The notes beneath the pieces are model-generated. The model saw only the letters and a program-made list of their open reading frames with translations, made no database searches and was not told the origin of the DNA. The position numbers were made by a program, and so were the translations under genes. Shown here piece by piece: positions 1-64,000 of a DNA stretch of 64,000 bases. Source of the DNA: Phoronis australis (taxonomy: Eukaryota; Animalia; Phoronida). How positions within the stretch are numbered: the first letter of the stretch is position 1; each line of letters opens with the position of its first letter. Location of the stretch: the NCBI GenBank assembly GCA_002633005.1, contig NMRA01000052.1, positions 1,105,235 through 1,169,234 of the forward strand. The letters are read 5' to 3'.

Positions 1-817
1 GAGGCATTAAGTCGATACACCCTCCAGATTGAATGGCACCAAGGCAATGTTCACATTAATGTATTTGCAGAAGAGGAAATGTGCTGCAATTATTGGACAG
101 GGAATCCAGTTCAGGATTTACATTGTATTGGAGCGTATCAGAAGTAGGATGATTTTGATGCACAAGTCAGGCAAATGATTTGATGTCTTTGGCTCATAAG
201 TCAGAAGTGGTCAAACTTGAGCGGGTTGGTGGGATTGGAAATGGGACAGCTATACTGACCATTGATTGTATTGACGATTCCGTGGCATTTCGAGTTGAGG
301 GTGAGGAAAACACCATGGTAAGGGGAAGCGTATGGCTTAATATGGTTGATGTTAACTCATTTAGTGACAAGGCAAGCAACACCTCTAATTATATGGTACT
401 GCAATTCATTGTGCAGGGCCCAGTTTTATCAAAGCACACACACACATGACACTGTTACACCTTAACTGGTTTTCACTGGCACACAGTTCATTCCTTACAA
501 ACCACAAGCGCATTTCCAACAATGCTAAAACGCTCTCAAATCTAAAACCAGATACTGATGGTCTTACTTCAGTACACAACAGTATCAGTTACCAAAGCTA
601 CACATACTTCAAACATTGTCAGCACTTTACTTCTGGTTTACATGACCAACTTTCTCACCTTAGAAAGTTAATCACTGACCAGCTGACCAGCATTTTCTCA
701 AATACCTTCTGGCCAACATGCCAATGAAACCCTTTAAAACTATGTAAACCATCAATGACATTGCACAACTTCTCAAATCCTACTCCAGTACAGGTAACAA
801 CTGACACACGCTGACTC

Positions 818-3800
818 TCACAGGTCTACCTCATTCATTGCGTCACCCCTACCACCAAGCATCTTCCTCAAGTCTACACCCGTTCTGTCCACCGCCATCA
901 GAGGTTTCATGGCAGCCATAAGACTGCTGTAGAGATTCGGGAATAGAACTTCTTGAGCAGCCAACAGCTGCTTCGTACGGTGTCGCTCTTTGGGTGCCTC
1001 AAAGCATGCCGGGCAATTTTCAGCAATCACTGGCAGGCAATTCTGAAACATCATGATTTCCAGTACAAACAAAAACACTGTTGACTTTAACTGCTCCAGA
1101 TTTAATTGGACTGTCAAACATAAAATTATGAATTTGAAAATGACCCCCGTATGCTTTAACAGTAACTTGAGTTGGCAGCTGATTCGGCAACAATTCAAGA
1201 ACAGATGAGCGTGGTAATGTTCTTAAACCTGGCGATGCTTCAGTTAAGAATTCAACATCGACAGTTAAACAGCAGTGGAATGCCCCAATAAGTAACAGTC
1301 AAGCAAACAAGTAACGCCAAAAGACAATTAAGTAAACTTTCAACAATTCAATCCAAAATATTGAAGACTCAAAAACGACCTACAAAAGACTAATTAACAA
1401 CACTGATACATGACTAATACAAACCTGCTCAGCAAAACTTCGCAAATCTTTTTCTCGCACATAAACAAAAGGCCTGATAACTCGCAGATCGCCTTCCCTG
1501 AAATAGACAATGATTACAACCTTTAATTCCCAACCCGCAGATATAACAAATCAAGCATTGAAACTGAGTTACAACCAACCAAAACCAAAAACCATAACAT
1601 AATTTTCAAAAGCCAACAATTACCTCGTAAGCATTCAATACAATACTTACTCCACAGTGTAATTTGCTTTCATCGTCCTCAGTGCACCGTTGTGAAACAC
1701 GGACATCAGAAAGCTACAAAAATCAACAGTAGCCATTACTAATTCGAATGCAAAATTCTCACCACAAAGCAATGTCAGAGCCGCCAGTTGATTCGCTCAC
1801 TTGGCCTTCACTCAGCCCAGTCAATTGGCCAAGACACCTGTGTGGTTTGAGAGTCAGACGTACTGTAGTCATTGGCAAAAATCAAGTGTTCTGGACAGTT
1901 GTCCATACTAACCCGGCATATATTAGGAGAGTGAATCTAGTGTAGACAAAGTAAAATGTACAAATACATACAATCACCTCATGTCAAAGAGTACAACATA
2001 TCTGCTTGATCAAACCCTGAGGTCTTGAACGAGTTCTCAGTCTGGAGACACTAAATCAGCAGAGTTTCTTTTAAGTTACTCCTGGAACAAGTTAGGTTAA
2101 ACGGTGGCGTGGAAGCTATTTGCATTGGGGCAACTTGACAAAAGTGTGACAACTTACCATGACGTAGTGTTACTTGCTTTAGGGTAACTTGCCCCAGCAC
2201 AACTTGTAGTGTGGACGGAAACCTGCTGACAAAGCTCTGTGCCTGCTCGGTTTCAGATCAATTGAAGCACCATATTTGCTACAAGGCAAAGGGATTGTGG
2301 TGTGGTGTGGACGCTCAGCTGATCGGGCACAAGTTGCTCTACAGCTAGTAGTTCTAAGGCAACTTGTAGTGTGGATATGACTCATAATTCGCATTTCATC
2401 CTTGACTGCACTAACACCTCATAATGTCTCACCTTTCAGTCAGGTCATCCAGGTGCTGACCCATGGCAAGTACATTGTAGCCCTCGCGACGTGCGCAGGC
2501 GTAAATCCGGCCACGCTTCATGCGGCTACAGAAGCTACAAATGGAGGCGCATCCATCAGGCAAGTTGGAGGCCGTGTCCAGAATACCTACAAGAGTGACT
2601 GCATATGTGGGAAACTGTCTTGCCCATAGTCACATGTCATTGGAACCTGAACAGACCTACTCTGACAATGAGTCGGCATAAGATAACAACGTTATCACTG
2701 AGGCTAATCAAAAGTCTAGTAATTACCCAAAACAGGCAGTGCACCAATGTGGCAGCATCTGTAACTAATAAGGAAATGAAATTTCTTATTTTCCACAAAT
2801 ATTTCAAAATTAAGACATGGCTAGAATAAAAGCAAACTGACTTGTCTTTTAATTTATGTCATGAAAATGGTCAGGTGTGTGACCTTTGACTCTTTAGCTT
2901 TCAACTCGGATCAGTTAGTTATCACTTTCTATCCTCTCATTGTTAAATGGCCATTTGACCAACAAGTGTCATCTGGCAAAATTCAGGCTGTACGCTGTGT
3001 CCTCAGTTTTGTCCTTCAGGACTGGTACTTCGTGTGGTGAAGTTGCACTTATTGTTTACCCTGATTTCCAGAGTTATTTGAAATTTTAAGCTAAAGGCTT
3101 GAGAGCTTCACCGTGTAAATTTGAGTATTAATTCTGAGTGATTAAGACTATACATAGTAACTAGTGTACTTGAAAACAAAGCCTTGTTCCCGAGAGTGAG
3201 TCTAATGAAAAAACCTTTCTTCATCACAGTGACACCCAGCTGTAGCTGAGAAGACCGACATAAAGGCGATGCATATGGAGAATCTACTACACCAGAGCGT
3301 ATTAGGAAGTCTTTCAAGTATTTAGTAACTCGGGGACGTTCACAACACTTACACTGCTCTTCATAAAAATATGGCACACTGAGGCTAGCTGTGTATTGTT
3401 TCAGCGGACTAGGATCATATGACGAGGTCTGTGGGTCCACCGTCACAGCGCCAAGTTGAAATTCAATGCCCTGAAATACAAACATATTTTCTTGATTACT
3501 TAGCTCACTGTATCCCTAGAGCTGTTCTGCTCCAGCACAGCTCTCTGAACCACTCAGCATTAGAAACTGCCCATTTCATGGCACCTTGAACTTAATCGAC
3601 AGATCTGTACAATTCCTGCTGCCATCAAGACACTCGTTTACCAGCCAGATAACTTTACTTTATGTTCATGCTGACTTTGAACACAGCAGTTAGTTAACAT
3701 GACATTCCTCTGACTAAAAGCTTTTTGCAGAAACCAGGTAGTTTATGCCACATGACTAACGGTTGGGTCTACCAAGACCTCCAGCGTGCACGTGCCTATT

Positions 3801-6800
3801 CACCTATGTAAACTACGTGCATGCCTGTGTACCTTATAAGAACTTCAAGAACTCACCTTGCTCTTACAGTAGAACTGGTACTGCTTCAAGCAATGCAACA
3901 GAGAGAGTGAGTCCTTCCCTCCAGACAGACAGACCAATACTCGGTCTCCGTTATGAATCATCGAGTACTCTTCCAGGGCTTCCACTGTCGGCTTGAAAAT
4001 CTTTTTAGGAGGTGAGCACCATTTAGTCCTCCGCACACGATTTAGTTTACCACCGCCTTTGTTTGGCACAGATAGTACATTCACCTCCTCAACAGCATTA
4101 GTATACTCTGAATGTCTTGAGATCATTCCTGGATGTACATCACAACTAAAACAGTAACTGTAATCTTGCGCCTGCTCAAGAGCAGAATTACTCAAGCCTT
4201 CTGACTGGTTGCCAGATAAATCTTGGTGAGCCAATGAATTGCAGGTCTGATGTTGCCCATCTGCAGAACCATTAGCAATGCAACTTGCTGCAGTCTGGGG
4301 GGACATACTCAACTCTGCATATGCGTTCGGTAAAGCATCAGCTTCTCGTGAAGAATGCACAGTACTCTTGCTTTTGTTCTCTTCACTTCCTATTGCAGCA
4401 CCAGAACTCATCACAGACACAGGCTCATCAGGTTGCTGACATATGTTATCACTTTGTAGATCATGCTGATTCACAGTAATATCCTTATTGCACTTTTCTG
4501 CATCCATTTCGTTTTCCGCACTTTTGCTGCTAATAGTAACACCAGTCACCCTGCTCTCGTACACTCTTCCTTTTCCCACAAATAAATCCGGAGGAGTGAA
4601 TGGTGGTTGGTGTTTGACAGGTGCACTGTCAGCTGGGTTCTGTAAATAGTCACGTGCTTCACTGGGCAGAAGAAACCAACGAATCGACTGTGCACTGGAG
4701 TCGAATAAAAGTGTCTGGTCTGCAAGCTGAACTCGAACTTTGCTCGCTTCGTTAAAAACATTAATAGCCATTTCCAGACATTCCTGAAAATTCAAATAAT
4801 TGAATATTACACATTACAAAAATAACAAGGAGCTGACCCTTCCGTAGCAAGGATTATGTCACACACTAAAAATATCTAAAATATAGTATTAGATAACTTG
4901 AGAAAAACATTCGACACTCTAGCCTTTCCAAAACCCACACATAAGTTGGGCAACAAAATAAAACGATAATCTATGGGACACTAATATCACGCAGATGACA
5001 TAAAAAGATAATGAACAAAAATAAAACACGTGCTCTATGTCAAAAACTCCTTAATCACCCATGCATAACTAAGAAGTTAATTACCACTTTGGAAAACTGG
5101 CAAATAATAATTTTACATTTTTTATTTAAAGTTTGGGACTTAAGAAGACCTCAAGTATGCATGTGACTATTCGTGTAATAAGAATTGCTAATTAACATAA
5201 GAGATTGAGGCAGAAATACGTTTAGAGGATGACATGCTTTTATTTTAACCTATTTTTGAAGATTCGAAATTTTTCCGTTGCACAACTATCCACTGGTTTG
5301 GGACTAACTGCGAAAATCCCAAAACGGATCTCCAGCTTTTCACCAACAAATGGACATGGCAGGAGAAGTGAAGAAAATGAAAAATAAAGATTTTGGTCTT
5401 CAGGCTTAAACACAAGTACATGCACTGTTGCTTCAATTTGTTACCTTCAAGCTCTGTGGGAGGGGTCCTTTCATGGGTGCTTGTGGCTCAGGAAAGGTCA
5501 TATGACCAGAAGCGTAGCTGATGGAGCCCAGCCACTTCCTGTCCTTGAACACCTGATGGTGTCGATGGCGCCACTCTCCTGTCTCCGGATTGAAAATGTA
5601 CTGAAATGAAACAAAGCTGCCATGGTAAAGTAATGCGAGACAATCGTGAACCAAAAAAAGAATTGAATATACACCAAGTAAAGAACTATGAAGAGAAAAT
5701 ATGGTACAAGCCAAAAGTGTTCAGACAAAATGATCCAAATTACCCCACAACGGCAGCTGGGTCTAAGCCGAATTTTATCGTCAGAGTGGTCTTCCCTCAT
5801 GTTTGACAATGAAGAGGAATGACAACGAAAGTTAAAAAGGTGACTTAAGCCATTCTGTAATAGATTTTTGTCGCCCAAATAGTTATTGCCAGTCATTTTT
5901 GCTGTTAAAGAAATTACATATCATTACGGAAAATGGCATTTTGTCTGATTACCTTTGTCTTGTAATGTACGTTATCCATTTTAAGTGCTACTGTAATAGC
6001 TTCCTTGCACATTGCAGAGCAGTGTGAATCACAGATCACTGCTGGCCATGATTACATAATCACGTCCACTTCTAGAAACTATTCCGAGATCTAAAGGCAA
6101 GCTTGAGCGATACAGCTTTTTTTTAATGATTTTCCAATGCTGAATTATATACAATTTTATGTTACGGTGACGGTGACCAATAAGAGCAACTCATGGTTAC
6201 CGTAGTTACTTGATCCTATAAGATACTCCCGTTAAGGTAGCCACACACTATGAAGAATTGTTTGCACGTACTTAGTGTGCAGGCTGTATTGAGTTTTGGA
6301 CCTAAACTGGCACAGAATTGGCTGCATTTTCCGAAGCTGAGGACTTCTGTCAAGTTTACTAATGCTTGACCCGAGGCCCAAATATAACCACGTGTGTGCA
6401 ACCAATTACTCGTGTGTGCGTACTCTCTCCTGTAGTACAACTAGCCATGTGACATGCCAGCTGATAACACTAAGATCTGGTAGCAGCGCTGCCTCCAGAG
6501 TAGCACCATGCGTGGACAAACTGTGCAGTTTAGCAATGGACACACAAAGATTTGGACGCAGCAGTTGCTGCACTGCGAACCATTACCAGGGCTAGCATTC
6601 AACAAACTTCAGCCACCACTCCTTGTAATATACGACTACCACTACAGAAGCACATAAAGCCAAACCCATACAACACCGACCTGAGGTAACATTTTCCAGC
6701 CATGTTCAGCCACAAGCTTGACAGCTGTCAGAACAAAATCCGCGGTCTCGTCACTCATGAAGAATGGCAGGTTTAGCCGTACAAAACCTGGTCTGAAATT

Positions 6801-9800
6801 TCAATAATACATCCTGTTAAATAAAAGATTACTCTCACACACTTGTATAGAAGTTCCTATAGACGCTTCAAACATGATACAGGAAACACTTATAAGTACC
6901 AGAAATAACAACAGATAATGTGGCAAATGACATAAGACCAAAAACAATACAAATCGATCATATTTTTTTAAGAGTAGGAATTCAGCATCTGTATAACTTT
7001 TTGGCATTTTATCTACGAAATCCAACATGCAAAGAAACATCATAATGAAAAGAGCTAATTCAGTATACAGCTCCCACTTTGCTACCATGGCAACTTTTGA
7101 AGACCATACCATTTTTACCCTACCAAATGAAATGATTAATTTTCCCTGAAGAATAATTTCAGTTGATCAACGTTACACAATTCAGACTTAAACAAAAATT
7201 ACACAAAAGCTTTATACTAAACCAAACTATTTGACAAAAAGATTGGGAGGCAGACATAGAACTTCTTTTACCATTCTTCCACACTATTTATAATTTTTTG
7301 ACTAGTGGTTTCTTAAAATAGAAGACAAATTCCAACTACTAAACAAAGTCCACTTGGCTAGCTAGTTACCTCAAAATTTCTGTCTCTGAGTACTCTCTGT
7401 ATCGTCTGAGGTGAGTACGATCTAGTCTACTGTCTTCTGCTAAGATAGTCTCAATCTGTTCGGAGAGCTCTTCGTCAATTCCAAGTAGATCCTGTAATGT
7501 AGAGACACTCCACAAATAATGAAAATAACCTGAATTTGAGTCAACACATTTTCTTCAGAAATTACCTCTTTCCGCCATCTTTTTACAAAATTCAGTATTA
7601 GTAATCAATATATTAAGCTGATGTCTTTCTAAACCGCTCTGAGGTGGTGGTGCGTTACAACTATTATTAAAATCTCTTGGTCTGTTTATACCGACCTCTT
7701 GTCTATTTACATTGTCACGACGTTTTGGTTGGTCTATTCCCCGGCAATCGTCGGGTGTTCCTGCGTTCTTAGAAAATGTATAATCCAAAAATCACACAAT
7801 CATAAGAATACCACATATCCATACCTGTTCTTCTAAGAACGCATCAACACCTGACGATGGCCAGAGAATAGACCGACCAAAATGTCGCGACAATGTAAAT
7901 AGACAAGAGGTCGGTGTAAATAGACCAAGAGATTTTAATAATAGTTGTAACATATTAAGCTGTATTTTGCCTTGCTTAGCTGGATAAAAACAAAATTGAA
8001 TTAGGCCTTTTACTCAAATAAAATCAGTCTAATATTCCCTAACATAGCAGGCTTCCATTTGCATTACCAATAAAACCGAAAGAATTGATGACTCAAGAAA
8101 ATACTTCATAATTTATTGGGATTATCCAACCCTAAAATATTCAATTCGAAATTAGAGGATGTACAAAATGCTGGTAACTAGACTTGGTAATGGATATAGA
8201 ATCCTATCATGGTAAAGACTATAATGAGAGTAAAAGCCTTAATTCAATTTTCATTTTCAGTCGGCTAAACAAAGCGAAACGCAGCTTTAACTATCCAGTC
8301 ACTATATTTTGAAACATTCACATCTGATAATCATCATTAACTACACGTTTATGCAAAACAATCAAACGGTGAAAACCATAGCAACAACACTCGTGAGGTG
8401 GCAAATATCTGCTTGCACTGTTCACTTATTTCTGTGGAGCACTAACAGCTGCTTTTCACCATAAACTACTTTTCACTACGTACCTGTGCGTAGGGGCCAG
8501 CGCAGGCGCAACCTCCTCTGGTCTGGATACCAAACATGTCGTTGAGAAGAGAGCTGACAAAGTTGTGATGGAGGAAGAGACCGTTGGCGCCGTGACGCAC
8601 CAAGAATGAGAAGACAGGCAGGCGAGGGGTGGTGGTGTTCCCTAGCAGGATGAGATTGGAGCACCCACACCAGGCTTGCAACGCTCGCCTGAGGACAAAC
8701 TCATGCTATTATTATAACTTTTTGGTTTTCACACATCCAAGGTTCACAATCAACTTCCATCAATTCAAATTAAATTTTCAATTTACTAAATCTATTACTT
8801 TCCAACGATTTCAGACAAAATTCATTAAACACACGGCAATGATGAATGAATTTTGCAACTACACAATGATTTCCATTACAACTTAATTTTCAGAGTTTAA
8901 TTAACTATGATTATTTTAGTTTCAAATTATTAAAAAATTGAAATTATTGCAATGTCCATTCACACACCAAACAGATAAGATGGTAGATAACAGGTAACAC
9001 ATTAATTGTACCTACACACCCCTACATTTACATCATCCCATGCTTTCATTAATGCAATTTTCTACTCATTTCCCATCCGAGGTGATAGCAGCTAATTATT
9101 CGCCTGCTATAAATTTCACACAAGTCTTCATTCATAGTTGGGTGCCCCCTCCGCCACACCTCCACCTACCTACACAGTCTGTCCTCCCTCTGCATTATCA
9201 CCTGTGACGACACTGCCTCCTTCAACTGAAACACCAAACCCGCCCTCACAGACTCCACAATGGCTGGAGTACCCCCTTCCTCTCTCATCTCAACCTCCTG
9301 CAGGTAACGATGGCCATTCCTCCGCACCTGGCAAATTTTTTAGGACAAAATAATAATAATTAACGAAATAAAAAATAAATGAAAATATGTTGTTAATTTT
9401 ACAATTGCAGGACTTAAAACCAAAAAACGCCAAGGCTAAGGTAAAAGAAACAATAAGGAGCATATTGTGAGTGCATATGTACCAACAACTCCCATAATTC
9501 AACACTACGAGTAGCCATCCAATCATCTTTCAGCAGCAGACATGTTGCTTAGTAAGAGGCTAGAGAGGTCACATGTGTGACTTTGCCAAACTCAGATGAT
9601 ACTGGAGTCAGCGAACACACAACAGCTGCATCAACTGTTAATTTTAGAAACCATTTATGAACTACTTACATAAAAGACAGAGCCTCCTCCACAGTTGGAT
9701 GGTACGGGGTTCTTGAAAAGAGATTTCTTGGCTACCAGCACACCTATTCAGAAATAAACTGAATGTTTCACCAAGACCAAACACCGGCACATCATTCATC

Positions 9801-12800
9801 TTATCACATATACACACGATTCTTCAGTAAGATAAGACAAGTGTTCAAGTGGAGGAAAGAAAGAGCTTGTGAGAGGCATTGAGAAAGTAGACAGAGGGGA
9901 AGGACACTACAAGGAAAGAGGGCAGGCGAAGACAAGGGAGAAGATAGAGTGAGGATGGAAAAAGGAGATATGAGGGAACGAGTTGAAAGGGAGAGTGTGA
10001 GAAAAAAAAAATAAGGGCTTGCACAACAAACACTATTAGCAATAAAACAGCATCAATTGATCAATCAGTAACAGAGCGGATACAAAAAAAAGTTTGGAAC
10101 ACCAAGTGAAAATGAAATTCAGAGCCTTCATTTTTAAGGGTAAATTTCATATCATACACGGAACACTGCCTGTACCGAACAAGCTTAATGAGTTACTATC
10201 ATGGGTGACATATTCCACCCCATGGGCCAGGTTGTACAGTAACTTCAATTCTATCCAGATTCTCTACATTGATGAGTAGGGCGCATACCAAAACTAATCG
10301 GCAAAGTTTCCCCATCAACTCCATTTACAGCAAAAATGATGGCAAGACGAGATCAGATTTCACCTGGTCAACATGCTAGCTTCTTCACAGTCGTCATATC
10401 TGGGATCTAATCTTGATATGAACCATACTTGATGATTCTCATGATTCTAACCTGGAGTTTGCACTCCACCCACAAATTTGTGGGTGGAAATGAAGACAGC
10501 ATCCTTAGACATGTCACCGGCCACCTCAGAGACGGGATGCATGTTGATCTGGATGTGGGGTCCTGCAGTGGCATAGTCCCAGAAGGCTAGCGCCCCGTAT
10601 TGGTGGAGCATGGAACTAATGGCATTGACATCAGACAGGATTCCTGTTACATTTGATGCCGCTGAGAAACATCCAATAAGCTGCTTGTTGGATGACTTCC
10701 ACTTCTGGAAATACAAAGTAAATCAACATGAAAATCACTAAGGCACAGAAAAGAAACACATTGGAGACGGCTTAACGTCATATCCTCGGTTTCGACGTAA
10801 ATTATGATAACAAGCAGGATATTCCATTAAGCGGGTTCCAATTTGTCACAGATTGTAATTACTGGACTTGCTTAGTGTTGAGAGGAGTGAGACAGCTAAA
10901 GAGGAAATGACGGTCCCCCCTGGCACAGAGTTCTGATAAGGCAAATGAGCAGCAGATGAATTGGGTTGGTTTATAGATGGAAATGCAAAGGTAATTAGAG
11001 GGTGACTTTTAATGATGATACACATGGTGGCAATAAATCGTGACATTATGCCAGTTATTTTCAAGCTATTAACAGAAATGATTAAATTTTTGACAGAACA
11101 TAATAACCAGGATATTCTATTATCTGGTATGACATTAAGTGGGCTCCACTTTATTAGGTATGCACTATAATACTTTCTGAAAATATCTCTGCTTAAACAC
11201 AGCTTAAGGCACTGCTCCGCTACCCTCCATTATGGTGAGGACAACACCGGAGACCGAGGGGTGTCTGGTCAACTGTTACAATTATCAGTTGTTGCGTGAC
11301 AATCAAAAACACAAATTCATTTCGTCCACCGCTTCGAAATTTCCCAAAAAAATTGATATGTTACATCACCATTAAATGAACAACTAATCAAACACACCAA
11401 CTTCCCATTACACTAGTCAAACTGCAACAGTTGACTTCTCCAGGTTTTGTGCAACCCCACACAGATGAATTCACGCGAAAAATTGGGAAGTGAACAACAA
11501 TTGCCACTCTGTACACTAAACCTCACAAAATTCTGACCGTCGTAAGTGCGATGTAGACCACAATGTACCACTCTTCATATACCCAGTAACACAATACATG
11601 CATGACCTAAGACAATTATGTCCATTTACCGTCAACTCCGTTTCAAGATGTAACATGTCAATAAGTCCGTCTGGTGTCTGCGATATTCTCACCACCTGTG
11701 CACCCAGCTCTCTCCATGGCAACAAGTTGGAATGGTGCTCGTATGGTCCCACAAACACTACCTACATGGATGGATGATATGGATGCAAAAACTTAAGTTG
11801 AAGCTGAATGGCATCACTTGCACATATACACAGGCAACTGCAAAACCGTACTCCTGATTAGCAAATTTATGAATCATTTCAACCAACATTAAATTACAGA
11901 CAGCAGAAATAGGTCTTCTGTATCTTTGATTATTTGCCATCGAATTTTGTATCTGGGCTCAAAATGTGCTTTTGATCGCGCGAACATGTGTCGTGGGTAT
12001 GCGTGCACATGCGTAGGTGTGTGTGTGTGAATTGAATGAGTCAATTGACATATTCTCCTTTATTTGTACAGATATAAGTCACAATAAACTATTAGAGTAA
12101 AAAAAATAAATAAGTCACAATCTTAGACTTAACATCTAGCTTACAGGCTTGTAATTAGCAAAAATTGGTGATGCAAAATTTAGAGATTACAAAAATATTT
12201 CGATACTACTATTGTGGCAGTTGAAATGCTTTTTTCTCACATGCAGCATGGTTAAGAAAGTGTAACACTAAAACCTAATGACAACTTGACGGTCACTAGG
12301 GTCTCCTTACTTACCGGCGACATTTTTAAGTGCATGGCGTGAATAAGTTTGTGTACTGTTGCTGTGCAACCACTTCCTGCAAAGATGACAGCATCGTGCT
12401 CACTGGCGTTGACAGCATTACGAATAATGTCCCTGAAAAGGAAAACCACCTGATCCATACATGCAATTCAGGATGTTAAAAGTGGAATTTGGATTGAACA
12501 AAGACAACAAATAAAAATGAAAAAGCTAAACCTGAAGTTCTTGGAAGTTGTTTCTAACAAATTGGAGTGCCTTTAAGACACTTTTATACATCCTCCAAGT
12601 TTATTGATAGGTACAGAAGCAAGACATATTGAAGACTTGAAGATGTGTTTATGGGATTGGAGACCTGCTTATTAATACAAAGTAAACAGCCACTCAAAAG
12701 ATTCATTTTTTTTTCTGAACTGCAAAAAAACAAGTTTCCCCTTAAAATTGAATTTCCAAAGTCACCTAAGTCGTGACACAACTGAAACGATATTGTGACT

Positions 12801-15450
12801 TCGGGCAATATTATTGATAAACAAAGCTAACCCACCTGGCTTCATGCCTGTACAGTGACGTCTGTAAAGAAGTTACAGTGGTAGTTGTATGAGTATTGCC
12901 ATAGTTGGTCAGAACCTGCTCCCGGATGTAGTCCTCGATGAAGCCAAGTGACTGGCCTGAAGCAGTGTAATCACAGTACACCACTGAAAATTATTGATTA
13001 ATAAAAGCATTATATTACTTCTACTACAAGGAGTCCAACAACACCATGACTCGAAGGTCAGACCATACACAAAAGTAGAGGAACATCACTAACACTGTCC
13101 AGACCTATGAGGCCTGTGAGGGTGACCTAGGATAATTGTGACAAATGACTAAACTGTGCCAAATGAGGAAACAATGCCCACCCTTGTTGTTGACATATCC
13201 CATTTCCCTCAGGCTCTGTTTGTTTACACAACTGGTAACTCGACCCAGGGTGATGACACCATCTGTATGCCAGGCCACAGACAGTGCTGTTCCTCAAAGG
13301 AACAGTTTATGAATGTAGGTGTATCTTGGGAAAATGTGAGGCGATTTTGACCAAAAACATGCCGTTGTGGTTGACATAAGGTAATTTACAAATAACTTTC
13401 AAAATTGAATGAGAAAAATGCAACAGTTGAAATAACCAAAAGTTCAGGCACATTCCACTCATGGACATCAGACGGCTTATCACTGCTGTAAATCAAATGT
13501 CAAGCTGAAATGTACACACAGCAGCTACATACTTGTAATGTGGCCCAGTAACCTACCCAACTTGCTGACACAGGACTTCAGATACTGAGCAGAATGCCCA
13601 CCAATTTCTTATTAGAGGGAGACCTGAGAGATCTGATAACTCGGGTCTTTTTCCTTTTATGATTGAAACCTGGGAGCCACGCATATTGACAAGATCCCCA
13701 GAGGCGTGTACAAAAAATTGCGGGTAGTTGGTACTTTTTCGGCAAGTTTTACGGGACCGCACGGGGGCCAGGCTCCCTGTCGGCCGCAGTTTCTATTGAA
13801 AATATTAACAAGGACTACATATGTAATAACATCTTCCTTTCTCGTGGTGAGCTGATGAGACCACGTTAATGACAATGATGAGACTAACAGTAACAATGAC
13901 AGTAGTGAGGAGGTGCCTGGTGACAGCCACTGAGCGAATCGACGTCGAGGACACCAAGTAGGGAGAACAACGTTTTTTAAATTCTTTTTACAATACCCAT
14001 GTGTCATACGTTTTTGAAAAGCCCTTGGTGTGAGAAATGAAATGGTGCAAAAATCAGAAAAATTGGATGAGCGGTTGACAAGAAAATGGCCATTGACACG
14101 CGGCGATTATGCGTAAAATATCTGCCTTTTTACATAATTTCGTAAAAAATAAAAGAATATACATGTGCTGCGCATAAAAAGATTCGACTCATTGAGACAA
14201 CATGGTGGTGTGTATTATATGAAATTTGGATCGATTTCTACAGAGATATTGCTGTTTAAGTGTGTTATTATAGCATATAGAACAGGCTCATCATGTTTGG
14301 TGAAAACAATGGATTACACACCTTAACAGGTAAAGAGCAAAGACACCACATCAGCTCAGAAATAAATAAATCTGAGCTAGGAGGAAATTTCACATCAAAT
14401 CACAATAACACATTGATGGATTTGAGGGGGGCAAATATCTTACGGGTAAAATCCTGCTTAATACTCTGCCCTGCCCCCCCCCCTCCTATCTAAAAATCCT
14501 AGATCTGCCTCTGAATACTACTACATGGGCAACACATCATTGCCTGACAGTGATAGGGGGCTGGGGAGGCTATAGTTCCACCACTTTTTTCAGTGCTGGG
14601 TGCCACCCATGTACTATTAGATCGTATCATGGCAAAAAACATCAGAATGTAAACAAAAGACCATTTGGGAAAACAAATCACTCTTAACATGAAGGATTTC
14701 ATCATTTACACAACAAAAACTTNCCTTGACTTCGAGAAAACAACTTGAGGAGATGCGCACGCATCTAAACTACATCCTGTCCAAATTTCATGTTTGTATT
14801 TGAGAGTATAGTGCTCTTTTGGATAGGAGGAACAAGAGGTACTTTTTCGAAAGTTGATCGCATGGCGGAAAATTGTGCGCTAAAAAAGCTTACAAAAAAT
14901 GACTTATCAGCGATAATTTGAGACAAAAAGATTACAAACTTACAAATAAAGACTAAGGTAACGATTTACAACACAAAATTGTCTTATAGTTAAGTTGAAG
15001 TCTGAAATCAGTTAAATTACCGACGTGGGTTTTACACGGAGGCAGATATGGAGCACCGTGACCTACTTTTTGATTGTCCTCCCTACACCAAGGGTGTGTT
15101 CAAACTTTAGTAACGTAGCTAAAATCTAACCAAAGTCATGTGTTCTCATTTAAAACACACGACAATATCTCACAATATTTCGCGAAGTATTGCTTTTGGC
15201 GAGGTCCCAGTGTTACCGGAAGTCGGGAGGCAGGACAGCCACAGGAGGTGGAGGTGGAATATTGTGAATATGTTCGGTCACCTTTTCGCAATCCATACGG
15301 GCTGGAAAACACTTTTTCCTTTCCTATGATGTTCCCTTCAATGTACTTGATAAGCTCGTCCGTGGAGTCGCAAACTGAAGTTGAATTTTGAGCAACCTTC
15401 TCGGGAAAGTCGTAAAACTTTCTTTTAGCGTGCGGCAGACATGTGGCCAT
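818..15450 (-). CDS. Cysteine desulfurase-like (aminotransferase class V) / TtcA-like tRNA thiolase fusion protein, 17 coding exons, ~1068 aa
   Basis: Phase-consistent GT-AG exons: 15282-15450, 12836-12983, 12315-12432, 11630-11761, 10452-10704, 9670-9743, 9170-9327, 8484-8688, 7370-7491, 6681-6792, 5445-5600, 3857-4783, 3353-3470, 2433-2586, 1651-1713, 1425-1497, 818-1042 (sum 3207 nt, open to TGA). N-half motifs: YCDYTASG, YGNTHT, EHHSNLLPW, SAASNVTG, WDYA, STHKFVGG (PLP lysine), EEGGTP, RGGCACAGPY, PGFVRLN. C-half motifs: GDRVLVCLSGGKDS, CSFCSRMKRG, MGQHLDD, VIRPFVYVREKD, CPAC. Confidence 0.92.
7610..7962. mobile_element. Palindromic Penelope-like insertion with degenerate hammerhead-like core (intron 8 of fusion gene)
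   Basis: ~120-bp inverted arms (7654-7774 / 7830-7951), a 33-bp one-sided extension, an 11-bp flanking direct repeat ATATTAAGCTG (7610-7620, 7952-7962), and CTGACGA at 7851. Confidence 0.6.
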
Positions 15451-15926
15451 TTTACGACTACAACGATGCCTGTGTCTGAAAACAAAACTAATTTCGAATC
15501 CCTGGATAAACAGTCACTAGGTGGCGAAACCGTCTCGTCTACGGACAGCCCGGCGGGCTCACCCAGCTCGGCTGCTGGTGTCAAATACATGCGGAAATTT
15601 ATAAGGTTACTGTGCCGGGTTGCATGAAACAGTCCCAAATAGGGACTCAACTAAGTTCCCTAAGCTTTTTTCATATTTTTATTCTTTAGGCACAGATGTA
15701 ATTTTTTTCTATAACTTTATCTTTATTGTGAGCTCTTCTTCACTATGATACATTTTTTAATAATATAACTAAAAACTGAGCCTTTAATTCAATCAAAACA
15801 GTCAGGGACTTGGTCCTTTAATTGAAGGCGTTGCACGAAAAGACCCCTACTTATTTAAAATAACATTGAGAATTCAATCTAGATTTCACTCTCGACTTGC
15901 ATCAAAGCCAAAAATTGTCATAGTAT

Positions 15927-16562
15927 TGTAACAGGAGTGCCCTGAACATGATTATGTAAGTAAGATATATGCGCCCTCTAGTGGTCAAGCTGTGTATTAC
16001 GTATGGAATTTTCCTATGATGTTGAGTCCTTTGGACATGGCCAAATATGGTCAGAGCCTAGGAGCTATGGGCCTCGCCCTTCAGATCGTGTCTGATTGGT
16101 TGAAATTATGTACTTAAGCTTTGTCTCTGTCAGATACGAGGAGTACAGTCGCAGAGTTCAAGAAGCACACCTTCACTCACTCCAAATTGCAACTGTTTGT
16201 GCAGCTTTCGGGCTCCTCCCGGACTTGGTTGCCAACAGTTTAGCCCCAGCAATTCTCGGGCTCCTCCCGAGCTTGATTGCATCTCACCTTTCGGATCTGA
16301 ATAACCAAATTGCCCCGTTCTTGCACACACAACTATTAATCAGCGACTGGCTTGCCCGTGTATCAGAACTGTATAAATCACAACGCTGCGATACTAAATC
16401 ATGGAACAACTGGATTGCTTGTAAGTGTGGAATATTGTAGTTATATATTCTTACAATAAACCTATGTATTATTCACCAACTTTTAGTTTTCAACATCACC
16501 CTCAGTCCGCACCGGGCTCGTAAAATCGGGGCGCCTTGGTCGTAGATACCGCCCCCGTTACA
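15927..16562 (+). mobile_element. LTR of an LTR retrotransposon (~636 bp), adjacent to the gap
   Basis: Termini TGTAAC...GTTACA; internal TATAAA (~16372) and AATAAA (~16455). Absent from the duplicate copy of the region. Confidence 0.65.
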
Positions 16563-16563
16563 C

Positions 16564-16775
16564 NNNNNNNNNNNNNNNNNNNNNNNNNNNNNNNNNNNNN
16601 NNNNNNNNNNNNNNNNNNNNNNNNNNNNNNNNNNNNNNNNNNNNNNNNNNNNNNNNNNNNNNNNNNNNNNNNNNNNNNNNNNNNNNNNNNNNNNNNNNNN
16701 NNNNNNNNNNNNNNNNNNNNNNNNNNNNNNNNNNNNNNNNNNNNNNNNNNNNNNNNNNNNNNNNNNNNNNNNNNN
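16564..16775. other. Assembly gap (212 N)
   Basis: Run of N. Confidence 0.99.
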
Positions 16776-16954
16776 GCGCTGTTCCTTTTTCATCAGTCAA
16801 CGTCATTGGTCGATTTCGTCAATATTATTAACGTCAGTCGTTATTAATCATTGTACGTCTGCTCTCGTCATCACCTTCGTCGTCTCTCTCACGATCGTAT
16901 CTGTCATCGTCATGTTATCGTCGTCCATGTTGACTGATGACAAAGGAACAGCGC
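16776..16954. repeat. Short inverted-repeat element (26-bp arms, CGT/CAT-rich interior)
   Basis: gcgctgttcctttttcatcagtcaac ... gttgactgatgacaaaggaacagcgc. Confidence 0.6.
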
Positions 16955-17690
16955 GTGTTGTAGCAAATAACCGATAGATGGTGCTAGATATAGTAAGTTC
17001 CCTGAAATGGCTACCGATTTCACAATGTGCGTGGCTAACGCTAAAGTGGACCAAGTTCAGAATGGCGTAGTTATAGACTAGAGTAATTGAGGGTCGTGAA
17101 AAGGATTTGTACGGATAGCCAGATGTCTGAGGAATGCAACGATACCAAAATCATTTATTTAGACCTACATTTAGTGGATTTATTTGGAATAAGTTACGGG
17201 TCCATTATATCCGACTAGTGCCCTTTTGGATAGGAGGAACAAGAGGTACTTTTTCGAAAGTTGATCGCATGGCGGAAAATCGTGCGCTAAAAAAAGCTTA
17301 CAAAAAATGACTTATCAGCGATAATTTGAGACAAAAAGATTACAAACTTACAAACAAAGACTAAGGTAACGATTTATAACACAAAATTGTCTTATAGTTA
17401 AGTTGAAGTCTGAAATCAGTTAAATCACCGACGTGGGTTTTACACGGAGGCAGATATGGAGCACCGTGACCTACTTTTTGATTGTCCTCCCTACACCAAG
17501 GGTGCGTTCAAACTTTAGTAACGTAGGACCTAGCTAAAATCTAACCAAAGTCATGTGTTCTCATTTAAAACACACGACAATATCTCACGTAATTTCGCGA
17601 CGTAATGCTTTTAGCGAGGTCCCAGTGTTACCGGAAGTCGGGAGGCAGGACAGCCACAGGAGGTGGGATATTGTGAATATGTTCGGTCAC

Positions 17691-17859
17691 CTTTTCGCAA
17701 TCCATAGGGGCTGGAAAACACTTTTTCCTTTCCTATGATGTTCCCTTCAATGTACTTGATGAGCTCGTCCGTGGAGTCGCAAACTGAAGTTGAATTTTGA
17801 GCAACCTTTTCGGGAAAGTCGTAAAACTTTCTTTTAGCGTGCGGCAAACATGTGGCCAT
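17691..17859 (-). CDS. Second copy of coding exon 1 of the desulfurase-TtcA fusion gene (likely alternate haplotype)
   Basis: Encodes the same 56 aa (MATCLPHAK...PYGLRK) with the same GT donor as 15282-15450. I see four nucleotide differences in the exon, all synonymous. Confidence 0.75.
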
Positions 17860-18018
17860 TTTACGACTACAACGATGCCTGTGTCTGAAAACAAAACTAA
17901 TTTCGAATCCCTGGATAAACAGTCACTAGGTGGCGAAACCGTCTCGTCTACGGACAGCCCGGCGGGCTCTCCCAGCTCGGCTGCTAGTGTCAAATACATG
18001 TGGAAATTTATAAGGTTA

Positions 18019-18439
18019 CTGTGCTGGGTTGCATGAAACAGTCCCAAATAGGGACTCAACTAAGTTTCCTAAGCTTTTTTCATATTTTTATTCTTTAGGC
18101 ACAGATGTAATATTTTTTTTCTTATCTTTATTGTGAGCTCTTCTTTTACTATGATACATTTTTTAATAATATAACTAAAAACTAAGCCTTTAATTCAATC
18201 AAAACAGTTAAGGTTTTGGTCCTTTAATTGAGGGCGTTGCACGAAAAGATCCCTACTTATTTAAAATAACATTAAGAATTCAATCTAGATTTCACTCTCG
18301 ACTTGCATCAAAGCCAAACATTGTAAGTAAAACAGCTGAGATAGGACAATCAGTGTTTCCACAAGCCCGCAAATACGCAGTAGATTTAGGGATCTTAGTT
18401 GAGTCCCTATTTGGGACTGTTTCATGCAACCGGGCACAG
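18019..18439. mobile_element. MITE with ~46-bp terminal inverted repeats, upstream of exon 1 (possibly PIF/Harbinger-like)
   Basis: ctgtgctgggttgcatgaaacagtcccaaatagggactcaactaag (18019-18064) is the reverse complement of 18394-18439 (two mismatches). The left TIR also occurs at ~15610-15655, where the element is interrupted by the LTR. Confidence 0.75.
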
Positions 18440-19919
18440 AACACGTTTTGATGATTTCAATCAATCCTCGTTGTCACGTGCGAATGCACTTGGTCTCAAT
18501 CTTGAAAGATAAAAGCAGGGATCAACTAAAAACTCATCAGTGATCCTAATCACTGCTCGTGTGAGAACTGCTACATTTGTTTACACACCCCGTAACATGA
18601 ATATGTACTTTTGTATTTGTGTTTAAGTTTTGTATATTCTCTGTACTGTATGATTAGCTTGTATTTTAAGTCTTTGTAGTTGAGTTTGCAAATTTTAAAA
18701 AATTGTCGGATAATAGGCCTAGCACTTGTACTAAGTTTCATTGTTAAACCTCACTGACTTTTAAAAATTATTACTGCTAACTACTACTTTACAAATCGCT
18801 ACGTCCCGATCCATATAGTTCCCACTTGCCGATTCGCTAGAAAATCGTAGGTCACGCTTGCCCACAGCAGTCTTTGGTGGTTTTCAAATTTTTCTCCTTG
18901 AGCGTTATCTAGGGTTATGTAGCATTATTTCGTTTCAGATAACTGGACCGGAAAGCCGTTTTTAGTAGGCTAATGGCCAAAACTGGGCTTAACAAAGAGA
19001 AAACTATGAATTCTATATAGCTCATCATAAGTTAGGTCACTAGTGGACTCAGTTCGACGTGCAGCAGTGAACCATGAAATTTCTTCTGTAACCGTCGTAA
19101 TCCCAACCAGTCGATTGCCATCTATTAATTTACAGAATATGCATAACTCAATGCGGGTGGTTCGAATTCAACTCCAGTCACTCTAGTGACGGAATAAGTT
19201 GTGCGATCTTGAATGGTGACTTGGCTTTTTAGACCCGTTACTCCACTATAGTAAGAAGCTAACTCCGGAACACGGCGGCACTTTACAATGGCGATCCACT
19301 TTTTCGCATCCCGCAACGAAGGCCAACGCGTATATTGAAAACTATATGCCAGCAAAATTTGGGATGAAATGGCCGGCGTCTGTCACAGATGAGATTCAAT
19401 ATCAATTTGTACATATGGTATATTGTTCGAGATTATTTTATTTTCGACATCTAAGCACAATTATTTTCGTGAAAACTATGAATGCCTAAAAATAACGTTT
19501 CCGGTGTTCTATTGTCTCTATTGGAGTTATTTTCAAAGTTGTTCAATGAGGGAAAAAAACGTGCTTTAGCAGTTTCATTGTATTTTTTTACAAAAAAATA
19601 TCTCACCGAGGGAGTGATGTGCCCAAAACCTGTGCTTCACGGGACCATGTAGCCCTGTGTAGGCCTATAGTGGATCGATGAGCAAGATGCGAGGAAACGA
19701 GGAGTGATCGAGAGGCCACAATCGCCTAATTACCGATAGCAACTCCCGACTGTGGTCTCCAGGCACCGACGCGGTTGCGCGATTCGAATGCCCGCGCCGT
19801 TTTTACGTGACATGTTTTCGTTTCAGGGAGCTGCTCGTTGACGGATGACACGGAGATACGAGAATTTCTGGTAGAGCTGAAGCCACCGTCGGAGGGACCA
19901 CATGCGGAGGTGCGTAAGC

Positions 19920-20067
19920 ATGCGCGGCGGAGCACTGAAAAAAGTGGGGGCTAAAGCCCCCTCAGCCCCCCTGTGGTACACCGCCTACTAGACCATGTGC
20001 GGCGTAGCAGTGAAAAAAGTGGGGGGTTATAGCTCCCGCAGCCCCCTATCCGGGTGCGCCGCTCATG
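19920..20067 (+). repeat. Two tandem ~70-bp GC-rich mini-elements
   Basis: The unit 'catg.gcggcg.agca.tgaaaaaagtggggg...agccccc' occurs twice (19920-19990, 19994-20067). Confidence 0.5.
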
Positions 20068-21418
20068 GTAAGACGAGTATGGCGGCGGTCGGCGATGTGG
20101 GGGACACGGGACTTTCGTGTAGCGAGAGGTTCGAGAAATATTTCCACATGAAGCGCCACGAAAGATGCCCTAATAGTAACGTTGATTTACAGCTTTAAAA
20201 CTGGTTTGAAACTTAAGGAAAAATGGTTTGACATTAACAGAAATAGAAAATGTTTACGAACAAACCATAGATAATGAACAGTTTCACTGAGTGGCAGAGA
20301 ACCACTTTGAATAATGGAATTTCGTCATTCTAATTAAGACACAAGCTAACTGCATTTCAGCTTAGCCACATATAAAAAATCCACTTTGCCGAGGCTTGCA
20401 TTTTTGCAATATGCAAGGCCGCATATGATGCGACTTGCAGTGAGATGCAACGCATGCGATAATACCGCAACGATGATGGCGCCGGAGCAAGAGTCGAGAC
20501 AGAGATTTTTAATATGTCTAACCACAGAACTGGGGGAACGGATCCCTCGAGTTCCACTGTCGATATGAGCCACACCGAAATTATATTTTTCAATTCCTAA
20601 GAGACTAACCCTTGAGTTTGTGGTTTGGTCATACATTGTCAGAACCGGTTAGAATTTGTGTGCTTATTCCCACTTGACTAAAACGCACGCTTAACGGGGA
20701 AGTCAATCTAAACCGGTAAATGTTTCTGTGAGCCAATGACGTGGAGCCGACGCTTGTGCTAATGTGAATCTTGTGAGCATGTATTTATTTCACCTACATA
20801 CCAAATGGATGGACGGTTTTAGTGTTAACAAGACAGACTACTTGAATTTAGAAAAATCGCATCCCAATCATCTAAGGCATTACTTTTTTGTCATTTGTTT
20901 CAGTTTGAAACTTACGATTTTTACTTGCCCTACCAGGGGGAGGTCGTTTTAGCATATTCTCATTGGTTATTTCACCTTGGTGCACAGAGGTTATAGTCAG
21001 TGACAAAAAGGTTATCAACACCTGTTGCATGGTAGTCAGTGAATTACTATATTGCCAGGCAAATGACATTCAGATATCACTGACCCTAAAATTCTCCTTA
21101 GTTGCTCTAATGGGGAGACTTTTAAGTAACAACATGGCGACTAACCACATCCTAGATCCTACTAACTCTTGCTCAAAACCCATCACAGTAAATGGGCTTT
21201 TCCAGAGGTCAAAATGTTCCCCTAAAACACCTGCTATAACGAAGCACCTCCTGGTACAGCCAGGTGCCATTGAGTCACCTGTCCCATGTGATCAGCCTCC
21301 ATTGCTTTCTAGAAGTCTCCCATTTATAACTGAGTAATGACAGTAGCTTGAAAAAAAAAGGTGAAGTTTTTATATTTTTATTTGGGGACAATAGGTGAAC
21401 AAATGAATAGCGACAATT

Positions 21419-24400
21419 TTAGATTCTTGATGGGTACAGCATCTGAAAATAAAACAAACATTGGTTATTCTTCAATCATAAATTAGATGAAATCTGACAA
21501 ACACTATAAGAAGCATGAGAAATAGTTTTAATGTTCATGCAAGTTACAGACGCAAAAATAAACGCAGTCATAATTATATTGGAAAGAGCGACCAGCAAGA
21601 CACTAAGTAGTTTCAGGAAGTTGTAAATCGTTAATTTCATACTAAATATTATATTCAAACCAAATGGTTTCTACAGCAACCAGAAAAAGTTCATTTCTGC
21701 TACCGTAAAACCACAGCTTTACAATGCAGACTGTTCTATTTCTAAATGTTTCCAGAAAATGCATTGCTTTGCTTATAAGGCCAATTGACAGAAAACACAT
21801 TAGGTGAATGACAGGACATGTATCAGAATTTGTCCTCATTCAGATCATTTTAAATTTTAGATGGTATAACTAAATGCAGCAAAGAGCAGAACCTACGGCA
21901 ATCTTTGTTTTTTCTTGGATTTGTAACATCTCCTTAATAACATATGATATGCATTAATTTGGCATTTCAGAAACATTGTTTTTTAACTTATTTTCGAACC
22001 CAAACAAGAGCAACACAACAACTGAAAAGGGCCCCAAGACAACACAGCAATGAAAGCGCTCCGAGGAGCGAACCTTGGCGAAATTAACCAAAAGATGACG
22101 ATAAAGATGATGACAAAGATGACGAATATGACGACGATGGTGAAAAAAAAGAAGTATTAATAACATACACATGGCGAACGTAGAGGTCCGAAATCAGTAA
22201 GAAAAAGGCTACAGTCTTGTGCGACACTTGGCGAAAATAACGGAAAAGACAACGACGGAGATGATGACGAATATGATGATGGTGGTGGCGATGATGAACA
22301 ACATCACAACATTCATATGACGAACTTAGATGTCATAAATCAATAAGAAATAGGCTACAGTCTAGTTCAAAAGAGGATATACCAACATCATTGCAGCAAG
22401 AGCGCTCAACAAAGGAACAGCGTCATCAGAAAATCTCAAATAACTCGAAAAGTAGACGTCCTAGCGAAAAATGGAAAACATCTTCTGAAAGCCCGTTCAA
22501 AATTCTATCTAAACAGATGGTATCGCCTAATTCCGTAAATTTTTCGAAAAAAATGAAATTTTGAGTTTTTTTAAGAATTTCAAAGTCAAATAACTCGAAA
22601 ACGGTAAGTCTGAGAAAAAAATTGTTATAGGCCATTTGAAAGAATATACTTCAAAGAATCCACATGCAAAAAATCACGTCTTTTTCGCTTCCCGTTTAAA
22701 ATCGCATTGCAGCACGACTGAAAATGGGTCAACATGCGCCAGATCCGCCATCTTGAAAGCAACTTCCGGTTTTTTGGTTTTGTATAATAGCATGTCATAA
22801 GGAACTAATACCTGTAAAAATTCGAAGGAATTGGTCTAATAATGCGCCCTCTAGAGGAGAAAACGTTTTCAAGCCAAAATCGAGGTGCGCATGCGCGATC
22901 GCCGATATTTCCGCCATCTTTAACCGGAAGTAAACAATTTCCGGTATACTTGTAGCAAGCTTCCGGTCAATTTACTGTGCCCATTCTTAGCCTTTTACGT
23001 AAAAAATTGTAGCCTCCAGAAGCATTTGAACTTTTAAATGGAAACAGAATGGCCGCCACAGCCGCCATCTTGGATCCGATTTTGACGAAAAACAATAGGC
23101 TTCCAGTACTTCCGCAACTACGTGTTATGTGTAAATTTCGTGATGATCGGACGAAAATTGCGACCTGTATCGTGCGAACAAACTTAGTGTCAGAGCAATA
23201 TACTTGGCGAAATTTATTTCGCCAAGTAATAAGTATGCTTCAAGACAAGTTTACAAGTATCAATAACGGTTAGTTGCCAGGTTGCACAGAATATGTTGAA
23301 CAGGTCTGAAAATTTATCAAGTAACATTTCCACTTTTCAACCACCATAAATGAGTAACATGGCAAGTAATTTTTTATGGCGGTCTACAAGTTCTGAACAT
23401 GAAAGGTTCAATTGAATGAAGTAGACATTTAATTGGGAGGGGATGATTTGCAGTTAGTGTACGAAAGGGAAACCTTTTGATGGGGATGTTCAAGGCTTGC
23501 AATGACCAATGACAAAAAGAGAAAAAAATTTCCAGGTGATGCATCATTCCACAAATAAACAGGCTTGTAAAATTGAAGTATTGTGCTGTAAAATTTAATT
23601 GAAATTAACGTTGTTGTATGAATAAAGTCAAAATAATGATTAAGAGACGAAAAAAAGCAAACGGGAAATCAAATGAGGAAATGAAAAAAATAAGAGGAAA
23701 TCCTCTTAAAAGAGGAAAATTACCAAGCCCTGGGTGTTGGTACACCCGGAACTGAAGCAGAAATCCCCCAAGCAACTACCCAACTTACAATTCTTATCCT
23801 TCTCCCAATGGCCTTTGCGGGAAGATTTTTCCTGAACTTGGCGCGTACTGCCCCACTGTTACCGTGTGGCCGCGTCACCTTGCCCCAAATGACGCGGATG
23901 TGGTTTGGCTTGTCATGACCAGGTGTTTTGGTGAGGCTTAAAACAGAGAAAAATATTCTTTAAGGACACGTGTCTGGAGCTATTTGAACACCTAACTGAT
24001 AAGAGAAGAAGGGTGATGTGAGAAGTCTATGTTCAGACACTAGAAGAACACTAACCTGTGTGAATGTCAACAGAGAAAGGATCTGAAACTTAACATCCGT
24101 GATAGAAATTTCTTTTGGTCCAATCCACAGAGGAGCAACACTTGTGCAACACAAATGGAATTTGTACACGAGCCCTAAAATTTGACTTTTAAAATAAAGA
24201 TCTAGTCATGAAGAGTGAACTAACAAAATACAACATGAACAAAAAACTTGACGCATACCAGCACAGCCAAGAAGCGAACACACAACTTCAATACTTTGAA
24301 AATGTGTTTTCAAATTAAAGCAATCTGAACACAAAAGCCAATGTTGCATAAGTAAGGGTTTACTGAAGTCATTAAGTCAACGTGGTGGCAATACTGGCAT

Positions 24401-26127
24401 AAAATACTCTTACTGCTTTCAACAATGCACAATTCAATCCCACCTATCCAGTCGAGACCTATCTATGGGGGTGCATTTCACTCACTTGAAATTGCCCTTC
24501 TAAGACGAAGCACAGACATGAACTGTTCCGAACTCACTGGTTTAAAATTTTACCGTTCAAAAATTATTTGAACAGATGCGAATATGAGAAAACCGGACAA
24601 GCACAAAAAACTCCGGTCTGAAAACAGAATGCAGATCATCATACAACTCGTTCCATTCCACATCACTCACTTTTTGGCCTTGTACACATAGGCGCATCTC
24701 TTGCCAAGATAGAACTCCACCTCGTCACGCTTGGTCACTCCATCAATCCTGAGTAGCGCTGTGTTCTCGTGCTGGTTGCGAAGGCCTCTCTTGTAGCCGG
24801 TGAATACAGCCTTGCTGTAGAGTCTGAGGAGGAAGTTACAATACATTACACAAAGTGTGTCAATAAAGCCCAAACGTCTGTAAGAAAACTGGATCCTGTA
24901 CCATTTTAACGTTTGTCCTCGCCTTGCTTTTGACACGAATTTGACGTTACTTTTGGGTCTGGAAAGAACTGCGGGGCTTGGAATGACCAATGACAAAATA
25001 AGAGGAAAATTTTCCAGGTGACGTATTATTCCACAAATAAATAGGTGTGACAGAACTATTTTTTGTGTTGTAAAATTGAACTGAAGTAAACATTTTTGGA
25101 TGGATAAAGTCAAAGTAATGATAAAAAAAGAGACGAAAAATGAGGAAACTGGAAATCAAGAGAAAATCCTCTTAAAAGAAAAAAATTCCAAGCCCTGGAA
25201 ATGACACTTTGGTATTGCTCGTGGTCATGCAAAACACAAATCAAGTGGGTCGAATTCTATAGATGCAAGAACCTTGCTGAGGAAGCTAGTGTGATCAAGC
25301 GCTTCACTTGTAATACATGACAATGTTTCATGAAGTCTTGTGATTTGTGAAGTTCTTGCGTTTACCGAACGCACGCCTGGTCACAAGCAAAGGAGCAAGC
25401 TGAGACATGTTTTTACAAAATAACACGGCCTAAATCAAAAGTGACAGTTAGACAGGTTCTTAGCCAAATTAACATTTGGGAGGCACAGACGTAGTGGGGG
25501 ACAACGCAGTCTCCATCCTACACGCATATAAACATGGTGCTGTATCTTGTTTGAAAGGACTGAGTTCTGTCCACTTTACATACAAGACAAATGATGGAAA
25601 GATACCTAGATGCTCAACAAATGTAACACGTGTTTCTGTGAATTACCGGAATAATCAGGACCCAAAATGCCATTTCGCAACATGTTTGGGTTTTTGCTTA
25701 GGCAGAAACCTGCCCCCAAGTCCCCAACAAATAGGACTGCGTGAAAAACAAGGCCGGAAGCAACAAAATAACCGTCAAGTCATATAGTGTCAATCATATG
25801 ACACTCATAATACCATATGCATTTAATTCATTAGTTGTTTTTGGTCTTGAGAAACAATAAACATGGGGTGCAGGCAGCAAGAAAGTGAAACAGAGCTGAG
25901 GCACAATTTGGGAAAAAAGGCAATTCCCAGCATTTTTTTCACTTTCAACTGGAATTTTGAGTTTGTTCAATTTATCACTTGTTGAATAAGGAAAACCAGG
26001 GTCTCTACAGCTAAAAAGCGTCAATAAACTCCAACAACTTTTCAGTCAACTCAAATTCGTTTCATCAATGGCACCCTCACCTCCCAGACTTTTTAGCAGG
26101 GTTTCCCTGAACTGCAGACTCGGCCAT
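21419..26127 (-). CDS. RPL35A: 60S ribosomal protein L35a (eL33), 4 coding exons, 123 aa
   Basis: Exons 26081-26127 ([15 protein letters not shown]), 24671-24823 ([25 protein letters not shown]...[13 protein letters not shown]), 23789-23936 (...[21 protein letters not shown]...), 21419-21442 (MLYPSRI*). Phases are consistent; AATAAA on the minus strand at ~21377. Confidence 0.96.
22002..23232 (+). mobile_element. Non-autonomous interspersed repeat, possibly Helentron/HINE-like, in the last RPL35A intron
   Basis: Starts aaacaagag; GAT/GAC-rich simple segments; repeated 'gccatctt' motifs; terminal 13-bp hairpin tacttggcgaaat-tt-atttcgccaagta (23201-23228). Class assignment is tentative. Confidence 0.4.
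23491..23732. mobile_element. hAT-like MITE, copy 1 (CAGGGCTT...AAGCCCTG type ends)
   Basis: Homologous to 24972-25197 (shared 'aatgaccaatgacaaaa...ttccaggtga...ttccacaaataaa'); ends ccaagccctg. Confidence 0.55.
24972..25197. mobile_element. hAT-like MITE, copy 2
   Basis: Termini cggggcttggaat ... attccaagccctg; homologous to 23491-23732. Confidence 0.55.
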
Positions 26128-26185
26128 CCTCTACAATGAGAACAACACAAGCTTAAGTGTTTAGGATACAATGATAATTTGCTAC

Positions 26186-26307
26186 GGCACTAGTCAGATA
26201 TAATGGACCCTGATTTAAAGAACCAGTTTCATTCACTAAATAACGGGGCCGTTATTTAGTGATTGCCTGGTTCTTTAAGTTAGGGTCCATTATATCTGAC
26301 TTGTGCC
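26186..26307. mobile_element. 122-bp palindromic MITE with 9-bp TSD (Mutator/MULE-like) in RPL35A intron 1
   Basis: GGCACTAGTCAGATATAATGGACCC...GGGTCCATTATATCTGACTTGTGCC flanked by ATTTGCTAC at 26177-26185 and 26308-26316. The same terminus occurs at ~17198-17222. Confidence 0.8.
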
Positions 26308-26852
26308 ATTTGCTACTCTATTCAGATACTATACATCACAGAAGTCATTTTCAACACTTTAGGCAGAAAATATTGACAGAAGTGGCCATGTAATTCTCTA
26401 ATTTTAGAGTGAAATAAATGAAAAACAACAGATCACCAAGTGCACTGATGCACCACTTTGGGTTATTCTCAATTCAAAGAGGTGAAGTGAAAGTGATTTT
26501 GAATTTTTTAACAAAACACCGTGTTCTCCCATTCCAAATAAAAACTCATCAAGACTTGCAGTATACATTATACAGATTGTTTTACTTGCATATTTTCTGC
26601 AGCGAGTGCGTACTTGCATGTCAAATTTCTGAATGTATTGGTGTTTTGTGCATGGTCAGCAACAATTCACGGATGTTATGGAAATGGAAGACAGGCACGT
26701 GACCCGCGGCCATATTCGTCTCGAAACTTTAACTTTCTTAATCCCTTGGTAATTTGTAACCAATTGAATAGATAAGCAGAACTAAAAATTATAGAAACAA
26801 CACTTGTGCAATGTTGGGAGCCTTTAGATTTCAATCAAGGTCAACTAATTAC

Positions 26853-26871
26853 CGGAGGTTAATAGGAAAAG
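26853..26871 (-). promoter_or_regulatory. RPL35A: Non-coding first exon of RPL35A with 5'TOP/TCT-like start
   Basis: The minus strand reads CTTTTCCTATTAACCTCCG|GTAATT: a pyrimidine tract starting with C, then a donor site, typical of ribosomal protein genes. Confidence 0.7.
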
Positions 26872-28860
26872 GCTGCCGATTTTTGTAAAAGAATGTTGGT
26901 CTCAATGACAATGTTCCGTTTGCACTCTTAAAGCTGATGAATAGGATGAAATTTTTTTAAGAATTTGTTTATTTACTCAAGAAAATGCATCGGTGTAACC
27001 CACCAGCGTAGTGGAAAGCAATTGTCGAGCAGCCAGGGTCAGGGATGAAATCAAACGGAAATGTTTTGTAAAAATACATTGTATCTCGTGACATCGTAAT
27101 AGCAACTAGGCGATTTTGAGGCTTGAATTAAAAAATGGAGTCACTACCGACACACTGATAATCCTTGCTGTTCTCGACAAAATAACTGGCTTCACCTAAA
27201 ATCCCGTGCAAGTTTGGTAAATTCATGTGACAAGTACGTTCATTTCAGAAGAGGTATTTTTATCCATCAATATCGAACAATTTAACGAGACATCGAAAGA
27301 TTTTAAATTTATTGAAACCAGGTAAATGCAATGAGTATTATAGCAACGGGATATTGAAGGAAAATAACAAAAGAACAAAACACACAACAATAAAACGTTT
27401 CAGTTATTCTACTGATATCTACCACTTTAAAGAAAGATGGCGATAGAAAGGAAGTGGCAACAGGAGTGCTGGGAAACATTGGCAAATTGAATATTTTCAG
27501 CTTTATTAGTTTTTACCAACTAACAATACATAAAAATGTATTTTAATTTATAAAAGTGAGGAAAAGAAAACATGATATTTGACTATAAAACAGCAAAGCA
27601 ATAATGCTCTTTTGTACTATGAAATCAGAAATACAGCTTAATGGAGCATGCGCATTAATGATAGTTACCGAATAAACAAATATCGAGAAATTCTCTAGTG
27701 GGACGTCTCCGAAATGTACTGTGAATAAGTATTTGATTTCATTTTTATAAGGTATGGATTTTCTGTTTCTGTTTTTGTTTTTCTTGATTAATGGTATTCT
27801 GTGTATTCTGTGTGGAAGAGAGAGGTTTTTGTTGTAATTTCCGAGTCTAATCCGCATCATCATGCGAATGAGAATGGAGCTGAAATTTGTATCAGATTAG
27901 CCATTAGGGCAGGCAATACGATACATCGCCCTGAATGCCGCAGGCATTCAAGGCCGATAGTACATTCCCATAAAAAGTTATTCATTTCAAAATTCTGCAA
28001 CTAAAATCGAATGAAATATGCATATAGGCACATGGAGTTATAGTTAACACATACCATGACTCTGGATACAATTTAGTCAGCACAACTTGAACATATCTGT
28101 CACGGGAGTTTCTCTTATCTGGTGCCACTTTGAGAAATTTTCGTGAAATCATGTTGACGAATAAGAAGTCTAAGGGACACAAATCTTACAAATTTCATGA
28201 GATATCTTCCCATGGTACTTTGCAAGTCTCACGCGCCAGCGTCATGCGCTTCACTCAGTCTCGCGCTATTGCCTAACTTACGTGACTCAGTTGAAATACT
28301 TTGTGGTTATTGAGCGTTCAGTGAAAAAGTTTACGGTGACCAAAAGTAGAGTTGGAATTCTTCGCCAAAGTCACCCTAATAATTCTCATAGCTATGCTTC
28401 ATCGAGTATATGTGTAGAAGTAGAAAGGACCACTGAAGAAAGTAAGCGCTTTTTTAAGTGATACCTGTAAGTGTAGAATGTATTTTTGATGAGGTGAAAA
28501 CTGTTAATTGGTGAGTGGATTTTGCTACCTGCCTGTTTAAAATACACGGGACGAAATTAATACAGAAAGCGATGGGAAGTATTGTAAACCCTAACTGGCC
28601 ATCCGAGGGGCTACGTGTTGCCTAGTATGAGATCAGACCAGGATGAGTTCATGCATAAGTCAATGGCAATGAGTGTTAAGCTGAGTATGGGACATTAAAA
28701 TTTGAAAATAACAGTTTTGGTGAGAGCTGGGTTATGGTTTTGTTATATACTAGTTTCTGTTTACCTGCTTTCTTCTGTTCTCTTGACTTCTTATATTCTT
28801 GCTGTCACCCATTTTCTTCTCTCTCTTAGTTGCTTTTTATGCCTTATCAGAGCTGCCCAA

Positions 28861-31800
28861 ATGGCAGTGAGTCCGGCCAGCGAGAACATTCTGCCACCAA
28901 TCAACTCTGAATACTCCAAGAGTGTCTTGTCTGTGGGTGGGCAGAACTCAGACAGCTCTGTTGGCTCCATTGCTGGTTCTGGGCTGGCATCCGCCATAGA
29001 CAGCTTAGAGACAATTAGGCACCAAATAAGGAGCAGACAGAATTTGCACAACGGAAGCAAGAAGGGCTCCGGTTCAGAGCCGTCCAATTCACTTCTTGGT
29101 AGTATTGGGTCGAAAAGTAGTGACGAAGCCAATGATTTACTGTTGGAGACAATTCCACACGGACCTCGTTTGAGTACAATATCAGCTAAGAAGGTTCATA
29201 TTGACCGTCTACCCATTATAATCACAGACAAGTTCGATGAAGGTAGTGTCAGCCAAGAGGTACCACAAGTTATTTCTCAAGAGCCTCCACCCGATGAAGA
29301 CCCGGCAGCCGAAGTTGCCTTGCCTGAAATCTCAAGCCCAGTGTTGTATTCTTCAGACAGCAAATTCCGCCTATTCGGTGAAATTCCGTCAAGGGTTGTT
29401 TCACCCAATGCTCAGCTCTGTCGATGGGTAAAACTTTTTCTGTTTCTATTACTTCATTTTCTGTTGATTTTCTGTTTTCTGGCTTGTATGAACATATTGG
29501 CTATTCATGAATATGTAAATCTTTCTTATGCATCAGAGGGCTATCACACTACCCTGAAGGCCTTACATGTAAAATCTTCGTATTGTTGTTAGGAAGTCTG
29601 CGTGAGGCCAAACAAAGCAAAATTGTCTCTGGTCTTTACCCCGACTCATTGTGTGACCTACACTCACCTACTGAAAAAACACTCAGCCGTATCAATTTCA
29701 GCTTAGCCAAGTTTTGTATTCAGTGTTTTGGGAAGCTGCACAGAGGCACATGAGCAAGGTTTGATTTGAAAAGCAATTGATTAAAAATGATCGTCCCACA
29801 CCATTTTTGCTTCTCTCAGGTGTATTTTTTTAAAAGAGCAATGAAAAAATGCAGCACCACCAACTCAATTTTCCAAAAAATAAACCAGAACCAACTATGC
29901 CTTTTTTGGCCTAATGTAACAAAACTATAGTTATGTATGCATTAATACTACATAGTGGAGGATCATGGGATTGTGAAATCAGGAGTAATCATGACACAGA
30001 ACTGACTCTGTTCTGAAGAATTTCTTCTGGTAGTTGTGGTAGCCGCAAGGAATTGTGGGATTTCGATTGTGATGTGTGATTTGATTCTCCCTGAACCATG
30101 GCATAGGCTAAATAGTCTTGTAGCTCAAGTTTAAATAATATTACATTGTTTTCTTTTGGGTTACTCTGAGACATGTTTGTAAGTTCTTGACAAATTTGTA
30201 CCCCTTTTCAATGCATATTCCCCTTGAACTCTGAAAACTTGAAGCTTTTTTGTCTATAGCTTGACAGTACTTACTCAAATTTAAATGTAAAGCATTTAAG
30301 ATTGTCATTCTGTCCCTGTAAGTTTCAGTCTCTAGTGTCTGACTTTGTCATCAACTTGAAAGTTAAAGCTCAGAACAACCACAGTCCAAAGCTTACATAC
30401 TACTTTGATAATACTGTCTTGCTTATTAACCCCCTGCCCGTAAATGAACATCTGTTTTCCTGATGAATACTAGCTGATAAGTACTAAGAGAAAACTATAA
30501 ACACTTTTTGATCATTAAGAAAACCCTTTTGTCTAAATTTAAAGTTCACTCGCCCTTGTTTATTTGCAGATGCTGAAGGGAGTGGACGCCGTCCATGTGG
30601 CCACAGTGCTGCAGGACTGCTGCGACCAACTGGCTGTCCTTGGCAGTATTATGCCCACAACTTATGAAACAAAAGGAGACGCTGCACAGGTAAATATTCC
30701 TACGCATTTTTACATGGAAATATCTTCTGCTGATTTGCTACGACAAAAAATTTGCTGCAACGAAAATTGCTGCCAAGCTTCCCTTTTGTCATTGTTCAAG
30801 GGCTTTCATCATTTTTCAAAATACATATTGCATGAAAGTTAGCTACAGTACGTACCTTTAAATGGTAAAGCAATAAATTACCACTTCTTAACTTTTGTAG
30901 AAAATTATGAAATAACATTTTATTTGCCTGTCATTTTTTTCTTCTCGTTGATTTTTAGGTTAATGTTTGTAATGTTGTTTTTGTGAAATGGATTTCAATT
31001 TTTTCAAGATTACACAGTCAGTGTGTAAAGAACAAACCAGCTTAAAAATTTGTTTCGGAATTTGCATGACCTACATTTATGCTGGCCAAAATTTTGTGAG
31101 CATTGCGTTGAAGAAAACAGATTCAGTATTTGCCAATGAAAATTAATTACCAAATGTGCCATTTTTTCATTGTCCTACTGCCCTTGCTTCAAGTGGGCAA
31201 AATTTTCGTAGTTAGATGAAAGCTGCAGAGCAACGTCCATGCACAAAATGAAGCTGATTTTGCTTGCTGCTTTTTGGTAAGAAATTGACAAGGTTTGATT
31301 TTATTTGTTCACCCCACCATGTGGTATTTTGATGAAGGTACGCAAGTCTCACAGAGCAGCAAACGGTGTAAACCTATAAATAGAAAACAGCAATTCAAAT
31401 GATGCTCATTCCATACGAAGTTCATCCTTTTCCGTGTGACATTATCATGTACATTATTATATATAGTAACATCAGCTTTTACAACATATTTGGCGGGTTA
31501 ACTATATTTTGGAATGAATTGAAACACTATAGGCTATCTCGTCAAACTCTGTGGCACTGATATCTTGCCTATCATCTCTATCACATCTCCCGGTCACTGT
31601 ATTCATAATGCATCTTAATCATTGTGTTTTCACACTTGGAACTAAGAACTAGTTCTATTTATTTATTTATTTATTTATTATTGTGATATTTAAAATGAGG
31701 GTGGCCTCTTCAGTGATAGCACTGCTTTCCAAGAGGGTTCTCTATGCCACTACAATGGCCGTCTCGCAGTACATGATCTACATTTAGCCTACAATAACCA

Positions 31801-34800
31801 AAGCTTACGTAGTATCATAACTCTTGGGTTTAACAATAACATGCAGACTTTCGGTTTGGTGACTAAGCCAAACATCACTCTGAGTTTTAGTGCTGTGAAA
31901 GCCGGATGTCGTGAAAATATTCAAATAAAGATTTATACGATTGGTGAAAAAGCATGTTTATTGGAAACGGGTTTCCTCCAAGTCTAAAGATGTTGCACGG
32001 AGCTTTAGTATGTCTAAAAAAATTTTAAATTTGTTGACTGATAGTTTAAATACAGTTAAGTTAGTGGTGAATGGTAACAGTGGAGGAAAGAAATTCAACT
32101 TTCAATGCCTGCATGGTTTTAGGCTATTGAAAAACAGTTTCAGTTCCTTAAAATGCCATAAGAAAAGACCAAGGTCCGATTTGCAGCCAAAAACGTTTCT
32201 TAAGCTCTACATATACATACATTATACCGTCGTACGGAAGATGACGAATATTGTGTCCATTGAGTGTGGTTAAAATGGACTGGCATTTGAATTTAGCAAA
32301 CCAGTTAACATGTACAACATTCATTATATCTTCATTTAAGCTTTCCCCTATTTGGCCATTCTCATTACATTTGGCATGATATACAAAGTGTAACTGCACA
32401 GTATATGAACCCTTCCTCTTCAGATCGTCAGCCAAGACATAGCCCAACTTGTCGAGGGCCAACTTAACATGGAAAAGAAATACGAACAACTCATGACCAC
32501 CAAAGGTGGCAAGTCTTTAGGCACCAAGTCGATGGCAAGTGACCTTAGGAATTCAACGTACTTGTTCTCAAGAAGTCTGAAGCAAAGTCCGCTGACACCA
32601 GATAACCTCACCAAAGTTCAGGAGGACAGGTCAGTCTATTAAACACTAGTAGAGAGTGCTGCTTTCTTTCTAGTGAATTAATTTAACATTTTGAGTGAAG
32701 TTTTTTTAGGAACATACAACTTTTGAACAGACTGATGACTGTAGGCACTTGTACATTCAACATGAAGGGAAGCGGAAGAAAGCTTTGATACAGTATGGAC
32801 TTGATGCGTATCTCATCAAGCATGATCGATTTGTTCAAGTGAGATTGCGTGTGTTTTCAGAGGCTTCTTGGAGCAGATCATTGTGGCCTGCCTGGGTGAG
32901 ATGAAGGACAGTGGGGGATATCAATCATTGGTCGATGCAGTAAGGTCTGAAAAGGAGAAGAAGGCCAAATTGCAACAGACCATTCTCAGGTAAACAGATA
33001 TGTTTCATTCATTGTCAGTTCTTTGTGTAAGAATTTGAGGCATTTTTTTCTGTGATGCGAAAAAATTGACTGTATATATAAACCCGTCGTTGTCATTTCA
33101 TTTAATCTGTAAGCCTGGTGAACATGTTGAGAGCTTCACATTTAATGGAAAATTCACTGACAAGTTCTTGGAATAATTATCATGGAATTTTCAGTACTCG
33201 CAGTATGGTCCTAGTTGAAATTAGGTTTGACTATTAAAGCTGGCTGTTGGTCATTTGTTCACAAAAGAGTCGCTGAATTATTTTCACTTGTTAATGCAAT
33301 TAATTTCAGTGTAAGCTTTGACCTCATGGTAGATTCTTTGTTCATGACTCTTAGACTAACACTGTCACGGAATGTGAGAGCAGTAGATCGTGCTAGATTA
33401 ATTTCTCGAAATGTAGTTTAAGCCATTTACCTGAGTGTCTTTATCTCAGACTTATTTTGCTTTACCACATCTGTAGAGAACAAGAAGGACAGAAGAGAAT
33501 CAAGTCACTGCAGAGTCAACTGAAAGATGTGAAGAAAGACAAGGAGTCTGAGATTCAACAGCGAAATGAAATGATTGCCCATTTGAAGGTACTAAACTCT
33601 TGCAGTATATTATGACTCGTGTGATTGCTTTTCTCGTGATTTTCCTGTATAACTAAAAAGTTTGGGGTACAGCTGTTCTTAAAGGATGTTTTCTCATGTG
33701 ACAATTTAAAGCGACTCTAAACCTGCATTCTGTCTGTTAGACTGTACTAAGTATAATAAAATAAGTCTGACGTTGTTCCTTACGCACATTAGTATAATTC
33801 TTCACACTTATTATACACTTTTCTAAAGGAATCATTTTTATCCCCAAGAGATCCAAGAAAGTGGTATATCACAAAAGCCTTAAGTTCCCTCATGTGCACA
33901 AGGCTAATCTCTTGTTAGAATTGGCGAGGCTTGATTGAGCATAATCATATTTGGTTGTAAATAGTATTAAAATTCTCTGGCCTAATTTATAAATGGTTAA
34001 ACCTAAAATTTCAATAACTTCCACAATGTTTTTCAGCAACAAAAATTAGCGCATTTGGGTCTTCAATTTTTTAAAACCCGTGAACTGTTAACTAAAATCA
34101 TGACTTTAAATGGTGTCTGAAAGACTTTGGCTTGCTGACTGATAATTTGCACTTTATTAGTTTATTGATCTCCGCACATATTGGACTGATCCAATAGTGA
34201 GTACAAAGACAGTTGTGGTAGTGGGTTGTATCTGTACAAAGTCTGGTCATGAGGTGCGAAGTAATTTATGGGTTTGCAAGGAACTGACAATTTGATATTC
34301 CTTAAGGCCAAAATAACCGAACAACGTGCTTTGACAGTTTGTTATTCCTTAAGGCCAAGACAACAAAATTACACGATGTGACAAATCAACTTATGTACGT
34401 TGCCTGGTCTCAAGTAATAACTTACTGCTTGACTAAGGGACAATACAATAGGAGACCAATTTCATAGTGGAAAGTAGTCTATATCAAGTGATTTTTTGTG
34501 ATGGAAAGTTGGTTTATATCTATTTTAAAGTCATAGTGTTTTCGTGTAATTTTTTTCTTTTATGAAAAACAGTTTGTACCATGAACAGACATCTAATGAT
34601 TTTTTCCTATCAGTCACAATTTCCTCATTTCTCATCTGCAGGACCAGCTACAGGAAGTGAAGGCTAAGACTAGCATGGAGGGGAAGTATGTAAAGAAAGT
34701 TGCAGAGGTTGATGTGGCAATGACTCAGAAGAAATGTTTCCAGACGGAGAAAGAGATGAAGGATGGCATTGATGTGAGTCAGGCACACAAAATGTTTTCA

Positions 34801-37793
34801 ACTGAGCAGACTTCCTTTTAATTGTACTCATTTTTTTCTTTCCTCTTGGAGTGTGGTTGAATTTGTAGGAAATGATGTTGGAGGTTGAGATTTAAACAGA
34901 TGCTGTTTGTCTTGGCCTAAGCAAAGAAATGTTGAGATTTTGGGGAGGGCTTAAGTTCCATTACTTTCATATTGCTGAAGTTCTATTATTTAGCCATCTA
35001 CTCAGTCGGACATTTTGCTTTGTACAAATCGTTTCTTGCTTTTAGTTTGCTAGTTAAAAAGACCTTTCTAGCTGTGTTACATCATTCCAGTGAAATGAAG
35101 TGCAGCTATAACACCGTTGAACTGAATTTTGTCTTTTGTGGGGAAGAGTGACTTCACTTCCAACATTAATCTTGTCCTCTAATTAGCCATCAACTGGATG
35201 ACAGTTAGTTTGCTATCATTCCTGTAGCGTATGCACCATAGGCAGTCCTAATTCTTTCTAGGTGCGCTTAGCTGAGACCATGATGATAGATGTGTAGTTT
35301 CTATCTCGATCTGGTGACTCTATTGAGAGTATCAAAAATGATCTAATTTTTCCACAGGGTTTACGTCAGCAAATTGATGAAGAGACGAGAGTAAACGCAG
35401 AAATAGAGTCGTACCTGAGGACACATCAGACGGTAAGTCACCGTCTATATTTTTATAAAAGACATCTAGTTTGACTAAGTTAGTGGAATGAACTTAAAAT
35501 AAAGTTTGCTGTTTATATTATGTACTATTTTTGTAAATTTGGAAAAATTTAATATGCAAGCAGGGCCTTAAGCTTCATTTTTCATACTCATTATGGGTAC
35601 AGCTATTCAACACCAAGTGGAGGTAATAAAATTATTTTCTTATTAGCTATGACAATGAAGCCTTTGTTAAGCTATGTTCACTTAAATAGCGGTGAACTAA
35701 AAAGACAGTGATTTTGGTGACCCCCTGCAAGTGACTGTAGGTGGATTTACAAATTTCGGCAAATTTGAAAGACATTTTGTGGCCATATTTTCTACAGTAC
35801 AGCCCATCACCCCCAAAGTCTTCTGCAAATCCAGACACGTTTCTACTGCCTATTGAACCTGTCTGTTATATGTGGAGATCCCTAAGCTTATGAAGTGGAA
35901 ACATAGGGTTATTTTCTCAAAATTTTAGGTTTAAAGCTTTAAGGCCTGCACTGTTTAGGACCAGATGAAGTCGCGCTTAATCAAGCCTCTTGAACTTAAC
36001 AATAGATTTATTTAGCCTTTGGCACATGAAACATCGGAGCTTATAAGGCTTTTGATGGTATGGTGTAACACTTTCCTGAATCTCTGGGGTGGAAATACAC
36101 CGATTCTCACAGAACTATGTGCAAAAGGACTGTACTGGACAATTTTACTATTACAGTCCTCTAGACTCAAATGTGGAATTTTGGATGGCAAGGTGCAACA
36201 AGAAACTATATTTTTACTATAAAATGTCGACAAGTTTTATTTGGCTGAGACCTGAAGTTTCATTTTTCATACAGGAACTTGAGTCCAAGGTGGAATATTG
36301 GATGGAAAAATATGATAAAGACGTGGAAGCCAAACAGCATGAACTGGATGTACTCAAGGCATCAAAGGCAAAGGACCTGGAAAGACTACAGGAGCTCACC
36401 AAACTGGTAGGCCATTTGTACTATACTTCATGGGATGGCCATTTTATGCACAATGGATTATGAGGAATTGCCATTCATACGATGAAACACATTTCATTTC
36501 TAGTCACCAGCCAATTGGGGTTACTCTATTAATCTCTATTCTGAGTTGCTCATTCATCTGTTGTCGTTTAGCCGTAAAATGTTTTTAGTCAAATGTGTGG
36601 TCTTCGTCCACAATTTATTATATAAACTCATGAGTTAGATTCAAACTTCTGGCATGATTTAATCAAAAGTCACGTCCCTCCCCCCTGAAAATTCTCCCAG
36701 ATTCCATTTGGCAGTTTGGGGGTGTGAATGGTTGACAGGCAAAATCCTGGCTAATACTCTGCCCTTCCCTCCCAACTCAAAATCCTAGATCTGCCAATAA
36801 AAAGTTTGCTTCTTTGACGGAATGTAGGTTTATAGTTGCTTCAAATAATAAGTTCACATTCGGATGTCATTCCAAATTTTTTCCTCATTGGTCTTTGTCC
36901 TTCCTTGTCTGCCTCTGCATTGGTCACAATTGTGTTATTTCAGTATGCCGAGTATGAACAAATCGTGGTGGAGGATCGTATAGAGAAAGAGAAGATTCGG
37001 CGGCGAGCTGAACAGGAAGCCATTGAGCTCAACGCTTGCATCACTGTGAGTATTGGGAACTTGTATGAAAACACCATTATTTCAAAATTTCTATTGGTAG
37101 CACCATCTTGTAATACCTATTTTATTCTGATCCTTAGCTTTTTACCCTCCGCTGCATACTCTCTAGGGGCTTATTCCGCTATTGTTCACTCCTGCTTGGT
37201 TTTTAATCAAAATTATTATGGCATCCCTCCGTCTAAGGCCAGTGAAATTTTATTAGTGTGTAATGTCAAAGCTGCTATGCTGACTCAACAAGCTGGACAA
37301 TTCTCCATGGTGCTCAATATTCCACTCAGATGTATTTTAGTATGCGTCTGACATTTCCAAGACTAGGCCTGTTGTTACAATGCATTTTTCAAATGGCATG
37401 GTGCCTTTTGAGGTTATGAAATATGTTAGGTCTAAAACCTTTCTTCAGTCACAAAAAACTGACAGTATAATGCTAATTTAATGGTGTTCAAGAACGATTT
37501 AAACATAGTGGTCCCACATTTTGAGATCCAGTTTGATGCCCGTTATCCAGTGGAGAAATCTTGTTCCCAAAATGCAAGAGTGCTGTATGTTTCTTCTAAA
37601 CTCTCAAAACCTCAGTGAACAGCACGGTCGGTTGGGCTTGCCTTCTCAAAGAATCATGTGTTCTTTTTACGATTTACAGCTGCAGTCCTGGTGGCGTGGT
37701 GTTATGGTTAGGAAAGGACTTGGGCCATACAGCAAGAAGAAGAAGAAGAAAGGTAAAAAGGGGAAGAAATCGGGGAAGAAGAAGAAGAAGTGA
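28861..37793 (+). CDS. IQCG: IQ domain-containing protein G / dynein regulatory complex subunit 9, 10 coding exons, ~562 aa
   Basis: Exons 28861-29427, 30570-30689, 32424-32629, 32861-32989, 33477-33588, 34642-34773, 35358-35432, 36275-36406, 36944-37045, 37680-37793 (phases consistent). Coiled coil with YWMEKYDKD...[22 protein letters not shown], the IQ-like [11 protein letters not shown] and a Lys-rich tail, matching my recollection of vertebrate IQCG. Confidence 0.88.
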
Positions 37794-40552
37794 ACACAGC
37801 ACGTGTCCTTTGAACTTCTGTGTATTGATATTTGTAAAGAGTTTTATAAAAAATGTGTCTGGATAGAGATTGTAAAGGATGTTTTTATGGCGAATTAAGC
37901 CGGGTTCTAGTTCTGAATTCGAGTTTAGCGTAATTTACCCATTTTTACACCTTTTTAGGTTATTTTGTATTGCCATATAAATTCTATGGTATTTATGGAA
38001 AAGCTCACTCAATGTAATAAAACTATTTTCCTGGGCTTACAAATGGTGTCACTATGAGAGAAAACCAATCAAGAGACTTAAAATTTTACAAGCGATAGAA
38101 GACGACTTACTTAGCTCATGAAAGTGTGTACCCACGATCAGACACTCCACAAGTTAATGTTACCGAAAGCATGTTTCTGGAAGTCGGGATTTCCTGACAA
38201 GTGGTAATTTAATAAAATTAAATTTAGTAATTTTCAGTACTATTTAATGTACTCAAACTCGTGAATGTTTCAAAAATGGAAAATTCCGTCATTGGGCTCC
38301 TTTACTTCTGCAACTGATACCTACATTAAAACAGCGAGATTTTCTGCACATGCGATTCAGTAGATGGCACACACACACACACACAGTGCAAGCTGTTTGC
38401 CTTTGAGACTTGAATGAAAATCAGTAGAACAGTTAAGATGCTTAAATTCTTGTTTATTCAATTCAACGAAAACCATAAGGTGTCAATCGTGAGTACACTG
38501 ATGCTATGTTAAGTGTATACTATGCTAACTTCGTGGCCAAGGGAAATGTATATTTGCTTGGGCAGCAGAGCCGACATTCAGCACTGATTGGTACATAGCA
38601 TTAAAGTGGAAAATACCATTGGTCAAAGTGTGATTTTTCTTGTCCTGCTGAAGAATTTTTTTTCTACCCCATAACCTGTGTAAGTGTCGCAGACAATAAT
38701 GAAAGGGAATCTTGTCTGTTCTAACAATAAATTACACAGGAACACTTCATTCTGGAGGAACTGTTTCCAATGCACCTTGAGGCCCGTTCTCATTACTGGC
38801 AAAATATACTTATTTACAGAGTCGTTGCTGGTATACCTGCTGTTTTTACTGCAGTGGGGTTTACAGATGGGGTGCCCTTTTTGTAGAGAGGGAAAGAGCA
38901 TATATTGTGCTGAGAACATGTTGTGCAGTTGTTTCTCAACTGAAGGGATAAATGGTTTTCTTTGTTTTCATTCCACTAAGCAAATGTTACTAGTGCTGTG
39001 AAACTGATTCGTGATTATTTAGAAGAAAATGTTGTTTTTTTCATAACAAACTTTTATTCCATCTTTACATTACTACATGTAGTTTGACCACAAACTATAG
39101 AGATGTCACTTGGTGTATAAATAAAATAAATAATTTTACATAATTTACACATTTTTCAATGTTAAAACTTATGAAAATTTAAAGCGGCGATCAACCCGAC
39201 TTCCGTCTCAAAAACAATTTTCGTTTTAGACCACTTACTAAACTGGAATTGGTCTCGAATAGTTGGTTTGTCGCATTAGATGTGATGTGTGGACTTGTAA
39301 AGGACTGAAACTCCGATATTATTTGAGACCAGGCTCTTGTAATGGCGGGTCAGTGCGCCACGCGTGGTCTGAAACAATACCTAATGTGGACTACCAGTTG
39401 TTTGCAAGTCCGGATGCAGTGCCATTACCAGCAATATTGAAACCGTGAATTGCGCATGCGCGAAAATCACTCAGTTAGCCCCCTTCAGAATACATGGGAT
39501 TCGCAGAAAACACAGCGTGAGGGTCTTATTTATGAATCAATCACATTTGCCGATAGCACATAACATAGATAAGTATTTTGTTAAAAACGTGGCCAAGTTT
39601 CAGCAAAATTGGAAAAAATTTTATGTTTAACATGGTATGGCCAAAGTTTTGGCTTATTTTGTCGCTTCGATCAGTGGAATCGCCGCTAAAAACCCGAAAG
39701 TGCATGTGAGAAAACGATAATTTTGGACCAAGCCTTTCATGTGCGGTTAGTTGCCGATAGACCCAACAGATGTCAGTATAATCAAGATTGAAATGTAGGA
39801 TTTTGAAGAAAATTAGACAAAATTTTGTATTTAACATGGGGTCGCCGAAAATTGCCAATTTTGGCCTTTTGATATCAGTTTATCGTCATAGACTAGCATT
39901 AGTGGGTCTAGTTAATTCGAAGTTTTTGGTTAAATCACTGATAATATTCACACCAGTATACTAATAAACGTTTTCTCTATATATAACAATTTGATTCCAA
40001 TGCTTAAGTAGTGCGTACAACAGGGATTAGCCCTTGACCGGCCCGGCCCATAGTGCGGGAGCTAAGAATTCAGCTTTAGGCCAAAGTAGCTATGTGCGGA
40101 AAACTCAGCCACCTGAGGTGTTTACGATCCACTTCAGAGAAAAAAAACTTCGTTGTACCTAACAATAATTTGTTTCCGAGTACTTCGGGTATGGTTTAAA
40201 ATTGAAAGGGGTCATTACAAGTTGAATTTATGAGAATTGTATTGTTGCATTGCGAACTGAAAACTAGTCGATTGACGGGTAGTGCGAGACAAGGCAACGA
40301 GTAAGGACAGCTTTGATTTGCTTACGAGTAGTGACTCATGATTGGCCAGACATCTGTACTAATATGTTTTGTCTTTCCTTTTCAACGGAATATATTTGAA
40401 CTTTGGGCAACAAAATGTAGAACAACCTTTCTGGTGCTTCTCTCCAGTAGACACTGAGACACGCGGAGAGTGAAACGCTAACTGGTCCATAAGCGATGAC
40501 CTAGTTTTCGCAGAGAACCTGGCGGATGACCTAGTTTACGAATTGCTGGTAA

Positions 40553-40942
40553 TGCGTGAACTTGGAATCTTGTTTAATCTCAAGATCGCGTATGCGTGAA
40601 CTTGGAATACACGTGGAAACTTGACAAGTTCACTCAAATAATCACGTTCACGTTGATAAAAATAAATTTACTCCGCACTGAATCAAATTACGTGTTAACC
40701 AATCTTTTTTCTACTATTGGCGATATTATTCACCAAAAATAATTGATATAACTTTCACATAAACCGATTATTTGACACAAGTCACGGTAAAGGAGAAAAT
40801 GGGTGATCATGAGGCTAATAAATACAAAAATTCTTTACACTAGGAACGAAAATTTCACCAGAGTACCTAAATGGATATTCAATTCCAAGTTCACACATAC
40901 GCGGTCTTTAGTTGAGATAAAGCAGGATTACAAGTTCACGCA
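40553..40942. mobile_element. ~390-bp MITE-like element with ~55-60-bp imperfect TIRs
   Basis: tgcgtgaacttggaatc...gcgtatgcgtgaacttggaat vs attccaagttcacacatacgc...caagttcacgca. Confidence 0.55.
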
Positions 40943-42535
40943 CAGCACGGAAACCTCTCAGTCATCAGAGACAGACACATGTTGAGACCAATTTTTTAGA
41001 GATAAGTAGTCTGAAACAAAGGTTAGTTTGCTTAGTGGAAGCTAGGGATTATGACCTCTTTATGAGGGCATATATTAGTAAATATCCATCTATAACGCAA
41101 AATAAATAATAACAGAAAAACAATGCCACTGAACGGCTCATGGCCGACCCAGTACCCATAACTGAGATCACGTACAAGTAGAAAACGCTTTGGATTCGGC
41201 AAGTGTTAAAACTACCATTTGCATATTGTAAATGTTAAGTTTGTGGGTGACGTCAGGTCTAAACAAAAGCGGAACTAGAGCACGTGCTTTAAAGAAGCAA
41301 TAACCCTGCACCTATTAGTTGAACAAAAAACCTTTGATTAGGACACTTGTTATAAAATCCATCTCGTCCTGTTCCGTACTGAGATAAGAAATGATTTTCT
41401 AGGTTTGATCAGAATTGACTGTTGCTGCCGGTCGCTTGTCACGGTGGGTTAGTCACTGAAGTCATTTGCCAAGGCAATATGGCGGAAGAATTCCAGGCGA
41501 TTTATTCAGTTGCAACCAATTTCAATCCAAACAAATAATTAGTGCGTGATGACGATGGTTGCACGAACGCTTTTAAGCCAAATTAAAACAAGGACAAATA
41601 TCGCCAACATCAAAGTGTAAATTGGTGGCTTTGGGCACTGGGCGGATGGCAGGACGTTATGCAAATTAGTAATTAAACATGTGACGTGGCGTGATGAAGA
41701 CTTCACAATCACACATAAGTTTTAAGTACACGGCATAAATAACCACACAAAATAAAATAACAAAAATTAGTCTTGTTCGATGAATAATATCACTGAAAAC
41801 ATGCGAACAGCCTGGTGGCAACCATACAAGTGACAGGACTATCTACTTCTGACACTCAGTCATGATCTCGTTTTGTAAATCGAATTTTAAAGCTGAAACC
41901 CACATTCCGTCAAAGAAACGAACTTTCCATTTAACCACTTACTACTATAAGTTGGTCTCGTCTTTTCCTTACTTAGATGAGAAGTGATTTCAGGGCATAC
42001 AAAGAATTAACAGTTGGTCATTGCTTGAGATCGTGCTAGGTGCACAAAATGACTCGCCGTGAGAAACCAACTTGTAGAGCCTATTCTCACGAAATAGGCC
42101 AAACAAACTGACAGTTCATTCGGGAGGGGGGGGGGGTCGTATCAAGGTTTTTGAAAAAGGAGGTCCAAGTCAACAATTTGAAAATTATAGATTTGATATC
42201 ACTAAAATCAAGGGGAAAGGGGGATCTGGATCGCCTGGATCCGCCTATGCATGAAATAGCATCTAATTTGACCAAGGAACAATTTGAGACCAATTTCACA
42301 ATAGAAAGTGGTTGAAATCAAAAGTTAGTTTTTGTGGTGGAATGCCGTATTATAGCAACTCTAAATAACATGGCAACCGAACTACTGAATAACACTACCC
42401 ATGAGTAAATGTCGACAATTAATTATCCCCCAGAAACGCAAAAAATGCCAAGTTCCACGAAGCACGTGCGACTGCCGCCGTTGTTCCAAAAACTCGTTCA
42501 CCCACAAGCCTGTCAGTCCGCAATGATGTCACCTC

Positions 42536-45500
42536 TCATGACAAGTATCTGTACTTCTTGAAGCAGTGATTGCCTGAATCCGCCACCACAACATGACCGT
42601 CGTTGGTTATTGCCAATCCTTGGGGACCGTACAAGGGATCCGCTTGAGTGTTCACATAACTCAGGAAAGAACCGTTACTGTCAAATACCTGTATCAGAAA
42701 ATTAATATTTTGCCATTCACAAATGTAGACCTGCAGTTGAAAAGGGAGCAAGTTGCCCCTAGTGCGAAATGTTGCGGAGCAAATGACGTGCAACTGCAAA
42801 TCATCAGACGCAAACGCAATTTTGGTACAAGTTTGTACCTCATTAATAGGAAATCCCGAGAATTTCTCGCTGTTTTTTCGATCAAAAGCTATGAGGATTA
42901 GGGGCTAATCCGAAGTGCCATTCACACGAATTTATTTCACTCAAGTTTGAGTAGGATTATCGCTTTCTAGGCAATTGTGATGGGACGCGAGCGTTGGCAT
43001 CATTTCCGCCGGATTCCAAGTTTCAGCTGCGCTGTGTAAACACAAACACAAGTCGAAAAACTTTCGCACCATAAAAAATTTGCATGCATTTCAACTGTAG
43101 TGCAAACTCCAACAGAAAATGAGGAACGTTTCACTGTTCTTGTTGCATTAACACGGAATTGGTCCGCAAACAACAATGAAGATAATTTGTACAACAGCAT
43201 TGCGCTGCATAAAGGGACAAGAACGAATTGGAATTCACAGATTGTGAAAAATGTGAAGGAGTCATAAATACAGAGATACAAAAGTAGTTTTAAATTGGGA
43301 GTTATTGTTCAAGGGTAATTATTCGACAGTCTTCACAGTTAGTTAACCAAAAGAAGCCAATGAACTTTACGAGTGTTAATCTTCAATAGGCCTACCAAAG
43401 TCAAAACCACAAATTAACTGATTTTTTTTTCATTCGATGACTACCAAACGTACTGGGGTAATCGGAAAGTTTATTTATGGTTTGACTTTGCTACGTTGTT
43501 TTACCTGTATGCGGGAATTTCCCCAGTCGGCAACCACAATATGACCCAGCTCATCGATAGCGATCCCTGTTGGTGCGTTGAACTGTCCATTACCCATACC
43601 GTTGCCTCCAAAACTGAACAGGAAGATGCCATGCGAGTCGAATACCTTGACACAATGGTTGTGGAAATCAGTTACAGCTATGTCGTTGTTAGTGTTGACA
43701 GCGGCGTAATGTGGACCGGCGAATTGGTGATCCTCGTTGCCACGTGAACCAAACTTATGAATGACTTTGCCATTGGATTGGAAGACGACTACGCAACTCG
43801 CTTTGTTGTCCACAACGATGATATGACCGTCATTGTCAACTGTGACACCTTTGGGACCTTGTAACTTTCCCACACCAAATCGATTGATATATTTGCCGTC
43901 GGGCCCGAACACGCTGATCCAGTGGTTGTCGTAGTCAGCCACGATGTAATTGCCATTTAGAGTGACCCCAACACCTGTGGGTCGCTGGAGCTGACCCGGA
44001 TTTCGACCACGAGAGCCGAATTTCAGTCTGAACTCTCCAGAACTCTTAAAAACTTGTACATTCTGGTTGTTGCTGTCAGTGACTAGAATTTGACCATTGG
44101 AGCTTGTGCAAATCGCCTGGGGATTTGCAAATTCTCCGTTGTTGCGTCCCTTCTCTCCAATTCGCATTACAAGGTCATCGTCGATCGGAGGATTGCTTTT
44201 TCTTTGAGAAGAGCTTGACTTTGCGCTGGTGGTTCTCTTAGTAGCTCTCTGCTTAACTGGTGTGGTTTTGGTGATTTTTGATGGCTCTACCACCGTTGTT
44301 CCATTAACTCCAGGAATTGCTTTTATGCGGAATGGCGACCCTTTGATATGCTGGTTAAAAAGTAGGATAACCAAATCGTACGACCCATCCTGTGGAACGA
44401 TGTATACCAGATCATACGTTCCGTTCTTGTGGTCAATAATCTCAGGAATGATGCTGATCTTTTCATCTGTTGAAAGAAGTTCTGCTTGGAGGGGAGCTGC
44501 ACCTATTTTGATCAATTCCCCTTTACGATCTTTAGTGGTGATTGTGATCATGGTTTGTTGTCCGACGTAACATTTACGAAGACCATCGCCTGTAGCCGTG
44601 GTTCTGAAGCCAACGGCACTGTTTGAGTCGATGCGCCCCAAGTGGCTAATCAGAGATTTGGCACCGTTCATCTCATGGCAGTTAAAGCTGAGAGAGTCAT
44701 TTTCTTCCGGTGCAGTTTTAAAGGTGGAGTTTCCCAGTTCCTTCAGCCGCTCACCAATTTCTTTCCTGACCAATAAGATGTCAGTATCTGTACCACTCTC
44801 GACTGCTTCATTCGTAATATCACAGCAACTCTCGATGCTTGCCAACAAATTTTCCAGTTCTGACTTCTGGTCAACAAGAACTTGGCTTTTTAGTTCATAT
44901 TTAGTGTTTAAAGAGTCGGTCACCGCCTGCCGCCTGTCTTTGATAAGATGTTCCAGCGAATCAAAGACGGAAACAATTTGGGATTCTATGTTGTGATAGT
45001 TGCTTGCAAGAGAAGAGGACACGTTTTCCACATTTTCGATGGCTTTTTGAATGTCGGGAATTTGAGTTCTTGAATGCGCCATCAAGCGTTTCAACTGGAT
45101 CTTCTGTTCCTGGACAGCGTGCTGTTTCGTTCCCAACCTGTGCTCATTGTGTTCCATTTGGGTACATTCCTCGCACACCGGTGTCTCGCAGGAGAAACAG
45201 TAAAACTGCAGCTGCTGATCATGGCTCGCGCACACGAGACGTTGTTCTTCCTCTGAACCGTTTGAGGTGGCTGTTGACTCTCCTAGGTTTAACGTCTCGT
45301 GACCCTCTTGTGCCACGTGATCAGGCTTACAGTCTGCGCATAAGTATTGCGAGCATAGCACGCACTTGCCGGTGGCTTTGGTTTGCTTGTCGCAAAAGCC
45401 GCAAACATTCGTCTGTTCCAAAACATCCATAAGATTTGAGACGAAAAAGTTGTTCTGCAAGGCCTTCACACCATCCTCAGGCAGAATGGACTGCTGCCTA

Positions 45501-45673
45501 CATACGGGGCAGGTTAGAGTTATGCTCTTCGCCGGAATGTAACTTTCGAGGCAAGTCTCGCAGAATGTATGAAGACAAGGGAGAACTTTGGGGGAAATGT
45601 AGCGCTCCAAACAAATACCGCAACAAAGAAAGTGCTTTGTAATTTGTTTCACGACTGGAATGTTGTTCGCCAT
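42536..45673 (-). CDS. TRIM2/TRIM3-like TRIM-NHL E3 ubiquitin ligase (RING, two B-boxes, coiled coil, filamin, six NHL repeats), ~773 aa
   Basis: Exons 43505-45673 and 42536-42688. [32 protein letters not shown]; filamin [18 protein letters not shown]; NHL repeats (F..P.G...DS.N..VQVF); C-terminus [14 protein letters not shown] resembles TRIM2/3. An in-frame acceptor at 45697 means a longer N-terminus is possible. Confidence 0.9.
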
Positions 45674-48600
45674 ACTAACACCATCGTCTGTCCCTTCCTA
45701 AAATAGGCAAAAACACATATCTCAAGGGCAAACTCTCGACAGAGACTGGATAATGTGAATAAAATGGGAGTACTGAAAACATTGAAACCACATGATTAAT
45801 TGCATTTATACCATCAATTGATTTGAGCTTCTATACGTGACTTAGGAAAGACCCAAAGGAGAAAACGCCTGTTCCATTGAGAAAACACAAGAGTTAAGGA
45901 ACGCAGCCAAGTATTATTAAAAGGGTACCAAACCCAGTTTTGACCTCATAAAAATAACTTTTCCATCTAGTTCTCTGAAACGAAATAATACTCTGCAACC
46001 CTAGAAATCCCTCAAAAGTTAACTTATGAAAAATTGAAAACTCCTGTCAAAGTCTGCTAAACGGGCAAGTGTGACCTACGCTTTTAGCGAATTACAAGTC
46101 AACTATGGAAAAAGACCGCCCACCAAGGATCACCATGTGTGAATTAGGTGGTATTTGTTTTTAGTTGATTCCTGTTTTTATCTTTCAAGATTAACGTCAA
46201 TGAAGCATTAGCAGGTGATAGAACCGGTATTGGTTAATATCGTCAAAACAGGGTTTAGTATCCTTTAAATATGTGGCGTTATGGATGCACCGAATAATCA
46301 AATGAAATAGAGACGACGCACATCCTCTGATCAAAAACCTTTAAGTGGCGTGTGCGTAAATTTGAGCCTTCGAGACAACCGGGCAGGACTTCTGAAATTT
46401 ACCGACAACAGCTAGAGGATGCCCCTGTCACTGAGTGACTGAGACATCACAGGTAGCGTACAACAACCTCTATCCATTTTTCTCACGTCATGATTGAAGT
46501 GAACCTTCAAACTATAGACTGTACACTTTGCAACTTGGCCCTCGTTCCAGATGAGGACACTCACACTTTTGGTTGATTCCCTCGCCCTATCTTCACTGCT
46601 CTGACTGAGTTAGGTCGCTAGGTAAAATAGTTTGTCTTCTCACTTTTCATTGTCACGGCGAGTTCATTTTTGTTGTATCAAATATGTCGCATTTTCAACT
46701 GAAAAGGATATTCTTTCGTCAGATTTCAAAATTTAGTAAGGAATCGCGCATTCATTTCACTGTAGGTCGCGCTAGAGAAAACAAGTTAAATTTTAATTTA
46801 CACCAAATTGACATCCACATGAACCTTTGCATGAGTTTAATATATTGCCGGGATTGCCTGTTCACCTATTAAAGCGATAGAAAGTTGAATGTCTGTATTT
46901 GAATAAGATATGTAAAGAACGTTCTGTGACAACAAACGAGAACATTACGACACAAAACACCGGTGACAGAGTATGGACTTGGAATATTTACAAAATTAGC
47001 ATGTGTTTAACGTATAATGTTGATTTTAGCCACGTGCGCCGTTTTAGTCGCTCTATTTCACACTCCATTGCACATTCTATAGTGTTATTTGCCGTGAATA
47101 CCACAAAGGCCACGTATAAGAATTGACAACATCTGCTTTTCCTCGTCACGCCAGCTCCGACGGCAGATTATGGAGAAACGATAATTCCCTTCACGGTCGA
47201 ATTTGTTTGCTTTTTAAGAACAACGCAAACAGATTATTCCCAAGATTTTGAAGCACTGTCGTTCCGTCCTAGTTGAATTTATGCATCCGATGCCTTCCAA
47301 CAAAAAGCGAGCTTTATTAGTGTCCACGCATGGCTTTGAATCTTATGCGTTTGCGTGTTCCCGGAAATGATGATTTCAAAACGAAAACCCTGTCGCAGCA
47401 CCCTTTTCACAGACTTCAGTTGAACTTCAAGATAAATGCAAAATTTGAGACCTATCGTCACCACAAAATCCGCCGACCCGAACCGAGTATGTTACACCTG
47501 CGAGTCAGTAATGTAAATCTCGATGTTGTAATTATGTTTTAACTTAATTCCAGCCCTCAAGACAGTTTTTACGCTCACACAAACAGTCCATCTCAAACCT
47601 GACAGGATCGCTGTAAGATATGTAACACATTTGGTGGCAATTAGGGATGAGCTTAAAATATGTTGTAATGTTTACATTGTTGTCTGAGAACACGTGTAAA
47701 GTTTATACTATGAGCTGCACTGCTGATGTCATACCTGCGGCGAGTTTCCTTAAAGGGACATTGCACTCGTTTGGAGAGGTGAATTAAAACTGATAGACAC
47801 AACGAGTGTTACGTGGTAGATTTCTTTCCCTACGATCTTCCGCTTGTTAAACTAATAGAATACTGCTATAGCAAGCGTCCCCCGTTGGTAGATTTGTTTA
47901 AAATCCACTAATCACGTAAATCTATAGTCGGAACTAACACAGTTTTAAAGCTGATGTGCGAACAACACAAAATTACTTAATTAAAGAAAAATAAAACTTG
48001 TTCTCGCGGCTCTCTCACTACAAACATTACAGACACCCTGGAATGATAAACTCAAAATGAATCGAATACACTCTATTCATGGTTTTCACGTTCATGTCCT
48101 TGACCATTGGATTGGTAAGTACGTTCCCTCGACATCTTTGATAAGTTGCCACAGTCGTTATGTTAATAACTAGGCAACGTGATCTTTAAACCAGTGTTCA
48201 ATTTCGAGTCCGTTTCAGCGACAATGGCATAAATTATAACGAGTCAGGCGCAAAGTTCACAGAAAAACATCCCATAGAAGACTAAAATTATTGGAGGTCT
48301 CCCCGATGCCCAAAGATTAATAATTAAAAACAAGCTGTTATCTACGGTCATCGGATTTTGGTAGACTTATATGTTGCTTTTGCTTGTAAACACTAAAGCA
48401 GTCGTATTTTATAGTCATACGTTTCTTCGCTTTCTCATGACCCCGTCCTGTGAATTCGGTAGTGTAACAACAGTTTGTTATTCCACGCAGCTCTGAGCGA
48501 ATTCTCATAAATAACGACATGGTCGCAAGCGCCAAATACGACAGGTTTGCCTGTTCATACTACGCCTGTCGTATACTCTACACATACATACATAACCAGT

Positions 48601-51524
48601 GGCAATTTTTCAATAACGGCCACAAGGCTGTCAATCCGTCGGTGTGTGGTGCTCGGCTAGATTGGCATCGCATGGTGTCGAAGGTAATTTTCTTGTCATA
48701 TGAAGACAGTGAGGCAAGGCTGTGTGTTTTAATACCACTATCAACGCTTAATTAACATATCTATAATTAATAAAACACACCAATAATGCGTGCAGTGAGT
48801 GTATTGACTTGGAATCAATAACGGTGACTTCGTTTATCGTTCAGTACGTCGCGTGTAATGAGTACATAAATATTGTGACGAATTCATTTACACACTGTCA
48901 CACAAATCGCAGATTTTCGTCGATAGCGCCTCCATTAATTTCAAAAGCAAAACATATGCCCATGCCATTTACAATTCACATAAAGCGTCATGTTTATCAT
49001 CGAAACTGCATCGTCTATGAATGCGGAAGTCTACACAGTAGCAACAAAATAAAAGCCAAAACACTGGTTAAGTATTACACACCTAGACCTAAGAACAAAG
49101 CTGGTCTTTACACGAGGCTCCACTACAAAACTAACCCCTGGCAAGCATCGGGCGAAAGTTGAAAAGATGCTCAAAGCGTGAAACGTGATTGTTCAATTTT
49201 CTTGCAAAATCTCAACTAAAGATTTGTGGCCATGGGTCCTTGACTCGTGACTGCCAAACGTTGCTCGGGCAATTAGTCTTTTTTAGCCATATTGTGTGAA
49301 ATTTCACTAACATTACCGGAAGCGTGCTACGCAATTCGTCAATTTTTGAGTCGAGTATCGAACAAAATTCAGTTGTCACAGGCCCTGGTTCACAGCGTAA
49401 AAGACTTAAGTCATCGAGATTACGTGCAGAATTAACGTGAGAAAACGAAACATCTTTTAAGATGTCTTGTTTACACTTCGACTTAACCTACTCAGTGTAT
49501 GGAAAAGCAAATACATCTCAAAAGATGTGGAACTTGATGCATTGAATGAAGTAATCGATGGTCGAAACACAACGCGTTATCTTATTTCTCCAAATGTTTT
49601 AATTAGTGTCATGAACCGTAGCAGAAAAATCGATGACTCGTTTGTATTGATTTCACAAAGGGAACGCGCAGTTACAATAGACATCGGTAAGGCACATTTG
49701 AAGAAAATTAGAAGATTCAAGGGATGACTAACGATGTGTAAAACTACTGTGCGTAAATGTCGGACAGGTGTCGAGCATAACTGTCAGTGTCAAGCTGATG
49801 GTTGTAATTTCAGCCCCGAGCACGAAGCTGTTCATGACACGTAATACCAGCGGTTTTACCTGGCAAATAATATGAATTTAAAACATGACAAACCGGTTTT
49901 GTCACTTTGCTCCATGGGAAAAATTGCCTGCAGCAACCTTGGCAACCACCATGTCAACGACAATGAGAATGATAATGATAAATGATAATAATAACAATAA
50001 TGATGACATTTTTGAGTCTGAAATTGTATAAAATATTCAAGTGGACTAACACAAAAAATTGGCTAAACAGAAGAACAATACAATATGAAACATTACTATA
50101 AGAACAATATTAATAATAAATGAACGAATTTGTAAATAAATATATGATCACACGTAATGAAAGACTTCGTTAAAAATGAAATTTTAATGCAGCAATAGTT
50201 GGAGTCGATCAAATGTTGTATGGTATGGAAGCTGCCGATGATGGACAGAAGGCGGCGCTGACCATACATTGTATTCGCCCTCGCATAAGACAATGGTAAG
50301 TTATTTGCTGATCAAAGTATGCGACTGAGACCCAGGTACTGTGAAACGAGATCGGGAAGATACTTATAAGTAATGATGCAACGAATGGTGGATAAGTCCG
50401 ACTACGAGTCCCCTGAGGTGCAAAATCTTTTGATGACCTATTGTTTATTAAACAGCCTTTCGCTTGCAATTAATCAAAATATGTCACACAGAGAACAGAT
50501 ACGAAAAACATACTTTCCACAAACAAGTTCATTTTATTCATGACATTAATGTATTATACATTTCAGTTATTAATTATTAATCACGCACACGGTTCGACAC
50601 CAGATGGTTAATTGCGATAACGAAGCTGCAGTCAACATTCGTAATAATACGTGTTTCAAGGTCAATCGGTACAAACTGCAGATAGAAAAGCGGACATTTA
50701 GCGAATACACGTGTGGTTGTCCGCATAAACATAAGACCGGACCATTTACGCAATATTTCTGAGCATGAAAATACATGGACTGCTTTTCATGTTTAATTGG
50801 TCCTTTGTATGGCACATATTGAACAAACCTCAGCTAGTTCTACGTAAGGGCGTTCTCTCTCATTCCGATATTGATCAACTGTCAATGAATTATAATAATT
50901 TATGAATGAACTTACTTGTGTGTAGACTCCATGGCAAATTCCAATTCACTGAACGCAGTCACGATGCTTTTACGCGTTGTTATGTTTGGCTCATGATAGG
51001 CAGCAATTTATAGCAATTTTAACGCAAGAACTTAGCAGTAATCTACGTCTAGTATCTTTCGCTTTATTGCCGTTGATATTTTTACCTGCGAAAACGAGCG
51101 CGGCTAAGACCTATTGATAATGGAACGCGACAATTAAAAGTACAATACGAAGCTTCAGTCGATCTCCGGCTGATCAAATCACACAGTTACGAAAATCAAA
51201 ATAGCGCGACTCCGCGGGACAGTACGAAGCTATATCAACCGCCAGTATCGCTTGTATCCTGTAGTTGGTGCCCCGGCGGCTCTTTCAGTCGAAACAAAAT
51301 CAAAGCTTTGTGAAATGGTAGTTAAAGTGGCAATAAACTTGCGCTGCGACAAAGAAGCGAACTTTTGATATAGACCACATTCTGCTATAAAATTGGTCTT
51401 AACTTATTTCTTGCTCAGATGTGACGTGATTATTGGGCTCGCAAAGAACTGACAGCTCGATGTGATTGAAATTATCTGCAAACCGGCCGACAGCGCCGCC
51501 GTGACAAGTCAACTTGCAGAACTT

Positions 51525-51680
51525 GGGTAGGGTTCAGTAACGCTATAGGACCGCGCAAAACCAAGACTTCGGGAGATTGCGTGGGACATTGCCGTGTATT
51601 TTAAATGAGAACATAGGTGATTTTGGCTAGATTTTAGCGAGGTCCTAACGTAGGTCCTACCGCTACTGAGCTCCACCCTG
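51525..51680. mobile_element. Small MITE-like element
   Basis: Imperfect TIRs gggtagggttcagtaacgctataggacc / ggtcctaccgctactgagctccaccctg. Confidence 0.45.
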
Positions 51681-54345
51681 GTCTAACTCGAAGTATCAAT
51701 TTTCAACTTCTAAGTCCTGAAATCATCTCTTATTTGGCTAAGGAATAGTTTAACACCCATGTCGTAACGGTGAGTGGTCTAATTCCATTAAACGTAGTTC
51801 ATTGTGATGGGAGGCGGAATCATAGTCGCTTTAGGATATCAAATTGCCAGACGAGTACAATAAATTTATTCATTTTTAATGAAAAACGAAACCATTAAGC
51901 ACCTATAGCTTGAACCGCTGATGCGAAATTAAACTAATTAGCGTCGTTTCTGCTCAAAGATTCTCGAATTCACAACGGGGCTCAACGCGCCAGAGTACCA
52001 GAAACACTGAGTAATGAATGGACCAAATTCAACCTGCCGGTGTCAATGCGAGGGCATCCGTCTCACGAATAGGTTAGTTCTCAGACTCACCTGTCAACGA
52101 ACTTTACAGTCACCACTCTGGCTGCCCAGTTTTCTCTACGTACAAAATATGTGCGGAAATACAACACTTCGTGTTATGACTCACGCGAGGGATTCCAGAC
52201 CTCTTTTACTCCCCGTTTGTTTTTATTGCGATAAGCACTACAAATTTCTTACACCACCAAGCCAAAACAGCTTGCCTGTGTGGATGCTTCCGTGAGATAA
52301 AATGTTTACATCGGCTGGGTAAACAAATTCCAATTTTTTGTGATATCTAAATACTTGCCCAGTGCGCGACGAGCATTTCCAACTGTCGTGAACAGGTCCA
52401 GACAGCTACAAAGTGGTGTTCTAATTCAAATCTAGAATATCGATTGGAACTTCAGACGATTTGCATGAACATAATACGTGCGTGTTCATGCAATGTACCT
52501 CTGTGACTGACTGACTGACTCACAGTTGTTGTCTGTGTTCAGCGCTAACAGTAGCAAAAGATTTAGTCTAATCCAAGCACAAAAATACTAATGGTTGGGG
52601 ATCAGACCACAATTAGTGGTCTGAGGTTGGGGAAAGTCTGTTGTGTACTTACTGCGGCGATAGGATATATCACTCCCTCATGGTGCGAGAATTGAACATG
52701 TGCGCAGATCCGCTATCTATGCTACGTCTTCGGTATCTGGTTCAATAATGAGTTCTGGAGTGGGTTAAACTACTTAACATGGCTCGCTAAGTAGTTTGGA
52801 GTTGTCTCCCATCTGAGACATCGATCGAGAAAATTCACTAGCTGTTGAACAGAGATGAGAGGAGGAGTTGGCGACGTGTTGTGCCCAACGCATTTGAGAT
52901 GCCGTGAAATTCCGGGGATACATGGCCGCTCAGATGGGCGGGGTTTAGTTAGCCCATTATCATAGATTCAGAACAAAACAACGATACCAATTACAAAATG
53001 AAATCTCTAACTCCAACGTTGTCACATTCGTTTTCCGAGTTACGGCGTCTTATGAAACATTCGTAATTTGTACTTCTATTTTGTGATCGAGTCTTTCGTG
53101 CCAAAGGGAATCAAACGTTTTGAAAATAATACCCACCACAGTATCTGAAAGTTTCATATGAATCCGAATTGCCGCTCTTTGGGATGTAATGATCTAAAGA
53201 TAGCCAAATTTGGATAATTTTCTAGGGTTCTACTTAACCTAAAGGATTCGACAGGCTATTTTAGGAGTCCCGCATAAAAAGGACTTTTTATTTAAGTAAA
53301 TTGTTCAACTCTTGGACCCCATGCACAGCCACATCCCAGATACATCGGCAGTCCAATGAACCCTAAATGTGCAGGAAACGGCGCCTACTGTAATTTACAA
53401 AATCGGTTTCATCATGTTCCTTTAATTGCTCAAATCAGAAATCATTTGTTTTTTTAGAAGCACTCACTTCAGGTCAAGTTAATAAGTAGTTTGCTCGTTG
53501 ACAGCTAGTTAGCGTCAGCCGCCGAAGCCAGAATTTTAGCCGTTGCACTGAAAGTAGTTTCACCAAGAACGCGATGACGTTGCATTGCAAGAGCAAATGT
53601 GCCTAGGAAAAAAAAGTGTTTTTGACACCAAACATGGTTTTAGCGGCTTCAGTTCAGTAGATGGATTAGGCCAAATGGAAAAATGCTCTATGAACGGGTT
53701 CACCTTTTCATAGTTTTCGACAATGGGGCCTTCTTATTTTGCCTAATAATGTAGCCATTGTTTTTCCCTCATTCATTTCTTGGTCAGCAGCACACACTCG
53801 TCATAAATAGTGAAGCGCACTACGGTATTTAATATTCTTTAAGTGGTCAGGTATTAAAAAGGTGACGTATTTGTAATAATTCGCCCCTTTGACCTCGGTC
53901 TACCAAATCTCCACACCCCCCGCGCCCTCCGTTCCGTCACGAAATCTTCTGTGCACCCCCTTGCCCGACACTGTCTTCTCAGTTTTCAAAAATACAGACG
54001 TCAGTGACTAAATTTGAAGCCAAATACACCGGTTAGTTCTGTCTTAAACGGGCTTCATAACTGCCCGTGAACTAAACTGAACTGCACGCCGACTTGCTTT
54101 AAATATAGGGAAACCGTGACAGCACGTCCGTTCTCCGAAGCAGGTAACATAAATCTGAAACCTTTTTATCTGATTTTGATTGTTGAATGACAACCTTATT
54201 GGTAAAAAATGAAACGTGCCAGGCGATAGTATAGTTAGCCATCGCTTTTGTAATCCTACGCATATATAACCAGACTTACAAGTATGCAAATAAATTTTAA
54301 ATAACTTTGTATGATAGGAAATCATCAGTATACTCAGTTCATATT

Positions 54346-55140
54346 CAGTGCCGGCTTAAACAATTTCCGGACGCGTAGCATAAATCGAAGCGCGAGGCCC
54401 TACTCATACGACGATTATCTCAAACCAAAAGCAAAATAGGTGTGATTTTCAGTTTTGAGAAGAAAAGCAATTGGGACGGCTCATGAGACTGTGCATCCAC
54501 TGGGCAACGCATAGAATAGCGGGATTGCAACCGAATTGATTTAATGATTGCGCATGTCCGGAAATTAGGGTGCGCAAAGGCTATTGACTATATCGGGAGT
54601 TCACACACCGCTAATCACAGGCTCCGCGCTTGTGCCAGAAACACGGCACCTACAAATCGATTACTCAATGGCATGCGAGCACCCAAAGGAGAGGAGGGGG
54701 GCTCGAACGAGTCCCCATTTGGTGAAGTAAGCAAAAAGGTCCTCCTTAGAGAAACAAAAACTCTGAAAAAGTTGAAAACGAGACAAAAGTCCATCAATAA
54801 GCAGGAACTACCAAAAGTCGGCGAATGCGCAATTCATAGCTCTGATCGTACCCCGTGAATCATAGTAAAAGGTCCACATTCTCAAGAATTTGCTCCCCCC
54901 AATTTTTAATACTTCTTGCGCGCATGAATGGATCCCCACACTCTCGACACAACATGTCCTGAAAATGGTGGTGCCGCAACAAAACCTTTCGCGCCACCAG
55001 AGGTCAGTGCTTCCATAAGAGTAGAAACATGTATACGCTTATGGCAGAGGTGCCTCTAAAACTGTTGTGGTTGCGGGGCCCCAAAAAGCGCGGAACCCGT
55101 AGCATACGCTACTTCAGCTACGATGTTTATCTGCGCACTG
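54346..55140. mobile_element. hAT-type non-autonomous element (~795 bp)
   Basis: CAGTGC...GCACTG termini, 8-bp TSD TTCATATT/TTCACATT (7/8 match), subterminal 'gcgcg..cgtagcat' motifs at both ends. Confidence 0.65.
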
Positions 55141-58100
55141 TTCACATTCACTCAAATAGTCTTAGTTCGTCCTGAAACTGTACTGATCAACTACTATGAC
55201 GGACGAAGTCATAAACACCCTTTTAATCTGTTAAAACATCGACTGAATCTTATCAGTCGAAAGATCTTACCAAAATAGGCACATTTCTTACGTGACAACC
55301 CTGCTTGCATTTGCGTTTTTCAAAGTGAAATTTCATTCAATAGGGGTGGCCATGTACTGCCATCTATCAAACCAAAAAATTTACATTAAATATCCATTTA
55401 TTTTGAAATTGGACATAATTTGGGGACTAGGTTTCATCGAAGTGGTTTGGGATGAAATTATTTTTTGTCGGTAAGATATTTCAAGCGTAAGAAAATTTTA
55501 CCAAATGTCGTAATATACATTTTTCATTAACTTGCAACGATTTAATTTCACTTAGAAAAAAGAAATTGACATCTTTTAGATGACCTTGACAATGTCCGGC
55601 TGGACAAGGGTGCATTCCCTAGAAGCAACAAACTCGCGTAAAAGAAAGATCACGGAGTATCACGGGAGCGGTGAACATGAGTGCTTCGCGAGTAAGCTCA
55701 GGACATTACTTGAGTATCATATAAAAACGGCGGCGAGAGAAATGATTGTGCAGCGAGACTGGAATGTTGAATTATGGCACAGAATTCACTGCTTCAGTTC
55801 CATCAGAGCCACTGCGCACGATGAGCCACGAGCTGAGCGATCGGCCTCAAGTAGGCCATAGCCGAGCTTACAACTCAAGTCACCTCAAGACGCGAAAATA
55901 CGAAAATAGTGTAATTAGCCACTGTAATTCATTCAAAGACTGACTGCTCTGTTATCTTCCATTTGAGGCAGCTCAGCTCCAAAGTCTCCGTCTGCAGTGA
56001 CCATAGGCAAAAAATTGTCACCGCAAGTGCTTCGCCGACAGTATTTCGTCTACCGAACACAGCCATGAGAAGAAAACTGGAAATTTTTCTTGCAAGTCAA
56101 ACCTGGGGCGCGGGGTCTAGTCATTGTACTCTTAATAGAAATTGTTTTTGATAATTTCCGTTCTGGTTTATGCAAACTCAAGATAACTATCTATGATCCC
56201 ATAAGTTATGGTTTACCTGGACGACTGCCAAGTCCTAGATTCATTGCACTGGATGACCTCTTGCATTAAAGCTATAAGCTCGAGTCTAAACTCGAAATTT
56301 TGTGTTTTTACTCCAATTTGTAGCTTAAATTTAGGGTCATCAAGTGCGAACTTGGACTAGAAACTCACCTGCCTATAAACCGTATGCATGGGCAGAAAGT
56401 AAAAACCCTGACACTTATGTTGAGTTTGTAGTAAAGCTGGATTTAAAATGTCGATTCCGAGTACAAAAATTAGACCTAGAGGCCCGGTGACGAGGAGATT
56501 TCAACGAACACGTTATCTTTACCAGATCAATTCTAACAGCGAGGCTATACTGTGAAATAGCAAACTTTTCACATTTTCTGAATTGACCACGCATAAGATT
56601 CACTTCCGCCGACATTTCCAAAGTGAAAATTGTAGGCCTGTCTTTCACAAAAATATTTGCCATAATCACATATCAGTCGATCATGCTTAGCAAATCCTGT
56701 CGATTGAGTTCTTTCCAGGTTTTTATAGTAACAATAGTGCCAGTCAAACAATGCAGCTGTCACATAAAGCTTCAGATGGCGATCCGATGATTGTCCGAGC
56801 TAAAATGGATTTATCGGCCGACAGTCGCGATCGGATTGCTGGTTCAGTCGGCCTCGGGTCGCTGTAAGAAGTCACCAGTTAGTGTACTGGCGGGAGTGAT
56901 GAAATTATTCCGACGGCCGGCCGATTTCACAATCGCAGGACGTCCGGCAAATCACCAGGAAATGTTAGTCGAAATCCGCCGGCAATCGTCCAATGACCTG
57001 CAGACAGCAGGCCTCCTTCATTTGATCGGTCGACGTCAACGGCTATCGCTTGACATGCTGTCGATCACCGACAAAAGTGTCGACGTCGGAGTAGCATCTA
57101 CATCTTTACCCCTACTTCCGATTGGACAAAAATCGCCCGAACTCAATCGGCGAGATCAACTGCGCATCACTAGATAATTATGTGAAAAATAACGCGCGTG
57201 CCGGCAGGCAATTGTGGGCACTTTGATATCAGAAGGGCATCGGTCCATCGTCGGCTAATGATCAAAGACATCCCCTAAGAACTGCATGCCCACGCACGAT
57301 CACGGTCAATATAAACTGGGCCACGTGAGAAAATCGGCTGGTTGCCGGAAACAAATAACATTGCTCGATGGGTACGCATAGACTATATTCACGCGGCGGA
57401 CATTAAAATCCAAAGCGAGGCTCACTGCGATAAACAAAGCGGAAATTTACATTGCGTGAGTTAAATGGCCGGTCTTTGGTGTCCAACCTGAATATTAAAT
57501 CTTAAAAATGTGTCAATAATTAACCACAGAGACGTAGAAAAATACAGTTAAAGAACAAGTCAGTGCACCAAAGAGTTGTCTGAGGAAAGGATATAGTTTT
57601 TTTCCGGAAAACTAGGTTCGGAACATGAAAGTAAACATGACCAGATTGCGGCGGTCGTAGTGTTACGGATTAGGTATCATGCTGAATGCAGGGTTACGTT
57701 TCTTCTAATAAATTCATGATAAAAATGCTTTCTACACGAACCAGGTCATCTGGTCGTATTGTTGACGAGTTGAAGATATATTCGACAGTGGTGGCTCATA
57801 GCATTTTGCTGTCATGTGCAATCAGTCTCATCTGGTTTAATTTGTTGATCAAGGGTAGGCCTATTAGCTTCAAGCATAGCCTAGGTCCTGGTGAGGTAGG
57901 CACTACCGGTACTAACAGTTGATTTGTCATTGATCTGAAATAATACTTGATATTATTAAATATATATTTTGAATACGATAAAAAACTAGGCTCGCAATTG
58001 AAAATAAAATTATATGACCATCAATTCTGCTTTCTTGGTTTTAATAATTACGTCTATTTCATGTGTTATATTTTTCAAATATCAATCTCAACTAAGTTGA

Positions 58101-58182
58101 ATTTTAAAATTAAAACACCTAATTCTTTCGTCCAAAGCATAACCTCGTTTTAGAGCTCAATTTCAGTTAACGGGACAGAACA

Positions 58183-58336
58183 CAGTGGTGGATTCAGAAG
58201 GGAGCCAAGGGGCTATGCCCCCCAGCCCCCCCTAAAATTCTCATTTGGCAGTTCAGGAGCGCGAATTTCTGACGGGCAAAATCCTGGCTAATACTCTGCC
58301 TTGCCCCCCCCCAACTCAAAGTCCTGGATCACCCTG
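58183..58336 (+). repeat. Dispersed short repeat family (core aaaatcctggctaatactctgcc); other copies ~14420-14513, ~36650-36795, ~62158-62280 (reverse)
   Basis: The core motif and 'cctagatc(t/c)gcc'-type ends recur at four loci. Confidence 0.65.
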
Positions 58337-59510
58337 GAACAAGCATAGTTATCATGTTTTTTCAGAGGCCTCGTTCATATCCGAGGGGAAAGGTGCCTCA
58401 TGTGTGTGCGGCTTTCTGAGAGGGGAACGTTTCGCCGAGTGAAGGGTCAGTGAAAACTCTACGGACCTCCCGATCACCATCAATAGCACCCCGCCCTTTT
58501 GCAAGCTCTCATAGCTCTGTCTCAAGTAGCATTTTCAGTGGCTGATCTAGGATACCATATAGGCCTAGTCAGTAGTGAGGGGGGAGCCCGGCATCCTCGG
58601 AGACTAGCGGGCAAAGCGCGATTGTATGCACGCAGGCGGCCCGGAAGTTGCGGGCGCCGAGAATGTATACCTTCTACTCAGGAAATCTGTCGTTGGACTA
58701 AAAAAAATAAAGGAACGTGTTTTCCCCCTCGTCCGCTACCCGGGTCCTAGCTCGAACTCAGTACAAGTTTCCTTCCGCTNCTTAGTCACAGGTGATTTGC
58801 CTGAACCGTTGAAGAGAAATTTGCAATCACAAAGGGGATTTTTAGACCTCGTGGCCGGGAATTTCGCGTGATTTTTCAATATTTTTGAGAGGGGAATAGG
58901 GCCGATATTTGGCCCCAAAATTGAGGAATTGTAGGCTACAACTATCGTAGCGAGCCTCGTTTTGGAACGCGCCTCCTGTCGGCGTGAATAGGGTCTATTG
59001 ACTGTGATTTTGACGCCGTCGCCAGGCCTACGTTCACTGGACGCTCGCCGATGTGACCATTTTCGCTGGCCGCAAACTCATTGAATCGCCGTCGGAAGTT
59101 TTATGTGACTGCAGCACAAGTGTAGCAATGTAAATGTTATCCAAGTGATTCACGCAGTCTTGTGTTCTGGAGGATATTCATGACATGGGCACAGAAATGA
59201 ATAATAAATGTTTTGAACTAACGATGCAGGTAAAGAGATGCGTCTTCGGAGCCCGATGAAGCACGGTGCGACATGAGCAAAACATTGGTTGAGTAGTCAT
59301 TCATGTTTTATTACTACTAGCTGAGATCAAACGATGACATTTACGTTAATTTCGAAGTTATAAATGTGCTTGAAGGTCTACAGAAAGTGACTGGTCTCAA
59401 AATTATAGCACTGACACCAGCCAAAAGGATGGTACTTTCACAGCTTCGCTAATCATGGGATGCGATTAGTATCAAAACATCATAGTTTCTTTGTCGTTGA
59501 ACAGCCTTTT

Positions 59511-62500
59511 CTAACTACGAAACGAGAACATGCTACGAAAAGCCGCAATCCATAATGGTATCTGATATCTATGCAAATGGAGCCAATAAGCTACTCCCAT
59601 GATGCCAACTAAACTATGAACACCTTTGTAAAGTCCTCCGACAGACGGCGCAAGACGCTGTGCTAAACTCAGCTCGAAAGGTTTCTCTGGAATGTCCTGT
59701 AAAATCAAATGAAATTTATTCAACAGTTGCAATCTTCCTTACTTCCTACGATGCTGACAAAAAGTAGAAGCAAACTCAAGATAGTGACTCGACCTCCCTC
59801 ATAAACGGCGCGGACGTTCTCCGTTGCGCTCTAACGGCAGTTTGGGATTAATTTTACGCGTTGGGGCCTACTTGGGGATCGACGTATTTTTCCTGGGGAT
59901 CCAAGATTCTTGAAACTTTTGTAGCATGTATGATGCGAACGAGCTCGAAAAAGTTCACTCCCAGGATGCTCGAGAAAACTTGACATAAATTTAAGTCTTT
60001 ATAATTCCTCTCCCCTACACAACCAACCGTTGGATGCAATGTCCTGGTACTTTCAATGAAAATGTCAATGCAGCAAAAGTGTTGGCTTAGGTGCTTATTT
60101 GCCAACAAGCGTTACATTTGCATTTCAGTAATGTTAAATTCGCCACGATTACAACCTAACTGTCACGCCTGCACATGGCAAGATTACATCAGTTTTTGGC
60201 CCCAATAGGATCAAAAAACGGATAATGGCCGCACAAATGAAAAAGTTCATATTGATTCAACGTTTCGTCTATTCATTAGACATCATCAAGTTATAAACAA
60301 TAAGATGTCAAGTGTCGATATACCAGTCAGGTTACATGCATGAAGTGAAATGAGTGAGGCAACAAGACAGGAAACAGTACGTCTTGTTGCCTCACTCATT
60401 TCACTTCATGCATGTAACCTGACTGGTATATCGACACTTGGTGTCTTATTGTTTATAACCTGATGATGTCTAATGAATAGACGAAACGTTGAATCAATAT
60501 GAACTTTTTCATTTGTGCGGCGATTATCCGTTTTTTGATCACATGGCAAGAGTTTCAGTAGTTGACACAAGGCCTGATTTCTTCTCCTTTTTGGCAACTA
60601 TTGTCCATTGTATAAAAACTATAGTGAATGACCACCACATTTTCCTCCAAAAAGCGCAATGGCTGGTCATAAAATGTATGCTGCTCCTACGAGAAAAAAT
60701 GTGATTCGCGATAAGACCGGTGTTCGTAAAAAGAACTAAGTAGTGTGTGAAAACGTATAAATGCTGTTAATAAAAAATCTGTTTGTGACAAAAGAACAGA
60801 GTTAATGCAAGAACAGACGTGCTGTTCGGTAGGAAACAAGACAACTGCCTTCCTTAATTTTAAGGATAAAACCTGCAAATGGTAGTTTTTATCTTTTGTT
60901 CATTGTCTTCTTTGCATGACGAGCAAAAGAACGGATCAACAGGGTCTCTTAACTGACACCAATTCACATGGCGTCACTTTCAATGTTTTGTTTGTTTAGT
61001 GTTCATAAAACATTAAAACACAACAATTTGACTTGCCTTAGACACTGGCTCGGTTTGGTTTATCAAGTGTTCTTCGATTTTGCCTTCTGCGAACAGGATC
61101 TGTTGACGAAAACAAATTTAAACGTTTGACAACAGTTACAACAGAAGAGAAGCAAAACAACATAGGATATAACGTTCGTGCATCATCTGAGTTTCGAATG
61201 AAACCTGGGAGAATATTTCGAATATCTGAATTCAAACCAGTTTCTCTATTCAATGGTTGTAATATTGATAGAAAGTGTCTCCAAAATAATTGATTTGTGA
61301 TTCAAAATACACAACTTTCAGGCAAACAATCATACTGCAGGTGTACCTCTCTCGCCACTCGCTCGCCGCTCTGAACAGCACCCTCCATGTAACCGGACCA
61401 ATGACTGGCCGTCTCTGTACCGCCAAAATGAATGCGACCATGAGGCTTGCGAATTTCACTAGAAATAATTATTTTACATGTCAATGGCGTCGCGACCCAT
61501 TTACACTATAAAAGTTGACACGGATCAACCGAAACGAAACGAGATGATCGGGCGCAAGTATGCGTGTACACAGAACTGACAGGGAGAAAACTGACACCAC
61601 TTTTGTCACCCGTTTGTGAGGTAGAACAAGTTGCGCCCCATCATCATGCTTCGAGTCAACTATACGTCTAAACGAGAAACTGGGGCAAGGCGGAAGGGAT
61701 CATCTTTGATGCGCTTGCGCAAAAATTCACACACACATATATGTATGCAGGTGATCATTTTCGATTGTCAGTCAGCTGTTCAGCGCCTTGCCTTAACTTA
61801 AAACTCTTGGTGACTATTTTGTCAGATAATTGTCATGTCAGAATAGTTCACACAGTTAACTGCCAAGACTAGGTTCAACTCAAAAGCTAGGTTATGTACA
61901 TACAGTAAGTCTACTGATAAAAGCTTTTATGAGCTGATCAAAGGAAAATTCAATGTCACGAATTACGTAAACTTGGGAGGGAGAGATTGGAAGCACCACA
62001 ACAACAAAATAACAATAATAATGAACAGTGAGTCACGAAATTTGCAGCTTTGCGCATGAACACGCCAGATTCCTGCCACCGTCTCCGAGTTATTTGGTGC
62101 CACTTGACACTGATCATCTTGGCATGCGCCATGTCCGTTTTTGGTGTCCGCCTATTTACGGGCGGATCTAGCATTTAGAGTTGGTGGGCCAGGGTACAGT
62201 ATTAGCCAGGATTTTGCCCGTCAGACATTCGCCCACCCCAACTTCCGAATGGACTCTGGGAGAATATTAGGGGGCCATGGTCATCTGCTGACTAAGCAGC
62301 GCAGAATACTGAAGTCAACTTCATTCGAAAATGGGAACTCATCAGCTAAATAAGATTCTTCAAGACGTTTAGACGATACAGCTGCGGACGCCGGACGCCC
62401 TGTCGTACATAGAAGACGGCAATACACACACACATGTGTATTGGGTGGACGCATAAAAATTATCCACACGACCCACAATGAGAACTACAAATGCATACGG

Positions 62501-63931
62501 TCAGTGCGGGTAGAGGTCTATGGCGACGAGCAAGACAACCATTCTGACCAATCACAGCTATACCTTCCAAATCTCGTCATTACACCAGGCGGGTAAGCCG
62601 CTGTATAACATCCTCCCGTGAACCTCTCCTGTGTCCAGTCGTTCTCCACATATGCCGTTGGCTAGAAAATTTGTCAAAGTGTGTCAAAACTGAAACAAAA
62701 AATCTATTGGGAGTTTGAAGTTTTATTTAAAAATACTAGTTCAAGTTGCAAGAGTTGTCTAAGTTACTGCGCGCGACACTTTTTACTTTTGAGTATAACA
62801 TTTTACTGCATGTTTGACCTAAACATAATAATATTGGAGGCCAACAGTATGGGATTACCATTAAGCACGAAAGTTGCGAAGCCGACACAAACCGGTTTGA
62901 CGCATTTGCAGCCTGAATAACTTCATTTAAGATTTTGGCATCTCAGTGCGACCGGTAGGTTGAGATATTAGACTTGAAACGTGTAAAACGCACTGGGTAT
63001 GAGATTGTCAACGATATCTGAACATAGTGACACTTTCAAGGGTCTTGGGTGGCAATTTTCGCCAAACTTTCAGAATGTGAAGACAGTTATACCTCGCAGA
63101 ACCTTATTGATATGTGTTGAAATCGGTACGCAACAGGTATTTCTCGATCCTTGAGTGTTCATTTCCATGATGTCATTATCGACCCGGTGACCTCTGCTCT
63201 GGAGAGCTACGAGGAATAAACAAACTTCCATGGAGATTTCATTAAAATAGTAAATAAATGGTGAAAGTGGCGGTTGGTCATGATTTTTGCCAGCAATGCG
63301 TAAATATTACAGCTTCGTTTTGATATGGAATTTTTCACTTTATGCTCAAGTCTATATCTTTAGGCCCACTATGTATTTCAACCCGTGTAGTTCATTTGAA
63401 TTAAAACTTTCGCATCCCTATTTCTTATCCAGGAGTCCGCCAGCAAAGTAAAAACAAGAACTACGTGAAAGGTGTCTGAAGTCAAATTTTGCGACAACGA
63501 AAGAACGATCACTTACTTCCTCTAATTCCTGTATTCCATAAATTCGTGCTAGTGATTGGCACGTTCTCGTTTTTCTCTCCTCGAAGGAGAGGGGAGATAA
63601 CTGCTGCACACCGTCCCCGTTAACAAATCTGTAAATGAATTAATAAAACAGCATATCAATAGCCTAACATCATATTGGGTATTTTTTTACAAAATAAAAC
63701 TTTAAATAAACAGTTTTGGCATGCCTTGAGTGTTCACAGTCACTGCATCCTGCTAGTGAAGAGTTCATCCTGAACCCTCCCACATTTTCATAAATCGTTA
63801 CACAATCTTGCCTATGAACACCGCCAGTGCTTACATCGTTAAGGCGGGGAACGATCCGTCTGGTTTGCTGTCGTCATCCGTCGCCTTGACAGGCTCATTC
63901 AGTTTGTCGCTGTTGGTGAACCCACTAAGAC
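59511..63931 (-). CDS. Monoamine oxidase-like flavin amine oxidase, 3' part (gene continues beyond window end)
   Basis: Exons 63835-63931 ([12 protein letters not shown]), 63517-63628, 62564-62661 ([17 protein letters not shown]-attachment motif), 61347-61458 ([31 protein letters not shown]), 61037-61099 ([23 protein letters not shown] donor), 59511-59696 (hydrophobic C-terminal anchor). Confidence 0.9.
60173..60551. mobile_element. Palindromic Penelope-like insertion in the last MAO intron
   Basis: ~160-bp near-perfect inverted arms (60209-60368 / 60381-60540), a 25-bp one-sided extension, and an 11-bp flanking direct repeat ACATGGCAAGA (60173-60183, 60541-60551). Confidence 0.75.
60445..60500 (+). 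ncRNA. Minimal type I hammerhead ribozyme-like motif
   Basis: CTGATGA (60460-60466), T, stem II GTCTA-atgaa-TAGAC, GAAA (60483-60486), with palindromic AACGTT in place of stem III. Stem I pairing is weak. Confidence 0.55.
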
Positions 63932-64000
63932 CTACAAAGAGTAACAAAGAGCGACTTGTTCTCATTTTAACTCACTGAACCAGGCATGTTGGACAAAACA

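Follow-up and report, generated by a model that had tools for sequence, protein, structure and literature searches.

A predicted cysteine desulfurase-TtcA fusion gene in Phoronis australis, a further member of a known eukaryotic family and a candidate for 2-thiocytidine synthesis in tRNA

Introduction

Bacterial TtcA (E. coli b1344; NCBIfam NF007972) is the tRNA-cytidine(32) 2-sulfurtransferase, in which cysteines C122 and C125 are essential and for which sulfur is provided in vitro by a cysteine/desulfurase system (PMC4081106). CTU1/CTU2 (Ncs6/Ncs2), NcsA and TtuA belong to the same PP-loop/Fe-S fold family as the C-terminal domain described here, and take their sulfur from a thiocarboxylated ubiquitin-like carrier. 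On the donor side, the group II desulfurases are described as dependent on a specific acceptor (SufE, CsdE, SufU) (PMC8931425). In the Moco sulfurase ABA3/MOCOS, a cytosolic eukaryotic protein, a SufS-like N-terminal domain is fused to a sulfur-receiving domain (PMC13653126, PMC8931425); this protein may serve as a works-like analogue, although its acceptor domain and product differ from those considered below.

The closest described system is the 'IscS-TtcA' fusion of Aplysia californica (LOC101861551, 1177 aa), which came up in a blastp search that used E. coli TtcA as query (bioRxiv 10.64898/2026.09.27.754811, hereafter called the Aplysia preprint). The same preprint maps s2C32 by LC-MS/MS in Aplysia tRNA-Lys(UUU), whereas the E. 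coli substrates are tRNA-Arg and tRNA-Ser, and it proposes for the fusion the function that we favor below; the link between fusion and s2C is a co-occurrence in one species. An earlier note on the present DNA knew of no functional characterization of such a fusion, and the idea that the fusion is undescribed is overtaken by this 2026 preprint. The note had also held that s2C is not an established eukaryotic tRNA modification, which now needs the qualification that s2C has been reported in the tRNA of an animal, a single species. We describe here a gene of Phoronis australis that is a further member of this already known family, in an intact and ordinary copy.

Results

Structure of the gene

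The window, i.e. the whole stretch of DNA analysed, comprises 64,000 nt, in which ARAGORN found no tRNA genes. The gene lies on its minus strand from 15450 to 818 and consists of 17 exons with 3207 nt coding for 1068 aa; all 16 introns are GT-AG and the sole stop is the last codon. The exon structure is based on splice signals and homology (tblastn, four homologues).

818..15450, minus strand: whole gene, encoding a SufS/CsdA-type domain, then a family-specific tail, a variable linker and a TtcA-type domain (exons homologue-guided)
15450 and 818, minus strand: start ATG and end of the stop codon, respectively
15282..15450, minus strand: exon 1, aa 1-56, with the start codon and a short acidic/basic N-terminus
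15450-15282, 12983-12836, 12432-12315, 11761-11630, minus strand: exons 1-4
10704-10452, 9743-9670, 9327-9170, 8688-8484, minus strand: exons 5-8
7491-7370, 6792-6681, 5600-5445, 4783-3857, minus strand: exons 9-12
3470-3353, 2586-2433, 1713-1651, 1497-1425, 1042-818, minus strand: exons 13-17

The predicted protein aligns end to end with proteins of Haliotis, Patella, Saccoglossus and Acropora (55-58% identity, ~1090 columns), and the gene model is therefore not a product of chance. An RKFY-like motif in the N-terminus encoded by exon 1 is also found in several animal homologues. The main motifs are STHK (aa 262-265), RGGCACA (408-414), SGGKDS (836-841), CSFC (914-917), GQHLDD (940-945) and CPAC (1004-1007). 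The earlier note had read here a continuous 17-exon ORF with these motifs except GQHLDD, joining a class-V PLP desulfurase-type domain and a TtcA-type PP-loop domain in one polypeptide; the ORF is borne out, free of internal stops, and both predicted domains fall within its single frame.

The N-terminal desulfurase domain

6681..12983, minus strand: PLP-dependent class-V core, group II (SufS/CsdA-like), exons 2-10, aa 57-497 (Pfam and SufS matches)
10477..10479, minus strand: K265 of STHK, predicted PLP-binding lysine (alignment)
8502..8510, minus strand: C411-x-C413 of RGGCACA, with C413 the predicted persulfide cysteine (alignment)
4631..5600, minus strand: desulfurase tail, aa 498-600, encoded by exon 11 and the beginning of exon 12, common to stand-alone bacterial desulfurases of this family

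Pfam Aminotran_5 matches exons 4 and 5, the best desulfurase match of the homologues is SufS, and the domain fits the SufS fold with a TM score of about 0.8 over the target. K265 is in register with K226 of E. coli SufS and K206 of IscS (Lys in 125 of 126 fusions), and C413 with SufS C364 and CsdA C358; both C411 and C413 are Cys in 126/126 fusions. The His, Asp and Arg of SufS/CsdA are in register as well, and the RxGxxCA motif, short loop, PLP lysine and SufS fold that define group II are all present. A group I (IscS/NifS) identity, for which an SSGSAC motif and a long catalytic loop would be expected, was considered and rejected: in three close homologues the IscS model gives 18 bits or less, compared with 111-131 bits for SufS, and the alignment shows no loop insertion. 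We therefore assign the N-terminal domain, from its predicted residues, to the SufS/CsdA type (group II) and not to IscS. SufS or CsdA proper is a narrower class, the curated cut-offs of which are not reached by the same three homologues (NCBIfam TIGR01979, 111-131 bits vs 475; TIGR03392, 57-64 bits vs 494).

The domain departs from E. coli SufS and CsdA in several respects: identity is only 23-26%, there is an extra invariant Cys two residues N-terminal of the catalytic one, position 203 (Gln in SufS/IscS) is T/A/S in the fusion family, and a family tail of ~100 aa follows. Closer to it is a family of stand-alone bacterial desulfurases of 555-590 aa (RGGCSCAGPY), with 41-51% identity; the tail motif RWFLLP at aa 584 has its RWF in nine of ten of these. 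Desulfurase activity with a persulfide on the loop cysteine would be expected from the active-site residues.

In the Aplysia protein Lys301, Cys448, Cys450 and Cys588 match K265, C411, C413 and C551 by spacing (147/149 and 138 residues, vs 146/148 and 138 here). The preprint calls the Aplysia domain IscS and was unable to assign its catalytic cysteine, whereas our alignments place the domain in group II, with Cys450 (C413) as the probable catalytic residue.

The C-terminal TtcA-type domain

818..4018, minus strand: TtcA-type domain, aa ~805-1045, encoded from the last part of exon 12 through exon 17 (alignment and tree)
3908..3925, minus strand: SGGKDS, aa 836-841, predicted ATP site, aligned with SGGKDS of E. 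coli TtcA
2528..2539, minus strand: CSFC (C914, C917), predicted [4Fe-4S] ligands (alignment)
1004..1015, minus strand: CPAC (C1004, C1007), second CxxC, predicted third cluster ligand (alignment)

The domain matches E. coli TtcA with 32% identity over 234 aa (E 5e-40) and E. coli TilS with 24.5% (E 3e-6). The PP-loop, two CxxC, HxDD and RP motifs are all in register with TtcA. SGGKDS is conserved in 124-126 of 126 fusions at each position; C914 and C917 align with TtcA C122 and C125 (kept in 125/126 and 126/126), and C1004 and C1007 with C210 and C213 of CNLC 210-213 (122/126 each), so that the PP-loop and the cysteines for three cluster ligands are in place as in TtcA. The third essential cysteine of TtcA, numbered Cys222 in the original paper (PMC4081106), would correspond to C213 by an offset of nine residues. 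Only two CxxC motifs are conserved, as in TtcA.

Three close homologues score 190-201 bits with the NCBIfam TtcA model, 52-55 with TilS, 40-45 with TtuA and at most 33 with NcsA; a TilS, TtuA or NcsA identity was thus set aside, the TtcA model being ahead by about 140 bits, although the NF007972 cut-off of 272 bits is not reached. ESM Atlas features point to bacterial ATP_bind_3/TtcA clusters only. Among solved structures NcsA and TtuA come nearest in fold (18-21% identity), but these cannot rank TtcA because no TtcA entry is among the PDB search results. The proposal that the domain is of TtcA rather than CTU1/TilS type thus agrees with the profile scores and the E. coli alignments, the trees having contained no CTU1 sequence. 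In E. coli, IscS and IscU serve TtcA as sulfur source, whereas the domain here is fused to its presumed sulfur donor.

Linker and likeness to the Aplysia fusion

The two domains are separated by a linker of ~200 aa that is unconserved (4-8% identity to homologues per 50-aa block); a third CxxC within it (CFSC, aa 760) has Cys in 0/126 homologues. Homologue lengths vary from 884 to 1664 aa, and a two-domain structure model (pTM 0.66) gives the linker low confidence. The Aplysia protein has a 405-aa linker, likewise unconserved, and the same domain order, SGGKDS, CSFC and CPAC. The two genes are probably orthologous, judging from the residue spacing and from 67-81% domain identity to mollusc members; a SufS/CsdA-like domain followed by a TtcA-like domain in one ORF, with all motifs conserved, is what characterizes the family.

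Distribution and phylogeny

Active-site residues of both domains are near-invariant across the 126 fusions, and the desulfurase is present in 84 of the 86 representatives of at least 800 aa that have this TtcA subtype. The fusion, which the earlier note had regarded as an animal feature, occurs in animals from sponges to amphioxus (with one member found in Caenorhabditis brenneri) and also in alveolates, a stramenopile, Euglena, Rhodelphis and Vermistella; the family is thus, by its sequences, far wider than the molluscs. No vertebrate, fungal or plant protein is named among the best 120 homologue rows, a kind of list that says nothing on absence, and the Aplysia preprint mentions bird matches without data. 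Stand-alone desulfurase paralogues of about 710-770 aa occur in the same animal groups as the fusions, and also in Aplysia (Aplysia preprint). In Temnothorax ants both domains have degenerated together.

The tree of the TtcA domain was made without TilS (which had a branch length of 10 and was misplaced in a quick 61-row tree) and without three long rows. The Phoronis protein nests among animal fusions, with Lingula and Haliotis (99/90; Aplysia not in the tree), and the subfamily is split from E. coli TtcA on a separate long branch (100/100) that takes in stand-alone TtcA genes of sulfur-oxidising Pseudomonadota. In the unconstrained tree this bacterial clade falls inside the eukaryotic rows (n=35 labelled eukaryote, 11 of these without an organism name and one labelled from a truncated name); because eukaryote monophyly is still not rejected (p-AU 0.395), the tree does not fix a transfer from eukaryote to bacterium.

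Unfused bacterial relatives

Stand-alone TtcA-like proteins of ~250 aa from Thermithiobacillus, Acidithiobacillus, Thiothrix, Thiobacillus, Hydrogenovibrio and other sulfur-oxidising Pseudomonadota are 48-60% identical to the Phoronis domain (80/80 loci), share with it the CxxCxRMKRG and ENCPAC motifs and lie on the same side of the tree, but unlike it are unfused. Within up to 10 kb, none of 80 loci with this TtcA type had a family desulfurase, and the converse search likewise gave 0/80 (many loci being <20 kb). Thirty genomes, from loci picked among the 80 for long contigs and including many incomplete MAGs, contained no true family desulfurase (six weak matches, at most 95 bits) and no canonical TtcA above the cut-off. 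In a sample of 301 genomes this type occurred in 4, a canonical-range match in 126 and both in none. A conserved bacterial neighbourhood was accordingly dropped as support for coupling. Since the halves are not paired in the bacteria searched, this TtcA type can work without the family donor. From these counts the nearest relatives in bacteria seem to stand in for ttcA, a point in favor of the s2C32 reading below, and the union of the two halves seems to be a feature of eukaryotes.

Discussion

We think it likely, from the residues conserved in both domains, that the gene encodes a eukaryotic enzyme that makes s2C32 in cytosolic tRNA and carries its sulfur donor in the same chain. By analogy with SufS, PLP on K265 would strip sulfur from cysteine to leave a persulfide on C413; as in TtcA, the second domain would adenylate C32 with ATP bound at SGGKDS. 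The sulfur would be taken up by the free iron of a [4Fe-4S] cluster, with C914, C917 and one cysteine of CPAC as ligands, and passed from there to the activated base. The tethered TtcA domain might thus be the acceptor for the group II desulfurase, much as the fused C-terminal domain is in ABA3; no MOSC domain was found in seven proteins scanned. The length of the linker and its lack of conservation point to a flexible tether, in which case sulfur could also pass from one subunit of a dimer to the other. The Aplysia substrate, together with the acidic N-termini, would place the protein in the cytosol. Our literature search found no knock-out or enzyme assay for any family member.

Alternatively, the TtcA domain may make s2C32 while the desulfurase builds or repairs the oxygen-sensitive Fe-S cluster, releases sulfide or serves other acceptors, fusion then giving only co-expression. 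The variable linker (cleavage at which is also raised in the Aplysia preprint), the stand-alone paralogues and the lack of a family desulfurase in all 30 bacterial genomes with the stand-alone type would fit this, but we judge it unlikely: the halves stay fused in nearly all long representatives across eukaryotic supergroups, they degenerate jointly in Temnothorax, and the tether would provide the specific acceptor that group II enzymes are said to need.

The target could also differ from C32, given the sub-threshold TtcA scores and the separate long branch, and the enzyme might thiolate or selenate another tRNA position or another RNA, or have an organelle role. NcsA and TtuA, the nearest solved folds, act on U34 and T54, and selenocysteine is a further substrate of SufS-type enzymes (PDB entry names). 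We rate this departure from s2C32 as quite improbable in view of the lead of TtcA in the profile scores (the PDB results holding no TtcA), the TtcA-like pair of CxxC motifs, the presence of s2C32 in an animal with the fusion gene (Aplysia) and a score of only 33-37 bits with the selenocysteine lyase model SclA in three homologues. An artefactual gene model, or a copy not expressed as one protein, is scarcely credible despite two AATAAA hexamers in intron 11 (5244, 5126), because exon 12 alone (3857..4783, minus strand; 927 nt, aa 550-858) spans desulfurase tail, linker, fusion point and SGGKDS in one frame and the fusion requires no splice; moreover, intron 11 is AT-rich and lies inside the conserved tail, the full-length colinear homologues include transcript-derived records, and the Aplysia preprint reports even RNA-seq coverage of all exons of the orthologue.

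A much bolder extension, which we regard as speculative and probably wrong in some part, is an ancient self-contained cytosolic relay in most eukaryotic supergroups, independent of NFS1 and URM1, in which a CxC-loop group II desulfurase charges the tethered TtcA cluster and feeds s2C32, a modification overlooked in studies of model yeast and vertebrates; in sulfur-oxidising Pseudomonadota this TtcA subtype, having lost its donor, would have taken the place of canonical ttcA, perhaps after a transfer from a eukaryote, and would run there on free sulfide.

Both the family and the proposed function have been put forward in the Aplysia preprint, and the proposal is worth testing; what is added here is a modest gain, namely the group II donor with C413, the placement in a TtcA subfamily, no sign of bacterial pairing and a wider family range. 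The close unfused bacterial relatives of the TtcA half offer easy test enzymes. If the assignment is right, s2C synthesis in these organisms would be a one-gene pathway, simple to knock out and to reconstitute, and an anticodon-loop modification long thought to be prokaryotic would be common in invertebrates and protists.

Structure of the fusion gene

The desulfurase-TtcA fusion gene is real and intact, and the earlier note, made from sequence alone, had read it correctly. Exons were seen by six-frame translation, and their boundaries were set by a splice-site listing and by tblastn with four homologues. The spliced model of 3207 nt encodes 1068 aa with a sole, terminal stop and GT-AG ends at all 16 introns, which bears out the claimed continuous 17-exon reading frame; every motif named in that note is present.

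818-15450, minus strand: fusion gene, ATG at 15450, stop ending at 818 (splice signals and homology)
3857-4783, minus strand: exon 12, a single open exon of 927 nt
aa 262 of the fusion protein: STHK
aa 408: RGGCACA
aa 836: SGGKDS
aa 914: CSFC
aa 1004: CPAC

Proteins of Haliotis, Patella, Mercenaria, Saccoglossus, and Acropora align end to end with the window protein at 55-58% identity, and, domain by domain, Lingula (72% and 80%) and also Owenia come closest. Exon 12 opens inside the conserved desulfurase tail (RWFLLP, aa 584; RWF is present in 9/10 stand-alone bacterial desulfurases of this family), continues through an unconserved linker of ~200 aa (4-8% identity per block to homologues), and carries SGGKDS. 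Since all three lie in one open exon, the join between the domains needs no splice. The genomic evidence argues strongly for one gene rather than two.

A second copy of exon 1, together with sequence upstream of it and a stretch of intron 1 (17216-18324 vs 14809-15918, 95% identical), sits just past a 212-N gap at 16564-16775. The exon copies show four differences, all silent, the donor site is intact in the duplicate, and no duplicates of other fusion-gene exons were found in the window. The second copy is most likely an uncollapsed allele of the assembly; less probably, it is a short tandem duplication giving an alternative first exon.

N-terminal desulfurase domain

Pfam Aminotran_5 was matched by exons 4 and 5, as had been expected. 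In profile-model scoring of both domains, close homologues stood in for the window protein. For their desulfurase domain SufS models scored best (111-131 bits) and IscS reached at most 18 bits, all far under the cut-offs. SufS proteins were the top solved-structure matches by sequence and by fold, the fold search using the AlphaFold model of a sponge homologue, P0084 (pLDDT 81.5, pTM 0.66). In an alignment with the E. coli enzymes, K265, H154, D232, and R465 correspond to SufS K226, H123, D200, and R379, and C413 aligns with the catalytic C364 of SufS and with CsdA C358. IscS C328 falls under C411 in the same alignment, and because of this two-column ambiguity C413 is the probable, not the proven, catalytic cysteine site.

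We collected 126 fusions from the protein homologues P0001-P0378 (at least 800 aa, >250 and >200 bits on two profiles of our own). C411, C413, R408, H264, and R465 are invariant among them, K265 is found in 125/126, and the position of SufS Gln203 is T, A, or S. The accessible part of a preprint on the Aplysia fusion (bioRxiv 10.64898/2026.09.27.754811) likens the N-terminal domain to IscS and offers Cys448, Cys450, and Cys588 as candidates, the catalytic cysteine not being singled out there; their spacing equates them with C411, C413, and C551 of the window protein. C551 is retained in just 51 of the 126 fusions.

Among the matches listed, the nearest prokaryotic relatives of this half are stand-alone proteins of ~555-590 aa (41-51% identity). 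Unfused SufS-like proteins with a CxC loop (P0036, P0018, P0033, and others; loci L081-L160) make up a family with bacterial members of 555-590 aa and several paralogues of 710-770 aa in echinoderms and hemichordates.

C-terminal TtcA-type domain and its bacterial relatives

The expected TtcA match held in rank and fell short in score: NCBIfam TtcA was by far the best model for the homologues (190-201 bits; TilS 52-55, TtuA 40-45, NcsA at most 33), below its cut-off of 272. E. coli TtcA matches the window domain at 32% identity over 234 aa (E 5e-40), and the four CxxC cysteines align with its C122, C125, C210, and C213, being retained in 125, 126, 122, and 122 of the 126 fusions. According to PMC4081106, Cys122, Cys125, and Cys222 of E. 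coli TtcA are essential and are proposed [4Fe-4S] ligands, and cysteine plus IscS supply its sulfur in vitro; we infer that Cys222 of that paper is the last cysteine of the second CxxC. In structure prediction (pLDDT 92) the domain adopts the NcsA/TtuA/TilS fold (TM ~0.75, 15-21% identity), and PDB searches gave no TtcA entry among the matches.

In a TtcA-domain tree of 57 rows (TilS and three long rows excluded), the window domain groups with Lingula and Haliotis (99/90); taken with the domain identities, this makes the source animal probably a lophotrochozoan. A 100/100 split sets the fused domains and bacterial TtcA-like proteins apart from six canonical TtcA, and the bacterial rows, 16 in all, cluster as one (95/99). 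Eukaryote monophyly of the domain was not rejected (p-AU 0.395). The closest prokaryotic relatives among the matches listed, ~250-aa proteins mostly of sulfur-oxidising Pseudomonadota (48-60% identity), are much nearer to the eukaryotic fused domain than is E. coli-type TtcA. The bacterial loci L001-L080 encode an unfused TtcA subtype with ENCPAC, mostly in sulfur-oxidising Gamma- and Betaproteobacteria and Acidithiobacillia.

None of 30 genomes carrying a bacterial TtcA-like gene had a TtcA above the cut-off. Among 301 Pseudomonadota genomes 132 matched, four at 320 bits or more (the centre genome one of them), 126 at 151-220 bits (classed by score, not individually), and two weakly; none of the 301 had both types. 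The ENCPAC-type genes thus appear to replace canonical ttcA, which lends indirect support to the same activity for the fused domain and canonical TtcA.

Pairing of the domains and spread of the family

No desulfurase of any detectable kind was found near the bacterial TtcA-like genes (80 loci, 1.23 Mb), no TtcA-like gene near the stand-alone desulfurases (80 metagenomic loci, 0.76 Mb), and the family desulfurase was absent from all 30 searched genomes with a bacterial TtcA-like gene. In contrast to the bacterial loci, of 86 long representatives with this TtcA subtype, 84 have the desulfurase as well.

Of 30 representatives, 11 bear organism names: Perkinsus, Amoebophrya, Chromera, Besnoitia, Stentor, Chrysoparadoxa, Euglena, Rhodelphis, Vermistella, Caenorhabditis brenneri, and Temnothorax. 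Named animal fusions among the matches listed come from sponges, cnidarians, flatworms, molluscs, annelids, brachiopods, nemerteans, arthropods, echinoderms, hemichordates, tunicates, and amphioxus. Judged by these protist and animal homologues, the fusion is a broad eukaryotic family and no animal peculiarity.

In the P0334 cluster (Temnothorax ants) and P0354 both domains are degenerate (PP-loop altered, CPAC lost, desulfurase loop changed), which suggests that the ant fusions are decayed or non-catalytic. The alveolate fusions P0268, P0332, P0295, and P0260 have an insertion, labelled C2H2 zinc finger in UniRef, inside the desulfurase domain; the Perkinsus fusion gave a weak Pfam zf-met match (E 6e-4, under cut-off).

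Other features of the window

7654-7951: inverted-repeat element, arms 82% identical, within intron 8 of the fusion gene
24667-25155, minus strand: ribosomal protein L35a exon (Pfam Ribosomal_L35Ae, E 3.5e-20)
28699-37351, plus strand: coiled-coil gene of IQCG/DRC9-type look, from frames, without Pfam match
43475-45697, minus strand: long exon of a TRIM2/TRIM3-like protein (RING, B-box, filamin, NHL)
60209-60540: inverted-repeat element, arms 94% identical

In the human genome, too, RPL35A and IQCG adjoin. Both inverted-repeat elements are probably small non-autonomous transposons.

Proposed mechanism

From the observed architecture and residues, we consider it quite likely that the protein is an s2C32 synthase with a built-in sulfur donor. 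A PLP-dependent step would take sulfur from cysteine to form a persulfide on C413, the TtcA-type domain would adenylate C32 with ATP, and a [4Fe-4S] cluster on three cysteines would take the sulfur and hand it over to the base. The CTU1 route uses URM1 (PMC5372739), whereas the fused-donor design would not need it. A short loop and a dedicated acceptor partner characterise group II desulfurases (PMC8931425), and ABA3, the cytosolic Moco sulfurase, offers a precedent, its SufS-like domain being joined to the acceptor (PMC13653126). It is unlikely that the desulfurase domain serves only the cluster or other acceptors, and a target other than C32 is less probable still; that the fusion is an artefact is scarcely credible.

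No functional study of the fusion was found in the literature, judging from listings. The Aplysia preprint, dated 28 Sep 2026, already describes the fusion and proposes the same job, and the window copy, a synthase with built-in donor on our preferred reading, is a further member of that described family. The fusion is biologically interesting, yet it had been described and proposed for the same function before.
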